In this document: positions 1 to 64,000 of the stretch, one piece after another | Layout: every line of letters begins with the position of its first letter | Numbering within the stretch: position 1 is the first letter of the stretch | NCBI GenBank assembly: GCA_958009085.1 | Contig: OY253672.1 | Location: 992,001 to 1,056,000, forward strand | From: Protoeuglena noctilucae | Lineage: Eukaryota | Direction: 5' to 3' | DNA length: 64,000 nucleotides | Position numbers and translations under genes: made by a program | Notes under the pieces: model-generated | Seen by the model: the letters and a program-made list of their open reading frames with translations, nothing else | Database searches by the model: none | What the model was told of the DNA's origin: nothing

Positions 1-1178
1 GACCCCTCGGGCCTGACGGCAGTTCTCACGGCTGCCGCGACTCGAAAGGCCGACCTCGTCGTCCTCACCGGGCCTTTCCTCGACGCGGAGTCCCCCGCCG
101 TGCGGGAGGGGCGCCTGGGGGAGGCTTTGGAGGACGTATTCGCGCGACACGTGGCAGCGAAGGTCGGAAAGTTTCAGCGGGAGAACCCCACGTCCCGGGT
201 GAGGGTGCATGGGGCACACGGGGGACGGCGGCGGTGCTGCTCGTGGCGTCTGGCCGACCACGGTCGTGGCCTCCGTCGCAGGTGGTCTTGATTCCGAGTC
301 CACGCGACGCCCTGGCGGATCCGGAGATGCCACAGGCGCCCCTGGACGACCGCCTGCTTGAGGGACTTGACCCCGCAGGCGTGCTCTCAATGCCCAACCC
401 GTGTCTGCTGGCGTGGCTCCCGCCCAACGACGGGGACCGGTCCCTGGTCATCGGTGCCGTCACGGCGGATGTTGTCAAGCACCTCGGTGAGATCTGCCAC
501 GCCAAGCATGGGGCGACGCTCCTGCTGTCAGCCAGCCTGGGGTACGTGCGTTTACCCCTTGCCGCGTTGAGCTTAAGGCAGCGGTTGCGCAAGCGTCGTC
601 ACTGACAATCGACTGTTCCTGCGCCCAGCCATGGCCGAGGTCTCGAGGAACATGGGGGCGGACCGCGTGGGAAGGCTGTGCCAGCATTTGGTGGACCAGC
701 GGTGCTTCTACCCCGTCGCCCCGAGCCCCATGGATGCTGACGGGGTGCGTGCGGCGACCGGGGCTGCAGCGGGCCTCGCTGAGCAGGCGCAGTGCCACCC
801 TTCGGAAAGACTCGTGCACGCAACAGCTTAGGACCTTCCAATTGCATGCAGATTCCCTCTGCCTTGATCGAGTCCACGCTGTCCAAGGAGCTCATGATGT
901 CCGAGCTGCCCCACGTCCTCCTCATGCCCTCGACGCTGCCCCCGCACGCAAAGGCGCTGCAGTCTGGCGCGGGAAAGGTGCGGCGTGGTTGTGGGGTTCC
1001 GCAGTGACTGCCAACGCACGCCGACAAGCGTCCCCGGCAATGCTGTTAGACCCCGAATCTCACGCAGGTGTGGTGTGTGAATCCCGGAGTGGCAGCCAAG
1101 TTGCAGTGTGCAGTGGTGGACGTTCTCGAGGCGTCTGCCGGGCCCGAGCGTGTTCAGGTCGAGCTGCTGACTTTGTAG
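1..1178 (+). CDS. POLA2: DNA polymerase alpha subunit B (POLA2/Pol12), 3' part, multi-exon, 5'-truncated by window
   Basis: Spliced frame reads DLVVLTGPFLD..VVLIPSPRDA..PQAP..SMPNPC..ADVVKHL|AMAEVSR..DRVGRLCQHLVDQRCFYP..LPHVLLMPSTL..VCVNPG, the phosphoesterase-like domain of Pol alpha B. Stop TAG at 1176-1178. Confidence 0.88.
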
Positions 1179-1193
1179 GGATAAAGAGTGACC

Positions 1194-1198
1194 TGTAA
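1194..1198 (+). promoter_or_regulatory. TGTAA chlorophyte-type polyadenylation signal
   Basis: TGTAA ~15 nt after the POLA2 stop. The same pentamer follows the giant gene (27817-27821) and RBR (36526-36530). Confidence 0.55.
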
Positions 1199-1371
1199 CC
1201 TCGTTCAATGGCGCAAGCGTGGTCCCCGCAAGCCGCATGGGTTCGGACATGGGTAGGAAAGAACGGGCATGCGCAGTGGTGCCTAGTGACGCATGCTATA
1301 GCCTGCCAGCCGCTGGGGCCTGGATTAGAAGGACGTCAAACTGCCGCCCTCTGCTTTACTTAAAAGCAATG

Positions 1372-3555
1372 TCAAATCACATTGGGGTCCTTGAGGATGC
1401 CGCCCACCACGCCGGCCACGCTGATGAGCCCCAGCACGACCTCCACGACAATGAGCCAGATGATGATCCACTCGAGGCGGCTGTTGTGCATAAAGTGCTC
1501 CTGGTCCCGAACCATGCCTGCGACGAGGGCAAGGGGCGGCATGGGTCAGAGGCGGGCGCCGTCGTGGGCGTCGTGCACCCACGCACCGGCCACACGAACG
1601 CACGTCATGCAGCTGTATCCTCACCAAACATGTCCGACAGCACCCCGCACCGCGTGTTGAGCACCTCCACCCGCGTGTCCAGCTCCAAGTAGTCACAGCA
1701 CCTCCTGCGAACGCCGAACAGTGCGGGTGGCTCGGTCACGCTGCGCCCCAAGCAACAGCGCACCCACGGCGCCCGTCTGTCCGCAGCCGATATCTCCATC
1801 CGCGCCTTGGCTCCCCGCGCCATGGCAAGCACATGTCGCTCACCGGTAGAGGCTCTGGAGCGTGTCGGGGGCTGACCAGAAGAACTCAGGGGTGTCGAGC
1901 ACAGTCGAGAGCAGGTTGACGGCTGACCGGTGGATGAACACCTCCCCGATGAGCTTGTTGATGTCCTTGCGGCCCAACAACACACGGCCTGTGGGCAGCG
2001 AAGATCCAGCATCAAGCCCTCTTGCCCCAGCGGCCCTGTTGACACGCCAGGGCTTGCACAGCCAGCCAGTTCCAGTAACTGGGCATCACAATGGCACGCG
2101 ACTCTGCCCCCGCCCACACGGCGCCATCGCGCAAGAGTAGCGGAGCCTCGCCTGTCGCAGCGAGCTCCTCTGGCAAATGCTTCGTCTCTGCCGCCAGAAG
2201 GGACACGCGCTCCTCGTACACGCAAAGCTTGGTGGACTGCGGGCCGAGACGTGAAGCACGCGGGGTCGCGCGTTGCGCCACGCGGGGCACGTGCGGATGC
2301 GAGCGTGGGCCGCGCGTACCTGGGCGAGGGCGTGGGCGATGGACAGCTTGACCTTCGGGTCCCCCGCCATCGTGAGAGACAGCGTCACCACGTCGTTCTT
2401 CATGTTAGGCCGCTCCGTCCCGCTGTAATGGTACTCAAACTGCGGGCGGACATGACGGTCACAGATCTCGCAACACGCCGCGCCAGCCAGGGCATCAGGC
2501 AGGCGCTGGGGACCGCAAGCGCACGACCCATCCACCGCCTCGCCTCTCGCGCGGCTCACCTCGTCGATCTCCACCTCCTCGTCATCCAAAGGGTCGCTCA
2601 TGACCGCCTCCACCACCTTGTGCATGACGAGCTGCTCCGTGTGCTTGCTCGTGAAGCCCCAGAACACCACGACGCCGTAGTCGAAGTAGAACACGTCGCC
2701 TAGATACTCCCCGGGAGCCTGCAAAGATCAACACAGGCCTGTCGACACCCACCCAAAGGGGTAAGGACCCTCCAGGGTCGCTGGCAGGTACCACGAGTCG
2801 CTCGGCGTCACCTCGGCGAAAATGTGATGCAGGACCTCCGGGTAGTGCTTGAACACGCCGTACTGGTACACCTTCTTGGCGTGGGAATGCAAGTCCTTCA
2901 TGTCAATGGCGTCCGCCACACAGTACACGGTAATGCGGCCCCGGGACCCCGCCACGTCCACGTCGGCAATGACCTCTCCATCACGACCACGCTCCGCGCT
3001 CTGCGAGCGCGGCAGACTTTCGCCCGCGGGTCCTAGCCTGAGAGGGCACGCGGCGCAGCCCGCAGCACCTGCGCCACGCGCTCCCCCGCCGCGTTCTGAG
3101 CGCGCGCGGCACACCTGAGGCCGCAGCAGGTCCTGCATGTCGTCGTCGGCGAGCTCGACCATCCGGTCCTTGTCGCGCCTGCCCACGCTGAGGGCAGGCC
3201 GCGGCATACTGGCTTTCGGCTTCCCCTGCGGCGCCTGGCGGGCCATGCCGGGCTTGCCGGACGACGGCTGCCTCGTATTGGGCTTGGGTGCCGCCGTGAA
3301 GGTCCCCGGCAGCGTCCGCCGCGGCGCCGGACGGCGCTCGCGGTTCATAGGCGTGGATGCAGACCGCGGGGAAGGCCCGAACAGCCCCGTCGCGGGCTCC
3401 GCCTCCGTCGGACCCATCCGCGTCCCTGGACTGCGACGGCATCGAAGCAGGCGGACGCGTTCGAGAGCCCGGTGGACCTCCCGGCCCAGGGAACCCTTTT
3501 CCGGTGGCAGTCTCTCGAGCGGCGGGACGCCCGAAGGTCCGGGCTCTTCAGGCAC
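1372..3555 (-). CDS. RMD1/Sif2 family (DUF155) protein, multi-exon; start uncertain
   Basis: GRITVYCVADAIDM..GDVFYFDYGVVVFWGF..KLSIAHALAQSTKLCVYEE..VNLLSTVLDTPEFFW..YLELDTRVEVLNTR..LEWIIIWLIVVEV with C-terminal TM. Confidence 0.88.
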
Positions 3556-3967
3556 TCCGAGATGTCATCACGGTCGTCCAGCCGATCCCAATGCGCGCTT
3601 CGACGCACCTCTCGGGCAGCCCGGGCAGCCTGCCATAGTTGAACCCCGACCCGTCCTCCGCCTGTCTCGACTTGGCCGTTTTCGATAACATTGGACCCCA
3701 CAGATCAGCACGATCCAAATGTCACCAATGCGGGGGATTTCCCAGTGATCCGCGGGGCTCCCCGGCTTGCCAGTCTGACCATGTCTGACGGGCACACCCG
3801 ACAACCCAGCGGCCCAGCCTCCCCGGCCAGCCCCACGCCATCCTGGGCCCACCGGCGAGCCTAAGTCGACTTCAACTCGCGCTCAAAGGACTGCATGCAG
3901 GGGCGCGCGCTGCACCCGAACAGGGCAGGAAGCAAAGGTACGAAGTGCAAGAGTGCAACCACGGGTA

Positions 3968-4890
3968 CTAGCTCAGCTTGTGAATACCCAGGGCCATCTC
4001 CGTCCCCCCCGGCTGCTCCACGAAGACGGCCTTGACTGGCGAGCCCTTGCTCGGGTTGTCGCCCACCGGCCCCTCCCCGCCCGTCGCCGTGAGGACCCCA
4101 CACACTGCGCACTGCACCCTCGCAGCCCCCGCCGCGTGCATGAGCATCACGCCGCAGCCGCAGCACGCCGTGTACGTGAACCGCGGGCCGTCCTGCCGCG
4201 TCCCCGTGATGGTCCCACAGGACGCACACCGGACGCGCTGGGCCCCAGCTGGACACATGAGCAGCTGCTGGCAGCCGATACACTGCGGGAAACGGCGAGG
4301 AGCGCGTGAGGAGACGGAGACTGTGTCAGCCAGCGCGTGGTCCCACCCACATCCCTGGGCCTGGTGGGACATCAGCCCTAGCGCGCCGCGCACCTGAACA
4401 TGTTGCATCACTGGCGTGGGTGCTTGATTCAAAACTTGGCAACCCCCGCACTGGATGTACCGTGCTCCCCGAGGGTAGGCCAGAAGGCACCCGCACTGTC
4501 CACAGATGATCTGCGGGGGCCGACGGACGCAGCCGGTGACGCGGTGCCGTTCCATGTCATCTAAGCGCCACGAGCGCGGTGCAGGAGCGCGGTGCCAACC
4601 GCGTGGCATTGTAACGACTGCAAGAGCTCCTCACCCGGCTCTGCTGCCCCTGCCCTTGCGCCTCCATGTGCGCCTGCCCTGGCCCCTGTACCTGCCCCTG
4701 ACCCCCGTTGACCAGCGGCCGACTCGTCGCGGTCGACAGGCTCGGCGAATGCTCCCTGTACCGTGCTCCCACGTCGGACAGGGTCTGCGTGCGCAGGGCA
4801 GTTACGTCCACCTCGCCCGGCCGCGGCAAAGGGCGAGCCATCCGCGCGCTTTCGTCCCTCAGAAACCGAGGCGCACCTGCTGCGCGGACC
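3968..4890 (-). CDS. LSD1-type zinc-finger protein (3 CxxC..L..P/A.GA....CxxC fingers); 5' end uncertain
   Basis: ICGQCGCLLAYPRGARYIQCGGC, CIGCQQLLMCPAGAQRVRCASC, CCGCGVMLMHAAGAARVQCAVC, and C-terminal VFVEQPG..MALGI as in plant LSD1/LOL. Confidence 0.85.
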
Positions 4891-5509
4891 GCGGAGGCGT
4901 CCGACGGCCCAGGGCCACCGGTGTCCGGGAGCCCGGCACGTCCGCCACGTTCCTGACCGTCCCTCCGTACAAGCGGGACCCTCCGAACCCAGACTGCGAG
5001 GGAACGGATGCGCGGGGACGGTCGGGTCCACGAATAGTGCGACTTCCGGCGAAGTATAGGCCCACGCCATGGTGGCGCCCGGAGTACGGCCCCCCCGCTC
5101 AAAGACCCGGCTCGAATCCCGGAATTGTGGCACCCGCTCGCAGGCCAAAACCCGAAGAACGCGTGGATGTCGGGAACGCGCCGGCGCAGTCCCCCGGGCG
5201 GTCGGCACGCGGCCGTACCCCAGGACGAGGTGACACCCGCGACTTGCGGGACGCTTGTCCCGCCGGGAGGACAACACCCCCAACATGACGGCAAAAAACA
5301 GCAGTCGCTCACCGCGTCGCCCCCCTCCTGGCCCGGCAGCATTCGTTCGGACCCGACCCCGAGTCGAGCCTCCCACTACCCGGCGACCCACACCCCCAGA
5401 CGCCCCCTTTGCAATAAAACAAGCAGACCACGATGCAAAGGCGAGCTGAAACGCGACCTCGGTTGTTGAACGATTTGACAGGAAGCGGGCGCGTGAGGGA
5501 CAGAGCAGA

Positions 5510-7427
5510 ATGGCAAGTAAGGCGAAGATGTGCACCCCGCGCTGCCCAAGGACGCGGCGCCGGTCCCGCGGTCCGCCTGCGTCTGGCGTCAGATTCGAGT
5601 CGGACTTGTCAAGAAAGCCGGGAACCCCTCGCCCAGCAGTGCGGGGATGCGCGTCAAGGCCGAACGTAGCCTGGCCATCGCCGGGGGCTGGAGCCTCGGC
5701 CGCCCTGCTCTCGCCCGAGCTGCGCAACGACAGCCCCCGGCGCGGGGCGTCGCGGGCTCTGTGCATCGCAACGATGGACTAGAGCTTGAGTGCCAGGGGC
5801 TTGCCGCGGGCGGGGATGGCGTGTGCAGGCAGCCCAAGGGCGGCCCGGTCGTGTTCGTGCCGCGCGCCGTCCCGGGCGAGCGCCTGCTGGCACACGTCCA
5901 TGCCGAGCAGCGGGGCTTCGCGAGGGCCACCAAGCTGCGCACGACGGTGGCGTCCCCTCACGCCACGGAGCCCCCATGCCCGCTCTTCGGGACATGCGGG
6001 GGATGCGCGTGGCAGAACGTGGCCTATGCTGAGCAGCTCGCCCAGAAGGAGAAGATCGTGAGGGACGCCATGGCGCGTATCGGAGGCTTTCGAGGTGCCC
6101 TGCGACGCTGTTTTGCTGCCAACGCTGTTCACTATCGAAGGGGAATGCCCAGCGACGACCTGCGATGATGGTCTGCACTGACGGCGCTCGCAGACTCGCT
6201 GCCCGTGCGGCGCATCTGGGGGTCCGACAAGCAGCTCGGTTACCGCGGCAAGCTGACGCTGGCTGCCGCCGCGGGCGCACCCCTGGCCCTGGGCCTGCGT
6301 GAGGCCGGGTCCCATGACCTGGTGGTCCCCATCGACCGGTGCCTGCTCCAGTCAGAGGCGGCGAACGAAGTCCTGCGGGCGTGCCAGCAGGCGCTCGGGG
6401 CCGCGGGCCTGCAGCCCTACGACCCTGCCGGGGACGAGGGCGACGTGAGGGCGGTCGTGGTGCGCGGTGCGGCAGACGCCTCGGGGCTCGAGCGTTTCTT
6501 GGTGGACGTGTGGGTGCGCAGGCCGCGCCGCGACGCCGTGGCGGACGCGGGACGACGGATGCTGGCGGAGCTGGGTGGCGAGCGCCTGGCTGGGGTCGTC
6601 ATGCCGACTGTCCGTGGGCGCCACGCCAGCAGCAAGCCGTCCGCCCCGCCCGACGTGGTCCTCGGGGATGGGACCCTCGCCGTGGGGCTCAGCGGTCTCG
6701 CCTTCGACGTCTCGGCGCGCTCCTTCTTCCAGGTCAACCCCCAGCAGGCCGAGCGGCTCTGCCAGGCAGTGAAGGACGCCGCTGCGCTGACCGGGGACGA
6801 GGTGGTGCTGGACCTGGTGAGGCACGGGCCCAGGTGGCGCCGCGCCGGGTGGGGTGATTACGCGCGCGTTTGCTCCGAGCGCCTGCTTACGCTGAGGTGA
6901 CCGCAGTACTGTGGCACGGGTGCCCTCGGGCTGTCGCTGGCCTCCAACGCGGCGCGCATCATCGGGGTGGAGGTGGAGGAGGCGGCGGTGGACGACGCCC
7001 GGCGCAACGCGGCTCGCAACGGGATCCGGAACGCTGAGTTCCTCTCGGGGGACCTCGAGCGCATCGCTGGGACCCTCGGTCAGCGGCTGCCAAGGCCGGA
7101 CGTGGTGGTGGTCGACCCGGCGCGAGCAGGGCTGTCGTCAGGCGTGAGAGACTTCCTGGCCGCTTCGGGAGCCCGCCGCGTGGTATACGTCAGGTGCGAC
7201 TGGTGCACAAGGGTCTTCAGGGCAGTTGCGGCCGCAGTACGGGGCGAGCGGTGTGTCCGGGTGCCCCTCGCAGTTGCAACGCGGCAACGCAAGCGAGAGA
7301 CCTGCGCGACCTGTGCCGGGGGGAGCAGGGGCGGCCGTACCGTCTCGCATGGCTGCAACCACTGGACATGTTCCCACAGACACCCCACGTGGAGGTGGTG
7401 GCTGCTCTCGAGAGGACATCGAGTTAG
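5510..7427 (+). CDS. RNA (uracil-5)-methyltransferase, RumA/TrmA family with TRAM domain and Fe-S motif; probably organellar; start uncertain
   Basis: [73 protein letters not shown]. Confidence 0.92.
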
Positions 7428-7475
7428 GATTAGCGGTGCGCATGCATGATTCTAGAGCAAGTGACCTAGACGCTT

Positions 7476-9713
7476 CTACAACTCCGTGCGCTCGCTGGCA
7501 AGGGGCGGTGGGGCCGAGCGCGTCGACTGGGCGCCGAAACCGTCCCCGGCGGCGGGAGAGGTGGCAAGAGGGGCGGTCAGCAGATGGTAGATGCGCCATG
7601 CAAAGAAGACAACCAGGAACGCGTATGCAAGACGCGTGAAGTAGGTGACGCCATGCCGGAAGTCTCCGAGCATAAAGAGCCAGGGGAAGGCATCGTGCTG
7701 ACCCGTTCTCTGCGAGAGGGTTGGAAGGGGGCATGGAAGGGTGGGGCTGGGGGCGAGACGAGCGGCTGGCGGAACAGCTGGAATGGTTTTTGTCAACGCA
7801 CCTTGGATGGCACTCGCCGAATGCGACGGTGCGGCGAGTGGTCCCCTCCCGGGCGCTCCTCCCCAACCGCCCCCGCCTGCTTGGCGTGCCGCTCCACTGC
7901 GGAGAGACACCGTGCCACAATGTTTAGATGTCTTGATGAAATGGCCAGCCAACGGCGCACAGGGTGGGTGGGGAGAACGTGCTGTGCGCCGCACCTCGCG
8001 AGAGGACGTCTAGCTCTGCCAGCACCATCGGGTCGCTGAGGTCCAGGTCCAGCGACCGCGCCACTTGCAGGACGTCGGGGTCTGCGGGTACCGAGAGAGT
8101 GAGCAGCGCGTCATCGGCAGCGGGCCATCCCCCACCCTACGCATGACGGCACAACTGCGCACCGATGTCGCTGATGGAAAGGCCGCCAATGGTACGGGGA
8201 AGCTGCGAGAGGAGGACCCGTTGAGCCCGCAACCTCCGCTGGCCATCGTCCGCATCGCTTTCGACTGTGCGGAGCGTCCCCAAGTCATTGCGGGGAGTCT
8301 TCGGCACCCCTGTCCCCTCGCCGTCGTGGGCCGCTGAGCCCCGGCTCTCCGTCCACGACGCGCGCTGACGAAGCGCGCTCCCCTCGAGTCGGGGCCGCCC
8401 GCCATCGCCTCCGGGCGATGACTGGCCAGCGCGGAAGTCACCCTCGCCAGGGCCGGACCCGGCACTGTCCTGGCTCGGTGCCACCTGCAGGGCACAAGCG
8501 CGCCAGTCATAGCTGTCAGGGCCTGCCATGCGTGCACAAAAGCGCGGACGGCAACGGCGTGTAGCTCACCCATGGAACGCTGCTGGTCGCGCCAGGGCTG
8601 AAGGGCGCTTCGGAACCCAGCACCCCGGCGATGGTGGCGTCGCTGGGACCCGCCCTGTCCACAGCGTCGCCCGCGCCCCGCGATGCCGGCCCGTGGTCCC
8701 CGTGGAGTCCCAGCATCCTCTTGGCCATCTGCGGCAAGAGGGAGAGCCCCATACTCGACCCCGGGTGCGCTTGGAGCCCGGCCAGCAGCACTCGGCTCTC
8801 CATGAGCAACTCCGCCCGGCACCTGGCGCTCCGTCGTCCTGGCGCTCGCCAGCTCGCTTTCGGCTCCTTGCAGCAAGGCGCAGACCTCATCCAAATCGAC
8901 CCTGCCCACCGCCCCCCCGCCCCTGTCGCCCGCAGCCTGCACGCGTCGCAGGTCAGCCACCGCGACCTCGAGTCCCCGCGCGGTGCCCTGAAGCAAGTGG
9001 CCCTTGGCGCGGAGGACGCGGGCCTCGTGCTCCCGGCCCCCGAGGCGCAGCGCGGTGCTCGCTGCGTAAACCACGGCGTCAGCCGAGCCCGTCGCCAGGA
9101 GGCAGCGCCCGGCGCCCAGCATGGCCGCCGCGACCAGGTGCTCCGCCGCCTCGCGCTCGGGGGTCTCGAGGAGGAGGATGGCGCTGCGCAGGGGCATGTC
9201 CTCGGAGTCCTTGCGCCGCTCGAACCACAAAAACACGCCGATGGCGGCCGTGTAACGCGAAAGCGCGCGGTCGAGCTCCCCTGCGCACGCAAATGCGTCC
9301 CGTAGTCCCCTTGAAATCGCGCAGGACCATGGACACGCATCGGCCCAGCTCCTCGCCTGCGTCTTCCAGCGTCCCCGCCTCCTCCAGCACCGACTTGGCG
9401 TAGCCCAGACGCTGAGGGAACGCCAGGAGACGGGAAACCTTCACCTCGTGGTTCTCCACGACGGTCATCCGCAGAAACTCCGGCGCGCCGTTCTGCAGGG
9501 GCGACGGGTGCGGGCAGCCCTGCCAGCAGCTCGCGTCTGCGCGCTAATGGCCTCGCCCCGTGGGCCTGAGTACCGGCAACATGCCATTCCACGCGCCACC
9601 AGCGCGCTGCCCACCCAGGCCTTCCGCCCCGGCGCGTGCGCCATCGCCCGGGCCTTAACCGCCATCGCCCGGGCGACGAGCTGGTCGATATCCATGAGCT
9701 CCCCCTCCTCCAT
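7476..9713 (-). CDS. Hypothetical multi-exon protein with helical/TPR-like region, near-C-terminal TM and terminal RTEL
   Basis: Exons joined by GT-AG introns. TPR-like AASTALRLGGREHEARVLRAKGHL; TM LAYAFLVVFFAWRIYHLL; ends SERTEL*. Confidence 0.55.
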
Positions 9714-10162
9714 GGCCTACCGAGTGTCCCGACGGGGATGGAGCGCCGACCAGGGCGCAGCAGCGTGGAAAGGCGCGCAGGTTGACTCGCCAGTGTGCGA
9801 TACTGACAGCGCGGCCTCTGCGCGCCGCAACGACTCCTGCGCGGCGACGACATCCGCGGCCGTATTCCACGCTTTCATAGGGAGATCGAGCGCCTGTGCT
9901 TTTACGTTAGACCTAGGGTGCGCGTCGTTGTGACTCCCGGCCTTGCCGCAAATGGCCTCGCTAGTGACTAGCTTGCTCCCACCAAACTAATCTCTAGGTC
10001 GCGCGGACCTCGCATCCCCGGCCTTGACGCCACTTGGCGAGCGCCCCTCGCGCAAGCCTGGGCCGTCCCGGCCGTAGCGGCGCCTCCTGCGTGCCTCATT
10101 TGCTGCAATAGCGCGACAGAGGAGGTTCTTGGGCCTTGGGAGGTGGAGGAGGGGCCGGAGCC

Positions 10163-13100
10163 ATGGGGACGTTCCGCGTGGCCCGATGGGCGCTGGCCGT
10201 GTCCGCGGCGTTGTTCGCGGTCGCTGCCGGTGTTCATGCCGCGCCGACCGTCACCCCCTCGACGTGCACCATCACGTACCAGGAGACGAGCACCACCTCG
10301 GCGACCACCGTGGCGCTCGGGAGCGGGACTTGCGGGTCCATGAACATCGTTCCCGACGCAAATTACTACGTGACGCAAATCACGGTCGCCATCACGACCA
10401 GCGCGCAGTCCTACGACACCCTGAGCGTGGACCTCACTCAATGTGAGTGACGCTGCGGCGCTGGGGGGCGCGCAGAGCTCTCAGACTTGCGCAAACGCGA
10501 TCTCTTGGCGCCGACTGTGTGCGCGGCGATGCCTGGCTGGGCCCCGCCGCTGTGCGCGCTGCTGCACAACCGCGCCATGCATGTGGAGGCCTCGAGGCGC
10601 CCCGCGCGCCCTCCGGCGGCCCGCGAACTAACTCGGCGTTCCCGTCTGTTCCTCACGCAGACACGGGCTTGGCGAGCACGTATAGTTCAAACACCCTGAC
10701 GATAAAGAACTCGAGCAACACTGCTTCGGCGACGTATCCCCTGGCCCTCAACTCGTCCACGCCCACCAACATCCTCAACGCCGTGGCGTTTGGCGATCCT
10801 GCCAGCAACTACAACCCGAGCCCGCTGAACCGGACCCTCACCGTCACCGTCACGACGTGCAGCATCGCGACCGCCACGGCAGGGGCCGCGTGCGACAATG
10901 GCGCGAGCCCCACCCTGGCGACGTCGACAGCCTCCACCGTCACGGTGAAGGTGACCGGCCGTCCAACATAACTCAGCGCCTCTGCCGAAGATGACCTCCC
11001 CCGGCAGCCCCACAAGCGCGTCTTGTCGCCCTGTGCGCAGATGTCGTTGTACAACAGCCCTCCCAACATCAGCCTCGACTGCCATGGGGGGAACGACACG
11101 GGAACCGGAGGCGACGATCCCGCTCGGTGCGGGGCGCCGACAAAGTACATGGAGAGCCCCAACACGGGCAACCTGGCCCTCTTCCCGTCGACGGTGCGTG
11201 CACCTGCAGACCTGCAGTGCTGAGGGAGATGCTCTGCCGTCCTAGCCTGGCATGTCCTAACTTTCTGCGACCTACCTGGCTCTCGTGCAGGCGAACAAGC
11301 CCACGGTGGATGACTACCGGACAGGCAACAGCTTCACGACGACGACGGACGAGAACATGCTCATCGTGGCGGCCGAGATCTACGTGACCGTGGGGTCGGT
11401 CACGGATCCCACGGCGAGCACCGGGGTGGTGGGCGATGCGGGGGACATCCTCTCCCTGAGCAGCACCGGCACGAGCGACGCGACGGGGGCGGGCATCGCG
11501 GTTGCCACGTATGTCACCCCGACGGCCACGACGGCCGGGAAGCTGGCGCTGTCGGGCAACGTCAACACCGCCACGGCGCAGAGCTCGGCGCTCAACTACG
11601 CCGCGGTGCTGTTTGAGGTCATCTACAGCAACAGCTCGTCCAACGCGAGTGACCAGTACCGCATCATATGGTTCCGGGTGAAGGACGCCGGCAACGTGGA
11701 CGCGAGCGGCAACCTCGTGGGTGACGGGAAGTGGAGCGACTTTGCCAAGTTCTACGTTGGCTTCCAGCGGTACAACACGGCCCCCATCTACGCCACCGTG
11801 CCCACGGCGGTGACGTTCACGGAGAACAACGCGAATCCGTACGGGGTGCACAACGGCCAGGCCCTTCTGTTCACCAGCACGAGCCAGGCGAGGACTGCGG
11901 GGCTGGGGAGGCATGACGCAGTCGCCCTTACCATGGTTTACCATGGCGCGTGGGGTGACCTGTGCCCATCCCCTCCCCTTTCCCCTTCCGCAGAGCTTGG
12001 CGCTGTCGGACACGGATTCGACCTACATGCTGAGCTCCACCGTCACCATCTCGGCGAACTACGACTCGACACAGGACTCGCTCGCGCTCTGCGACGCCTC
12101 CACGGGCTGCTCCGCCCTCCCCACGAGCATCACCTCGACGTGGGACGCGACGCACGGCACGCTCACCATCTCGCGCGCCACCGGGGCCTGCAACGTCAAC
12201 ACCGACACCACCTGCATCACTGTGGTGAGTCGCGGGTGCCCTGCGCCTGCGAGCCATGCCTTGCGGTTGCTATGCCATGCGAAGTGCCTGCTCAGCTGCT
12301 CGCAAACGCTCCCGGCGCGTCGTCTCCTCGCAGGCCGACATGCAGGCCGCGCTGCGTGCCGTGGTGTACCGCAACCAGCCGACAGGGCTGGACAACCCGT
12401 CTGGGAGCCCCCGCACGGTCACGGTGACGACGACCGACTTTGACCCCAACACGCTGGCAAACATGGTGGTGCCGACCAACTCGGGGACCAGCACGGTCAC
12501 GAACGGGACGGGGACGGCTAGCAACCCCAAGACGACCACTGCGTCCTCCGTGACGGTCACGGTGGTGGCGGTGGACGACCCGCCCGTGCCCACCTTCCCC
12601 AAGCTCGACGTGGTTTTCGTGGGCAAGTACACGGACGTGGTCCCGGCGGCCGACGCCGGCACCTTCACCGTGACGGACCCCGACAACACGACGCTGGCCC
12701 AGGCGTCCATCCAGATCGACACGAGCACGTGCGACACCACCACGGCGTCCGTCGCCCAGGTGGACACGCTGACGCTCTCCGGCACGTGGGCGGCCGGCGA
12801 CGTGGTGGGCGTGACGGTGAACGGCACCAACGTGCCCTACACGGTCGTCAGCAACGACCTCACCGCCAACGGCGACGGCACGGGCGGGACGGCCACGGCG
12901 ACCCAGGCGGCCACCAACATCGCCGCCAAGGTCAAGGCGGCCGTGGCGGCCAACACGAGCATCGCCAACGCCGTGACGGTGGGCAACAGCGCCGCAACCG
13001 TGACCTTCACGGCCAAGACGGCCGGCACGCCCTTCACGTCGGCCGTGTCGGCATACGACGCTAAGACGCCGCTCGTGAGCGTGTCGACCACGACGGCCAA

Positions 13101-16100
13101 CGCCTACCAGACGTCCCAGGTGTCGTCGGTGACCATCGGGGGCACCCCGGCGGCGGGGAACGTGGTGTCGGCCACGGTCGCCGGCACCGCGGTGTCGTAC
13201 ACGCTCGTCAGCGGGGACACGACTGCGACCGCCGCGACGGGCCTGGCGGCGGCCATCACCACCAACGCGACGACGTCCGCGGTTGTGACGGCCGTCACCA
13301 GCGGCAGCGTCGTCTACCTGACGGCCAAGACGTTCGGCGGCTCCTTCACCATCTCGGCCACGCAGACGGGCACGGGGGCGACGGCCACGGCGGCCATGCC
13401 GACGGCGGGCGTGGCCACGGCGATCGCCCAGGTGTCGACGGCCATCGTCTACGGCTCCTGGGAGGTGGGCGACGCCGTGACGGTCAACGTCAACACCTAC
13501 ACAGTCACCTACACGGTCACCAGCAACGACTTGACCGTCAGCGGCACTGGCACGGGCGGGACGGCCACGGACAGCCAGGCGGCCACCAACATCACCGCCA
13601 AGGTGGTCGCGGCCATCAACGCCAACGCGAGCGTCTCCCCCACGGTGCTCGCCACGCAGCAGGCGGGCACGGGGACGTTCACGGTGGCGGCCAAGACGGC
13701 CGGCGTCCCCTTCACGCTAACGGTGTACCCGACGCCCCGGCAGAGCGCGTCGCTGGTGACGACCACGTGGGGCGGGCTCGAGGACCAGCTGGCGATCCTG
13801 AGCAGCAACGTGCACAACTTCAGCCACTGCGTCGACTCGACGAACGCCATCATCGTGCCGGCGGCCGGCACGACGTGCGCGGCGGCCGGCGGCACTGAGA
13901 CGACCGACTGGGCCAAGGTCGTGGTCCCCACGTACGTGGCGCGGGCCTCGAACAGCGCCAACAACTGCGCGCTCACCCTCGTGGGCCAGACGAGCATCGA
14001 GAACTACAAGCGCATCATCCTGGCGGCGCGCCTCACGGTCAACAACTCCAAGACCACCACCGACACGTCCAACACGTACGCGGCGAGCTCGGGCAGCGGC
14101 ATCTCGATGCGCTACCTGTACACGGTGCTCAACGACGGCTCGGTGTCGACGTCGTCCACCGACTCCAAGCGGACCTACTGGGCCTCGAGCTTCCTGGGGA
14201 CGCCCACCGTGAGCTCCACAACCCCGTCGGCCGTGTCCACGACGGGCGGGCTCGTGACCGTCACTGGCACCAACTTCGGGCCCGTGGGCCCCTACGACGT
14301 CAACACGGGCGCGTCGTGCAGCCCTTACGACTCCAGCAACCGCCGCATCGCCACGTGCCTCTTCCCGGAGATCATCGGGGACTCGACGCAGGGGTGCCCC
14401 GCCGAGCCCTGCACGAGCGTCAAGGGCAACATCGTCTCCAAGGTCTACATTGGCGGCAACGAGTGCACGGGCGCCAAGGTTGTCTCGACCACGTCGCTCA
14501 CATGCACGGCGCCGGCGGGCAACGGGACGGGCATCGGCATCTGGGTCGTCACGTCCCAGTCGTCGTCCACCGCCAGCATGCTCAAGACCGGGACGGCCGC
14601 CAACGTGTTCAACTACAGCGGCCCGACTGTGGTGGGCATCGTGGCCCCCGTCAAGACGTGCGGGCCCAACTGCACCTCCAACGTGCTCACCATCCTCGGG
14701 ACCAACTTCGGCGCCCCGGGGACCACGACCGTCTCCTCCAGCGGCGGCGGCTTCGTCAAGATCACCTTCACGTACGACGCCAGCAACCCCGTCGCGTGCA
14801 CCAACGCCGCCGTGATCGACACCAAGGCCCGCGACCCGACGTGCACCACGTGTCCCTCCAACACGAGCCTCGACGGCACTCAGTACGAGGCAATCACGTG
14901 CACCCCACCAGCCGGCGTGGGGTCGGGCCACGCGATGCAGGTGCAGGTGCAAGGGCAGGCCTCGAGCGCCAGCAACACGTTCTTCAGCTACATCGCCCCG
15001 AGCATCACGAGCCAGGCCACCGTGTCCTTCATCCCCGTCAACCTGCTTACGGTGACGGGAGACAACTTCGGGCCCGCGTGCGGGGGCACCGGGACGGCGT
15101 GCATCACGAGTGGGACGGGGGTCAAGCTGCAGTCGCTGGTGATCTCCGACCCGTCGAGCACCACGACCGTCAACTGCACCACCAGCTTCCAGGTCGTGAG
15201 CGACACCCAGATCGTGTGCAAGCCGCCATCGATGCAGACCACCGTTGCAGCGGGCGTCTTCGGGTCTTCGGACACCACCAAGACGTACAACCTGACGGTG
15301 AACGCCGGGAACCAGACCAACACGGACGGCGCGAACAAGTTCAAGTACCTCGCGCCCAGCATCACGGCGATCACGGCCTACTGCAGCGCGGCGGCTGGCT
15401 GCACGACGCCGGCCGCGACCCTCAACTACAACGGAGACGACTTCCAGATCACCGGGACTAACCTGGGCATCACGACGTCAACCGTGGTGGTCTACTTCGG
15501 GACCTACGCCATGCCCGGCGGCACGGGGTACTCGGTTCCCACAGGGGGCCAGTCGGTGGCGGTGGCGACCAACGACACGACCATCAAGGGCTACGCGCCC
15601 GACTACATCACCACGGGCAACACCTTCACGCCCAACGTGTACGTGACGGTGGACAGCATCGCCAGCAACACCCTCAACCTCGCCTCCAACCTGTACCAGG
15701 GCCCTGCGCTGAGCAGCACCGTGGTGTACGGCGACCAGTTCGGCTACGGCATCAACGGCTACGTGGCGTCGTCCGACGTCACGTCCAGCTCGATACAGTC
15801 GACGGACGTGACGCACATCCAGGCGGACGGCTCTTGGATCACCATCACGGGGCAGAACTTTGCCCCCAAGTACGGTTTCACCCCGCGGCCGTTCAACACG
15901 GGTGAGAAGGTGACCATCAACGGCGTCGACGTCACGTTCAGCAACTCGGCCACGATGACGTACATCTACGACGCCTCGACCATCTACATCCGCCACTCGA
16001 CTGCCATTGACAGCACGGGGGCTGTGACCCCGCAGTCGGGGACGGGCCTACCCCTGGCCGTGACGATCAACGGCCAGGTCACGGCGACGGTGAAAACCTT

Positions 16101-19100
16101 CACCTTCCTCGGGCCCTACATCTCCCAGAAGGTCACCACCGGGTCGGCCGTGTACACGGAGGGCGGCCCCATCACAATCACGGGCAAGCGCATCGGCCCG
16201 ACGGGGTCCACGTACTTCAACGCCAGCACGTACACCAGCGCAGGCATCTGGCTGTGCCTCAGCTCGGACTGCACCAGCAAGGTGGCGTGCACGGGCGCCA
16301 CGGTGACGACTGTGGACTCCGTGGTGACGTGCACGCTGGACCCGACGGCAAGTGGGAGCAGCCCGCAGTTCTACGCGTTCGGCAACGAGCTCACGGGCTG
16401 GGCCGGAGCCGTGACAGGCTCGCTCGCCGCGGCCGTGAACGGGCGCATAAAGATGGTGGTCGCGTACACGGGCGACGACGTCACGGCGTCCACCACCAAC
16501 ACGGCCACGACCAACAACGGCCACGGGTTCGCGCTCGAGTCCGCGACGGCGTCCGGGACGGGCAAGTTCACGGTGTCCGCGCCCGTCATCACCTCCATCT
16601 CGCCCAGCACGGGCCTCTACACGGACGGCCGCACGACGGCGGGGTCCAACGTCATCACCATCACCGGGCACGACTTCGGCGGGGGCAATGGGACGGCCAT
16701 CACGGCCGCCAACGCCTCGCAGTTATTCGTGCGCGACGTGACGATCAACGGCAAGACGTGCCAAAACATCACGGTGGTGACGGGGAGCGCGAACAGCTAC
16801 AAGCTGACGGCGGCGGGCGACCCCGCCATCATCACGTGCCAGCCGGTGGCCGACATCGGCTCCAACAAGGCCGTCAAGGTCGTGGTGGGCAATCCCGCGG
16901 ACCAGACGACCTGGCAGTCCAGCAACGTCGACAAGACGGTGTCGTTCGGCACGCCCATCGTGACGGACGTGTTTGGCGCGGACGGTTCGAGCCCCAACCG
17001 CACGGTGCCTGCGGCCGTCCCCACCTCGCCAGGCTACAACGTGGTGACTATCCAGGGCATCAACTTCGGTGCCACCGGGTCCACGGTCCAGGTCATGTTC
17101 GACATGGACGGCAACGTGGCCACCACGGGGGACCAGGTCACGTGCGCGACGCCCACGACGGCCGGCGCCTGCGGGGGCAGCAACTGCGGTGTCACGGCGT
17201 GCGCCGTGTCGGACGCCAGCGGCAACTGCCTGGGCGACTACATCCGGTGCCAGTTCACGGCCCAGAACACGGGGTCGCTCGGCAGAGGGTTCCCACTGCG
17301 GATCATCTTCTGCGACGCCGACGGCAACAGCGCCTGCGACACGACCGCGGACCCCGCCGCCGGCGGGGCGACGGGGCTCGGGAGCCAGACGGGCACCAAC
17401 TACTGGCTGACGACGGTGCGCAGCACGGGCGCCTCCAACCTGGGCACGGTGAGCGGGCAGACGGTGCTGAACGTGACGCTGGCCTTCACGCCGCCGGCCA
17501 TCACTGGCATCACGGTGGCAGCGGCCACGGACGGATGGGTGGGGACCTCCACGCTGACCATCACGGGGACCAACTTCGGGAGCCTGACGACCGGCAACCC
17601 CTCCAACACGCAAGTGGCCGTGCAGATCCTGCACACCACCGAGAAGCCCACGTGCACGTCGGTCGCGGCGTGCGGGACCACGTCCGGGAGCACGTGCATC
17701 ACGTGCAGCTACACGTGCGAGGGACAGGCGTCGTCCCCGCTGCCCTGCGTGCCCAACACCGACCGCATCGTCGCCATCAAGGTGGCCGGGCAGATGTCCA
17801 ACTACTATGTTTGGAAGGGCGGCGTCCTCGGCCCGCTGATCAAGAGCCAGGCCAACGGGGGCGTGTCTGCGCCGTACATCTTCGCCAGCACGGTGTACCC
17901 GATCACCATCAACGGCTACCGGTTCGGGAGCACCAGCACGGACGCGGCCGTGACGCTCGACTCAATCCGCTACTGCGACAAGACGACCTTCACCAGCTGC
18001 TCTACCGACAACACGAGCGGCACAATGGCCAGCGGCAACTGGGTCTCTATGACGACGACCGCCCGCGGCGGGACGGCGCCGAACCTGTACGTGACGGGCC
18101 AGACCCCTGCGCACAGCCAGACGGTGGGGGACGGCTCGGACGCGCTGACGGTCAACGTGCGGTTCACCTACTCGGCCACGCTGTGCAACTCGAGCTGCAC
18201 CACGTCCAACCCCAACAACACAACCACCCCTTGCGCGGGCGTGCAGGGCATGACGGACTGGACCAGCACCACCGACTGGAACACCATTGTGTGCACCAGC
18301 GCGGCATCGGGGGCGACGACGCAGGTCGCCACCACCTACTCGACGAACTCGACCCCGAGCGCGCAGGACAACGGGATGGCGGCGCTCGAGTACAAGGCGC
18401 CGACCTTCTACACGTCAGTGGACTCGGCGCTGGGCAGCACGGTCCGCGTGGCATCGCAGACGCAGGACGGGGCCAACTTCATCACGGCTCACACCACGTC
18501 CGGCACCTATACAACGACGTCTCAGGCGATTACGCTCATGGGCGAGGGCTTCGGCAACGTCGTGAACAACACTTACATCAACGGCGTCAGGATTGATACA
18601 GAGGCCGCGACAGGAACGTACTTTGGGCCCACAACGTATTCCGCCACCGTCAGCACCAGCAACTCGTTCGTCATCACGCTCCCGGATGGCATCGGCATCA
18701 CGTTGCTGACCGTCCAATTCAGCTGCGATGCCGCCTCGCAGCTCGGGCAGCCGCTCCCCAACACGTCGACGAGCGGGTCTGCGACGCAGAGCACGCAGAC
18801 CGCAGCCGCTGCAAGTCAGGCGCAAGTGGACACGATCGTGCTGTCCGGGACTTACGAGACCGGGGACACCGTGAAAGTCACGGTCAACGGGACCACGGTC
18901 TCCTACTTGGTGGTGGTGGCCGACTTCCAATACAGCGGAGCTGCGGCCACGAACGCCCAGGTGCTGGGCAACATCGCCACCAACTTGGCCGCGGCCCTCG
19001 CGGGTAACGCCACGGTAAGCGCCGCGGTGACGGCGACCGCCAACTCGTCGACGGCGACGGTGACGCTCACGTCCACGTGCGGGGCGTCGTGCACGGCGTC

Positions 19101-22100
19101 GACGGGCTTCACGACAACGGCCACGGTGGTACGCACTGCCATCACGGCCAGCGACTACGCCTCCCTGACCTGCCGCGGCACGACGTCCACGCTCAAGATC
19201 CTCCGCACCGCGCCGGCAATCTCGAGCAGTCTGCAGACGGTCGGTGGCGCGGGGGGCACCCTGACCTTTGCCGGGACAGACTTCACGACGCCCGCGCTCG
19301 TGTCCTCCACCTCCCTGGTCACGGCGGCGCTGTACAGCGGCACGAGCCTGTACCAGAGCCTCACGATCACCTCCATCACGTACGACTCCACCAGCAACAC
19401 CTTCAGCATGGTGACGACGGTGCCGGCCGGCACTGGCACCGGGTACGACGTGCACGTGACGGTGCAGCTTTGCAGCACCTGCACGGCCATCGTCGGCATC
19501 TCGTCGGGCAAGGTCTCTTTCACGCTGCCCCAGATCACCAACATCACCTCGCTGCCCACGCTGTCGACCCAGACGACCGTGTCGTACACGTACACGTCGG
19601 GCACGGGCACGGCCACCGACACCCTGACGGGCGCCTGGATCACCATCCCTGGGACCAACTTCGGGCCCAACCTGACGGTGGCGCAGGCGGCCCAGCGGCA
19701 GCTGACGGTCAGCTTCACGTACAACGGCGCGCAGACGACCTGCCGGAGCCCCTTCATCACCAACTCGCAGGTCGACACCACCAGCGGGATTCAGTCATCC
19801 GACATCGTGTGCTCCATGGCCTGCCTGACGGGCGAGTCCAACTGCACCGGCACGGTCGGTTCCGGGGGCAACTACGTGCCGTCCTTCTCCATCAACGGGT
19901 CCGCCTGGGCAGTCAACACCAACAGCAAGGTGTTCAGCTACGCTGCACCCACTATCACGACCACAAACTCCGTCAACATCTGGGGCACGGGCGTGGTGAC
20001 CATCACAGGGACCAACTTCGGCCCGACCGACAGCTCCACGGTGTACATGCCCGCCGGCGGGGCGCGTGGCCTCACGGTGGCCTTCTCGAGCCCTGCTCTG
20101 GGCCTCGCCAGCACCGCGTGCATCAGCCCGACGGTGACGGGCCACGCCACCATCACGTGCACGCCACCCAACCTGAGCGGCCAGCTGTCCCTGACCAACA
20201 CCACGGTGACGGTGACCGTGACGGTGGGCCCCTCGGGCAACACGCAGTCTGTCACGGCCAACTACACGTTCTCCCCGCCCGTCGTCTCGACCGTCGGCCA
20301 GCCGTCTGTCTTCGGCGGCGTCATCACCATCGTGGGCACTGACTTCAGCCAGACCGACCAGAACGGGTCGCTGGGAGGCCTGTACATCAGCGGCTTGGCC
20401 GTGTCCAACCTGACGCCCTACAACGCCCAGGTGACGACCACGAAGATCGTCCTCACGTTCCCCTCGTCCTCCGGGGGCACCATCTACAGCAACACGCCCA
20501 TCGACGTGGTGGTGGGGGGCGTCAAGAGCACGATCGTGAACGCGTCGACGGCGCCCGTGGCGGGGACGGTGGACCCCCGGTACCTCAACTCGGTGGGCCC
20601 CACGGTCGTGGCGACGACGACGGTCCCGACGTCCGGCGGCGTCGTGGTCATCGCGGGCACGGGCTTCCCGCCCGTGACGGGCACCGTGGTGGGCACGGGC
20701 AGCGACTCCGTGACGGTGGGGACGTTCAAGTGCACGGACGCTATGTCTATCGACAACACCAACGCGCACTGGCAGACGAGCCTGAGCCAGTACAACCAGA
20801 TGACGTGCACGCTGCCGGCGGGCACCGGCAAGAACAAGCCCGTGACGATGATCTTCTACACCAAGACGTCCTCCAACGACGCGTCCTTCCAGGGCTTCTC
20901 ATACGCTGCCCCCACGGTCACCAGCGCCGTCACCTCCTCCGGCAGCACCAGCCTGGTGCCCGGGAGCCCCATCACCCTCAACGGCACCAACTTCGGCACC
21001 GACGCGTCGCTGGTCCTCGTGACGGCGCAGCTGTGCAGCACCCCCAACACCCCGTCCAACTGCAGCACCAACCCCACGAGCACGTGCACCAATGTGACCG
21101 TCACGCAGACCACCGTCTCGTGCACGCTCCCCGTCTCCACCAACACGGTCGGCACCACCGTGGTGCTCAACGTCACGGTCGACAGCGTCGCCATGACCAC
21201 CCCGTACGGCATCACCATCGCCCAGCCCACCATCACGAGCATCCTCAGCGGCGGCGCCGCCGTGCCGCCCACGGGCGGCGTCGTTACCATCAGCGGCTCC
21301 AACTTCGGCCCCCTCTGCGGCGGCACCAACCCCAGCTGTTCGTCGACCATCGCTGCCGTCACGTTCGGCGCCAACGCGGTGGCGTGCACCAGCCCGTCGG
21401 TGACGACGGCGGACTCCACGGGCAACGGTACCGTCATCACGTTGACCCTCCCGGCCGCTTCGACGGCGGGGACCACCCCCTTCGCCGCAGCCGACCTCGG
21501 CGCGGGCGGCATGTCGGTGTACGTCAAGGTGGGCCCGTCGGCGACCACTGCCGTCTCCTCGGCCGCCTACTCCTTCTCGTTCGCCGCCCCGACGGTCACC
21601 GGCATCACCTCCTCCGGCGGCGGCAGCCTCCCCGGGACCACCACGCCCAGCGCGTACAAGGGCCAGACCATCACCGTCACGGGCACCAACTTCGGCACGG
21701 CCACCGAGGGCCCCGTAATCTCCATCCACCACGCGCTGGACTCCACGGCCATCTTCAACGTGCAGTCGTCGGACATCGTGTCCGTCTCCAACACCCAGAT
21801 CGTGTTTAAGGCGCCCTCGGGGTACGGCTACCTGGCCTACATGCAGATCAACATCTCCAGCCGCGAGGCGACCTACACGGCCCTGAGCCTGACGACCACC
21901 CGGCCGCCGTTCCGGTTTGCCACGCCCGCCGTCCTGCCGGCCGCCCAGCAGCTGGTAAACGGCGTGAGCGTCTTCACCACGCCGACGAGCATCCCGCTGG
22001 CCTCCAACAACTCGCGCGGCAACACCAACGGCCTGGTCACGATCGTGGGCACGGGCTTCGGCCCCGTCTCGGCCGCGGGCGCCAACGGCATCCAGGTGGT

Positions 22101-25100
22101 GCTGCACAAGTCACGGGCCACCGCCACGGGCACGGTGGACAACGTGCGGGCGTGCACGAACCCTGCGGTCACGACCGAGGACACGGTCTTGGTGTGCGAG
22201 CTGAGCACGAACGGGGTCGGGTCGGGCTGGGACGTGTACGTGGGCGTGGGCAGCAAGACGTACAGCCCGTGCGTGGTGCAGATCAACGTCGGCTCCACGC
22301 CCTTTTCCTTCTCCGGCGCCGACTGCCAGGTCAACGGGTTCACGTACAGCGCCACCGCCACCTTCACGCCCATCGCCAACAACACCGTCGGGGTCGGGGC
22401 ATGGGCCTTTGCGCCGCCGGTCGTGTCGAGCGTGCGGTTCTGCCAGGTCGGCGACACGTACTGCAAGAACGCGGACTACTCGCAGCAGGCGCAGCCCGCG
22501 GTGGTGTCGACCGGGTCAGTGACGAGCGTGGCCCAGGTCAGCACGGCGACCTTCTCGGGGACCTGGGAGACGAACGATGTGGCGACCCTCACGATCGGGA
22601 CCAAGGCGGTGAGCTACACGGTCGTGGCGGCCGACCTGACGGTGAACGGCAGCGCCGGGACCGCCGCGCAGGTGCAGGCCAACGTGGCTGCCAAGCTGGC
22701 CGCGGCCATCACGAGCGACGCCACGGCTGGCGCGTTGGTCACGGCCGTCGCCGCCAGCGGGGTGATCCGGCTGACAGCCAAGACGGGCAACTTGAGCATC
22801 ACCATCGCTCAGAGCGTGACCAACGGGGGCACGGACAACATGCAGGCCATCGCGGTGGCCACGATCATCCCGGCCGCCGGCACGTCGACCAACAAGCTCT
22901 ACATCACGGGGACGAACTTCGGCACGGCGTCTGAGACCATCACGGCCCTGTCCAATACCAGTGTCACGATCAACAACGCGGTCCAGGTGTGGCTGGTGGG
23001 CCCGGGCGACGGCACGTGCACGCGCAACAACGTGGCGCTGCCGGGCGTGGAGTGCAAGACGGCGACGCTGGTGACCGCCCAGACGGCGATCGAGTGCGTC
23101 GTGCCGGCCAACATCGGCGTCGGCATCAACGTGCTGGTGGAGGCCGGCGGGCAGGTCGGCACGACCCCGACCTCGCCCACGACCGCGCAGCAAGTGAGCT
23201 TCCAGGCGCCCGACATCACGTCCGTGACGTCGTCCGCCACCCAGGGCAGCACGATCACCGTCACGGGCACCGGCTTCGCGAACCTCATCCCCGACACGAC
23301 CGTCGACAGCACGTCCTGCTACGCGTCGTGGTTCACGGCCAACGCGGTGCAGGTGCTCTACAAGCAGAGCGACACTGCCCAGTACGGCACGTCGGCCAGC
23401 TGCACCTCGTTCGCGGTGGCCACGGTCAACAGTGTGGTGCAGGTCACGTGCACGGCGCCCAAGGGCACCGGCACCAACCACTCCCTGCAGATGGTGGTGC
23501 GCGGCGTCACGTTCACGGCCAACTCGGGCCAGGCGCAGTCCTTCTCGCCCTTCAACTACCTCGCCCCGACCGTCACGAGCGTGACGGCGCCCCCCGTCCT
23601 GGGCGGGACCATCACGATCAATGGCACCAACTTCGGCAACGTGCTGAGCTTCGTCCAGGTCCAGATCTACCCCCGCAGCGAGCTGAGCAAGACCCTCGCG
23701 CAGCGCACGGCCCTCGCCGCGACGGACGGCTGGTGCTCCAACACGGGTACCAACGCCAGCCTGGCGGTCCCCACCGCGGCCGCCGACACGGTGAACAAGA
23801 CGGGCCAGCACTTCCAGCTCACGTGCACGGTGCCGTCCGGGATCGGCTACAACTTCTCCGTCAAGGTCACGGTCGACTCCCAGGACTCCGGCAACACCGG
23901 GGACGGCCTGCTGGCGTACCTGCCGCCGACCATCGCGCCCACCACGACGCTCTCGACCGTCAGCGGCACCACGTACGCCGTCAACCCGCGCGTGGGCAAC
24001 CTGGTCGGCCTGACGACCATCACCATCGCCGGCACCAACTTTGGCACCCCCGACCTGCTGAGCAACCCCCCCTCGTACCTCTCCACGGGCGCCATCCAGG
24101 TGTGGTTCTCTACCGACACCGCCGCCACGGCCAACGGCGCCAGCAAGGCCGCGGCCACGTCCTTCCAGGCCGCCCAGTCCTCCGTGGTCATCTACCGCCC
24201 CGACTCGGCAAGCGACATCTTCTACATAATCGCCGCTGTCCCCGTGGGCGCCGGCAAGAACGTCAACGTGTTCGTGAGGGCCGACGGGCAGTTCTCCGCC
24301 GCGAGCAACCGCGCCCTGTACGACTTCCCGCCCCCCGTGGTGACCTCCACCAACGTGCCCTCGGCCGCCGGCGGGGCCGACACGAGCGGGGACGGCAAGG
24401 GCCACATCCTGACCATCACGGGCCAGAACTTCGGCCCGGCCAACACCCCCGTGACCTCCGTCATGGTCGGCGGGTACACGTGCAGCAGCCCGGTCGTGGT
24501 GAGCAGCACGAGCATCACGTGCGCCATGCCGGCCGGCAACGGCTCCCAGTACGTCGTGCAGGTCACCATCCTCGGGTCCACGTCGGACCCCGGGACGTGG
24601 CGCATGCGCTTCCGGTGCCCCACCGTCTCGGCGGTGTCGACCACGCTCACGGGCGCCGTGGCGGCCGCGCCCGCCTGCAACGGCACCGACTGCGCCCCGG
24701 GCCGCACGGGGCAGAAGGTGGTGGTGCAGGCGAAGGAGCTGGGCCCGACGACGGACATCTACAAGATGAAGGTCAAGTTCCTCCAGCCGGGCTCCACGGA
24801 CGCGAGCCTGGCCTACTGGACGGCCGTGGGCACGTCCGACGCGACGAGCGACCTCGCCTTCGCGCCCAGCTTCCAGCAGCCGGACAACCAGGGCGTCTAC
24901 ACGCTCCTCGTCACCGTGCCCGTCGGCTACGGCAGCGGCCTGCCGGTCGTGGTCGAGGTGAACGGCCAGGACTCCCTGGGCATGTGCGGTGACACGCCCG
25001 CCCGGTCCATCAGCGGCATTGACTCGTCCCTCAAGTTCTCGTACCCCAAGCCCGTCATCCTCGCGGCGGACTCGGTCGGCACCGAGGGCGGCGTCATCAC

Positions 25101-27730
25101 CGTCCACGGGGAGAACTTCGGCCCAGCCGGGACGCAGGACCTGGAGGTGGACCAGGTGTCGTACGCCGGCATCAACATCACGTGCGCCAGCGCGCAGGTG
25201 CTGCCCTCGTACGACAACGTGCGCATCACGTGCACCATGGGCCCCGGCCTCGGCAGCAACAACCAGCTGTACGTCAAGCGTGGGCCCAGCGCGGGCCCCG
25301 GTGGCAACCAGCAGGTCACGTCGGACGCCTTCACGGGCTTCACGTACGCCGCGCCCGCCATCTCCCAGGGCGGGATCGTGTGCTACCCCGCCACCGCCAG
25401 CAACGGCCTGCCCGACAAGTCAACGTCCTCGAGCTCTTGCTCGGCCGGCGACTGGGTGTACATCACGGGGACCAACTTCGGCAACAACCCGGCCCAGACG
25501 GTGCTGGCCATCTTCGACCCGGGCCTGGTGGACAGCAAGACGAACCAGCCCACGATCCTGGCCACGGCCTCGCCCCCCAGCAACTGCAGCACGGCCACGG
25601 GCGACGCGTGCACGGCGACGCTGGTCATGTTCAAGATGCCGCCGCTGTCGGGCCAGAAGCGGTCGGTGCAGGTGCAGCTGCTGGCCAAGAACCCCGCGTA
25701 CAAGTCCTACGCCATCAGCTCGCCCTTCAACGCCACGCCCGTCTTCTTCTCGTACAAGCCGCCCACGGTCGATGGGGCCAACCAGGTCCCCACGTCGGGG
25801 GGCACGGTGACCATCACGGGGAGCCACTTCGGCGTCGTGAACGACGCGGTGGGCGTGTCGATCGGCACCCTGACGTGCGCCAACGCCAAGGTGACGGCGT
25901 CGGACGCCACCACGGGAGACGGCACGGGCATCCAGTGCACGCTGGGCGCGGGAGTCGGCGGCAGCATGGACGTGGTCGTGACGGTGTGGCCCTCGCAGCC
26001 GACCGCGCAGCAGACGGGCTTCCACAAGGCCCTGTTCAGCTACATCGCGCCCACGCTCACCAGCGTCGCCGGCCCCGGCACCGGCGCCTCGACCGGGGCT
26101 GCCCAGAAGAGCGCCACGGGCACGTCCGGGCAGACGCTGACGCTCACGGGCACCAACCTGGGCCTCAACGCCTCGGACATCACGGTGCAGTTCCTCCGGG
26201 CCGACCAGTCGGTCGCGGGCACGTGCGGCAGCGTGCCGGTGGTCAAGGACCACACGCAGATCACGTGCGTGACGCCCAACATCCAGGGCCTCAATCTGGC
26301 CATCGTGGCCGTCGTGGGGGGGCAGCCCAGCCCCACGTCCGGCGCCCCGCAGTTCACGTTCGACCTGGCCGGGTGCAAGAACCCCGCCGCAGAGAACTAC
26401 AACCCCAACGCCACGTCGGACAACGGCACGTGCGTCATCATCGGCTGCACCGACCCCAACGCCCTCAACTACACGCCCCCGCCCCCCAACGGCACGGTCA
26501 AGGACGGTGAGTGGGCTGAGTGGGATCGGACGTCCCAAGGCGCGGCGCACCGTAGCCGTGGAGTCGGTGTGTGCTCCCTGCTGCCTGCCACATATACAGC
26601 CACCCTCTGCCTGCGCCCGCAGATCCCAAGGGCTCGGTGTGCATCATGCCGCCCGTCACGGTCGAGATGCGACGCGACTTAGACTACAACCAGGTAAGGA
26701 CCTCTCCCTTCTTCCCACTCATGCGCCGCCCATGCCTGACGCATCGCAGTCAGGCTCCAGGGCCAGGAAAGACCCCCATCAGTCACCGCAAAACGTCCCT
26801 CCGCCCTCGCCCCCACAGTTCCTTGCCAACCAGTCCTTCTGGATCAACCAGCAGATCCAGAGCCTGGCCACCAACATGAACATCTCCACGAGCCGCATCA
26901 CGTTCATCTCGGCGCGCCAGGGCTCGACCATCTTCAACTGCCAGATCGCCGACGTGGCGCCCAAGGACCGCTCTCCGGGGGAGCCCTCGGCGGCCCAGGC
27001 GGCCCAGACGCTCAACACCGCCATCAAGGATGGTTCGTTCCAGGACGTGAGTGGCCACTGGAGAATGGCACGCACCTTCATGCGTTGCCAGGGGTTGCAT
27101 GCACAGGACCCGGGGGGCCACGTTGTGCGCCACACAAAGCCTCTGCTCTACGACACAGATCGCGACCCCCACGTTCGTTTCCTCAACCGCCCTTGGTCCG
27201 CTCGCCTCCCGCAGAACCCCCAGATGCCGCTGCTGAGCATCACGTTCGTGACGAACGGCAACAGCCAGGTGTCGGTCCCGAGCGACCAGACGGTGCAGAC
27301 GGCCCGGGGCGACAAGCGCATCTCCAAGTACAACTACGTGGCGCTGGCGCTGGGCGGCCTCGCGCTCCTTGTCCTCGCCATCTTCTCCAAACGCATCCTC
27401 AAGTTCCTCTGCCGCCGTCGCTCCGCCAAGTCCGAGGCCGGCCCTTGGCCCATCGTCGGTCGGCCCCGCTCGCGCACCAAGACGCGGGTGTACCCGGACG
27501 ACATCGAGACGGCCAAGGACGAGGACATCAAGGCCCTCGCCGAGCCTCGGAAGGAGCAGAAGGTCCTGGTGGCTCCGGCCGATGCCGCCCAGGGGGTCAA
27601 GGGCGGCGCCGACGCGGTGGCGGGACCCGAGGCACGCGCCGTGGTCGTCGCCAACCCGCCGCGCCCCCCGCAGCAGCAGCAGCAGCGCGCCGGCGGCAAC
27701 GTGTACGCCATGGGCCCGATGCTGCTCTGA
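10163..27730 (+). CDS. Giant (~5,512 aa) type-I membrane glycoprotein with ~30 IPT/TIG domains; 9 exons (10163-10442, 10661-10950, 11041-11193, 11291-11887, 11994-12224, 12334-26506, 26623-26693, 26819-27046, 27215-27730)
   Basis: Signal peptide MGTFRVARWALAVSAALFAVAAGVHA. Exon phases join consistently. 4808-aa ORF with ~30 repeats of P.ITS....GG.ITITG.NFG..C......I.C..P.G.G. TM YVALALGGLALLVLAIFS followed by basic KRILKFLCRRR. Confidence 0.9.
12751..13725 (+). repeat. Three tandem ~100-aa 'AQV.T..L.G....GD....TV.G..V.YT' modules inside the giant gene (further copies at ~18817-19130 and ~22528-22860)
   Basis: Visible protein repeat. Copies 1 and 3 also share long near-identical DNA (cagcaacgac..ggcacgggcgggacggccacgg..ccaggcggccaccaacatc). 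Confidence 0.85.
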
Positions 27731-28186
27731 GGCGGCAACGTGCACCCCGCCTGGCAGGCGCGGGTGCTGGCGTCTCTGCGCGCCGAGCATCGCACGCAGA
27801 GTCGTGACACGTGACTTGTAACTCGATGATAGTCCCAGTTACTGTGGCTACCTTACCACACGCACTTCCCATGCTTTGTTGGCAGGCGCCGCGCCGCCTT
27901 GCACGTGACTCTTATTTGGCAGCAGACCTCGATGTGGCCGCAAGATGGGGCTGGGGGATGTCATGAAGCTATTGACGGACTAGGAATCGCGACCCACGCG
28001 GACGTGGCGATGCGCTCGCCTGTCGCGTGGCCTAGCGTTGCGTTGCTGTTAGCCTTTCTAACGCCGCGGGGGCCCGGGAGGTGGCAGAGCGTTTCGGGGG
28101 CAGCGGCTGGGTTCGCGGAAAGAGGTCTTTGAATGATAATATGTCACACTGTGATGCCACGAGACAGGAAATCACATAAGAAATGA

Positions 28187-28226
28187 GTGAGTCCGCCAAA
28201 GTCACTGGTGAGTCCGCCAAAGTCAC
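28187..28226. repeat. Direct tandem repeat, 2 x 19 bp GTGAGTCCGCCAAAGTCAC
   Basis: Exact copies at 28187-28205 and 28208-28226. Confidence 0.95.
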
Positions 28227-29950
28227 GCTAGAGTGTCCTCCTCGTACTCCAGCTCCAGGTCGTCGTCGTCATCGTCCTGGCGAGTAACAGCCCCGGCCTC
28301 CTGCAGGCACAAGCGACAAGTGTGCGTCGCATCCACCGTGCAACGGCACATGACCTTGGCAATCACTGACACAGCTCCTGCCCAGACCAACCTGCGTGGC
28401 GTCCCCGTTCTCCTCTGGGGGATACTCGATCGCCGTCGGCAGGATGGGCCCTTGGGGCTCGCTGACAGCCACAGCCGATGTGCTCGCTGCGCCCTGCGCC
28501 TTGTCGGCAGCTGCGCGGGACATGTCGCGGCACTCCAGGCGCTCGAAATAACTCCGCGTCGAAGGAACGCTCCGCAGCGCCGCTGCCGCCGCGGGCGGGG
28601 CATCCGTCTGCGACCAGCCGGGCACGTGGGGCTCGCACTGGAGGGCAAGCACGACTGCACTGCTTGCAAAGGACAACGTCGAAAGGCTATGACACCCCTT
28701 GGCCGCCTCGCTCGGCACCTGGATCTCGATCACCGCCTGCGGGGCGTGCCTGGGCGGCGTCGGCACGCGCGCCGGCCCAGTTGCCGGGCCAGGGTCCGCT
28801 TTCGTCGCCGCCCCAGAGCCCCCGCTCCTCCACTCCAGCAGCGCCGCCTGGAACGCCGCCTTCGAGGCCTCCTCGTCGAAATCCCCGTCTAGCTGCGGCC
28901 ACGGGCGCGAGCGCATGGGTGGGAATGGATACCTCCTCAGCAACGGTAAACCTGCCGCGGGCTGCGTGGCTGCTTTCTGGCGGCCGTGAGCGTTGCTGCG
29001 GTCACCAGCGAGCTCGTTCCCGCGACCGCCCTCGTTGGCCCGCTGGTAGAGGGCTGGAAGAGTGCTGCCGTCCCCGACCATTGTGCGGACGCGCCGGCCT
29101 GCAAGCGCCATGAAAGCAGGGGGCCTGCTGGGTGGGACTGGACACAACTGGACAAAGACAGCGTGCCAAGGAGCAGCCGTGATTTGAACCACGATTGCGA
29201 AAACCGCGCCCCGTGGTCGCTTCCCACTCTCGCTGAGCTCTTGTGTCACCTTGGATGGCCTCTCAGCGTCCTTGCCGCCACTGGCCCGCATCTCTGGGAG
29301 CTCCGGCATCGACCACATGGACGCGTCCCGTCCGTCCTCCGTGCCCATGGTCATCAGCAGCTTGGACTGGCCCCCCCTGACCGCCGCGCCACGTGTTGAG
29401 CTGGAGGCCTCAGTCGCGGTCGGCACCTGCGATGTCGCCCCCCTCTCTCGGTCCACGTAAGCGGCCAGGTCCTGCGGGCATGCAGTCTCGGCGCTCACAA
29501 AACCGTCTATTGCTGGCGCGGTCGCGGGCCGCGGGTCGTGGAGGCGCGCCTGCACAGTTGCTTGGGGCGGAGTGGCCGTCGGCATGCGTCGCTCCCGGCT
29601 CGTCTTGCGCACGAGCGTCGCGACGTCCTTCCCCTTCAGCGGACCTGGTGCCGCGCTCGCCCACAGAGTGTTGCCTTGGCGCTGCTGCGCGGCCGGGGAA
29701 GGGGAGGAAGCAAGTGAGGTCACTGCGGATGTCGACGTCGCGCGTGCCATCTCGGCCGCCTCGCCCAGCGCCTCGCCTTGCTGCGGACCGAGTCGCGCTT
29801 CGCCTTCTCCATCGCCATCGCTTGTCGGAGCTGCTCCAGACGCGCCTCCATCTCGGTCGCCTCCGCCCGGAGCTGCTCCGACAGGGACTGGGTCCTGCAG
29901 GACGAGAAACAAGGTGGCGCTCCCTCGCAGCGTATTTCCCTGGCATCATC
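28223..29950 (-). CDS. ZBBX-like ciliary coiled-coil protein, no B-box seen; start uncertain
   Basis: LRAEATEMEARLEQLRQAMAMEKAKR..LWASA, LDGDFDEEASKAAFQAALLEWR and SYFERL resemble recalled ZBBX blocks. Confidence 0.6.
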
Positions 29951-30552
29951 GACAGCGACGAATGCTGGGCCTATTCGTGCATTTGCTCTCGCGCTCCGCG
30001 GGAGGCCAAATGGCGCATGCTCAGCCAAAAGAGACCAGCGCCCTCAGCGCTGCTTCCCTCGTTGCCATCGCACGATCATTGGCAACCTGGTTTCACCACG
30101 GGACTCGCCTGCTCCCCATCTCGCACCGCGGCCCGCGTGTGCCCTGCGCAGCTGTTGGGCGAGGTCAGCTCGGCCTGACTAGAATCGCGCAGCTCACGAC
30201 AGACCGCGTACACGCCAGCTTTCGCCTGCTCTTTCGGACTGGCCGCACGAATGGCCGGCGGAGCCGCGGACGGCAGCTGCGGTCCTCTGACATGTGCCAG
30301 AGGGGTGTCACTCGGCGCGGGCCTGAATTGACACGCTGCGGGTCTACAACGACCTGTTTCCCAACGTCGTCTCTTGCGTTGTGAGGCGGAGGGTCGGCGC
30401 TTCTGAGCTAAGCCCGAACAGGACGTGACGCGCCGCTGCTTCACCCCAAGCCCATCTTTCTTTGGCTTTCCGCGACCCCTCGACTGAGACGGCGCCTGGC
30501 AGGGCCTGAGAGGGAGACCGCCCTGTCGGGCGCGACAGCGCCATTCAGGACA

Positions 30553-33500
30553 ATGGCGCAGCCAAACAGGCCCTTGGACGTCGTGTATGGTGAGGATGGC
30601 GATGCGTTGGAGGTCTGCGCCCGTGGGAAAGGCCGGTATGCGGGGGCAGAAGCAGTTCACCTCGTGCGCCCCTGACATGGGATTTGCGGCGAGTCTGTGG
30701 CCGTGCTGGTGCCAACTTCACGCCTTCATGTGGAATAAGAAACAATGCTTCACGCGCTCGCACGGCATGGGCTGGGGAGGCCGTGCCATGCCGGGACGCT
30801 GCGACACAGCTCGTGGCATGCCCGGGCCCCTCTGACCCGGCCAGTCACGCTGGACGCCCCGGTCGCCTCGCTTCTCACGCAGACACGACCATGGCGCTGT
30901 CCAGCATGAAGGACCATTTCCGGGAGGCGTCCCGCGCGACGGGATTCAAGGTCACGCCCCAGCCCATCTTCACCAACTTCTTCTCCGAGCTCTCCCACCA
31001 TCCGGCGCGGCAGGCGGCCATCAAACCGGCCATCCGACTACCTCCGCACATCAACCCCTACGCGCGGCCACCGCAGCCAGAGTCTCGGGTGGCGCGCACG
31101 CTCCGCTCGATGACGCGGCAGGTCGAGGGGGCGCCAAACCTGCTGTACTACACGCGCCCCCTCATGGCGCACGACACGGACTCGGTGGGTCCCGTGAAGC
31201 TCCACCAGGACGTCCGCCCCGTGGCCCAGCCCATCGACGCCAGCGCCGCGGCCAAGCAGGGGCGGCCTGACCCTTCGGCCTTTGCCCCCGAGGGCCACCG
31301 CACCGTGGGGACCCAGTCCGCGTTCCGGGAGTCCGAGATGCAGACGACGCCATGGGAGCCCGACTACGTGCTCCCCGAGAACCCCGCCCCCAAGCAGCGC
31401 GCGCTGATGGAGAAGCACCATTCGGACGTGCCAGAGATCCTCTACCTGCAGCACCTCCATTTCGGGGAGGGTCTCCCGGCCGGGGCGCAGGAGATCATGC
31501 AGGTCAAGAAGCTCTGCGAGAAGCGAGCGTTTGAGGCCTCGCTCCCGCCCATCAGCGGTGAGCCGCGAGCGCCGGCGCAGCTAGCACGTCGCGACGATGA
31601 CCCCGCCCGCCAACCGCGCCTTGCCGCCCGCCCCGCAGACGCCGCCCGCCTGCCCGAGCGGCAGCGCATGCTCGAGGAGTGGGAGACGAAGGAGTGGGCC
31701 GAGCGTGAGCAGGAAATTGAGGGTTTGCAGGAGGAGCGCCTGGCCATCATGGAGGCAGCCCTGGAGGTGAGAAGCCAGCCGACGATGCCACGGGTTGTCA
31801 GGGTCTCTGCGCATTCCGCGGCCGACCCAGGCCACCTGGAAAGAGCGCACACCATGGTGGTTTGCCCTGTGCGCCCGCAGCGCCGGGAGGCGGCTCAGGA
31901 CGAGGGTCGCGAGGCCCGGCTGGAGACGATGCGCGAGACGCGGATGCAGACCAAGTCGCAGTCGTTCGCCGCCATCCAGCGCCGGCGCATGCGCACCATG
32001 CGGCAGCTGACGTCACTGAGGGAGAAGAGCGTTCCCAAGGGCACCAGGCCTTCCATCATCGGTGACTGCTCCCCAGCAACTGAGCGGCGCACTTGCCATT
32101 GCCGCCGGCGCCGTGTCCACTAGCTGAGGACCGTTTGCCTTTGTCGGCCCCTGCAGATGAGTACGCCGACTACGGGTCCCAGATCTACGCGCCCGTGCAG
32201 CGCCAAGGGCGCTTCCCCGAGACGCAGCCGCGTGGCAAAGAGATCGATCCGTCGCCGTTCGAGCCGGCGTCGCTCCGGCAGCTGGACGACCTGCACGAGA
32301 CGCTTGGCCCGTCGCGCCTGCACGCCACCGTCAAGGTCCCACCCTCCCGGGAGTCCCTGACGATGACGGCGCGGCAGCGGCGCCTGAACGCCTCCGCGCG
32401 CGACGTGGAGTACATCGCGGACCTGCTGGAGGGGAGCAAGTCGGCGGGGGGGCGCGGGTTCGGGGCCTGCTGGCCCGCCCCGCTCCAGTCGGGGGGGCCC
32501 AAGGGCACGGGAACGGGGAAGCGCAAGGCTGGGCGTGCGATGCAGCGCCCGGGCACGCCGGAGGCGCCGCGGGAGGCTCCGGACGCGCACCTGCACCGGG
32601 CGGCGACGGTGCTCCAGAAGCTGCTGCGGGGCCGGGCGGCGCAGAACCAGATGCTAGCGATGAGGGAGCAGCAGCTGGAGCTGGTGCGGGAGCTGCGCGT
32701 GGCGGACGCGATGGCGAGCGGGGCCGAGGCGGAGTCCCTGCAGCAGCGGCACGAGCGGCTGCGGGCCGTCGACGCCCAGCTGGGCCAGGCGGTCGCAGAG
32801 CTGCTCCAGACGCTGGCGGGCGGCGACGGCCCCGAGCGCGTGCAGCGCCTCCGCGAGGCGCACCTGGCCATGCGCCGGCAGGCCCTGGCGGACCTCGGGG
32901 CAGGGCACCGGGACGCCGCAGCCCTGGACATCCAGCAGGCCGTGCGGGCGTTCGTGGACCGCCGCCGCGCCTACCAGCGGCGCGCCATGGAGACGCAGAG
33001 CCACGAGGGCGCGCTGCAGCGGCAGCTGGAGCGCCTCCGCGCGTCCATGGTGAGCAGGATGGGCTGCCGTGGTGCTTTTGTGCTTTTGAGGTGCTGAGGG
33101 GTCTGCCATGATGCCTGTGCGACTGGTCCGGCGCCCCTGGCCCTACGCAGGAGCAGGAGGTGTCGAGCGTGTCGGAGGAGGAGGCGCAGATGCCAGAAAG
33201 CGCCATGCGGAGGGAGGCACCGGGGCTGGAGGGTTCAGCGTCCTCCGCAGCAGCGGCCGCCCCGCAAGCGCGCGACGGGTCGGGCCCGGAGATGGCGTCG
33301 CCGGTGCCGACCTCGCGGCCTCTCACCGGACAAGTGCTGGGTCGCAACATTGGCACCGCGGCTTCCAAGGGGCACGCCGTGGAGCAGCTGCTGCTGGACC
33401 TCGTGTCAGACATCGCAGGCGAGTGACATTTCCACTGTGTTCGCATCGCCGGCCGTCTACAGCTGCCATGCTGCGGCAGTCTAAGCACTGCGCGGTGGTC

Positions 33501-34400
33501 AGTCAGCGCTGTCGAGCCTTCTCCACGCAGGCGTCCCCTCTCGGCCGCCAACAGCGGGCTTCCTGTCCGGGCGTGGCGCGAGCCCGCTGCCGGTGGCGAC
33601 GCCGACGACGCAAGACACGGACGCCATCCTATACGGGCTCCTCCGCGACGCCGCGCACATCCCCTCGTGGCACCCGGTGGGCACGGCCCTCGAGCGGCTC
33701 GCGGGGATGCCCCAGTCGGGCGACGTGCGGGAGCTGGTCGACGAGCTGAAGCGGTCCCTCGAGCTCATGCCGGAGGACCCCAACGCGGACGCAGGTGAGC
33801 CTGGTGTCAGCTTAACGCCGGATGTCCTCACGGGGTGGTTCGCGTGAGGAAGACGCTCTCAACGTTGCGGGTCGCCTGCCCCTTGCAGCGCTGGCGGAGA
33901 TCCTGTGGGAGGTCGCGCAGGGTGGTCCTGCATCGCGGGAGCTCACGTTGGAGGAGATGGATGCGGCGGCGCGCGTGGTGCTGGGTCAGATGCCGATGGT
34001 GGACCGTGCGCAGCGCCTCGCGGGGCTGCAGCGCCGTGGCCTGGGCATCCTCGGGTGCATTCTCGGCGGCAGCGCCGGAGGGTCCGAGCCTGCGATGCAG
34101 CCGGTGGAAACCGAGGCGAGTGCTGGGAGGCATGTGGTTGCATGCGAGTCGACATGAGAGGCCAGGGACGGTTGGCTCAGGCGCCGTGTCGATGCTGCTG
34201 CGCAGGGTGGAGCGCAGATCCTCACCATATCGCACGGGGAAGAGGGCGGGCCCGCGGAGGTGGCGGCGGACGTCAGCCTGGGCGACGTGGGAATGGGGCC
34301 CCCGAGGGCCGCGTCGGAGGCGGATTCGGCGACCGTGGCCGAGGCAGTGAACGACGTTCTCGCAGACGCGTTGGCTGAGCTGGATGAGCACGGCGGCTGA
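30553..34400 (+). CDS. CFAP91: Cilia- and flagella-associated protein 91 (FAP91/CaM-IP2/MAATS1), multi-exon
   Basis: MAQPNRPLDVVYD|TT..NFFSELSHHP..TVGTQSAFRESEMQTTPWEPDY..GLPAG..EKRAFEASLPP..EWAEREQEI; IQ-like LQKLLRGRAAQNQM. Confidence 0.88.
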
Positions 34401-34538
34401 TCGCATCGGGCCTGTGCTGCAGCATCTGAAGCCGAGTGTGTGCTTTTCTCCGCGATGCCTCCCTTTCCCCGCGCCACACCTCGCTCCTTCGTTTCGTTTC
34501 ACTTCAAGTTGACTTGAAATTGGCCAAGGGACGTCGAT

Positions 34539-36417
34539 ATGGCTTCCCCCGGCGCGGGGGAGCTCCTGGACCCCCTGCTCGAGAGCCTGGGGCAGGGGGA
34601 GCACTTCCGGGCCGAATGTCGCAGTCTCCTGGACAAGATATGTGCCTTGGTGCCCAGCGCGGGGGCCCTCATGCAGGGCCTGGGCCCCAGCGCCAACGAG
34701 CCTGCGGAGGACGAGTTCCGCAGGCTCCAATGCGCCACCGCAATCTGGGCGCTGAAAAGGTTAACGCCACAGCCATCGGTATCTCCCACGGGCGACCTGC
34801 CCCTCGGCCGCGTCGCGGAGGCCTGGTGAGGCGTTTTGGGCGGGACGCGCGGTGACGCCGCCCTGGCCGTCCGTTTCTTCCAGCCGCCGCGCAGTAGTGT
34901 TCCGATGACTGCCTGACGCCTTCCCGCACCGCTTCGCGTGAGCCCGGCGCCCCGGGTCAGCGGGCCAACCCTTTCCCGCCCTCGCAGTGACCTGACCTAC
35001 GCGAGCTTCTTTAGCCACGGCCGGGACATTATACAGCGCTGCGAGTCTCTCTTCTCGGACATCTTTGGTCCGAAATCGGCGCGGGTGCTCCAGGAGCGCC
35101 TGCAGACCACTGTCGAGCAGCTGCTTTACACCGTGGCCTTCAAGCGGCTCTACGCGTCCAAGCTCGCCGTCATCTTCCGCGACGCCTCCAGGTATGTCGC
35201 GTGAAGCTACCATGACTCAGAATCCGTGGGCACATGCGCACCTTGTCGAGGCCTCGCGCGTCGCCCGCCCCCGCAGGGTTGGCTACCTCGGCTGGGTCCT
35301 CTTCCTCGCCATCCGCGCGCGTGTGCCGTCGCAGACGCAGAGCGACCAGGTGAGGCGTTGCGGTGGGCTTGGGCCACGCGCGCGCCCCTTTCGGGCGACG
35401 CCTGCGCGACGCGGCCTCTCCCGCCTCGCACACAGCACTTTGTCGCCACCCTCATCACCTGCTGCACGAACATCCTCGTCGCCAGCGCGCCCCTGTCGCT
35501 CCTCCGCGAACCCAACGAATGGCTCAAGAGCCGGGACGAGGAGGGCCGCCGGGACACCCTGGCCAGCCTCGGCGAGCTCTTCAAGCTGGGCTCGGAGGTG
35601 ACGCCGAGACGCCCAGACCGCGACAGCGTCAGCCGCGAAACCCTCCCCGCACTGACGCACGCGATCCCTTTCGTCCTCCCAGAGCCTCCCGTCCCTGCGG
35701 GTGGCCATGCAGCAGATCGACCAGGCGGCCTCGGCGGTCCTGGCGTCGTGCCACGCCGCGACGGCGGCACCCGCGGCGCCCGCGGGCCGCGACATGGCAT
35801 GTTCGTGCTCTTACCGCCCCCGTCTCATCGCGGAGGACGGCTCCTGCGAGGAGGCCACGCAGGCAGCCTCAGCGGCGTACGAGGAGCGGTACGCGGCTTA
35901 TGGGGAGGTGGACGAGCGGCTGATCTGGTCCGACGAGGGCTGCGCCGCGGTCGGCGACATGCGCACCGTGACGGCGACGCCCCGGAAGCCCCCCGCGGTT
36001 GGCACGCCGCGCAAGGGCTCCGGGGCGCCCGCACCTCCCAGCGCGCTGCTCACGCCCATGGCCCCGCGCTCGGCAGCGCCCCCGCCGCAGACGCCCATCT
36101 CCGGGGCGCTGCACGGCTCGCAGTGGCTGGCGGCCATGGCTGCCGNNNNNNNNNNNNNNNNNNNNNNNNNNNNNNNNNNNNNNNNNNNNNNNNNNNNNNN
36201 NNNNNNNNNNNNNNNNNNNNNNNNNNNNNNNNNNNNNNNNNNNNNNNNNNNNNNNNNNNNNNNNNNNNNNNNNNNNNNNNNNNNNNNNNNNNNNNNNNNN
36301 NNNNNNNNNNNNNNNNNNNNNNNNNNNNNNNNNNNNNNNNNNNNNAGGGAGGCCGTGGCCTTTCCGCGCCTGTGGCGCCAGTGGCAAAGCAGGCGCGGAC
36401 TGGCTAGCGTAGGGTAG
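34539..36417 (+). CDS. RBR: Retinoblastoma-related protein (RBR/MAT3-like): N-terminal domain and start of pocket A, interrupted by assembly gap
   Basis: LGWVLFLAIR, YEERYAAYGEVDERLIW, S/TP CDK sites (TPRK x2), PQTPISGALHGSQWL. Confidence 0.8.
36146..36345. other. Assembly gap (200 N)
   Basis: Run of N. Confidence 1.
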
Positions 36418-36737
36418 GGCAGATCCCACAACAGTCGTGGCCGCACAGCGCCGTAGAGACGACTTGCGCGGGCAGCATGCCGTTGCGGGTTGGCAACCAG
36501 GGCTTTGGCACGCCCCGAGTTCCCATGTAATGTATCCCCACGAACAGTCCCGACTCAGTATTCGTCGACTTGGGCTCAACATAGGTTGACAACATAGCTC
36601 AACACTTGGCGCTTGAAGGTGCAAGCTCACCCCAGGCAAGCCGTGGTTATCGAAGCGCCAGCTTTCGCGCCCAGCGTCGGTGTGCGCGTGCATGGCAGGG
36701 CCATCAGGATCGACAAAGCAGTCACGGCTCCAGATCC

Positions 36738-38400
36738 TCAGACAGCGCACTCGGGCCCCAACCGTTTCCGGAAGTCCTCCACCATCTCTTTCAGGCCCTC
36801 TCGCAACGGCACCTTCGGCTCCCACCCCAGCATCTCCCGCGCGCGTGCGATGTCCGGCTTGCGCTGCTGCGGGAGCCAACGCGGGGCGCGCTTCGTCACG
36901 CAAATGCCGACGAGGTCACTGCATCGGCTGCGCTATGCCTTCATCCCACAGCCGCATCCGTACCCTCTCTCACGTTTGTCGCCGTACCCACCCACGCCCA
37001 CCTAGGCCCCTCCCGAGCCACCCGCTCGCCTTGGGGTCATCCGCGGTGTTCTCCCGGAACACGATGTCGACCGCCGGGTAGACCACCTCCTTCACCAATT
37101 GAGCCAGCTCCAGGATGGTGAACTCGGTGGGGTTGCCCAGGTTGAAGGGCCCGATGAGCCCCTGCTCGTTGTCCATGACGGCCATCAGCCCCCGGACGAG
37201 GTCCGACACGAACTGGAAGGACCGCGTCTGCTGGCCGTCCCCGTAGACGGTGAGCGGCTCGCCCCGCAGCGCCTGGGCCACGAAATTGGACACCACCCGG
37301 CCGTCGTCCAGGGACATGTGGGGGCCGTAGGTGTTGAAGATGCGCACGATGCGCACGGCGAGGCCGTGCTCTCGGTGGTAGTCCATCGTGAGCGTCTCGG
37401 AGACACGCTTGCCCTCGTCGTAGCACGATCGCTCCCTGAGAGACGGCAGGCGAGGTTCGGTGGGGACAAAACATGGAACGGAACCGGCGGGTTGCTTAAA
37501 GAAGGCGCTGTAGCCGGGCCGGGCGCGTCTCTGCATGCAGCTGGTCCCACAATAGGGCCCGCACCCGGCATTGCGGCCCGCCGATGCGAGGGGCATTGAG
37601 GGACATGGAATCAGGTGACTCCGGCGGGTCTCCTCACCCGATGGGATTGACGTTGCCCCAGTACGTCTCTTTCTGAGGGTGCTCCAATGGGTCCCCGTAC
37701 ACCTCGGACGTGGAGGTGAGGAGGAACTTGGCGCGGCAGCGCTTGGCCAGGCCCAGCATGTTCATCGTTCCCAGGAAGGCCGTCTTCAGGGTCTTGATCG
37801 GGTTGTACTGCGGCGCGGGAGGACCGTCGTGTGATTGTGGAAAGACCCTGGGATGGCAGGGCTGGTGAGACGAGGACACGCCCGCCTGCGCTCACCTTGT
37901 AGTGGATGGGCGACGCGGGGCAGGCGAGGTGGTAGACCTCATCGACTTCCAGCAGGATGGGCTGGACGACGTCGTGCCGGACCAGCTCGAAGTTGGGCCT
38001 GCAGGCGAGCCGGTCGGTACGCTCTCAGTCCCCGTCAACAGCGCCGGCCCTCGATCCGCTCGAGGCCTGCTGCAAGCCTCGCACCTGTCCAGCAAGTGCG
38101 CGACGTTCTCCTTCGTGCCCGTGAAGAAGTTGTCGAGGCAAATGACGTGGTCCCCCCGCTCCACGAGCGCCGTGCAGAGGTGGGAGCCCACGAACCCTGC
38201 AACCGCGTCCGGGATAGCAGGTGCATGTAAATCAAAAGCAACGTGCACGGCAGACACTCCGATCGAACGCCGGATCCTGCATCGCGGCACAAGCACGGGC
38301 GGGACCCACCTGCGCCCCCCGAGACGACAACCCGCCTGCGCTCAGACCGCGGCTTCGTCTTAATGACGGTCCCGTTCATCTCCTTGTGGACGGCCGACAT
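36738..38400 (-). CDS. UXS: UDP-glucuronate decarboxylase / UDP-xylose synthase
   Basis: [68 protein letters not shown]. Confidence 0.96.
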
Positions 38401-38649
38401 GGCGGCCGGCGCCTCGCTCGCGCAATCAGGTCAGAAAGACCGGTTTCCGCAGTCGCAGCAATCGCGGGGCGTCACGCTCGCTCTGGCCGCCGAGGAGGCA
38501 TTCACTGACACCCGACATGCAAAGTACGCGCGATTCGTTCAGAGAGGACGCGGTTTACGGGGCAGGGCGAACTGCCCTGCCTGACAGTACGGTTCGCAAG
38601 GCACGACGACGGATGTCGCAATTGGCACGTCACGCCTTCCCTACGGCTC

Positions 38650-40471
38650 CTACACCATGAGCTCCACCAGCAGCGAAAGGTGGTCCGACGGATACGTCGC
38701 GCTAGGGAGCGCCCCGGGCCCAATGATCTCCTTCGTCAAGGGCTTCCAACACCTGCGGGCGTCGTTGCGGCAAACGGGCGTCGAAACGCGCTCTTCGCGG
38801 TTGTGGTAATAATCTTACGAGCAGGCACCCGCGCCCGCACCTGGCTGGCCGCATGCAGGGCGACCTCCACCAAATGTAATCGATGACGCACTTCTTCTCA
38901 CACTCAGACGTCCGGAATTTCCAGGTGCTGTACAGGTCCCCGTTCACATCCCTGTAAAGGCGGCAAATTCCCGAGCTCCTGCGCTCGTCACGCCACCCGG
39001 CCCCTCCACGCCCGTGCACGCCACAAGCGCCGCCCACCTGTTGGGAAGGGCCTCGCCCCCCGCCCCGTCATCGCCCTCCTGGAACAAGCTCCAGTAGGAC
39101 TCTAGTCGCAGCAAGCTCCCGTCCATCTTCTCGATCGCCGCCGTCCCTGGCTTGGTGTTGAAGTCCCCCGTGATCACGATGGGCACCTTCTCCGCCCGGA
39201 CCCCCGCGCGCTGCGCAAGCGTGTGGCTGTAGTCCGTGACCGCCTCGAGCAGCTCTGCGGGACGGGAGGGGGAGGGCGCGGCGTTTGGGCGCGAGCGGGC
39301 GGAGGTCGCAGCGGGTGGCAAGCGGTGGCGCCCCGCCCCTCACCCAGTGCTTGTCCGTGTCGAATACGGTCGTTCTCTGGGGTGACCTTGGCCTTGAGGT
39401 GCGTCGTCGCGAGCAGCACGCCGCTGGAAGCCCCATTCATCGCCTCCTTGGGCAAGCGGAAGGTGAAGTGAGCCAGCAGCGCGCTCTGGTTGGACGGCAC
39501 ATCCAGGTACTTGCTGCGGGGTACAGGCGAGTCGCCCGGCGGTGAGAGGAGCCGGGCAGAGACTGCGCCGCGCGGCTGCGGGCCGCGACCTCGCCTGTAC
39601 TGGAAGTTGAAGTGGTCGCGGCACTCAAGCCTTGCGTCCCTCCAAAAGACGGCCAGACCGTCCGACGGCGCGCCGTAGACGGTGGCGGGAGACGAATGCT
39701 TGGCCACATGGAGGCCCTTGTACCCCATAGCCCCGAGTTTGGGCTCCCAGCTGTCCTTGAAATGGTTGCACTCCTGCGGAGGTGGGGCCCGGCAGTTGGG
39801 TTCTCGCGCGAGGGCGCGAAAAACGGGCCCGGGCGCGCCCAGCCCACGGGACAACAACATGCGTACCTGAAGCGTGATGATATCCGGCTGCCCCTCCTCG
39901 ATTTCGGCGAGCATGAGCGCGAAGCGGTGCTTCCACTCGAGATGCTCTTTGGCCGCGTATTTGAAATCCCCCGACTGGGCCAGGCCGTCCGCGAGAATGT
40001 TCCACTGCAGCCACGTCGGCAAGCGTGTCGCGCGCGCCCAGGCGGGCGGTGCCGCGGCGCGGGGGCGCGGGCCAGTTGAACGCGGCGAACCTGCATCACT
40101 CGCAGCGGCTGGCCGTGTGCGTCCCGATCCAACTCCATCCACTCCCGCCTGCATCGGGGCCGAGCAAGAAAGTCGGGCGCGGGCGCCCGGGAAGGCGGGT
40201 CTGGGGACGCCAGCGAGGGGCCCCTGCCAACGGGCCCTGCCGCGCGCCCACACCTCCTTTGACCGGCCGACATCACGGTCTCCAACTCTCCCCCCTTCGA
40301 TGCGTCGTAACAAAGCGTCCCGCGCCGGCAACGGCTCGTCGCGAGCCTCGGCGCCCGGCCCGGGCGGGCCCAGCGCCCTGCCGCCAAACTGTGAGCCGAT
40401 TCCCTTCGATGCAGATAGTTGCAAAGACAGCCTGGGATTACGGGGCTCGTCAGTGGACGTGGCCAACCCAT
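38650..40471 (-). CDS. Nocturnin/CCR4-like EEP phosphatase
   Basis: LRVMQWNILADGL, QPDIITLQE, THLKAK, ITGDFN, STWKFR, IDYIW, YPSDHLSL. Confidence 0.9.
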
Positions 40472-40571
40472 CCTGATCCTGCTCCGCCTAACTCGCCGCC
40501 ATCACGAGGAGATGGAGGCACAGACGACGAGAAAAGATGTTATTGACTGCCAAACTTTGGCCGGTCCCCAC

Positions 40572-41570
40572 ATGGGGGGTCTTACAAGACCAAATATCCC
40601 GTCACTGGCACGCGAGCGCCCCACAATTGCCAGGGCCGGCGAAAACAGCCGGCCAGTCCTGTCCATGGTGAGGCGGTGAAGTCGGCGGTGCTTTCTCAAC
40701 CAGGCCATGCATGCCCAGGCGCATCTGGCCTGCGGTGTGCCAGCCCAGCCCCGGTGGGCGCCATCCTCTTCCCCGTGCGCGCCATCCCCGCTGTGCAACG
40801 GTCGAAATTGTTCCCCGATTCGCGCAGCTTTAGCCGATGCGTTCGTTGGGGCCGCTGACGCGCCCATCAGCGTGCTCGGGCTCGTGCTTTTGCCTGCGCT
40901 CGCTGCCTGGTACGAGCGCCCGCTGGGCTGGGCGGCATATGACCTTCTGGAGGTGCAGAGCAGGTGAGCGGACGGAAAGGGGCGCTCTAGTGAATGCACT
41001 GATTGCCTCTGCCGGCAGCCAAGAAGCCACAACGCCCCAACGTCGCAGCGCCATCCATGGCCGGGGAGTGTTCGCAAGGACTAGCATAGCAAAGGGCACT
41101 CCTTTGGGGGTGTATCCAGGCCGAGTACGTACGGGTGAGTGATATCAATGCCCAGCCGATGCTGGCGCTGCAGAGGGGCCCATGATGCGTCCCACAGCAC
41201 ATTGTGCCCTGCAGCCGACGAGATGCTGGCGAAGGCCCAGCGGAGCCCAGAAGCCAAGCAGTACGTCTTTCGCACGGACGAGACGCCGGTGCGCTTCGTC
41301 GACCCCACCGACGTGCACGGCCAACCCAGCCGCTATCCTGGTCCCGGCCTCCCATGGCCCTTCGCGCTGGACTGCACCCTGGCGTTCGTCAACGAGCCGC
41401 CCCCACGGTCCAGGCCCAACGTGGAGGTGGACACGTCCCAAGGGCCACGCATCATCTTCAAAGCAAGCGAAGATATCGCGCCCGGCGAGGAACTCTTCGT
41501 AGACTACGGAACCACATACGACCGCACAAGCTACGGGCCCGCCCCGGGCGCCGACCCACGGCAGCGGTGA
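40572..41570 (+). CDS. Small SET-domain protein with N-terminal hydrophobic segment; start uncertain
   Basis: SAIHGRGVFART.IAKG..LGVYPG, FVNEP..PNV, DIAPGEELFVDYG. Confidence 0.82.
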
Positions 41571-41629
41571 TGCGCTGGGGCAGGCGGCCGACGCGCGTAA
41601 GCGGGCTCGACCTCGTCTGCACCCGGTCA

Positions 41630-43345
41630 CTATGGCCGCGCCATGGCATCGACCATGGCCTCGACCTCCGGCAGACGTCGGCGCATCTCGGCCACGCGGA
41701 CCTCAAAGTAGCCGAAGTAGTCGAAGTCGATGGTCGAGTAGCGAGCCTGGATGATGGCCCAGATAGCCCAGAGGAAGTGGCTGGCGAGGGAGAAGGCGTT
41801 GCCTTCGGCGACGAGCTGCGCCACGCTGGCGGCGGGCACGGCGGCCGCGTCGGACGGCGAAGGCCGCTCGCCCCCCGGGCCCGCGGCCAGGTAGGCGCGC
41901 GCGAAGCGCTCCTGGGCCTCTGGCGTCGGGTAGCGCGAGTAGTCGCACGCCAGCCCCGCGTACTCGTTCCAGTGGTTGCCAAAGTCGAACCCCCGGTGGT
42001 TGTAGGAGCTGTATTCGAAGTCGATGAAGGTCAGGTCGTCGGGGGTCTCGGGGCGCTCCCGGCCGCCCAGAACGAGGATGTTCCCGGGGAGGAGGTCGTT
42101 GTGGCAGAAGACGACGGGGGACCTGACGCGCTCGCACACGCCCGAGACGCGGCCGAGGTCGGCCTCGAGCGCCGCCCAGTCCAGATTCTCGAAAAAGGCC
42201 CGCTTTCGCTTGTCCTCGAAGCGCACGGCCCGCGCGGCCCGGACGTACTTGTCCAGCATGGGGAGGAGCTGGGGCTCGCTCGTGCTGCTCTCGACGTGGA
42301 GCGAGTGCCTGCGGGGGGCTCAGGGCGCAGTCCGGTCGCGACTCCCATGCGGGGCGGAGTGCGTGCCTGCGCTCCTCTCGCGCCCTGCCTATCCCACGCA
42401 CCATCTCCGCAGCTTGGCCGCGATGCACTCCTGCACGAGGGGCTCGGCGACCATGTCGGCGTCCATCGTCACGCACGGGAGGAACTGCTCGAACCTGCCG
42501 CCGTCGAACGTGCCGAGCAGAGCCGCCCCGAACCCGCTGCGGTTGAGCTGCAGCATGTGCGCCAGCTCCTCCTTCCTGCGCGGACGGCACGGCACGTCGC
42601 TCGGGTGCGCTCCACAATGCGAGGTGTTTGACTGCCCAGAGGGTCCCGGGAGCGCCGCTTGCGTCACCTGTCAATCAATAATTCCGTGTTCTCCCCAAAG
42701 ATGCGCGCGCATACAGGACTGCGGTCACAGGGAGTGCGGGCAAGGCTGTCGGAAGGTGCCCCAGCAACACACGGCCACCCCGCGCCGTGGACCAGGGCGC
42801 AACACGCTAGCTGCCCAGGACTGGGTTCCCGAGCGTGGGGAGGTCCGGGTCGAGAGGGTCCTGCGCCCCCGCTCGACGAGCGGGCCGCTACCTGCCTGAG
42901 GTTCCGCCCTGGCGGGGGTGTGAACTTCCACAGCATGTTCGTGATGCCCCCCGAGATGGCCTCGTGCTTGATGTCGTCCACGTCGATCCCGTGCCAGCCG
43001 TCAAGCGTGCGAACGCAGGCCTGCGCGCGGCGCGAGACGCTCCTGGGCGTCGTGCGCTCCCCAAGCCCATCCCTGCCCGCGTGGGCCAAATCCGAGGAAA
43101 CCGCAGCTTTCGCTCGAGCACACCAGCCGTAAATCGCCCCTCGTCGACGCCGCGGGTCACGCGCCCGGCGCGCGAGGCCAATCGGGGACTGTACCGGCTG
43201 CAATGCTCACCCGCTTCGCCGCCCTGACTCGGTCGCCCGGCGCAAGCTCGTCCATCGCTTCCGAGGGCGCGTGGCACGCGATGGACGCCTCCTTGTGCGC
43301 CCCCAGCCCGTCCCTGCCGAGTTCCGTCTCGCAGGCCATCACCAT
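41630..43345 (-). CDS. Choline/ethanolamine kinase
   Basis: ISGGITN, RIFGENTELLIDR, VFCHNDLLPGNIL, FIDFEYSSYNHRGFDFGNHWNEYAG, LASHFLWAIW. Confidence 0.94.
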
Positions 43346-43643
43346 CGCAGACGTCCGTGGATGCTCGCGCGGCGCGCAAAGAATGCCGTGAATTGTCACC
43401 TTGGGCAGCGGCGTCGTCCATTCTCATCGCGGTGCCCTAGTCGGATGCCAGTGGAACGCCGGACTTTATGAAGCGCCCCGCGCCCAGGAGTTGGAAGAGA
43501 GTTGCGCAAGTTTCACTGAAGCGCGCGGGGGCATCGCAAGGGCTTGGCTGCGCGTTGCGCCATCGCCAGGATCGTCGACGCGTGAGCAGCCCCGCAACGC
43601 ATCGCCCCTCCGCCGCGCGTCAGCCGCCGTCCCCGGGGACGTG

Positions 43644-45715
43644 ATGTCGTCGTTTAAGAGCAACGTGTGCTGCCCAACGGGCAGGGGCGATGGGTCGCAT
43701 CTGTCGCCCAACGAGGTCGTGGCGCTGCGGGCGGCGGCCACGCGGGAGGCCGCGGCGAGGGCGATCGAGGACATCGGGTGAGGCGCGCGGACGCATGCCG
43801 TGGAGGCTCTTGCGCGTCTGTGAATGCGGATGCGCCGTCAGACGCTGTCCCTCGCGCGCACTGCTGTTGAGACGGTGGGGCTGCGCCCAGACGCGTGCCC
43901 GCCGCGCCGGCGACGTGCGCGGGCGCCGCGCCGACGCCTGTCGCACTCGGTCGCAGGATGCCACTAGAGGAGCGATTCCAGCTGTGCCGGTCCGTGGCGG
44001 AGGAGTGCGTGCAGGACGACGATCTGATGGCGCTCCTCAAGGCCCGGGCCTCCCCGGTCGCCTACGACGGGTTCGAGCCGTCCGGGAGGATGCACATTGC
44101 GCAGGGGGTGATGAAAGCGCTGAACGTGAACAAGCTGACCAAGGCGGGCTGCACCTTCAAGTTCTGGGTCGCAGACTGGTTTGCGCAGCTGAACAACAAG
44201 GTGGGCGCGACAGCTAGGCGCACCAGCCGCTACTACGCCTCCCCTCATCCGATGAGCGCGGGCTTAAGATCGCGTTGCTGCCACCCACAGCACGTAATTG
44301 AGTCATAACCGCGCCAGAGCACGCATGGGGCGGCGCGTGATCCACGCGCCGCCTCCGCAACGCAGCCGCGGGGTGGCTCGCGAGCGCCGCCTGGGGGCTC
44401 GCCTCCGTGCCGCGTGACCCTCGCGATGCCGTCCCCGCGCCTCTGCGGACACGCCCACGCGCGGCGCGAGGCACCAGCCTTGCCGTCCGCGATCCCTGGA
44501 CGCGTCGCCCTGTGCTGCGCCTTACTCGCAGATGGACGGCGACCTGAAGAAGATCCGGGTGGTGGGGGAGTACATGATTGAGGTCTGGAAGGCCGTGGGG
44601 ATGGACCTCAGCAAAGTGCAGGTGCAGTTTCTGAAGCGATGTACATGATGCACGATGTACAGCTTCCTCTTTGCTGGCAGATTGGGAACATTATTACGCA
44701 CGTCCACCGCCCGCAGTTCCTGTGGGCCTCGGAGGAGATCAACCGGAACCCGGCCGAGTACTGGACGCTCGTGATGGACATTGCGATCAAGAACAACCTC
44801 AAGCGCATCATCCGGTGCTCCCAGATCATGGGCCGCAACGAGACGGACGAGCTCGCAGCCGCGCAGATCTTCTACCCCGTCATGCAGTGTGCGGACATCT
44901 TCTTCCTCCGCGCCGACATCTGCCAGCTGGGCATGGACCAGCGCAAGGTCCGTCGGACGCTAACGCGTAGGGTGCGAGGCGGCCTCTGCGGGCGCCCTTC
45001 TTGACTGGGTCGCCTCGTTTGAGCCCGCGCAGGTCAACATGCTCGCCCGGGAGTACTGCGACGTGTGCAAGCCCAAGCGCAAGTTCAAGCCGGTCATCCT
45101 GTCGCACCGCATGATGCCGGGTCTCAAGCAGGGCCAGGAGAAGATGTCCAAGTCGGACCCCGAGAGCGCCATTTTCATGGAGGACAGCGAGCAGGAGGTC
45201 AACACCAAGGTGACGGGAAGGCGGAGCGTGGGGATGCGCCTGCGCCGAGGGGCACAGATGGATGGGCTTCGTCTTACATGACCGCGAGCGAATATGAAGC
45301 ATTTCGTGCTCTGCAGATCAAGAAGGCCTTCTGCCCGCCCGGGGAGGTCGAGGGCAACCCCATCCTCGAGTACGTCCGCTACATCGTGCTGCCGTGGGCC
45401 GGGTCGCTCAGCGTGGACGTCAAGGACACGGGCGCGGTATCCTACACGACCGCGGACGACCTGGAACGGGACTACAAGTGAGACGCGGGCGGGTCTGGCT
45501 TTCTCACAACTTGGATCGGGATCAAGGGACAGCTGCGAACACTTTTCTCTGGCGTCGTGGCTCGCAGGGAGTGCAAGGTGCACCCTTCGGACCTCAAGCC
45601 CGCTGTCGCGGCGGCCATCAACCGCATCCTGCAGCCGGTGCGCGACCACTTTGAGCGGGACCCCAACGCCCGGGAGCTGCTCAAGAAGGTCCGCTCTTTC
45701 AAAGTCACACGATAG
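43644..45715 (+). CDS. Tyrosyl-tRNA synthetase, cytosolic plant/archaeal type
   Basis: YDGFEPSGRMHIAQG, YPVMQCADIFFL, QLGMDQRK, KMSKSDP, IKKAFCPP. Confidence 0.96.
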
Positions 45716-45827
45716 AAGGCCGCTCCCGCACATCGGTCGGCTAGTCGCAATCCGCAGGCGCAGCATCCAAACCCGTTCCCGGGCACGCACGCGCATCCAG
45801 CTTCTTTGGTTGAATCGTTAGTCGGCC

Positions 45828-46384
45828 TCACGCGCACGCGTTGCCCTGGGCCCCCTGGGCCCTGAGCTTGGCGGCGGCCACGTGCTCGGCCGCAGCCTTC
45901 ACCCGAGCGTCCAGCATCTCCTGGCGCTTCTCGGCGGCCTTCTCGATGCGCTCGTCCAGCTGCTGGGCCGCCTCGCTCGTCTGGGCGCATGGGGAGGGGT
46001 CCAAATCATCGGGGCGACGCAGGAGCGCGTTGGTCAGGAGCAACCGAGAGCGAGCGTCGAGTCGGTGACGTCCGTGCAGGCACAGGTGGGACCCACCTGG
46101 GCGGCGCGCCTCGAGGCAGCCTCCTCCACTTTGGCGGTCACGCCCGCGGCGGCCGTGCGGCGAGCATCGAGCTGGGCCTCCGCCCGCTCCTGCGCCGCCG
46201 CCAGCTTGCTGTTGAGCTCCTCCGCCGTCACGTTAGGCTTGCTCGCCTCTGGCGCCGCCTTGAACTCCTGGATCTTCGCCTGGACCGTCTCAGGCAGGGG
46301 CGCCACGCCGCCGGCGAACTCCTTCTTGTAAACCTTGATCACCTCGGGGTGGTGGCCCGGGTTGCGCTGCACCGACGCGCTCAT
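45828..46384 (-). CDS. 146-aa stathmin-like helical protein (2 exons: 46384-46097, 45980-45828)
   Basis: VTAEELNSKLAAAQER and LDERIEKAAEKRQEML resemble the two stathmin tubulin-binding repeats; GT-AG intron 46096-45981. Confidence 0.55.
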
Positions 46385-47219
46385 GGTGTGGCTGCGGGGG
46401 CCCACGGAAGGGTGATGTGACCGTCGTGGAGGTGACCTCCACGACGTGACCTACCAGCCGGTCACGTCACTTCGCGCAGACACGGCCATGAAGGGGCAAG
46501 TCACGGGCCCTGCACGGGCTCTCCTTGGCGTCGCTACCCGCCAGGATGCTAGGGTTCCATGCATCCGCCCGAGAGGGGCCTCTCGGGGCGCAACGGACTC
46601 CCGGAGTGCGTGGGCTGGCGCCGCGAGCGCAGGCGCAGATACGCAAGGACGAGGGGCTTCTGCAAAAAGCATGCCCTAAATTGGAAAGCTCGGCATGGCT
46701 AACGAGGGGCATCGACGCGTGGGCGCGGCCCAGGGCCCCCCCAAGCGCCCGCTTCCCCAGGCCGCCGCACCTATGGCCTGCCGCTCGCGCGTTGCGTCGA
46801 TTGCTGCCACTAAAACGAGTTCGAACGCACCTTTCGAAGCAGCGCGGTCGCCTCGCGCGCAGGGCTGCCCTCCAATGCCTCGCTCACCTGCTGAGGCGCT
46901 TTCTTGCGTGAAGGCAGCTGATCCGATGGCGTGGACGTTGATGAGAACTGTGCGGGGATTGGACGGCGCGGAAGCTGATGAGGGGACCGGGCCGCGTCCC
47001 CTGACGTGTGTCAGACCGGTCAGACGGGGGGACCAACTAGGGCCCGAGCAGGAGGCGGTCCCCCCGAAGATTCCCTGGCATCCATGCAGTCTGCGCTCGG
47101 GCCTGGCCACCTCAAAAACGCCGCTTGCATTCGGCGTCACGCGCAGGGCGAGCAACATCTGCATTATCGCTGGGTACTAACTCGCGTTCCCTCCGCAGGC
47201 GCAGACGGTAGCCATCGCC

Positions 47220-48082
47220 ATGGGGACACTAGGGGCTGGGCAGGGTGGTCTCGCTGCCCACAAGGCGCTCATCAAGGTGTGTGCCACAGCGTCGATGTGG
47301 GGAGGGATGGCAGGCCTCGTGCGCGCACTCGTTGCGTCCAACGAGGGGCCATTCTCTCGCGCAGAACAAGATGCTCGTGGACTCGACGTCCAGTGCCATC
47401 AGCGGCCAGCTGGACAATTTGAGTCGGAACATCAAGGCCGTCGAGGCAGGTGCGCCGGGTCTGCGAGGTCGCCTGCAGCTCTCGCAAAGTCCGCCCCATC
47501 GGATGGCACTTGAACTTCGGTATCCAACCGCTGCCGAGTGCTTTGTCCGTGCCAAGGGCCGTGCATGGGCTCATCGCGCCAACTCACCGGCATGCCGAGG
47601 GCCGCAGAGATCAAGGCGGACGAGGACGGGAAGGCCGAGTACGAGAACGTCATTCGGAGGCTGGAAGCAAGGAAGCGGGACCTCGAAAAACGCATAGGTG
47701 GGGACGCCTGGCCCGGCGCTCGCCCTCGCCGGCCTCCACAGTCCCAGACAGCCACTGCTCCTTCTCCGCGTGCAGTCGCGAACCAGGACTGGATCAACAC
47801 GTACGAAAAGGACCTGGGTGAGTGCATGCGCCAGCTGGGCTGGCAGACTGGCCCGTCGCTTTGAGAGAAGGCACGGAGCAACCCTCCTTGCCCCTCCCAA
47901 CTCACACAGGGCCCTTCAAGGACAAGTACCATGCGCTTGTGAAGGAGATCGAGCAGCTCTACGGCAGTGCCAAGGACAAGCACGCCAAGGGCATCCAGAT
48001 GCTGGTCAACGAGTTCGACTACCACGTGGCCTACAAGCGCTGGTCCGACTCGTTCACGGCGGTGCCCTTCAAACCTAGCTGA
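47220..48082 (+). CDS. Small coiled-coil protein (5 exons), distant SSNA1/DIP13-like
   Basis: Spliced MGTLGAGQGGLAAHKALIK|NKMLVDS..|EIKADEDGKAEYENVIRRLEARKRDLEKRI|VANQDWINTYEKDL|GPFKDKY..AVPFKPS*. Confidence 0.6.
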
Positions 48083-48174
48083 GCTTTGATCGTTCCCGGC
48101 CAAAGGGGCACGCGTGACTCATGTTTCAAACCCGCGTTCGCACACCTGCATGCTGCATGCTGACGTCGCCACAC

Positions 48175-48879
48175 CTATCGCCGCTTCTTCCCCTTCTTCC
48201 CATGGAACCTGGGGCGGAAGGAGGGGCTCATGGGTTCAGAGGAGGCACGAGCAAGAGAGACCACAGCATTCCTGCGCGCCTTCGGGTCACGCCGAGCCGG
48301 CCAAAACGCAAAAACTTTGCCAGCACACCCCATGCGCGGCGGACACTCACGCTGCGGTCTCTCCCTCGGATCCAGCGACCCCCTTCTGTGCAACCGACGA
48401 CGTGTCCGCTTCGTCCGCCGCCGCCGGGCCCCGCGACATCAGCCGAACCATCGTCCGCGTGAACTCCTCGACGAGCCGCATATCCTCGGCCTGCAGAGCC
48501 CGACCGTTAAGGCGCGGATGGCACCAATGACATCTAAAGAAAGCATCCGCGGGCGCGGGGGCGAGCGGGATCAGCGGGCGCGCGTGGCTTGCCTTCTCCA
48601 CGCGGAACTGGACGCACTGCGCGTCGTTCGTCACCATCATCGTGAGGACGCCATCACAATGCCTGGCAAGAAGGAGACGAAGGCGTTAGCGATCACAGGG
48701 TGGAGCGAGAGCCCTGGGCTCGGTCGCAGATGACATCGGGCCGGCACGGCAGCCCATGAAGTGGTTTCCCCCGCCTCCTGGCACCTGTACTTGGTGGCGA
48801 ACCTGGCCCTGGTCGGGTTCGATAGAAAAATGTCCTTTCCCTGCTGCTGAAACGACGCGAAGTCGCTAATGTAGACCAT
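48175..48879 (-). CDS. SRP9: Signal recognition particle 9 kDa subunit
   Basis: MVYISDFASF..LSNPTRARFATKYR..VTNDAQCVQFR..DMRLVE; probable basic last exon KKGKKRR*. Confidence 0.85.
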
Positions 48880-49181
48880 CCTCCCCTTAAGCCATGGCCG
48901 ACGCCCCCCCAACCGCTGCTGTGCAACGCAATCTCCGCTGACCTATGCACCGATGTGCTGTGGTATGGGTGATGTGAATCCTGCTGCTGTTGTGTTGCCA
49001 GTGCACGCAGTCAGGCAGGTCAATTTGCCACGCATGGGCTTTTCTCAGCCAGGACACGCCGACAGCACATGATCCGCCGCCCCCGTGGCGTACGTGACAT
49101 GGAAGCTGTTGCGTGAAACGCAGGAGACTAATTTCATGTCCGGCTGAGAGTCGGCACGCCAAACTTGGAGCGTGGCGGCGA

Positions 49182-51558
49182 ATGCTGCGCGCTGCGACGC
49201 GCGCGATGGCGTCCACGTGCGTGCAGTTCAGGCCCTGGCCACACCTGGGCAGGGCAGCCGCCACCCGTTCGCGCACTGTGGCGAACGCGAGCGGTGAAGG
49301 GAGGGGCGACCCGGTCGTGCAGACACGCCCGATGCGGCTGGACAGAGACAGGAGCAAGTCGAAACGAAAGGTCGCCGTGCACATGGGTAAGTGAGGGCAG
49401 CCCTCTGCCGGTGAGGGCCGGCAGGAGCCCAGCGTGGCTTCATCCAGACATCGGGCGGCTGCTGACGGGCTGAGACCGCAGGGTACGTCGGGACGGAATA
49501 CAAAGGGATGCAGCGGAACTACGACGGCGGGCAGGACAGCGCGGCCACGTCCATCGAGGGCGTCGTGGGCTCGGCGATGGGCGCCGGGGGGGGCATTTCC
49601 CCAGACAACCTCGTGAATTTGAACAAGGTGTGACGTGTCTCCGGCCCATCGACGTCGCGAGCAGTGCCTCCCTTCTTCCCTGCTCTTACAGCCGTGATGT
49701 TCTCGCCGCAGGTCGGGTGGTCGCGGTCGAGTCGCACCGACAAGGGCGTGCACTCGCTGTCGACGGTCGTGTCCCTGAAGCTCCTGGTGAAGCCTGAGTG
49801 GTTCGAGAGCGATCCCCAGGGACTGTCCGTCGCCGAAGAGATCAACCGGCACCTCCCTGGGTCCATACGGTGAGGCTGTGCATGGCGTGCCAGCAGCCAC
49901 GTGCGTGGCCACTCCTCCCAGGGCATGCCCGGCCCGAAGAAATGCCACGCGTTTTGTCCCCTCGCAGGGTCTTCTCGGTGCAGCGCGTGCAGAAGGGCTT
50001 CAGCGCCCGCATCGCCTGCGCCCGCCGCACCTACACGTACTACCTCCCCGCGTGGCTGCTGGTCCCGGGCGTGGCACGACGCCGTGCCAAGCGGGGAAGC
50101 GCTCGCGGCTGCCGTGGACCGCCTCCGGGTCGCCCTGCAGACCGTCCAGGGGCGCCACCCGTTCCACAACTTCACGCGCAGGTCCGTCTACCGTCGCAGC
50201 AAGCACATCTCCCGGAGAGGTGAGGCCGGGGTGGGGCCGCTGGGTCAACGCAGCTTCCTTTGCATATGTTTCCACTTTTACCTCGTGTCACGCACACCCC
50301 GTCTCACTCCACCTCCCCGGCTTCCCCAGCGGCACGCGCTGCCTTCAAGCAAGAATGTACGCGTCGTGACGGCGAGGAGGCGTCAACCGAACCGGAGAAG
50401 TCCGCCGCCTCGGAAGTGGCGAGTTTGGCGCATGCAAGTCACGATGCTGCCGGGTCGGAGGGGGTAGCAGGGCGTGGGGAGGGCGAGGGGGCGTGGATGG
50501 CGGGGGAGAGCGAGAGCGGGGAGGAGGAGGGCGAGAGTGGAGAAGAGGAGGGGAGCGAGGGGATGGACGGGGACGAGGAGAAGGGTGGCGGGGGTAGGAG
50601 CAGCCCGGGGGCTCGGCGGGGGTACTGGGAGCTTCTATGGCGGTGGGAGCCTGACGAGGGCGACTTGATATCGAGGAGTCACTACCGGATCGGTGCGTAG
50701 GTCGGGGTTGGCGCCCCCGGGCATTGACACCATGGGGTAGGCTCTCTGGCATTGTGACTCATGTGTTACGGTGAGCCCCCACCCGCAGTGGAGGGCACGT
50801 CGGTGGGCGAGCCGGGGGCGTTGGTGGATGGGGGCACCGTGGCAGTGCCTGTCACTTTCGTGGGCCAGTCGTTCATGCTCCATCAGATCCGCCACATGGT
50901 CGGCGCGGCGGTGGCAGTCGCGCGAGGCGTCCTCCCTCAGGAAGTGCTGACTGCGTCTCTGCGCCTCGAGTCACGCGTCACACGTGAGAGCGCGGGCTGA
51001 GCGAAGGGTCACGACCGTGTCATGAGGCCCATGATGAGCTGAGCTGAGCCGAGGGGCCGTGATTTGGTTTTGTCCAGAAGCGACGCGTGGGGAACGTGCC
51101 AATCCATGCCCGCAGTGCCACGTGCCCCGCCGCACACGCTGGTTCTCTCCGATTGCGACTTTTACGACTTCCACGTCACCCACGCCCCGCCCCCCGGGGA
51201 GCGCGGCCCCTCACCAAGCCCCGTCAACAGGTGGGCAACTGCGGATGCCTACGGATAGAATTCGACCCAGTCAGCATTTGGCGGCTTGCTAGTGCTGAGA
51301 CTGTTTTGACTAAGACCCATGACGGCCGGCGCCCATCGCAGGCTCACGGGTCCGAGGCTGCAGCTGCCCCCGGCCGGCCAGCTGCGGCGCGAGAGCTTCG
51401 AGGCGGAGACACTCCGTCCGGCGCTCGACTCCCTTCTGCACCACGAGGACTGGGCTGCCTTTGCCGTGACCCTCGAGCGATACCGCGACCAGCGCGAGGC
51501 CTACGAAGCGTTTCTTGCCGAGGAACGCGCAGCACGTGAAGCTGGGGTCAGTGGCTGA
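49182..51558 (+). CDS. tRNA pseudouridine synthase, TruA/PUS1 family (organelle-targeted)
   Basis: [59 protein letters not shown]. Confidence 0.93.
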
Positions 51559-51783
51559 GGAGTGGGCAGCAGCATCTGGGCGAGAAGGGCCGCAAGGGGT
51601 GCTGAAAGGAAAGGCTGGCGGTCCCGCCGGGGTCTGCCCTGCCAGATTTCGCATAAATCCGCGCAGATTTCTCTGATGTCGCAGCGTCGGGACATGCGGT
51701 TGAATTCGCAGGGCAGTTCCATCGTAGCAGCCTGCAGTCTTGCAGGTCGGGGCCACAGGCACGGCGTGCGCCCCGTGCGTCGC

Positions 51784-54098
51784 ATGTTTGGCCGCTTGCC
51801 GCGCTTCGCGGGATCGATGGTGGCGCGCGGCTCACGCATATCCGTTGATCACACGTGTCCCTTGCGATGGAGAGGCTTGCGGGCGACGGGGCGCGCCGGA
51901 TGGGCGCACTGGCCGCGATGCGGTTGCCTTGTCGAGCCCCTCCGCCGACACGCCGGGCGACCGTCGCCCACACTGGTCACACGTGCGGCAGGAACATCGT
52001 CCAGTAATGGATCGACCTCCACGGAAGCCCACCAGCGCTTGGCGCGCCACAGCGGGCTGTCAACATCGGGGTGCGTATCGACGTCGGCTCGAGGGCGCGA
52101 CATGGCGAGCGCGCCTATCGCAGAGCGTAACTTGGGGCCGTCACCAACCGCAGGGAGGACACCATCGTGGCTGTTGTGACTCAATCGGGCGCCGGGAGCG
52201 TGTCCATTCTGCGCATCTCCGGGGAGGAGGCAGTCCCCGTGGCGCGGAAGCTTTTCCGCCCCAGCCGGGATGCGCTTTCCGCAAGTGTCAAAGGAAGCAA
52301 ACCGCAGTGGGCCCCGCGTGCCGGTCGCGTGCACTACGGGCGCCTGGTGGATGGCAATGGGCGCATGGTTGACGAGGTCCTGCTACTCTTCATGCGCGCG
52401 CCGCGCTCTTACACTTGCGAGGACGTCGTGGAGCTCCACTGTCACGGAGGCCAAGTGGTGAGCCTTGGGGCTGCGAGGAAACGTGGGGCCAGGCGTCTGC
52501 GTGGGATCACAACCAATTCCAATGCACGTGACTGGTCGCAGACGGTGCAGCGCGTGCTGCAGGCCTGCTTATCGGCGGGCTGCCGCCTGGCGCGGCCAGG
52601 GGAGTTCACGCTGCGGGCCTTCCTGAACGGCCGACTGGACTTGGCTCAGGCTGAGGCGGTGCAGCAGCTCATCAGCGCGCGCACTGTCGCAGCGGCCGAC
52701 AGCGCCCTGGCCGGCCTCAACAGCGGGGTGGGCGACGTTGTGCAGGAGCTCCGGTGGGTGGGCTGCCTGCCATGGGGCTTGGCGGGCGTGGAGGTGCAGC
52801 TGCGTTCATGAGTGTACGCACAGACTGCGCTCATGTTTCGCAGGATGGAGGTGCTGGACATGGTGGCGGAGTTGGAAGCCCGGTTGGACTTTGAAGAAGA
52901 CCTGCCGGCCTTTCGCCAGGGCGAGTTCGTCGCTCGTCTCGCACGGATCGAGGACGCGGTCCGGGCGGCCCTGGCGACGGCGCAGCTGGGGCAGCTCATG
53001 GACAAGGGCCTGCAGGTGAGAGCGCGTTGCAAGTGAAATGGCAGGAGATGGGGGCCGCATGCGCAGACTGGCCCCTGTGTGTGCGGCTTGCCCTCTCTCC
53101 GGTCGCCACTGGCCGTGGGATGGCATGGGGTTGTTGGCACTCCGCAGGTGGCCATCCTCGGGCGCCCGAACGTGGGCAAGAGCTCTCTGATGAACCGCTG
53201 GACCAACACCGACCGCGCCATTGTCACCGACATTGCGGGGACGACGCGGGACATCGTGGAGGGGGCCCTGTCGGTGGGCGGCGTGCCCGTGACCCTGCTG
53301 GACACGGCCGGCATCCGCTCCACGGCAGACGCGGTCGAGACGATCGGCGTGGAGCGCGCGCGCCGTGCGGCACGGGACGCGGACCTCGTCTTGTGGGTCG
53401 TCAACGCTGCCGAGGGGGTCACCGACGACGATTTCGAGGTGCTGCGGTCCATTCGAGGGGCGGGCGGGGCCGCGCCGGGCCCGGGCTCCACTGGGGGCGC
53501 AGCACGGGCCGCACGAGCGCCCGTCGTGCTGGGAGTGGCCAACAAGGTGGACCTCGCGCCGGACTTCTCCGTCGATCGGATCCCCGCTGAGGCCGCCGCG
53601 GGGTGCCAGGTAGGCGATGGTCCGGGCAAGCGGCTGTGCGTGGTCTCTTCAGCTCAGCCATGTGACGGAGGCTGGACGTTGGATGCTCGCAGGGGTTCGT
53701 CGCCATCTCCGCGATGACGGGGTTTGGCATCAAGCAGCTAGACGACAAAATTTTGGAGATGGTGGGGGCGCCCGGCATGGCTGCTGGAGGCGTTGGGTGG
53801 GCCGTGAACGCGCGGCAAGCGGAGGCCCTCACGCGGGCGGCTGAGGTGCGCATCGCGCCGGAGCGACAAGCAGCGGCTCCGCAGTCGACTGTCGCCACTC
53901 TGCCAGCGGGATCCTTGCCATGACGTCTGCCTGCAGGCGCTGGAGAGGGTACAAGAGAGCGTGACGGAGGAGCTGCCGGAGGACTTCTGGACCGTGGACC
54001 TCCGCGACTGTCTCGTGGCCTTGGGGGAGATCACGGGCGATGATGTCACGGAGGAGGTTCTCGACAGCATTTTTAGCCGCTTCTGCATTGGGAAGTGA
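51784..54098 (+). CDS. mnmE: tRNA modification GTPase MnmE/TrmE; start approximate
   Basis: [74 protein letters not shown]. Confidence 0.96.
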
Positions 54099-54360
54099 AG
54101 AAATGTGCTGCAGCCCCTGCCTGAATCTCCAGCGCCGGCAGTACAGTAGCAACGGGCCCAGTCGCGCTTCCTGCATTTATGGCGTGGCGCGGGTAGGTTG
54201 GTGAAGTCTTGGGTTCAGTTCACGAGGAGCGGGAGACGAAAGGGCGCTGTGCCACAGGCATCGCCCCAGGGCGTCGCGCAATCTTGTTGAGCAGTGTCCC
54301 TGGAGCAAAATTGCGACATCTATCTAATCTTATCCACCCACTTGTTGCGGACACGTCACC

Positions 54361-55355
54361 ATGAGCGGAGACAGGTGCATGCAGCTGGCCTCCAGTCCGC
54401 AGCGCGCACCCGAGCCCGCGATCGGACTTCCCCCATCATGATGAGGATCTCATTTGTATCTTTTTAGCTCTGCGAGCCTTGGTCTTTAAAACCATGCCCT
54501 CTGCCACGAGCTCTTCGAAAGCCTTCGTTTGGGACCCGCCGTCATGAGCTACTGGGGATCCCTGGGGTCCCATCGTTTGCACCAACACGTTTCGTTTTAC
54601 ATACAATGCTGCAGCATGTCAAAAGCGAATCCGCGCGCAGCCGGGTTTTGCTGACCTGGCGGGCATTAAGAGGTCACCCATTGGCCTCGATCCTTTTGGT
54701 TGATGAAGGCCCTAGCACTAAGTTGACCACGCCACGATCCCTCTCACTACCTGCAGAGCACCTCAACCGCGCGGGGATGCACGGAGGGCTGGCCAAACGA
54801 CAACACGGTCCGGAGTGGAAGTTGTTTTACTAAATGTTGGGCATTTGCTCAATGTCATCTTCGTCCCGCTCGGCGCCACTGGGCTCGCTGCAGGCGGGCT
54901 GGATTCAGACCTCAAGTATGGTGCCAGCAGCGTGGCGCGACTGGTGGTGTCTTCCGTGTATGGTTCCATAGCTGTCATGAGCCTTGTCGCCCTCATCCTG
55001 CAACGGGAGGCGCTGGAGAGTGTGGCGTTCACGCTCTTCCCCTTCCAGCTTTTATACAAGGCGAGGGCAGGGCATGGGATTGTCGCTTGACGTGGTGGCT
55101 ACCGCCACATGCCCATGAGCACCTCGTGCCGTCCCTCACCGGCAGGTGTTCCTGCATATCCTGCTGCTGTACGACACACAAGTCCCAGAGATCCAAAAGA
55201 GTCAATTCAAGGGCATGCTTTTCTTCACAACGGCCACGTCCGTATTCCAGGTCGGTGCCACGCTCATCATGTTCTTGAGAAGGATGCGAGGCGGTGCTCG
55301 GGATACGCTGGCCTCGCGATCCAAGGGTGTGCTGGCGAGGCGGCACGACAAGTGA
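54361..55355 (+). CDS. Hypothetical ~4-TM membrane protein (exons 54361-54374, 54757-55060, 55146-55355)
   Basis: Phase-consistent splicing; hydrophobic helices VVLLNVGHLLNVIFVPL, LVVSSVYGSIAVMSLVALIL, VAFTLFPFQLLYKVFLHILLL, MLFFTTATSVFQVGATLIMFL. Confidence 0.6.
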
Positions 55356-55479
55356 ACAGCAAGAATAATAACAATAACTGCGCAGTGGACGGCGAGCAAC
55401 GCCCTCCAACTGGCCCAGGCACTTTGACCTAGCGTAGCTCTGACTTGGCCTGTGGCGATCTAGCATAGACGCTTTCCCT

Positions 55480-57145
55480 TCACCCGCGCTCCAAGCTCCC
55501 CAGGACGCTCAGGAATGCCCCCCTGTCGATGAAAGGGTAGTCCGCCAGCCACACGCGCGACTGAGGCAAGTAGACGTCCTTGACAGCACTGCAGGGGAGG
55601 CCCCGCCACAGTGTCCGCCGCCAGCCACCGCCACTCCCCCGCAGCTCCCACAACCGTGCACCCCCCGCACCTGAACCGCTTCATGCTCGGCGTCGACGAC
55701 ACCACCAGGAGCAGCGCTGGCTCGCCCGCGCGGAGGCGGTCGTACGCCCGTCGCATCGGCACCTCCACCTCCGCCTCAGCCCCTGCGTCGTCCCCCACCA
55801 CCACGCGCAGGGACGCAGCCCGGGTCCACCCGCCCCTCCCGCCACGGGGCGGCGTCTCGCTCGGCCAATCGATTTCCAACACGCGCGCGCGCCACAGCCC
55901 CACGTGTGGAGCCTTCTTCTGCGAACACACATGGGATCAGCATGACGACTTCACTCATCGCTGCAACAGCGGCGCACGCTGGGCATGTGAGACTCACCAC
56001 GGACAGGTTGCGCGCGGCCGCCTGGGCCCAGGGCGACCAGAGCGGGAAGGTCGCTGCCGTGGCTGCCAGCAGCACCACTTTCGAAAGGATGATGGCCGCC
56101 GCCAGGCTCGCCCCGACCCTCTGCACGTTGTCTTCCAGCGCTTTGGTGTAGAACTTAACCTGCGGGGGTCGCCGGGTCGTTGGTCGCTCGTATGTGGCGC
56201 TTCCCACCAGCCCCGGCACGCCAACAGGGTTGCTGCCTCGCCTGGGTGCCGAGGGGCGCGAGCGGCAGCACCAGGTCCGCTTCCTCTCGCGTCAGCAGCT
56301 CGATGTCGCACACCGCCCCCGCCTGCCGCTCCGCCTGTGGCCGAGGAAGTGCAGAGCTGCCCGCATCCGCCCACGCCCCTGTGCCGGTGTCCCATCCGCT
56401 GCCAGACCCAGCCTCGCCCGTATCCGCCCATGTATCGGCGTCGAAGTCCGCACGAAATCCCGACTCGCGTCGGCGGGCCGGGCTCCCGCGGCTCCTGCGT
56501 CCCTTCCCACCCAGTGCGCCCTTGTCCCTGCGCCGGAGGGCCGTGGCGCAGCTCGAACGCGGCCAGTCGGCAGACATAGACACAAGTGCTCCGCGGTCGG
56601 CGCTCACCCGAGAAAATCATCGTCGAACGCTTCAAATTCCCTCGAGAAAGTGCTGTCGTCCAGTGTGGCTGGAAACGCGGGGCCTGCCGCGCCCCGCGGG
56701 CTCGCTCCACGAGCTCCTCCTGTCCCTCTACCACCTTGCCGCGTGCCTCTGGAACCCCGCTCGCGCCCCGGCGCATCGCCGCCCTTCATGGGTGCGCCCC
56801 AGGACGCCCAACCATCCGCACCCTGCCTTGCCTGGAATCGAAGACGATTACGATGTCACGCAAGCGGAGCGCAGGCTGGTGGCCCCATACGACGAGCGGC
56901 CGCGCGCGGAGGGTGCCAAGAGGCACTGCGACGCGCACCTGGCCGCCCCAGCCGAGGTCCGCGTTCTCGGAGCTAGCCTTCGAGGAGCGCGATCGTGTCG
57001 GGGGTGAGAGAAGGCGGGACGAGAGCCGCGAGAGCCAGGCGCGCCCTTGACGCCAAGCCAGAGGGTGGCGGAATGGACGTGGCTGCCCCACGCAAACGTG
57101 GCCGGCGTGAACGGTGTGCGGCGCCAGGAATGGCGACATTGGCAT
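55480..57145 (-). CDS. Conserved cyanobacterial/plastid-type membrane protein of unknown function with probable transit peptide
   Basis: FPLWSPWAQAAARNL..GLWRARVL..VVGDDAG..LLVVSS..DVYLPQSRVWLADYPFIDRGAF resembles a recalled cyanobacterial family. Confidence 0.65.
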
Positions 57146-57418
57146 CTGTGCGCCCAACTGCTGCTGCCGCACCCGGTCAGGTGTTTCAAGGGTGAGGGAA
57201 AAGTGCAGTCTGGGTTGGGCGGGTGGCAAGTGCACAGAACGGCTGCACACGCGCTCGCCACCCAGGCACCGGTTTCGGAAACGGAACTGGTAAGTTTTCT
57301 CGGACCTGATTCACGATAAATCCGTTGGCTGGCACCCAGTTGAGCTCTGACGTACCCCTGCTGGCGGTCCCACTCACGCGAGATAGGGTTGCTACCTTGC
57401 AGGCTCTCTGGCAACTAG

Positions 57419-58816
57419 CTACCTTGTCAGTTTTTGAACCACGTGCGAGGCCAGGGCCATGCAGGACGTGAGACCGGGGCTCTCGATGCCGTAGAGGCAC
57501 ACGAGAGACGCGCCGCCGTGGTCCTCTGGCCCATGGATGCAGAAATCCACAAAGCCCTCCCCCGGCCCAGCCACCTTGGGACGCGCGCCGCTGAACTCCG
57601 GCAAGAGGTCCTCGGATTCCACCCCAGGGAAGTAGCCCCGTACGGCATGCCGGAAGCGATCAACGTGGGAAGGGTCCACGGCATAGGACAGCGCGTCCGG
57701 CTCCGTCCCGGCTGGCAGCCACTCCACGCTGGGCCCGAAGCGAGCCCCGCCCCTGACGTCGACGGTGTAGTGGATGCCCAGGCCACCGTCCTCAGGCATC
57801 GGATGCACCAGGCGAGAGAAGGGCCGCCTGCCGGTGGGGAGGGCAAAGTACGCGCCCTTGGCCATCCACCGGGGAGGCAGGCGGGACGGCTCCACGCCCA
57901 GGGCACATGAGACGTCGCGCGCATGCAGGCCCGCGGCGTTCACGACCGTCTTGCACCGGAGCGTCGTCTTGGTGGTGCCCTCTGCGAAGGCGCCAGCTGT
58001 TGCATGTTATGGCTTGCATGACAGGCACGGGAAACACGCTGCGCCACCCCTCTTGGCACCTTCCACGTCGACACGGATGCCCCCGGCCCCCGTCACGTCT
58101 CCGCCCGTCACTCGCGCCCCAAGAGCGACCGTCATGCCCCGCTCCTCCGCGTCACGCCGGAAACTCTCCATCAACGCCCGCACGCTCAGCACCCCAGTGG
58201 ACGGCGAGAGCACTGCCGCGTCGCATCTCAGCTCCGGTTCCATGCTCACCACGTCCGCCCTCGTCAACGGGACGAGATCAGTCACCCCGTTGCGCTCCGC
58301 GCACCTCCTCACGTCTTCCAGCTTGGCCAGCTGGGACGCCCCGCTCGCCACCAGGACCTTGCCCAGCCGCATGTGTGGGAGACCCCGCTCCGCCAGGTAG
58401 CCGTACAGCATGTGCTTCCCCTCGACGCAGAGCCTGGCCTTTAACGAGCCAGGCCGGTAATACAAGCCCGCATGGATCACCTGCGCGACAGAGGGACGGC
58501 GAGGCGTGGTGTCTCTATGGGAGTGCTAGCTTTAGCCGCAGGGAGAGGCATGCACGGCTCGCCTCTGAGTTCCTGCCGCTCGTTCCAACGCCGATGTCGG
58601 TGCCCCTCTCAAGTACCAGGACCTTGCGGTCGGCGAGCGCCAGCTCTCGCGCGATAGCGAGCCTGCGGATGTCCAGCTATAAGTCGGACCGGGCAGCTGC
58701 GCGACACTTCCTTGCGAGCGCGCGGCTCACCCTACGACTCCAGCTCCAATCACCACCGCATCGCACAGCTCTGCGCTCCCCCATCGGGTCGCAGCGGCTT
58801 GAAAAGCCCGCTGCAT
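57419..58816 (-). CDS. L2HGDH: L-2-hydroxyglutarate dehydrogenase (LhgO family FAD oxidoreductase)
   Basis: AVVIGAGVVGLAIAR, TSGRNSE|VIHAGLYY..SLKARLCVEG, VNAAGL, GLGIHYT, GIESPGLTS. Confidence 0.93.
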
Positions 58817-59214
58817 GGACGCCGCTCTGTTACGCCCTCCCCGACATCGCAAATGCGTGAAAAGGACACTCGCTGCTATGCGCGCAATGTGGTTGGAGCA
58901 GGAAGGCATCGCATGCCGTCGAGAGGCGAGGATCCTGATGCGCTGTCCTGGCGCATGGACTGACAGCCGGCGTGGCCGACCGCGCGCTCGATACATAGCG
59001 GCGAGGCCTAGAGGAGCATGTAAACAGATGCGCGGACGGTGATATCGCGGAGTATACCCTGCATTCGCTGCGAATCTGCCCCTCTTTGCCGCTCGCTCCT
59101 TGGCGCACCGCCCCGCTCCCGTGCGCCCTCGCTGCGCACTCCAGCAGCGGCAGCTCGCAGCTGTCGTTCGTGTGAAGCAGCGGGCGCCCCCCGTGGTCGC
59201 GAGCACGTTCGGCC

Positions 59215-62200
59215 ATGGGGGGACAGGGAGGGAACGGCGGGGCGCACACCACGGCGATGGCCGCTCTCGCAGTGGTGACGCTGACGTCCTTCGGGCTCGC
59301 TGGGTTCATGTTCTACACGTACCGCAGCCAGCAGAGGCAGCTGCAGGAGTTGCTCCGGAGCAAGGCGCGTATTGCTTGGCTCTGCGACTCCCTAGCTGGC
59401 CCGCGCCGGCCGGCCGACTCGGACGAGGAGCATGTCATGCGATCGCGATGAACACTTTCTTTACTTAAAGCCGCCTTGCGCTCCGCCACGCCCGGCGCAG
59501 GACGAGGATTCCCAGCCCCGAGCATCGGGCGGTCGCCGCGCCGGCAAGAGCCACCGCCGGGACTCGCATCGGCCGGAGCGGCGCAAGGAGCGCAACTCCT
59601 ATGGCAATCACTCGGTCAACGGCACCATCCAGGAGGAGAGCGAGGCGGAGATCGCCGACGCGATGGACGCGTTCTCGCGCCCCGATGACAACCTCCTGGA
59701 GCGGTCGCGGCTGCAGCGCGAGGAGTTCATCGCCGATAAGGCCAGTTCGGTGAGCACGCGCGTGTTCAAGCGCGCGACGCGCGGACGCCGGCGACGCGGC
59801 CCGGAGTGCAGCTGGAGCCTTGCAGGGTGGTCCCTTGCGAGAAGCCTTGCAGCGCCCTTGCGACCCGCCCGCTGGCCCCTTCTGCACCCTCAGATGGTCA
59901 CCACCCGCATGCAGCCCTCCGAGGACGAGCGTGGCATGTTCACGCCCCCGACCGTGTCTGGCGCCGCCCACCGTCCCAGAGAAGCGTCGGCAGAGGAAGG
60001 GCCCATGAGGTGACGACGCATGCCACCCTGCAAACACTCACCTTCCCTGCTGCGAGGGCCACGACGTCAACACTCTTCCCTGCCCCTTCCGCTCCCCACG
60101 TGAGATGGGATACCATAGCGCTCGCACACGCCGCTCCGCCCACCCTTTCCATCGCCCCTCTCCCCGCAGCGCGGGCAGCGGTCCCCAGGCAGTGACGGGC
60201 GGTCGCGAGGGGGTCTTCAAGGTGCCCATGTCGTCTGTCGTCACGGGTGGCCGCCCTTCCCGGTCGCCGATGTCTGAGGGGGCGCCTGGGTCATCGGGGC
60301 TGCCTGGTTCGGGGTCGGGGCCCATGGCGATGGCGAATGGGTCCATGCCGATGCGCAGCAAGGCGATGGCCATCCCGGTGCCCCCCGCCACCTCCTCCAC
60401 CAAGCACCTCCCCGCCAGCTTCAAAGCCCAGCGGTGCGGGGCGCGGTCCATGCCTCTTGCGCTCCCACGGCCCATGCTGCATGTCCGGCAATTCTTGGTC
60501 ACTTCCCCATGCGCTGCTTGTATTGTCGCCTCATTGGCTGACTGCCGCCTGTTTACCGCCCATGTGGCCCTACTCGTGATGCCGTCTCGCTTGCCGCTCG
60601 CCACCCCCGATCTCGCCTCCTCGCTCACCCTCCCGCCTCCCGCCCGCCTCGTCGCAGGGCCGTGCAGCTGTTGGAGGAGGCCCAGCAGGTGTCGGTGTCC
60701 CCTCGCACGCTGATGGAGAGCGAGTATGCGCGTCTCATTGCCCCTGAGCTGGACCTGACAGACGAGCAGCAGGAAGTCAGCGCCATGCTGGTGGAGGGTG
60801 AGAGAGGACGTTAGCAGGACGTTACGAGGCTGCGCAGGGGTGCAGGGCAATGGAGGGAGGGGACAGGACTGTCCACTCCCACTCTCACTCTCCCCATCTC
60901 TGCAGCCCTCCAGATGCGCGACCGCTACCTCTTCAAGCCCGCCGTGCCCCTCCACGAGCGCCCGGAGATGTCCCGGGACTGCGCGACGCTGAAGGAGGCC
61001 ATCGGGGAGGACCCTTTTGAATGGAGGCCGGAGCAGGCCATGCCGTGGACCTACGAGTTCGTCGACGGCGTCATGGTGGTGTACGACGGGCCGGACAAGG
61101 TGCGTGGCTGGTTGCTGATAGCCGCTTGTGGTAGCGTGTATGACGGGTTAGGTAAGGTGAGGGCTACTGGGAGTAAACGATAGCAGTGCTTGTGCCCCGC
61201 ACTCCTTTGCGCCCCGCTCTCACCACACAAGCCGTGACGGCCCATCCCCGCACCGCCACCGCCGCCCCTCCCCCCCCGCAGGCCAGCCGCTTATTCGCCC
61301 CCCCCGCGGACCCCCGTGAGTTCTTCACCGACTTCCAGGCACTGCTGAAGATGACGTCCAGCGGCCCCGTCAAGACCTTCTGCCACCACCGGTGCGTCAT
61401 GCGTGTCGCGTGATGCGTGGGGGGGTGTGTGACGGACGGGTGATGTGTGATATGTGACGTATACATGGGACGCGGTGGGTTGGTATTGAGTGGACTAGCG
61501 AGTGGAGTGGGTAGCAAGTGGGATGGTTGGTGCGCGCATGGGGTGGGTAGCAAGTGGGGTAGCCACGACCTGACCCCTCCCCCCCATCTAACAGGCTGTT
61601 GCTCCTGGAGCAGAAGTTCAACCTTCACCTGATGCTCAACGCGGAGAAGGAGTTCCAGGCCCAGCGCGTGGCCCCTCATCGTGACTTCTACAACGTCCGC
61701 AAGGTCGACACCCACATCCACCACTCGGCGGGGATGCACCAGAAACACCTGCTGAGGTTCATCAAGTCCAAGGCGAGGGGAGGGGAGAGGGGGGGAAAAG
61801 GGGGTGTTTTTGCAGCTGGTGGTGGCACTGGCGATGGGCGCTGTTGTTATGTTGCCTCGCACACAAGTCCTCCCACTCGTCATTGTTCACAACTCACTTG
61901 TCACCCCACACCCCACACCTCCGCACCCCTCACCCCTCACCCCTCACCCCATACCCCCACACCCACACCCCCCCTTACAGCTCAAGAAGGAGCCGGACGA
62001 GGTGGTCATCTTCCGCGACGGCAAGTACCTGACCCTGAAGGAGGTCTTTGAGTCCTTGAAACTCAGCGCCTACGACCTCAACATCGATCTCATGGACATG
62101 CACGCGGACAAGAGCACGTTCCATCGATTCGACAAGTTCAACTCCAAGTACAACCCCTGCGGCCAGTCGCGGCTGAGGGAGATCTTCATTAAGCAGGACA

Positions 62201-64000
62201 ACCTGCTGCACGGGCGGTATTTGGCGGAGCTGACGAAGGAGATGATCCAGGACCTGGAGGCCTCCAAGTACCAGCACGCCGAGTACAGGTGTGATGATGG
62301 GTGATAGATGGGTGATAGATGAGGGATGTGTGTGATAGAGGCTGTTTATGGATGGGCTTCCAAGTACCAGCACGCCGAGTACAGGTGGTGGAGGGGTGAC
62401 GTGATTGTGAGTGCATGGGGTGGTGTGGGGGTATGAGAGGGGTGGCATGCGGATCTAACCCTGCCTCCTTGTCTCTTCTGTGCTCATCTGACTTGTAGGA
62501 TCTCCATCTACTGTGTTTCACCATCTCTCCTGTGCCCCTTTCCCCCCCAGGACCTCCATCTGCGGTCCATTGTCTCTGTGTTTCACCGTTTCTCTTGTCC
62601 CCATCACACCCCCAGGATCTCCATATACGGTCGCCAGCAGCGGGAGTGGGACACGCTGGCAGCCTGGGTGGTGCAGAACAAGCTCTACTCCAACAACGTG
62701 GTGTGGATGATCCAGATACCCAGGTGAGACCTCAGATGGCATGCGAGGGGATGGCACGTTGCTGTACCTACGCACATCCCTGCAGCTCCCCTGGCCCCGT
62801 CTGCACCCCTGCACCGCACGCTGCCCCTCCCTGCACCCTCCCTACCGACCCCGCTACTCCTCCCACCCCACCCACCCCCTCACCCCCCCAGGCTGTACAA
62901 CGTGTACAAGGACCAGGGCCTGCTCGCCAACTTCCAGGAGATGCTCGACAACATCTTCGTGCCTCTCTTTGAAGTCACCGTGGACCCCAACAGCCACCCG
63001 CACCTCCACATGTTCTTGCGCATCGTGGTGGGGTTCGACATGGTGGACGACGAGGTGAGGGATATGTGGAATGGGTGTTGTTGGTATTACTATGGTGTGT
63101 GTGTGTGTGCATCGTGGTGGGGTTCGACATGGTCGACGACGAGGTGAGAGGTGGGGCGTGTACTGGTGGCTACCCTCACGTCCCCTTGCCGTCATCAACC
63201 CCCGCAGCCCCCCTCTCCTCCCCCCTCCCCAGTCCCACCATACTGCCCCCCTCACTGCACTGCCTCCCTCGCTCTCCCCCGCCCCCCCAGTCCCGCCCCG
63301 AGCGCCGCCCCAGCCCCAGCGTGCGCATGCCCGCGGAGTGGGACGGCATGCACAACCCGCCCCACGCCTACTACGCCTACTTCATCTACGCCAACCTCTA
63401 CACGCTCAACAAGATGAGGGAGGCCAGGGGGCTCAACACCTTCGCATTCCGGCCGCACTGGTGAGGCGGGGGGGGGCTGGGGAGAGGAGACGAGCCGTGA
63501 CTCCGCGATTTGGTACTAAGTAATTCTATGATTTTGGACAAACATGAGCACCTGCATTCCCACCCCCACCCTCACCCCCACCCTCACCCCCACCCTCACT
63601 GCCACCCTCACCCCCACCCCCACCCTCACCATCACCCACTACCATCCCTTCCCACCCCCTCCCCCCTCTCCCCACCCCCAGTGGTGAGGCGGGTGACGTG
63701 GATCACTTGGTGGCTGGCTTCATGCTCTGCCAGAACATCGCCCACGGCATCAACCTGCGCAAGTCGTCCAGTCTCCAGTACCTGTACTTCCTGGGGCAGA
63801 TCGGGCTGTGCATGAGCCCCCTCTCCAACAACTCCCTCTTCCTCGACTACCACCGGTGAGGGCAGTGGGTGTGGGTGTGGGTGTGTGAGTGCCTATGAGC
63901 GCAGCCCTTGTGGCGACCGTAACGAGGGGTGCGGGTATGGTGAGGGTAGCGCGAACTCCCCTCACCCTCCCCATTCACCCCCAGCAACCCCTTCCCCACC
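59215..64000 (+). CDS. AMPD: AMP deaminase, plant type with N-terminal TM anchor; 3'-truncated by window
   Basis: [78 protein letters not shown]. Confidence 0.97.
63560..63640. repeat. (CACCCY)n hexamer microsatellite in an AMPD intron
   Basis: cacccccaccctcacccccaccctcac... tandem array. Confidence 0.9.

Follow-up and report, generated by a model that had tools for sequence, protein, structure and literature searches.

The window, that is, the whole 64,000-nucleotide stretch of DNA analysed, carries a transcribed and spliced gene (10163-27730, + strand) encoding a giant type I surface protein of 5,512 aa. The first-pass annotation had placed a ~5,500-aa surface protein at exactly these positions, and both the gene and the listed architecture are upheld by the gene model, the RNA joints and the domains. 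From this architecture we infer, tentatively and largely by analogy, a sheddable, N-glycosylated filament of the surface or flagellar coat, the glycosylation, cleavage, location and role all being predicted.

Gene structure, transcripts and relatives

The gene model runs from an ATG at 10163 to a stop codon at 27728-27730 and has nine exons with a CDS of 16,539 nt. A frame scan gave an uninterrupted frame of 4,817 codons (12229-26682). The introns measure 90-218 nt each, seven being GT-AG and one GC-AG. Transcripts across the exons were found as RNA contigs of marine metatranscriptomes from two studies, which contain the spliced joints of seven of the eight introns; the depth of such contigs cannot rank expression. 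Exon 1 (10163..10442) is joined to exon 2 (10661..10950) in an X13 contig (10442/10661). Splicing of intron 2 (10951-11040) was not seen among the RNA contigs examined, nor was RNA support for donor 10950, to which 10944 is an alternative. Exon 3 (11041..11193), which encodes a Cys-containing segment, is joined to exon 4 in X7 contigs (11193/11291). Exon 4 (11291..11887) ends at the GC-AG intron, and its joint to exon 5 (11994..12224) is present in both X7 and X13, as is that between exon 5 and exon 6 (12224/12334). The giant exon 6 (12334..26506; 14,173 nt, aa 518-5241) is partly covered by RNA contigs. Exons 7 (26623-26693) and 8 (26819-27046) and the start of exon 9 (through 27334) encode the juxtamembrane domain, and the three joints flanking exons 7-9 all occur in X7 and X8 contigs; one spliced X7 contig extends over 19814-27950.

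Among the contigs that entered the comparison, which takes in those at 95% identity or above, 15 of 15 from X13 and 24 of 26 from X7 were at least 99% identical to the window, and these come from a culture and several ocean samples. In a DNA contig of organism A, moreover, the entire stretch recurs with 0 differences.

The GC content of the window (59-72%) yields many long spurious frames, with antisense ones of up to 967 aa, and two odd joints were seen in contigs, 12881/13679 (X4) and 15094/24501 (X8), with sides of just 21-22 nt. Both observations could favour a chance frame, a repeat mis-assembly or a pseudogene, but this scarcely credible explanation is refuted by the RNA and DNA contigs described above and by a colinear orthologue across 5,300 residues, and the frame itself holds 30 TIG units.

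The full architecture was found in only two other lineages, P0003 and P0004, both from marine records. The alignment with P0003 begins at exon 3 of the window gene, spans those 5,300 residues at 36-42% identity and is colinear over the whole plan, including the end of the tail. P0004 showed weak Pfam matches to Ig_TgrO1 and DUF7498. As the first-pass annotation had supposed, no characterised full-length match was present in the sequence databases and literature searched. The gene is followed, 2.9 kb downstream, by a CFAP91 gene whose named relatives are chlorophytes (3/3), which supports the algal host that had been proposed and more precisely a green alga.

Head, stalk and AQV domains

Hydropathy indicates a type I membrane topology, in which a signal peptide is followed by a single TM helix and by a tail of positive-inside character. 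The hydrophobic N-terminus agrees with the signal peptide expected there (~aa 1-26, 10163-10240). The chain is rich in Thr, Ser, Val and Gly, as had been noticed (T 16.5, A 11.3, S 10.2, V 9.8, G 9.6 %), and contains 115 Cys and 78 N-x-S/T sequons evenly distributed over its length.

The head, of ~1,100 aa, consists of three N-terminal modules followed by three alpha/beta domains here called AQV. The modules share the pattern LSDxD...ALRxVxYxN...R-x-V-x-V-x-D and had no family match. The first (aa 67-160, exons 1 and 2) was recognized by a module HMM with an iE of 9e-4, and the second (aa 306-374, 11483-11689, exon 4) also by the module HMM, with no match in Pfam. The third (aa 436-573, 11873-12501, exons 4-6) has its first half in exon 5 and gave an iE of 8.5e-51, this copy being part of the seed. 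The Pfam search of the protein detected no known ligand-binding family.

The AQV domain is a repeat of ~110 aa present in five copies. Three of them stand in tandem in the head (aa 655-768, 775-872 and 879-991; 12745..13755), identified by a self-built profile and AlphaFold, and two lie inside the TIG array, at aa 2677-2793 (18811..19161) and aa 3914-4024 (22522..22854), with E values of 8.2e-38 and 2.3e-42 against the self-built five-copy profile. The annotation had counted four adhesin-like repeats; the repeat exists, but its copies number five and the three other N-terminal modules are separate from it. The alpha/beta fold was modelled by AlphaFold with a pLDDT of 93, and its best match is the outer domain of a phage tail sheath (8kee; Z 11.7, rmsd 1.7 A over 85 residues, 29% identity). 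Other fold matches were Mu, PhiTE and the T7 nozzle (Z 8.6-10.4), the chitin/mucin-binding LPMOs GbpA and CbpD (Z 8.7) and FliC of P. aeruginosa (Z 8.3). In addition, copy 2 matched phrog_165, annotated as tail sheath, with an E of 1.1e-5. The sequence relatives comprise 118 representative matches that include bacterial FlgE, FliD, flagellin and RTX proteins, in which the domain sits at exposed positions of RTX giants and flagellar proteins; neither TIG domains nor the N-terminal module occurred in any of the 118.

The stalk is an array of IPT/TIG domains (aa 1141-5213, 14203..26421) interrupted by AQV domains 4 and 5. Pfam TIG matches the protein with an E of 2.1e-46, and a profile built on the protein itself counted 28 strong and 2 weak units, in good agreement with the ~30 first estimated. 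These had been described as Cys-containing, and 18 of the 28 strong units carry a conserved Cys pair. The TIG profile matches plexin IPT chains, and a TIG giant with 24% identity exists in the amoebozoan Protostelium. At the end of the stalk both of the expected Cys-bounded GCxxPxAxNY repeats are present by motif and alignment (aa 5195-5241, 26365..26505), with relatives mostly in Bacteroidota-type T9SS(-tail) proteins.

Membrane-proximal domain and tail

The SEA-like segment proposed in this region (26623..27334, exons 7, 8 and the start of 9) stands at the level of fold, while Pfam SEA matched neither P0004, where the module is unsplit, nor the exon pieces of the window. The AF2 model, made on the C-terminus of P0003, presents a beta-alpha-beta-beta-alpha-beta fold with 10-residue-block mean pLDDT of 62-87, within a C-terminal model of mean pLDDT 53.7 overall whose alignment of six rows represents three proteins, four rows being fragments of the window protein. 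The best fold matches were Trop2 (Z 9.3), the SEA region of TMPRSS6 (Z 8.9), MUC16 SEA (Z 8.5/7.7), SorCS2 and dystroglycan, values of Z 8-9 being slightly above the stated background of the tool (7-8). A profile of the C-terminal module found nothing among PDB sequences. Residues G97-S98 of the modelled segment, which correspond to RQGSTIF in the window and form the motif GS(T/V)IF, lie between predicted hairpin strands. SEA domains are cleaved at motifs such as G/SVVV and G/SVIA. The model suggests a likeness to MUC1, MUC16 and matriptase/TMPRSS6, which also have a juxtamembrane ferredoxin-like domain whose beta2-beta3 turn holds G-S-[VT]-I, below a long ectodomain that is glycosylated there and predicted to be so here. 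Unlike the membrane mucins, the window protein has neither a PTS mucin domain nor a Pfam SEA match, and its cleavage is a prediction.

The single TM helix (aa 5382-5399, 27335..27388), anticipated as such, is the top hydropathy window of the protein and is followed by KRILKFLCRRR. The cytoplasmic tail, estimated at ~110 aa, measures 113 aa plus the stop (27389..27730), with a Cys/basic cluster near the membrane, RVYP and a C-terminal NVYAMGPMLL; the RVxP motif and the final ten residues are common to P0003.

Known giant surface proteins and possible roles

The closest functional analogues appear to be two coat proteins, FMG1B of Chlamydomonas and PKHD1L1. FMG1B of C. reinhardtii is described as a mucin-like, N-glycosylated, anti-adhesive chain of the outer ciliary coat with 34 Ig-like repeats of ~110 aa, one disulfide each, and its family as highly variable across green algae (10.1101/2024.09.28.615573). 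By that description, FMG1B/FMG1A and the window protein are both green-algal, membrane-anchored and above 4,000 aa, with ~30-34 Ig-like repeats and a conserved disulfide. The proposal of an undescribed system was therefore too strong, since an analogous chain has been described in green algae, and "undescribed variant" fits better. The glycosylation of the window protein is predicted from its sequons, and its repeats are recognisable TIG domains, whereas those of FMG1B are given no known family name in that account. The anchors differ: FMG1B has a Cys-rich coiled domain, a disordered linker of ~100 aa and a TMD of several helices, and the window protein GC repeats, a folded SEA-like domain, a single TM and a tail of 113 aa. 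The window protein has, in addition, a distinct head and AQV inserts.

PKHD1L1, an IPT-rich stereocilia coat protein of 4,243 aa (PMC10593026), and PKHD1, both of them located on cilia or stereocilia, resemble the window protein in being large type I proteins with many IPT/TIG domains and a single TM. The likeness to fibrocystin/PKHD1L1 that had been drawn extends only to the TIG array and TM helix. Identity with fibrocystin is rejected because Pfam found no G8, PbH1 or PA14 in the window protein; moreover its tail is far longer (113 aa against 8 aa), and head, AQV, GC repeats and SEA-like base are without counterpart in the description of PKHD1L1.

Surface topology, sequons, the TIG stalk, the SEA-like base, conservation in P0003 and the downstream CFAP91, which indicates a flagellate host, are all consistent with a coat filament, a reading in which we place just under even confidence. 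Its main rival, which is less probable, is an adhesin or recognition receptor, in which the LSDxD and AQV head, kept at a distance from the membrane by the TIG stalk, would bind a specific mating partner, kin, substrate or phycosphere bacterium and the tail would transmit a signal or load to the cell interior, in the manner of the Dictyostelium Tgr allorecognition proteins, plexins and bacterial RTX adhesins. The layout, with a separate head carried at the end of a long stalk, is adhesin-like, and the exposed bacterial relatives of AQV, its fold in the LPMOs, the conserved RVxP and C-terminal motifs and the weak Ig_TgrO1 and DUF7498 matches of P0004 point the same way. With Tgr the protein shares a TIG array and a single-pass anchor. 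However, Tgr proteins are much shorter, the window protein had no Tgr-specific Pfam match, and this is the only TIG gene in the window, with no partner of the Tgr kind. The near-identity across samples, in a comparison limited to alleles at 95% or above, is also unlike hyper-polymorphic recognition loci, so that a Tgr-like polymorphic receptor pair is not supported. Against adhesion stand as well the lack of Pfam matches to known ligand-binding families and the lowering of adhesion described for the analogous FMG1 (10.1101/2024.09.28.615573).

Improbable, too, is a defensive role against viruses and grazers, with the protein as a barrier or decoy, forming a dense rod coat whose phage- and bacteria-like tip modules repel giant viruses or bacteria, or else as a virus receptor itself. 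Its size, glycosylation potential, putatively sheddable base and exposed prokaryote- and phage-type modules would suit such a function, but this is an argument from architecture, and the samples showed no marked variation in sequence.

What is new here is the likeness of AQV to the outer (decoration) domain of phage tail sheaths in fold and to bacterial flagellar (FlgE/FliD/flagellin inserts) and RTX proteins in sequence, in a TIG-rich membrane protein encoded by a eukaryotic gene with introns. Equally new is the recurrence of the GC repeats mainly in T9SS proteins of the Bacteroidota type. As a coat filament comparable to the membrane mucins, to the PKHD1L1 of stereocilia and to the FMG1B of Chlamydomonas cilia, the protein would be a long, N-glycosylated, membrane-tethered rod reaching out from the plasma or flagellar membrane by a length of the order of 100 nm if extended, its ~30 IPT/TIG domains, most of them disulfide-stapled and with two AQV domains set in, holding at the tip a head that presents binding modules. 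The G-S in the beta2-beta3 turn of the SEA-like module may permit cleavage of the ectodomain into two chains held together non-covalently, and its shedding by force, and the conserved tail may handle sorting, possibly to the flagellum. Such a coat would set the surface properties of the cell, providing protection and regulated stickiness.

Gene structure, transcription and genomic setting

The gene encoding the giant protein lies on the forward strand at 10163-27730 and is divided into nine exons (10163-10442, 10661-10950, 11041-11193, 11291-11887, 11994-12224, 12334-26506, 26623-26693, 26819-27046 and 27215-27730). The introns measure 90-218 nt, seven of them with GT-AG and one with GC-AG borders, and the start and stop positions placed by the first-pass annotation at 10163 and 27730 are exact in this model. 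A single open frame of 4,817 codons runs on the + strand from 12229 to 26682. The coding sequence of 16,539 nt translates into 5,512 aa with a composition dominated by Thr (16.5%), Ala (11.3%), Ser (10.2%), Val (9.8%) and Gly (9.6%), and the product contains 115 cysteines and 78 N-x-S/T sequons evenly distributed over the chain.

The interval 18000-27900 is present in full in marine metagenome runs and in DNA runs of a cultured alga (organism A), and to the extent of 25-92% in marine metatranscriptome runs from two studies. The contigs of four runs were compared with 10000-27950, with alleles of less than 95% identity lying outside the comparison, and a 53-kb contig of organism A covers this whole stretch with no differences. 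Joints at, or equivalent to, seven of the eight modelled introns were found in RNA contigs: run X13 shows them for introns 1, 4 and 5, run X7 for introns 3-8 and run X8 for introns 6-8. The GC-AG intron (11888-11993) is spliced in RNA contigs of two runs belonging to different studies, and a spliced contig from X7, 9,153 nt in length, covers 19814-27950. For intron 2 (10951-11040) no bridging RNA contig was found among the four runs compared, so that the donor of exon 2 is either 10950 or 10944. These joints show a transcribed gene whose splicing follows the model, and the transcript across the exons on which the first-pass annotation had made its proposal depend is thereby seen, at seven introns out of eight; contig depth is no measure of the expression rank of the gene. 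Two further joints, 12881/13679 (run X4) and 15094/24501 (X8), were rejected as splicing since only 21-22 nt match on one side, and they are probably short matches to another locus or assembly joins induced by the repeats. That the giant gene itself might be an artefact is excluded by the spliced RNA, the DNA contig without differences and the colinearity with P0003, a protein of another lineage with the same full plan.

The GC content across the window is 59-72% (2-kb windows), and no Rfam match was obtained within it. A scaffold gap of 200 N is located at 36146-36345, with a local dip in GC to 0.59 at 36-38 kb. Antisense open frames of up to 967 aa exist at 12292-26643 (- strand), opposite the giant exon; they match neither TIG nor AQV (the ~110-aa repeat domain described below) and are typical for GC-rich, compositionally periodic coding DNA.

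Outside the giant gene, Pfam matches were obtained for two of the 24 long frames. The first (30594-32120, + strand), 2.9 kb downstream of the giant gene, encodes the cilia- and flagella-associated protein CFAP91 (E 1.6e-32). The other (36970-37758, - strand) carries domains of NAD-dependent epimerase/dehydratases of the GDP-mannose 4,6-dehydratase type (E 1.9e-21), a nucleotide-sugar enzyme. The CFAP91 relatives recorded with organism names are from Pedinophyceae sp. YPF-701 (38%), Myrmecia bisecta (37%) and Hariotina reticulata (34%); none is close, so that the host lacks a near named relative within the collection searched, and all three are green algae, which points to a marine green alga with a flagellar gene as the host and agrees with the algal origin assumed at the outset.

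TIG stalk, AQV domains and head modules

The 4,817-aa frame matches the Pfam family TIG (PF01833) over seven stretches with 156.2 bits (cut-off 20.9; E 2.1e-46), and on this sequence evidence the giant protein belongs to the TIG-domain proteins. There are 29 occurrences of the motif x-I-T-G-x-N-F-G, of which 28 seeded a self-built profile; with it, 28 units were detected strongly (E 1e-12 to 1e-26) and two weakly between aa 1141 and 5213, as the estimate of about 30 TIG domains had anticipated. The envelopes of the 28 strong units span approximately 110-172 aa, and a pair of cysteines 12-35 residues apart is kept in 18 of them. When compared with the PDB, the 28-unit profile matches the IPT chains of plexin-A1/A4 and an 'IPT/TIG domain-containing protein'; a phmmer search of the PDB sequences with the 4,101-aa TIG array gave no matches. 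An atlas look-up of the TIG piece returned generic eukaryotic TIG clusters only (0.83), which serves as no more than a lead.

The TIG array is preceded and interrupted by the AQV domain, of which five copies of about 110 aa each were found, at aa 655-768, 775-872, 879-991, 2677-2793 and 3914-4024. If these are the four adhesin-like repeats of the first-pass annotation, the repeat itself stands but the count does not, since there are five and two of them lie within the TIG array. The first 623 aa of exon 6, which precede the TIG units, were searched against 1.84 billion representatives, yielding 118 proteins with E<=1e-3, 25 with E<=1e-10 and six with E<=1e-30. The best-scoring stretch lies wholly inside the repeat region in 116 of the 118, the other two starting at query positions 19 and 57 and extending into the repeats, and a profile of the five copies matches 115 of 122 sequences. 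Among the top 25 relatives Pfam identified five FlgE-type hook proteins, one FliD, one flagellin-like protein, two RTX proteins and one Cadherin_5, with 13 assigned to no family and two having scattered weak matches only. Named relatives come from a Rhodospirillaceae MAG, a Methylophilaceae MAG and Thalassospira lucentensis, along with a JGI protein described as 'phage tail sheath gpL-like'. One relative of 1,486 aa, P0059, starts with AQV-type repeats that closely resemble those of the alga, and has at its C-terminus a TM helix followed by a tail that is short and basic.

AlphaFold, supplied with a 35-row alignment, models the first AQV copy as a small alpha/beta domain (pLDDT 93.0, pTM 0.84). 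This model was compared by VIA-align with 48,161 chains, nine of which reached a Z of at least 8 (the fiftieth rank being at Z 3.4). The best was residues 91-177 of the tail sheath of cyanophage A-1(L) (8kee_A; Z 11.7, rmsd 1.7 A over 85 residues, 29% identity), followed by the P-SCSP1u nozzle (8i4m, Z 10.4), the Klebsiella phage Kp7 tail (7y22, Z 9.2), the sheaths of phage Mu (9khy, Z 9.1) and PhiTE (9cb9, Z 8.8), the LPMO modules of CbpD and GbpA (7sqx and 8gul, Z 8.7), the fiberless tail complex of T7 (6r21, Z 8.6) and the FliC of P. aeruginosa (4nx9, Z 8.3). Several FliD chains scored at Z about 4.6-6. Foldseek agrees with VIA-align in finding 8kee (E 1.1e-4). Moreover, 20 alignment rows out of 35 match the PHROG family phrog_165 ('tail sheath'), as do, in the window protein, copy 2 (E 1.1e-5), copy 1 (0.012) and copy 4 (0.31), with no match for copies 3 and 5. 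Judged by the shared predicted fold and the sequence relationship, AQV is the domain found as the outer domain of phage tail sheaths and as an insert of flagellar proteins.

The AQV consensus 'LAAAINA...VTA' bears what we take to be a resemblance to the flagellin hook IN motif (PF07196). This family was rejected as the identity of AQV, as neither the window copy compared nor the 689-aa head piece matches it in Pfam at E<=1; it is also absent from the 25 families listed, out of 49, for the 35 members of the alignment. An NCBIfam search of the alignment matched only the flagellar parts of one member. Neither TIG units nor the head module occur in any of the 118 AQV relatives, so that the combination of domains is special to this algal family.

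The head module is a unit of about 100-130 aa with the pattern LSDxD...G-x-L-T-I...ALRxVxYxN...R-T-V-x-V-x-V-x-D. The giant protein contains three copies of it (aa 67-160, 306-374 and 436-573), and P0004, a protein of the other lineage with the full plan, has four. The module presumably resembles the cadherin-like or CSPG-type modules of bacterial giant adhesins. Pfam gave no match for the head modules and nothing useful for the head and C-terminal exon pieces, and the atlas look-up of exon 4 provided one weak viral cluster (0.75), again a lead only.

Membrane-proximal module and relatives

Hydropathy reveals two outstanding segments, an N-terminal signal peptide and a single TM helix (aa 5382-5399) which is followed by KRILKFLCRRR and a tail of 113 aa; the signal peptide, the one TM segment and the tail of about 110 aa had all been recognized previously, as had the two GCxxPxAxNY (GC) repeats, found at aa 5195-5241. 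These two repeats are common to the window protein, P0003 and P0004, together with the pattern 'C-x-[MY]-P-P...DLDY', the motif R/K-x-G-S-[TV]-I-F (RQGSTIF, RRGSVIF and KKGSVIF, respectively) and a TM helix next to which one to three cysteines stand among basic residues. The window protein and P0003 alone share an aligned RVxP (RVYP and RVAP) and their last ten residues, NVYAMGPMLL and NVYARGPLLL. When longer proteins were searched with a C-terminal profile, in which only those of 579-2000 aa were scored, 30 matches were obtained. They are confined to the GC repeats (5-22% of the query) and are therefore uninformative on the SEA-like/TM module elsewhere; 13 of the 30 have the T9SS sorting tail PF18962, and one Crocinitomicaceae MAG and one picozoan are among them.

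Since the module is split over three exons in the window, the C-terminus of P0003 was modelled instead, with a six-row alignment representing only three proteins (four rows are fragments of the window protein). The mean pLDDT is 53.7, with 10-residue-block means of 62-87 in the 100 residues before the TM helix. The predicted elements (E50-56, H60-82, E89-95, E100-105, H120-132 and E144-150) have the order beta-alpha-beta-beta-alpha-beta, and the G-S falls in the turn that links strand 89-95 to strand 100-105. With VIA-align this module resembles Trop2 (Z 9.3), the SEA region of TMPRSS6 (Z 8.9), MUC16 SEA (Z 8.5 and 7.7), SorCS2 (Z 8.5) and dystroglycan (Z 8.0), with Gpr126 and the membrane-adjacent domains of IA-2, CDH23 and PCDH15 at lower ranks. 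Foldseek gave E values of only ~1e-2, for generic ferredoxin folds, EpCAM/Trop2 and IA-2. Pfam SEA (PF01390) has no match at E<=1 in the unsplit module of P0004, nor in the window exon 8 and 9 pieces, where the test is weak as the domain is split over three exons, and a PDB profile search with the C-terminal alignment produced one chance-level row only. The modelled fold and the G-S motif suggest a SEA-like module that may belong to the SEA family, with putative cleavage. The SEA-like segment of the first-pass annotation is accordingly supported at the level of motif and predicted fold, as modelled in P0003.

In a search for relatives 1,214 candidate proteins of 2,598-8,267 aa were scored and four were found, namely the window product, P0003/P0007 (5,744 and 5,756 aa, ENA records), the P0004 cluster (eight members, ~3,745 aa) and a TIG giant of the amoebozoan Protostelium nocturnum (5,777 aa, 24% identity), which is related in TIG only. 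P0003 aligns colinearly with the window protein from aa 202 to 5512 (36-42% identity); it likewise contains five AQV copies, some of them placed differently. P0004 has no AQV domain but shares the head module, the C-terminal module and a TIG array in which Pfam marks 26 TIG stretches. It also weakly matches DUF7498, Ig_TgrO1 and the Calsyntenin C-terminal family, and all its near-full-length members lie on contigs of 12.1-12.5 kb, little more than the 11.2-kb ORF, suggesting transcript assemblies from a lower-GC organism. Conservation is even over the whole chain, with no hypervariable region. By sequence comparison the family with the whole plan is small within the collections searched, and no paper on this architecture in an alga was found in a literature search that covered few subscription journals.

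Candidate roles at the cell surface

The giant protein is a single-pass protein of the secretory pathway, expressed in the ocean, in which Ig-like domains form a very long chain rich in sequons, with a distinct head at its distal end and, at the other, a SEA-like base followed by a conserved tail. We infer that it would be a filament of the surface coat. Two characterised proteins built in this way, FMG1B and PKHD1L1, are coats and not classical receptors. A TIG/Ig-like unit is approximately 4 nm long, and about 30 of them, if extended, would make a rod of roughly 120 nm.

FMG1B of Chlamydomonas has 34 Ig-like repeats of ~110 aa with one disulfide each, is N-glycosylated, and constitutes the outer ciliary layer; its loss raises adhesion (10.1101/2024.09.28.615573). 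It is also a twisted chain forming scales, so that the extension of the giant protein is not certain. PKHD1L1 is an IPT-rich protein of 4,243 aa which makes the coat of stereocilia (PMC10593026). The likeness to FMG1 is one of design, the giant protein also having Ig-like repeats, with envelopes of ~110-172 aa and a cysteine pair in 18 of 28, but it differs in its one TM segment and in having a predicted folded SEA-like domain where FMG1 has a disordered linker. No FMG1B chain was matched in the PDB sequence searches, and a relationship is possible.

A flagellar address for this protein is possible. The host has flagellar genes, and the tail contains a juxtamembrane Cys/basic cluster and a conserved RVxP. 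A juxtamembrane Cys/basic cluster and RVxP are ciliary-targeting features of fibrocystin and polycystin-2. As targeting signals in the giant protein they are short motifs and a lead only.

The main rival to the coat is an adhesin or recognition receptor, for which the design of a head on a stalk argues. A system like that of Tgr in Dictyostelium, in which a receptor gene and a ligand gene are adjacent and highly polymorphic, is not supported: a six-frame scan of the 64-kb window found no partner gene, with no second TIG or AQV gene. Near-identity across samples also speaks against it, as almost all giant-gene contigs, whether from the culture or from ocean samples, of which there were several, are at least 99% identical (with alleles below 95% outside the comparison).

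Fibrocystin and PKHD1L1 have G8 domains and/or PA14 alongside the IPT array, and the giant protein shares with them a single-pass type I topology and a very large ectodomain. The parallel beta-helix repeat PbH1 is also named among PKHD1L1-type features (PMC10593026). Pfam at E<=0.01 found TIG only in the 4,817-aa frame and no match in the other exons, and the absence of G8, PbH1 and PA14 rules out fibrocystin.

A bolder and rather doubtful proposal is that of a new family of green-algal surface or flagellar coats in which modules of prokaryote/phage type were grafted onto a eukaryotic TIG stalk with a self-cleaving base of the SEA type. The grafted modules would be the 'decoration' domain of tail sheaths and flagella, GC repeats of the T9SS type and head modules like those of RTX adhesins, and flagellar targeting would come from the tail, through its juxtamembrane Cys/basic cluster and conserved RVxP. 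If true, it would mean that the acquisition of domains between kingdoms shaped the contact of picoplankton cells with bacteria and viruses, and that autoproteolytic anchoring of the SEA type exists outside animals.

Giant Ig/TIG-repeat coat or adhesin proteins are already known and an analogous algal coat protein is in print; what is unusual is that a eukaryotic protein should contain a phage-sheath/flagellar-insert domain, and that a green alga should have a SEA-like base. In naked or thinly covered marine picoalgae the surface is where the cell meets viruses, bacteria and grazers, and to our knowledge hardly any protein of that surface has been identified. The giant gene, expressed in the open ocean, is a concrete candidate for the main long-range element of such a surface. 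As a coat filament it would extend the recently proposed folded-repeat mucin-like class (FMG1) of green algae into a marine lineage, where the anchor differs. The gene also places within a eukaryotic membrane protein a domain otherwise borne on phage tails and bacterial flagella. Self-cleavage of SEA domains is known from animal mucins and proteases; if the SEA-like module of this family also cleaves itself, the mechanism would be older or wider than these.

Follow-up and report, generated by a model that had tools for sequence, protein, structure and literature searches.

How did repeats resembling those of bacterial adhesins come to stand at the N-terminus of a eukaryotic gene, and what might they do there? 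We addressed this question at a locus of Protoeuglena noctilucae, a probably green, ciliated alga of the sea, within a window of 64,000 nucleotides (contig OY253672.1, positions 992,001 to 1,056,000) in which a preliminary description, made from the sequence alone, had interpreted positions 10241..14140 as a possibly horizontally acquired adhesive tip. The reading that we favour, with a probability of roughly 0.6, is that these repeats and a second module nested among them (the knob) were acquired by old horizontal transfer, that the knob then spread within the gene and that the resulting stalk may bind bacteria or glycans. Proteins by which algae recognise or hold bacteria are poorly known, and this gene offers small candidate domains that are predicted to be well folded; PMC11217555 describes that some prasinophytes feed on bacteria and change the expression of adhesion genes while doing so.

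Structure of the gene and of the encoded protein

The structure of the gene (Table 1), its transcription and its splicing are established: RNA contigs bridge seven of the eight predicted introns, the exception being intron 2 (10951-11040), where the missing joint reflects absence of cover only, and intron 4 is of the GC-AG type. The neighbouring genes are eukaryotic, and another run yielded a single contig of 81,954 bases that contains the full 64-kb stretch without any difference, so that contamination is excluded by the introns, the RNA and this second assembly. As read from its sequence, the encoded 5,512-aa protein is a type I membrane protein of the IPT/TIG-array kind, with a signal peptide (judged by eye), four repeats, about 30 TIG units and one helix, which is the only place protein-wide at which mean hydropathy exceeds 2.0 in 19-residue windows. 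The TIG array matches Pfam TIG at E 2.2e-65 over 15 stretches, while a self-built profile gives 30 units; a Pfam search of the gene found neither G8 nor PbH1 domains, and a PDB sequence search with a TIG stretch gave no match. The array shares its 14,173-base exon with R4 and is intron-free, as the preliminary description had stated.

Table 1. Positions of the gene and its features in the window
Feature	Position	Strand	Remarks
Gene	10163..27730	+	9 exons, 5,512 aa; open spliced frame
Exons	10163-10442, 10661-10950, 11041-11193, 11291-11887, 11994-12224, 12334-26506, 26623-26693, 26819-27046, 27215-27730	+	
Signal peptide	10163..10240	+	basic n-region, hydrophobic core; cleavage after aa 26; judged by eye
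R1	10241..11058	+	aa 27-196; contains introns 1 and 2; most degenerate
R2	11059..11779	+	aa 197-404; contains intron 3
R3	11780..12582	+	aa 405-600; contains introns 4 and 5; best copy
R4, N-terminal part, ahead of insert	12583..12747	+	19.8 bits, 0/500 shuffles
E1	12748..13074	+	long type, NDLTxNGxGxGG loop; 111.7 bits
E2	13108..13395	+	short type; 72.2 bits
E3	13420..13752	+	long type; 91.9 bits
R4, C-terminal part	13765..14196	+	restarts at EDQL motif
IPT/TIG array	14200..26352	+	about 30 units, intron-free
E4	18814..19149	+	within TIG unit, Cys-flanked loop; 79.6 bits
E5	22522..22848	+	within TIG unit; 90.0 bits
Two short GCxxPxAxNY repeats	26362..26490	+	from sequence
Juxtamembrane domain	26623..27046	+	exon 8 without Pfam/NCBIfam match; presumably SEA-like, from its appearance by eye
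Single transmembrane helix	27329..27391	+	basic residues come next, then a cytoplasmic tail of ~110 aa

Eukaryotic IPT/TIG-array membrane proteins include the fibrocystin-like proteins and the Dictyostelium Tgr proteins, which act in recognition. The relative P0128/P0135 likewise combines a TIG array, a single helix and a short tail, and P0128 also has the C-terminal region in common with the algal protein (29% over 1,415 aligned positions), but this relative shows neither of the two bacterial modules. Since the algal protein has the TIG-repeat type I layout and the distant P0135 matches Ig_TgrO1 (E 1.1e-6), the gene might encode a Tgr-type adhesin for mating or cell-cell recognition, in which the bacterial modules would serve as variable surfaces between algal cells, with lineage-specific patterns of knobs as a possible identity code. 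This is countered by the lack of visible polymorphism: the RNA contigs from three runs differ by one letter, and the DNA contig shows no difference (all possibly from the same population). We consider such a role improbable.

Adhesin-type repeats at the distal tip

The preliminary description had proposed four repeats of 150-190 aa, and the motifs that it quoted are indeed present in R3, across exons 4-6, but the lengths had to be revised to 170, 208, 196 and about 540 aa for R1 to R4, since R4 is broken by a ~340-aa insert consisting of three copies of another module (12748-13752). Pairwise comparison cannot see the fourfold repeat (none of the six pairs exceeds z 2.4 or beats the best of 300 shuffles), whereas a profile of 105 bacterial repeats recognises all four, at 12.7 bits for R1, 23.8 for R2, 53.5 for R3 and 11.6 for R4 with its insert removed in silico, scores to be read with some caution, as both the repeat and the knob profiles were built from matches that algal queries had retrieved in the first place, a bias towards the algal copies. 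On this profile R1-R4 and three copies from an orthologue (P0127) each exceed all 300 shuffles, R1 and R4 being weak. An earlier 54-repeat profile gave R1 just 2.9 bits, equalled in 8 of 500 shuffles, and the C-terminal half of R4 alone stayed within chance (306/500 shuffles); the insert-free R4 of the orthologue aligned to profile positions 1-118 at 18.7 bits (0/300 shuffles).

That the repeat belongs to a bacterial adhesin family was borne out by these profile matches and by a search with the R3-R4 region of the orthologue, whose five matches (proteins of up to 3,158 aa; best E 8.6e-12) all carry bacterial-adhesin domains or bacterial names, while the algal R3/R4 junction retrieved a single match at E 0.71, which is a lead only. 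R3 is 43% identical to a repeat of a DUF4347 adhesin over 118 profile columns. The DUF4347 giant adhesins (P0129; P0132 from Burkholderia gladioli) are large extracellular proteins with the same tandem repeat family, and a Burkholderia anthina plasmid protein adjoining TolC/HlyD genes carries the same ~140-aa repeat. The bacterial adhesins have 4-15 conserved units each, whereas the alga has four diverged, Cys-bearing ones, and in contrast to these adhesins the algal protein starts with a signal peptide, is encoded by a gene with introns and carries a transmembrane anchor, but has neither DUF4347 nor an RTX motif.

The more specific assignment to T1SS/RTX adhesins was not supported in the form proposed. 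Proteins of Paenibacillus (with S-layer homology), Hymenobacter and Thermoleophilaceae carry the repeat too; HemolysinCabind (RTX) gave no match in seven pieces spanning exons 1-6, the gene is not a bacterial gene beside ABC/HlyD/TolC genes, and the C-terminus is a helix with a cytoplasmic tail rather than a T1SS signal. The suggested cadherin identity was not supported in that form either: no cadherin Pfam family matched the gene pieces or the orthologue R3, and among the cadherin calcium motifs DxD and ND/DDxP-like linkers occur in R3-R4 only, with LDRE absent. The modelled orthologue copy of R3 (pLDDT 77.6) is predicted to be a generic Ig-like sandwich, for which the best structural match reached Z 8.4, cadherin-23 (Z 6.2, rmsd 3.1, 106 aligned) being one among many ties. 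No close fold for the repeat was found among solved structures, a PDB sequence search with the repeat alignment gave E 0.16 or worse, and Pfam and NCBIfam name neither the repeat nor the knob.

Kinship with calsyntenin, also proposed earlier, shows in the bacterial copies: bacterial members of the repeat match Pfam CLSTN_C (PF19699) above its cut-off, so that the family has a eukaryotic relative, but no algal piece does at E up to 10, the intact orthologue R3 included, even though R3 reaches 53-71 bits on the bacterial profile. Because the bacterial members match CLSTN_C and the algal pieces do not, the algal copy lies closer to the bacterial form of the repeat than to the calsyntenin profile. 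The repeats might nevertheless be an old eukaryotic inheritance, with the knob alone horizontally acquired, given that the family spans domains of life, that R1, R2 and R4 are just 27-34% identical to their best bacterial repeats and that all five 5' introns lie within R1-R3. This sits poorly with the missing CLSTN_C matches, with the exclusively bacterial-type retrievals and with P0135, which has no such repeat (its N-terminus may be missing), and we hold it to be doubtful. In the search and phylogeny that had been suggested as a check, the matches were of bacterial type, and the trees, with eukaryotes thinly sampled and no calsyntenin sequence in the repeat tree, gave no supported bacterial nesting; overall, we regard a bacterial origin of the repeats as likely.

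Introns bear on this less than had been thought. Six exons do overlap the interval, yet all five introns fall within R1-R3 and none in R4; three further introns lie near the 3' end, and the orthologue reads through all six intron positions tested, so that introns are not supported as a mark of a foreign tip. The suggested later gain of introns is one of two possible readings, gain and loss being indistinguishable here. The same interval also holds a much stronger bacterial signal than the repeats, absent from the preliminary description, which is the knob.

Knob modules nested in repeats and TIG units

The knob is a module of ~105 aa, all five copies of which match prokaryotic copies at 72-112 bits. 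Along 103 aa, E1 is 61% identical to the segment inserted in FlgE P0011, a flagellar hook protein, and the two share a 12-residue loop. E2 matches the PHROG 165 tail sheath (E 1e-5), and E3, whose DNA is 71% identical to that of E1 along 300 bases, is probably its tandem duplicate. All 119 matches of a search with the N-terminus of exon 6 land on the knob; of 86 scanned matches 24 have flagellar Pfam domains and none has TIG, and among the ten top clusters looked up the four with taxon names were all bacterial. For four of the five knobs the best bacterial match lies clearly above the best algal one, the best match of E3 being E1. PDB sequence searches with the start of exon 6 and with P0125 gave no match.

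E1, the only copy compared by fold (pLDDT 90.1), is predicted to resemble the inner segment of phage tail sheaths, flagellin, FliD and GbpA: its model superimposes on sheath 8kee_A with Z 12.1 and rmsd 1.6 over 91 residues (Foldseek E 2.3e-5), followed by podophage tail proteins (Z 9-11), CbpD (8.9), GbpA (8gul; Z 8.7, rmsd 3.0, 91 aligned), FliC (8.3) and FliD (6.6). The likeness to GbpA domain 2 (PF18416) is one of fold only, with no Pfam match. Two groups, the accessory domain of contractile tail sheaths (PHROG 165 ~100-210; 8kee 90-182; Mu 9khy 99-208) and the segments variably inserted in FlgE, FlgL-like, FliD and FliC proteins, are like the knob in sequence (up to 61% identity) and predicted fold, in sitting within a loop of a host domain and in varying in copy number. 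The algal knobs differ in their host, the adhesin-type and TIG domains of a eukaryotic membrane protein with no sheath or flagellar core domain.

Could this affinity be an artefact of chimeric assembly, or of convergence between Thr/Ala-rich low-complexity sequences? Composition in the region is strongly skewed (59-70% Thr/Ala/Val/Ser in the knobs), and tblastn of phages and plasmids with algal queries returned nothing but one Variovorax adhesin match at E 4. The spliced RNA, the independent contig, the same nesting of knobs in the orthologue, the shared loop at 61% identity, the confident predicted fold and the shuffle controls largely refute such an explanation, which we judge extremely improbable, and a bacterial origin of the knob appears very likely. 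Knob codon use is within the TIG-array range and GC3 is 0.89-0.98, which rules out a recent transfer.

As far as our searches reach, this would be the first eukaryotic home of a knob found in flagella, phage tails and giant adhesins; we found no report of the gene or of a eukaryotic knob in the openly accessible papers searched. Eukaryotes were thinly sampled in these searches: the 1.84-billion library used for the knob search did not return P0127, itself knob-bearing, and further eukaryotes may carry the knob as well.

P0127, 47.5% identical to the algal protein over 5,020 positions, has seven knobs, three of them at sites empty in the algal gene, while three sites are common to both; differing knob sites are thus established. 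E2 has no counterpart (a 104-aa gap in P0127), the E4 site holds a degenerate copy and the E5 site a further copy, and two of the orthologue's knobs, O4 (17.2 bits) and O5 (12.7 bits), are in decay. Presence and absence of a knob at the same loop of the two orthologues indicate an insert in a host domain. No intron flanks any knob, which rules out exon shuffling, and the arrangement looks like domain-within-domain insertion, without introns, inside one 14-kb exon.

Possible source, spreading and role of the knob

The trees (one quick, one under LG+G4; 117 columns) are poorly resolved and point to no donor. E1 came out as sister to a Rhodospirillales FlgE copy (99/96) and E2 grouped with three small unnamed proteins (99/97); E2 alone had a supported non-algal sister group, and E1, E3 and E4 did not fall in a supported bacterial clade. 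A single origin of the five R4 knobs was rejected (p 0.044, for a group picked after viewing the tree), and that of all twelve knobs was not (p 0.066). On another account the gene would be a capture scaffold: it would have taken up the knob more than once from the bacteria and phages that the alga meets, the long type from flagellar or adhesin genes and E2, once the two algal lineages had parted, from a small phage-like protein, and would keep re-inserting it into stalk loops, the alga displaying prokaryotic appendage domains to catch, recognise or mimic bacteria. We consider this unlikely.

One donor could suffice, because the frame of a giant surface protein in the marine Synechococcus sp. 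MIT S9452 (G005:C1:3-46829, minus strand; at least 15,609 aa) has both module types, with 9 repeat and 12 knob matches of long and short types. Its knobs, however, bud from other Ig-like repeats rather than being nested in the adhesin-type repeat, no TIG units were found in it, and it is not the nearest in sequence (~47-50% over 60-70 aa). The repeat is contained in 7 of 18 knob-bearing genomes, and one of three such frames, the Synechococcus one, has both modules. No ready-made unit of a knob inside a repeat was seen in bacteria, as none of 119 knob proteins has the repeat and none of 8 repeat-bearing plasmid loci has a knob. A giant-virus carrier found no support, viral contigs giving two weak partial loci and then none.

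In the favoured reading, old horizontal transfer would have brought two prokaryotic extracellular modules into a eukaryotic TIG-repeat stalk: the adhesin-type beta-sandwich repeats, which would form its distal tip, and the knob, drawn from a domain that bacteria and phages insert into flagellar hook, junction, cap and filament proteins, sheaths and giant adhesins. Bacterial extracellular modules entering protist surface proteins are a known kind of event. After this uptake, DNA-level events in one long exon would have duplicated the knob and added or removed it at several loops. The protein would enter the ER, be anchored by its C-terminal helix and extend roughly 120-150 nm, at ~4 nm per Ig-like unit, and its knobs may stand out to the side of "split" domains, where they would bind bacterial surfaces or polysaccharide weakly and multivalently and so serve in capture or attachment.

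In RTX adhesins, according to PMC12077191, split domains are the places from which ligand-binding domains project; in AhLap, an RTX adhesin treated there, a domain buds from an Ig-like domain whose own fold is completed afterwards, as may also be the case in R4. The algal protein fits this layout of an extender rod with budding domains at the level of sequence only, R4 being split by three sheath/flagellar knobs in tandem and in a eukaryotic host. According to PMC3257281, GbpA attaches to the surface of bacteria through its domains 2-3, and its domain 2 resembles one of flagellin. Fold likeness by itself shows no function, and binding to bacteria or glycans is put forward tentatively, at somewhat less than even odds.

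With the same origin, the knobs and tip could instead form a passive coat that stiffens, spaces or shields the stalk, with grazers, viruses or proteases as the possible threats, and has no specific binding partner. The Thr/Ala/Val/Ser-rich knobs carry 1-3 N-glycosylation sequons each, O4 and O5 decay in P0127, knob number and site vary, and extra domains on tail sheaths have been proposed to stabilise the virion (PMC9230969). A mere coat accounts less well for the gathering of three copies at the distal tip, where they bud from a split domain as in RTX ligand-binding regions, and for the retention of three sites in both orthologues at about 47% identity, and we think it rather unlikely. As a minor observation, the two GCxxPxAxNY repeats weakly match marine phage proteins (E 0.03-0.08 among the matches listed).

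Adhesin-type repeats and a knob module at the N-terminus

The interval 10241..14140 is the 5' end of a single forward-strand gene, of which we found no account in the main texts of the literature searched. Its nine exons splice into a 5,512-aa open reading frame, with a signal peptide at the N-terminus (judged by eye), about 30 TIG units, and one transmembrane helix followed by a short tail. The bacterial signal noted in the preliminary description is real, partly in the form described there, and it is accompanied by a stronger and stranger bacterial signal, from a module that this description had missed.

The four N-terminal repeats (R1-R4) show no significant pairwise likeness to one another. 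A weak lead (P0125, E 0.71) turned out to be the bacterial adhesin repeat that had been proposed for them, and repeat profiles were built outward from it with 54 and later 105 bacterial repeats. The 105-repeat profile gave 12.7, 23.8, 53.5 and 11.6 bits for R1 to R4, each above all 300 shuffles, on scores that lean in favour because both profiles grew from matches first found with algal queries. With the 54-repeat profile, R1 was marginal and the isolated C-terminal half of R4 did no better than chance; the highest score among 82 control windows from the TIG array was 7.7 bits. When the R3-R4 region of the orthologue P0127 was used as query, five proteins were retrieved among 8,000 candidates, all of the bacterial adhesin type. 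Together, these profile matches and retrievals bear out the proposed repeat family; its proposed T1SS specificity was not upheld, as the repeat is not limited to T1SS substrates. The kinship with calsyntenin's C-terminal domain held for the bacterial repeat, which matches Pfam CLSTN_C, and not for the algal pieces, none of which matched that family. The orthologue R3 was modelled as an Ig-like sandwich (pLDDT 77.6), for which structure comparison returned no clear solved relative, and in a quick tree of 80 rows R3 joins its orthologue while little else is resolved. An R1-R4-type repeat also occurs in a DUF4347 adhesin on a conjugative Burkholderia anthina plasmid, between annotated phage tail genes and a TolC/HlyD cluster.

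R4 is split at a site flanked by predicted strands, where three copies (E1-E3) of a distinct domain of ~105 aa, the knob, lie in tandem; two further copies (E4, E5) lie within TIG units. All 119 matches from a phmmer search against 1.84 billion representatives fell on this module. Among 86 knob proteins scanned with Pfam, 24 were FlgE, FlgL-like, FliD or flagellin, the rest included RTX, DUF4347 and other repeat proteins, and none had a TIG domain; 17 of the 59 scanned with PHROGs matched the tail-sheath family PHROG 165. E1 shares 61% identity over 103 aa with the insert of a FlgE protein (P0011), both having a NDLTANGDGTGG loop. A further 19 knob loci came from genome scans and 15 from metagenome scans (14 of these 34 were covered by the Pfam scan), for example in Rhodospirillales FlgE, betaproteobacterial giants and Synechococcus. 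The E1 model (pLDDT 90.1) best matched residues 90-182 of the sheath 8kee (Z 12.1), followed by podophage tail proteins, Mu sheath, CbpD, a crAss capsid chain, GbpA, FliC and FliD. Since the collections searched are weighted towards prokaryotic gene calls, and since P0127, itself knob-bearing, was absent from the results of the largest search, these searches do not bound the eukaryotic range of the modules.

Two marine contigs (L036/L037 and L032/L040) have FlgE and FlgL-like genes ~6 kb apart, each bearing a short-plus-long knob pair. Two unnamed groups with a short knob, of 160-290 aa (P0016, P0020, P0038, P0040) and about 410-420 aa (P0045, P0048), look like phage structural proteins.

Gene structure and knob mobility

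Seven of the eight introns are joined in RNA contigs from three metatranscriptome runs of two studies, in which intron 2 showed no joint; contigs of both studies back the splice of the GC-AG intron 4. An 81,954-base contig of another run covers 9500-28300 with no differences, and is possibly the source of the window DNA itself. Introns are confined to the two ends of the gene, which has one very long exon, whereas neighbouring genes have many short introns. An RNA contig extends past the gene to at least 28300, which implies that the 3' UTR is long or that the library contained DNA.

P0127 (5,744 aa, with a near-twin P0134) and the Protoeuglena protein align over 5,020 positions at 47.5% identity. 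R4 of P0127 contains two knobs, each of the two TIG sites occupied in Protoeuglena has one, and three others fall where Protoeuglena has a short loop only (near window 17236, 19477 and about 22050). Of the seven, two are degenerate copies (17.2 and 12.7 bits), and with two sequences compared gain and loss are not separable. The distant relative P0128/P0135 is without a knob, in a sequence that may be incomplete. Introns flank no knob. Because the P0127 sequence is continuous across the positions of introns 3-8, in contigs of 21.7 and 26.4 kb that are either DNA or transcript assemblies, these introns are not common to it. Codon use in the knobs is host-like, which argues for an old transfer. 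GCxxPxAxNY repeats, common to P0127 and P0128, bear a weak likeness to marine phage proteins (E 0.03-0.08) and are possibly a third borrowed module.

Coordinates of features in the window and in bacterial sequences
Feature	Position	Strand	Remarks
TIG-protein gene	10163-27730	plus	
Intron 2	10951-11040	plus	
Intron 4	11888-11993	plus	
Exon 6	12334-26506	plus	single, 14,173 bases
GCxxPxAxNY repeats	26362-26490		
3' flank of gene	27800-30800		~3 kb, few strong coding segments
CFAP91 gene	30882-33055		Pfam E 6e-14
Assembly gap	36146-36345		200 N, far from TIG-protein gene
Small spliced gene	45831-46408	minus	Ala/Glu/Lys-rich coiled-coil-like repeats
Synechococcus sp. MIT S9452 frame	G005:C1:3-46829 (loci L058-L060, L015)	minus	also FG-GAP repeats; open at contig start
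B. anthina plasmid adhesin	L003:5849-22902		

Possible donors and function

In knob trees, which rest on few columns, E2 clusters with three small unnamed proteins (support 99/97), which are probably phage-like; two of them match PHROG 165. A single origin of all 12 algal knobs was not rejected (p 0.066), while that of the five R4 knobs, a group picked post hoc, was narrowly rejected (p 0.044). Nine repeat and 12 knob matches, with both knob types, lie in one Synechococcus frame at least 15,609 aa long, so one giant adhesin could be enough to account for all the modules; this protein is a candidate and not a demonstrated donor.

The protein would stand on the membrane as an anchored rod some 120-150 nm long, its tip of the adhesin type and its knobs projecting from loops. 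This arrangement resembles the split-domain layout that projects ligand-binding domains in RTX adhesins, as described in the available part of PMC12077191. The rod may bind bacteria or glycans, a function that we give a probability of about 0.45. GbpA attaches to the bacterial surface through domains 2-3, of which domain 2 is similar to a domain of flagellin (PMC3257281, in excerpt); from its matched range, the 8gul match probably falls in domain 2. A role in adhesion or in stability has been suggested for extra sheath domains (PMC9230969, in excerpt), and the available part of the A-1(L) paper (PMC10966104) yielded no description of the matched domain. A passive coat is an unlikely function, and recognition between algal cells is less likely still. 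Bacterivory with regulated adhesion genes was reported for a prasinophyte in the accessible text of PMC11217555, which does not imply that Protoeuglena feeds so; binding of bacteria or glycans stays our preferred reading.

Neighbouring genes are ordinary spliced eukaryotic ones, encoding TyrRS, choline kinase, a nucleotide-sugar epimerase-type enzyme, an MnmE-type GTPase and CFAP91, with an LSD1 zinc finger scoring below the cut-off. The small minus-strand gene listed in the table had no Pfam match in the exon scanned. An AMP deaminase exon scored 178 bits on PDB 2a3l versus 126 on 26xc, and a TyrRS exon preferred 8zmi and 7sc6; we take 2a3l and 7sc6 to be plant proteins. The CFAP91 gene suggests a motile cilium, and the host is probably a ciliated green alga.

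Follow-up and report, generated by a model that had tools for sequence, protein, structure and literature searches.

The window analyzed here, the whole stretch of 64,000 nucleotides, contains a gene in which one sequence module recurs five times, raising the question of what the module is, how the domains around it accommodate it, and where it came from. The host gene (10163..27730, + strand) is eukaryotic, belongs to a marine green alga, and is both spliced and transcribed; it is represented by an open-frame model of nine exons encoding 5,512 amino acids (+ strand; exons 1–5 at 10163-10442, 10661-10950, 11041-11193, 11291-11887, and 11994-12224, and exons 6–9 at 12334-26506, 26623-26693, 26819-27046, and 27215-27730). 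RNA contigs join seven of the eight introns, the exception being 10951-11040, and the gene neighbors include an LSD1 zinc finger and CFAP91. The order of the encoded protein is signal peptide, four adhesin repeats, about 30 TIG domains (Pfam TIG, E 2e-46), Cys-rich repeats, one transmembrane helix, and a cytosolic tail, with the signal peptide and transmembrane helix called by eye; the protein is predicted to be a giant, membrane-anchored rod at the cell surface. The initial annotation took no account of a eukaryotic gene, nor of flagellar hook and hook-associated relatives of the module.

Adhesin repeats 1–3 (10241..12570, + strand) are uninterrupted, and an HMM of bacterial repeats scores repeat 3 at 36.6-48.8 bits and repeats 1 and 2 at 10-18 bits. 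They belong to the repeat family of bacterial giant adhesins (DUF4347/cadherin-like proteins), for which Pfam and NCBIfam are blank and ESM Atlas yields weak leads only. A candidate homology between the module and the adhesin repeat rested on a score lacking composition correction and was rejected by follow-up scoring.

All five module copies are in frame, on the + strand, and inside the single exon 12334-26506. They were scored with a module HMM built from 127 database segments from which the algal copies were left out: copy 1 (12742-13101, 93.5 bits), a long form whose loop is common with Rhodospirillales flagellar proteins; copy 2 (13102-13410, 71.6 bits), a short form with phage-like nearest relatives; copy 3 (13414-13770, 79.0 bits), a long form and duplicate of copy 1; copy 4 (18808-19173, 83.7 bits); and copy 5 (22519-22866, 83.4 bits). 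Everything else in the 5,512-residue model scores at most 1.6 bits, and the maximum over 100 locally shuffled versions is 5.1 bits, confirming the triplet and two single copies first proposed for this gene. Their locations also stand, although the ends first assigned miss about 15 residues, each copy being completed by one more strand. Copies 2–5 are 37-52% identical to copy 1, and copies 1 and 3 share 73% DNA identity across 224 nt. The triplet stretch is not a misassembly: a marine-metagenome contig, from a run marked as a potential source of the DNA itself, covers 10000-14883 with zero differing letters. RNA contigs lie over part of the triplet, copy 4 (contig 18764-19140), and copy 5 (within a spliced contig, 19814-28000). 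Two genome queries return no further copy; the sole other match (L006, E 0.13) is a chance match in a low-complexity frame, and the other TIG genes of the genome have no module match.

The AlphaFold model of copy 1 (pLDDT 92) predicts a module of ∼110 residues with three strands, a long helix of 18 residues, three strands, and a return strand, and a second model, of copy 5, has a pLDDT of about 90 and matches 8kee with Z 11.1. The presence of the helix rules out an Ig-like all-beta sandwich of the TIG, cadherin, or Big type, and no Ig fold is named among the 50 matches listed; the module is therefore not the ordinary in-line Ig domain that had been the alternative to the first interpretation. 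The fold is that of the outer domain of contractile tail sheaths and flagellar axial proteins. Sheaths head the Foldseek list; by Z score the best match is the cyanophage A-1(L) sheath (8kee 89-186, Z 12.7, rmsd 1.7, 96 aligned residues, 28% identity), with the Mu sheath (9khy 98-212) at Z 10.5, followed by T7 nozzle, GbpA, and flagellin and FliD domains; flagellar matches overall lie at Z 5-8 (flagellin 4nx9, Z 7.7; FliD 6kty, Z 7.3). A 40-row family profile also finds 8kee (E 1.2e-4) and the PhiTE sheath (3.6e-4) among PDB sequences, where the five-copy profile alone finds no match. The likeness to sheath proteins and flagellin that was first proposed is borne out by structure and by sequence.

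The nearest relatives in sequence come from the flagellar hook and hook-associated proteins, not from the sheaths. At E<=1e-3, 315 proteins match the module. Named hits are FlgE, FlgK, FlgL, and flagellin, several from Rhodospirillales, and the 149 module-bearing database proteins scanned include 57 flagellar axial and 19 surface or adhesin proteins and none with a TIG domain. Copy 1 is closest to P0158, P0170, and P0013, which share its loop and have 53-55% identity over ∼120 residues, a value inflated by Thr/Ala/Val-rich composition. Twelve GTDB loci contain the loop motif, nine of them with Rhodospirillales-type titles. Copy 2 matches the PHROG 165 tail sheath (positions 103-207, E 6.7e-6), as do 12 of 30 chosen relatives, and its short form is also carried by a phage tail protein (L073); tblastn with copy 2 against the phage collection gave no match. 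In ESM Atlas the module matches unnamed bacterial clusters (0.93-0.94) with a Flagellin_IN lead (22% of members). Word search found no short-length homologues, and Pfam and NCBIfam assign no family to what is a widespread domain without a Pfam model. Eukaryotic relatives are under-sampled because the searched databases are mostly prokaryotic; no algal orthologue was found, one metagenome scan gave two bacterial-type adhesin loci only, and searches of the open literature yielded no description of the module domain in a eukaryote.

These observations of fold, homology, five copies, transcription, and bacterial and phage-type relatives make it reasonably likely that the module is a horizontally acquired surface knob, inserted in loops, displayed from a membrane-anchored rod, and passively shuffled. 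The module N- and C-termini are inferred to be adjacent because the module aligns end to end with internal sheath segments and because nested arrays have return repeats: P0002 has 12 modules at a 91-residue period followed by about 11-12 return repeats of 18 residues, and P0007 has four modules followed by three returns. Loop insertion also occurs in bacterial proteins, with modules inside Big_9 and VCBS-type domains of P0124 and P0083 and within FlgE D2 in L025, and together with motif order this supports loop insertion in the algal protein.

By motif order, all three insertion sites interrupt host domains. In the translation the triplet sits, as first claimed, between AQASIQIDTSTCD and LEDQLAIL, where the halves of adhesin repeat 4 follow the family sequence in order, with the break at a loop. 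The N-terminal half (12571..12741, + strand; profile positions 1-50) scores 12-18 bits, equaled by 0-1 of 1000 shuffles. The presumed C-terminal half (13771..14196, + strand) has family motifs in order, and this pattern, defined post hoc, matches at a single place in the exon, directly behind the triplet. By HMM, the C-terminal half alone is not significant (235 and 1139 of 2000 shuffles score as high), the N-terminal half joined to a shuffled C-terminal half does equally well in 352 and 1772 of 2000, and hhalign probabilities are 0.2% and 2.5%. Copy 4 splits a TIG domain between strands F and G (18394..19215, + strand, translation), with one cysteine on either side of the insert and a disulfide predicted around it. 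Against a TIG profile made from the protein itself, strands A-F reach 25 bits; the piece for strand G contributes little, since 121 of 1000 random 13-mers do as well. Copy 5 splits a TIG domain between strands A and B (22411..23208, + strand; A-to-B spacing 163 residues), the upstream strand A adding 5 bits on the TIG profile. Collinearity of the halves is thus firm for the N-terminal half of repeat 4 and the copy 5 site, and weak for the C-terminal half of repeat 4 and strand G at copy 4.

That weakness is one reason to consider that the modules are ordinary links in the chain and that the split hosts have ceased to be folding units, repeat 4 being a relic and the two TIG domains lacking or borrowing one edge strand. 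Such an arrangement would also be consistent with the AlphaFold model of the copy 5 site, in which residues 1-41 (strand A) are undocked at a pLDDT of about 33 in a region having no alignment rows, with the head-to-tail arrangement of 110 of 250 database arrays, and with GbpA-type matches, which are confined to model residues 1-110 and end before the last strand. Nevertheless, a chain of beads is rather unlikely given that the return strand is kept in all five algal copies and aligns with the sheath domain, that the N-terminal half of repeat 4 shows good conservation even though a 56-residue piece would not be expected to fold by itself, that family motifs restart at only one place in the exon, and that the module's last 11 residues, placed as strand A, score below the upstream piece (46.3 versus 50.6 bits).

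The module was apparently acquired horizontally from bacteria, judging from its relatives. The trees, one of them a quick 185-row tree search with three proteins resembling Tc toxin A subunits left out, point to no donor for copies 1, 3, 4, and 5 and place copy 2 nearer phage-like proteins, with support of 95/90 and a borderline p-AU of 0.0495 for the one-clade arrangement. It is quite unlikely, in our estimate, that the alga took knobs from two prokaryotic machines, an alphaproteobacterial flagellum (copies 1 and 3) and phage tails (copy 2), and shows them on loops of its giant membrane rod as a lure or binding site for specific bacteria or viruses, the module then representing an unnamed, self-nesting insertion superfamily across sheath, nozzle, flagellar, S-layer, and adhesin surfaces that now extends to eukaryotes. 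Also improbable is the proposal that the knobs are kept because, through mimicry of bacterial flagella or of the surfaces of phages, they bind specific bacteria, phages, or viruses of algae in prey capture, partner recruitment, or decoy. The identity to flagellar outer domains with one exact loop, the distal position of the triplet, the possible phage-type source of copy 2, and the binding of GbpA domains 2-3 to the bacterial surface (PMC3257281) would all suit a specific ligand, but that identity is compositionally inflated, the tree test is borderline, and the same domain occurs in S-layer-like, RTX, and phage proteins, so that there is no single known ligand. A self-mobile or spliced-out element (a transposon-borne exon, or an intein-like or auto-cleaving unit), which the presence of three distinct in-frame insertion points within a single gene might suggest, is highly improbable, since the five copies are confined to the host gene, no inverted repeat pairs both borders of a copy among the 25 longest of 129 listed, the gene model has no intron at module borders, copies 4 and 5 are retained in RNA contigs, and the fold matches are structural surface domains, so that none of the terminal repeats, dispersed copies, or excision of a mobile element or intein is seen. 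Of the mobile loop insertion first envisaged, insertion agrees with motif order at all three sites and self-mobility does not stand; the module is mobile in the evolutionary sense only, having no terminal repeats at its borders among the repeats listed, host-like GC3, and old divergence.

For the loop-inserted knob, the following course may be envisaged. An ancestor of the alga would have acquired the module from flagellar or adhesin genes of marine bacteria, namely alphaproteobacteria, copy 2 possibly deriving from a source of phage type. DNA-level recombination would have placed it in a gene for a surface protein that had bacterial adhesin repeats beforehand or gained them together with the module; duplication within the host gene would have followed, with passive shuffling and no self-mobile element. 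The return strand is predicted to pair with the first strand, so that both ends would exit side by side and the module could occupy a surface loop with the host domain intact. If repeat 4 and the two split TIG domains still fold, the copies would project as side knobs from the rod, three near its distal end and two on the shaft. The knobs would be non-catalytic and their role is probably adhesive or spacing: they would either stick weakly to polysaccharide or to the surfaces of microbes, or act as spacers and shields, fold similarity by itself being no proof of function.

The fold is known and its eukaryotic setting is new. One domain links, by sequence and fold, phage sheaths, flagellar hook, cap, and filament proteins, and bacterial adhesins that share no Pfam model, and here it occurs in a eukaryotic surface protein that is transcribed, with >50% identity to copies from bacteria. 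As an instance of domain-level gene transfer into a green alga it would be a clean one, and it gives a testable handle on the ligands of dispensable outer domains, and a knob accepted by three different Ig-type loops and capable of self-nesting would be a natural display scaffold.

Among known systems, the module resembles the sheath outer domain (A-1(L) gp9, Mu, Milano, PhiTE; PHROG 165 ∼100-207) in fold, in sequence homology, and in being an internal segment of a longer chain. Unlike sheaths, the algal protein is a eukaryotic single-pass membrane protein without a sheath core: Phage_sheath_1 and 1C cores and phage tail gene context are absent, Pfam finding TIG only, and the long-loop motif of copies 1 and 3 has no match in viral contigs. 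According to PMC9230969, such extra domains of sheaths are accessory, may be adhesive, and are mostly Ig-like, which the algal module is not. Flagellar axial proteins (FlgE, FlgK, FlgL, FliD, flagellin) provide the closest sequences and share tandem arrays, the FlgE D2 insertion, and the fold; however, no D0/D1 export and polymerization helices (Flagellin_N/C, Flg_bbr_C, FliD_N/C) were found in the host protein or the terminal exons scanned, and every algal copy has a return strand of its own to close it, in contrast to the nesting of many bacterial arrays. GbpA/CbpD domain 2, the T7-type nozzle, the crAss auxiliary capsid protein, and T4 gp11 share the fold (Z 7-12) at 13-18% identity, the GbpA match lacking the return strand and Pfam GbpA_2 missing the algal copies; GbpA domain 2 is described as distantly flagellin-like in PMC3257281. 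Bacterial giant adhesins (DUF4347, cadherin-like, Big_9; WP_190299964.1, WP_102877767.1) are the source family of host repeats 1-4, and P0124 has both the adhesin repeat and loop-inserted modules, but unlike these adhesins the algal protein is spliced and has a signal peptide, a TIG array, and a transmembrane anchor. Eukaryotic multi-TIG surface proteins include fibrocystin/PKHD1L1, plexins, and Dictyostelium Tgr, and like them the algal protein is a single-pass membrane rod of TIG domains.

A module profile built from 127 database segments, with the algal rows left out, recovers exactly five domains at 72–94 bits in the 5,512-residue host protein, as against at most 5.1 bits over 100 local shuffles of that protein, confirming the five copies described in the initial annotation, which are placed here at 12742–13101, 13102–13410, and 13414–13770 (the triplet), 18808–19173, and 22519–22866. 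Aligned copies are 37–52% identical to copy 1, and copies 1 and 3 share 73% identity in DNA. All five fall within a 4,808-codon frame, a single long exon in a gene with introns, for which a nine-exon model (10163–27730, forward strand) gives an open frame of 5,512 amino acids. The exon (12334–26506) is 14.2 kb undivided, and the remaining exons of the gene measure 71–597 nt. The copies are transcribed: a spliced RNA contig covering 19814–28000 includes copy 5 and the membrane anchor, and copy 4 and a portion of the triplet are represented in further RNA contigs. Seven of the eight introns are joined in marine metatranscriptome RNA contigs, intron 10951–11040 not being among them; the GC-AG intron at 11888–11993 is supported by RNA contigs from two runs. 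A single metagenome contig spans 10000–14883 with zero differing letters, in a run that is possibly the source of this DNA.

The encoded protein comprises, in order, a signal peptide, four adhesin repeats, ∼30 TIG domains (29 motif matches; Pfam TIG in 15 stretches), two Cys-rich repeats, a short domain that matches nothing in Pfam, a hydrophobic helix, and a tail, the signal peptide and helix being called by eye. The Cys-rich repeats, GC(K/T)-x-P-x-A-x-NY (26365–26505, ahead of the membrane anchor), match neither Pfam nor NCBIfam; they are presumably of a type found in bacterial surface proteins.

The AlphaFold model of copy 1 (40 rows; pLDDT 92, pTM 0.85) has three strands, an 18-residue helix, and four strands, and is not an Ig sandwich. 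Compared with 48,161 chains, nine of which reach Z ≥ 8 in a first pass, it best matches residues 89–186 of the cyanophage A-1(L) sheath (8kee; Z 12.7, rmsd 1.7, 96 aligned), followed by the P-SCSP1u nozzle (Z 11.7) and Mu sheath 98–212 (Z 10.5); the list also contains the Kp7 and T7 nozzles, the PhiTE sheath, a crAss capsid protein, CbpD (Z 8.6), GbpA (Z 8.3), Pseudomonas flagellin (Z 7.7), and FliD (Z 7.3–5.3). Foldseek agrees (8kee E 2.6e-5, then the Milano and PhiTE sheaths), a viral structure library gives a concordant result, and a second model, containing copy 5, returns the same list (8kee Z 11.1). Homology is also detected by sequence, since the 40-row profile matches 8kee (E 1.2e-4) and three more phage proteins (E 3.6e-4 to 0.034), two of them named tail sheath, and copy 2 matches PHROG 165. 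The proposed sheath/flagellin likeness is thus borne out by both fold and sequence, and the fold itself is already known.

Relatives of the module are of prokaryotic type. The five-copy profile has 315 matches at E ≤ 1e-3 among 1.84 billion representatives. In a family scan of 149 of the top 150 relatives (one left out as too long), we count 57 flagellar axial, 19 surface or adhesin, and two Tc-toxin-A-like proteins, the rest lacking an informative family; none of the 149 has a TIG domain. Two database proteins, P0060 and P0100, combine Tc toxin A-type domains with arrays of ∼seven modules of the same kind. A second search returned 44 proteins, the named ones mostly FlgE, FlgK, FlgL, and flagellin, several from Rhodospirillales; copy 1 is 53–55% identical to three of these over ∼120 residues. 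The unusual loop that copy 1 has in common with these three occurs 34 times among 186 proteins compared and at 12 loci in 185,579 GTDB genomes, with Rhodospirillales-type titles for nine of the 12 loci and seven of the 10 contigs, and is absent from the viral contigs searched. Copy 2 lacks this loop and, with loop columns removed, clusters with four phage-like proteins (support 95/90); a short form like copy 2 lies mid-protein in a phage tail protein (Phage-tail_3) of a viral contig (L073 1132–5862). In topology tests on 32 rows selected by similarity, constraining all five copies together gives p-AU 0.0495, and the other four together 0.185. Two separate sources of the algal copies are possible. 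No algal orthologue was found in the databases searched, which are mostly prokaryotic.

In bacterial-type proteins the module is likewise found inside other domains. It splits a Big_9 domain in P0124 and P0083, is found between the final strands of a VCBS-type domain in P0124, and lies inside FlgE D2 in L025. Among 182 proteins there are 250 module arrays: 140 consist of a single module and 110 are tandem. In nested arrays (P0002 490–1925 and 1914–3131; P0007 180–660; P0017; P0037; P0154), runs of modules without the last strand are followed by a similar number of ∼18-residue return repeats, implying domains inside one another up to 12–13 deep: P0002 has 12 modules with a 91-residue period, a full thirteenth, and ∼11–12 18-residue repeats resembling the last strand, and P0007 has four modules and three such repeats. 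In the algal protein, where the periods are 120 and 104, every copy has a return strand of its own.

The four adhesin repeats (10241–14196) are members of a repeat family of bacterial giant adhesins, ∼160 residues long, present in 10 of 151 genomes of one class and without Pfam model or PDB sequence match; the repeat is itself probably a bacterial transfer. Repeat 3 scores 37–49 bits against the family profile, and repeats 1 and 2 score 10–18. In repeat 4, the 56 residues ahead of the triplet match profile positions 1–50 at 12–18 bits (0–1 of 1000 shuffles as high), and after the triplet the sequence picks up at the next family motif, with subsequent motifs in order. A pattern for this C-terminal half, defined only after the alignment had been inspected, matches there alone (five overlapping of 916 windows), and in controls matches 16 of 20,000 shuffles and seven of 38 family members. 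By itself, this half lacks significance (235 and 1139 of 2000 shuffles score as high) and gives no gain over the N-terminal score, and hhalign is flat for repeat 4.

Copy 5 sits between strands A and B of a TIG domain (22411–23208), at an A–B spacing of 163 residues; the spacing is ∼10–46 in TIG domains with a recognized strand A of their own. Its upstream strand A is worth 5 bits, equaled by 45 of 1000 random 11-mers, mostly other A strands, and substituting the last strand of copy 5 adds 1 bit. Copy 4, flanked by two cysteines, sits ahead of strand G of another TIG domain (18394–19215), whose strand G segment scores poorly, 121 of 1000 random 13-mers doing as well. In the AlphaFold model of copy 5 with its host, the module has pLDDT ∼90, strands B–G 61–72, and residues 1–41, including strand A, which has no alignment rows, are disordered. 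Motif order at the split hosts makes the insertion inside host domains claimed in the initial annotation probable; closure of those domains is putative.

The module is probably a loop insertion. As read from the nested arrays, the return strand would pair with strand 1, which would bring both module ends together so that loops would tolerate it; module termini would be adjacent and host domains closed around the inserts. Because each algal copy retains its own return strand, the triplet would form three knobs on one loop.

The genome comprises 27 contigs (26.3 Mb) and contains a nuclear, intron-split RuBisCO small subunit. Near the host gene, three of 27 frames scanned have a Pfam family: an LSD1 zinc-finger gene (3968–4609, reverse), CFAP91 (30684–32123, forward), and an MMR_HSR1 GTPase (53079–53717, forward). 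The host organism, we infer, is a marine green alga that possesses flagellar genes. Further TIG-containing genes (C16:638661–645575, C18:872640–872894, and C6:1353681–1353914 of this genome) do not match the module. Searches of the genome with two queries turned up no copy outside this gene, and self-mobility left no sign, so that the description of the module as mobile was overstated. The copies may derive from marine bacteria by transfer, with later duplication (copies 1 and 3), and such a transfer would be old because their GC3 (0.88–0.98) equals that of the other parts of the exon (0.94–0.98).

The literature searched contained no common profile of sheath, flagellar, and adhesin copies, no nesting, and no eukaryotic occurrence. 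The knobs may be displayed at the cell surface and serve weak adhesion or spacing, a proposal made because of roles described in passages of PMC9230969 and PMC3257281. According to these passages, the extra domains of sheaths are positioned away from the tube, with a possible part in stability or adsorption (PMC9230969), and GbpA domains 2–3 bind the bacterial surface, domain 2 being distantly flagellin-domain-like (PMC3257281); an excerpt of PMC10966104 describes a sheath of three domains, poorly ordered on the outside.
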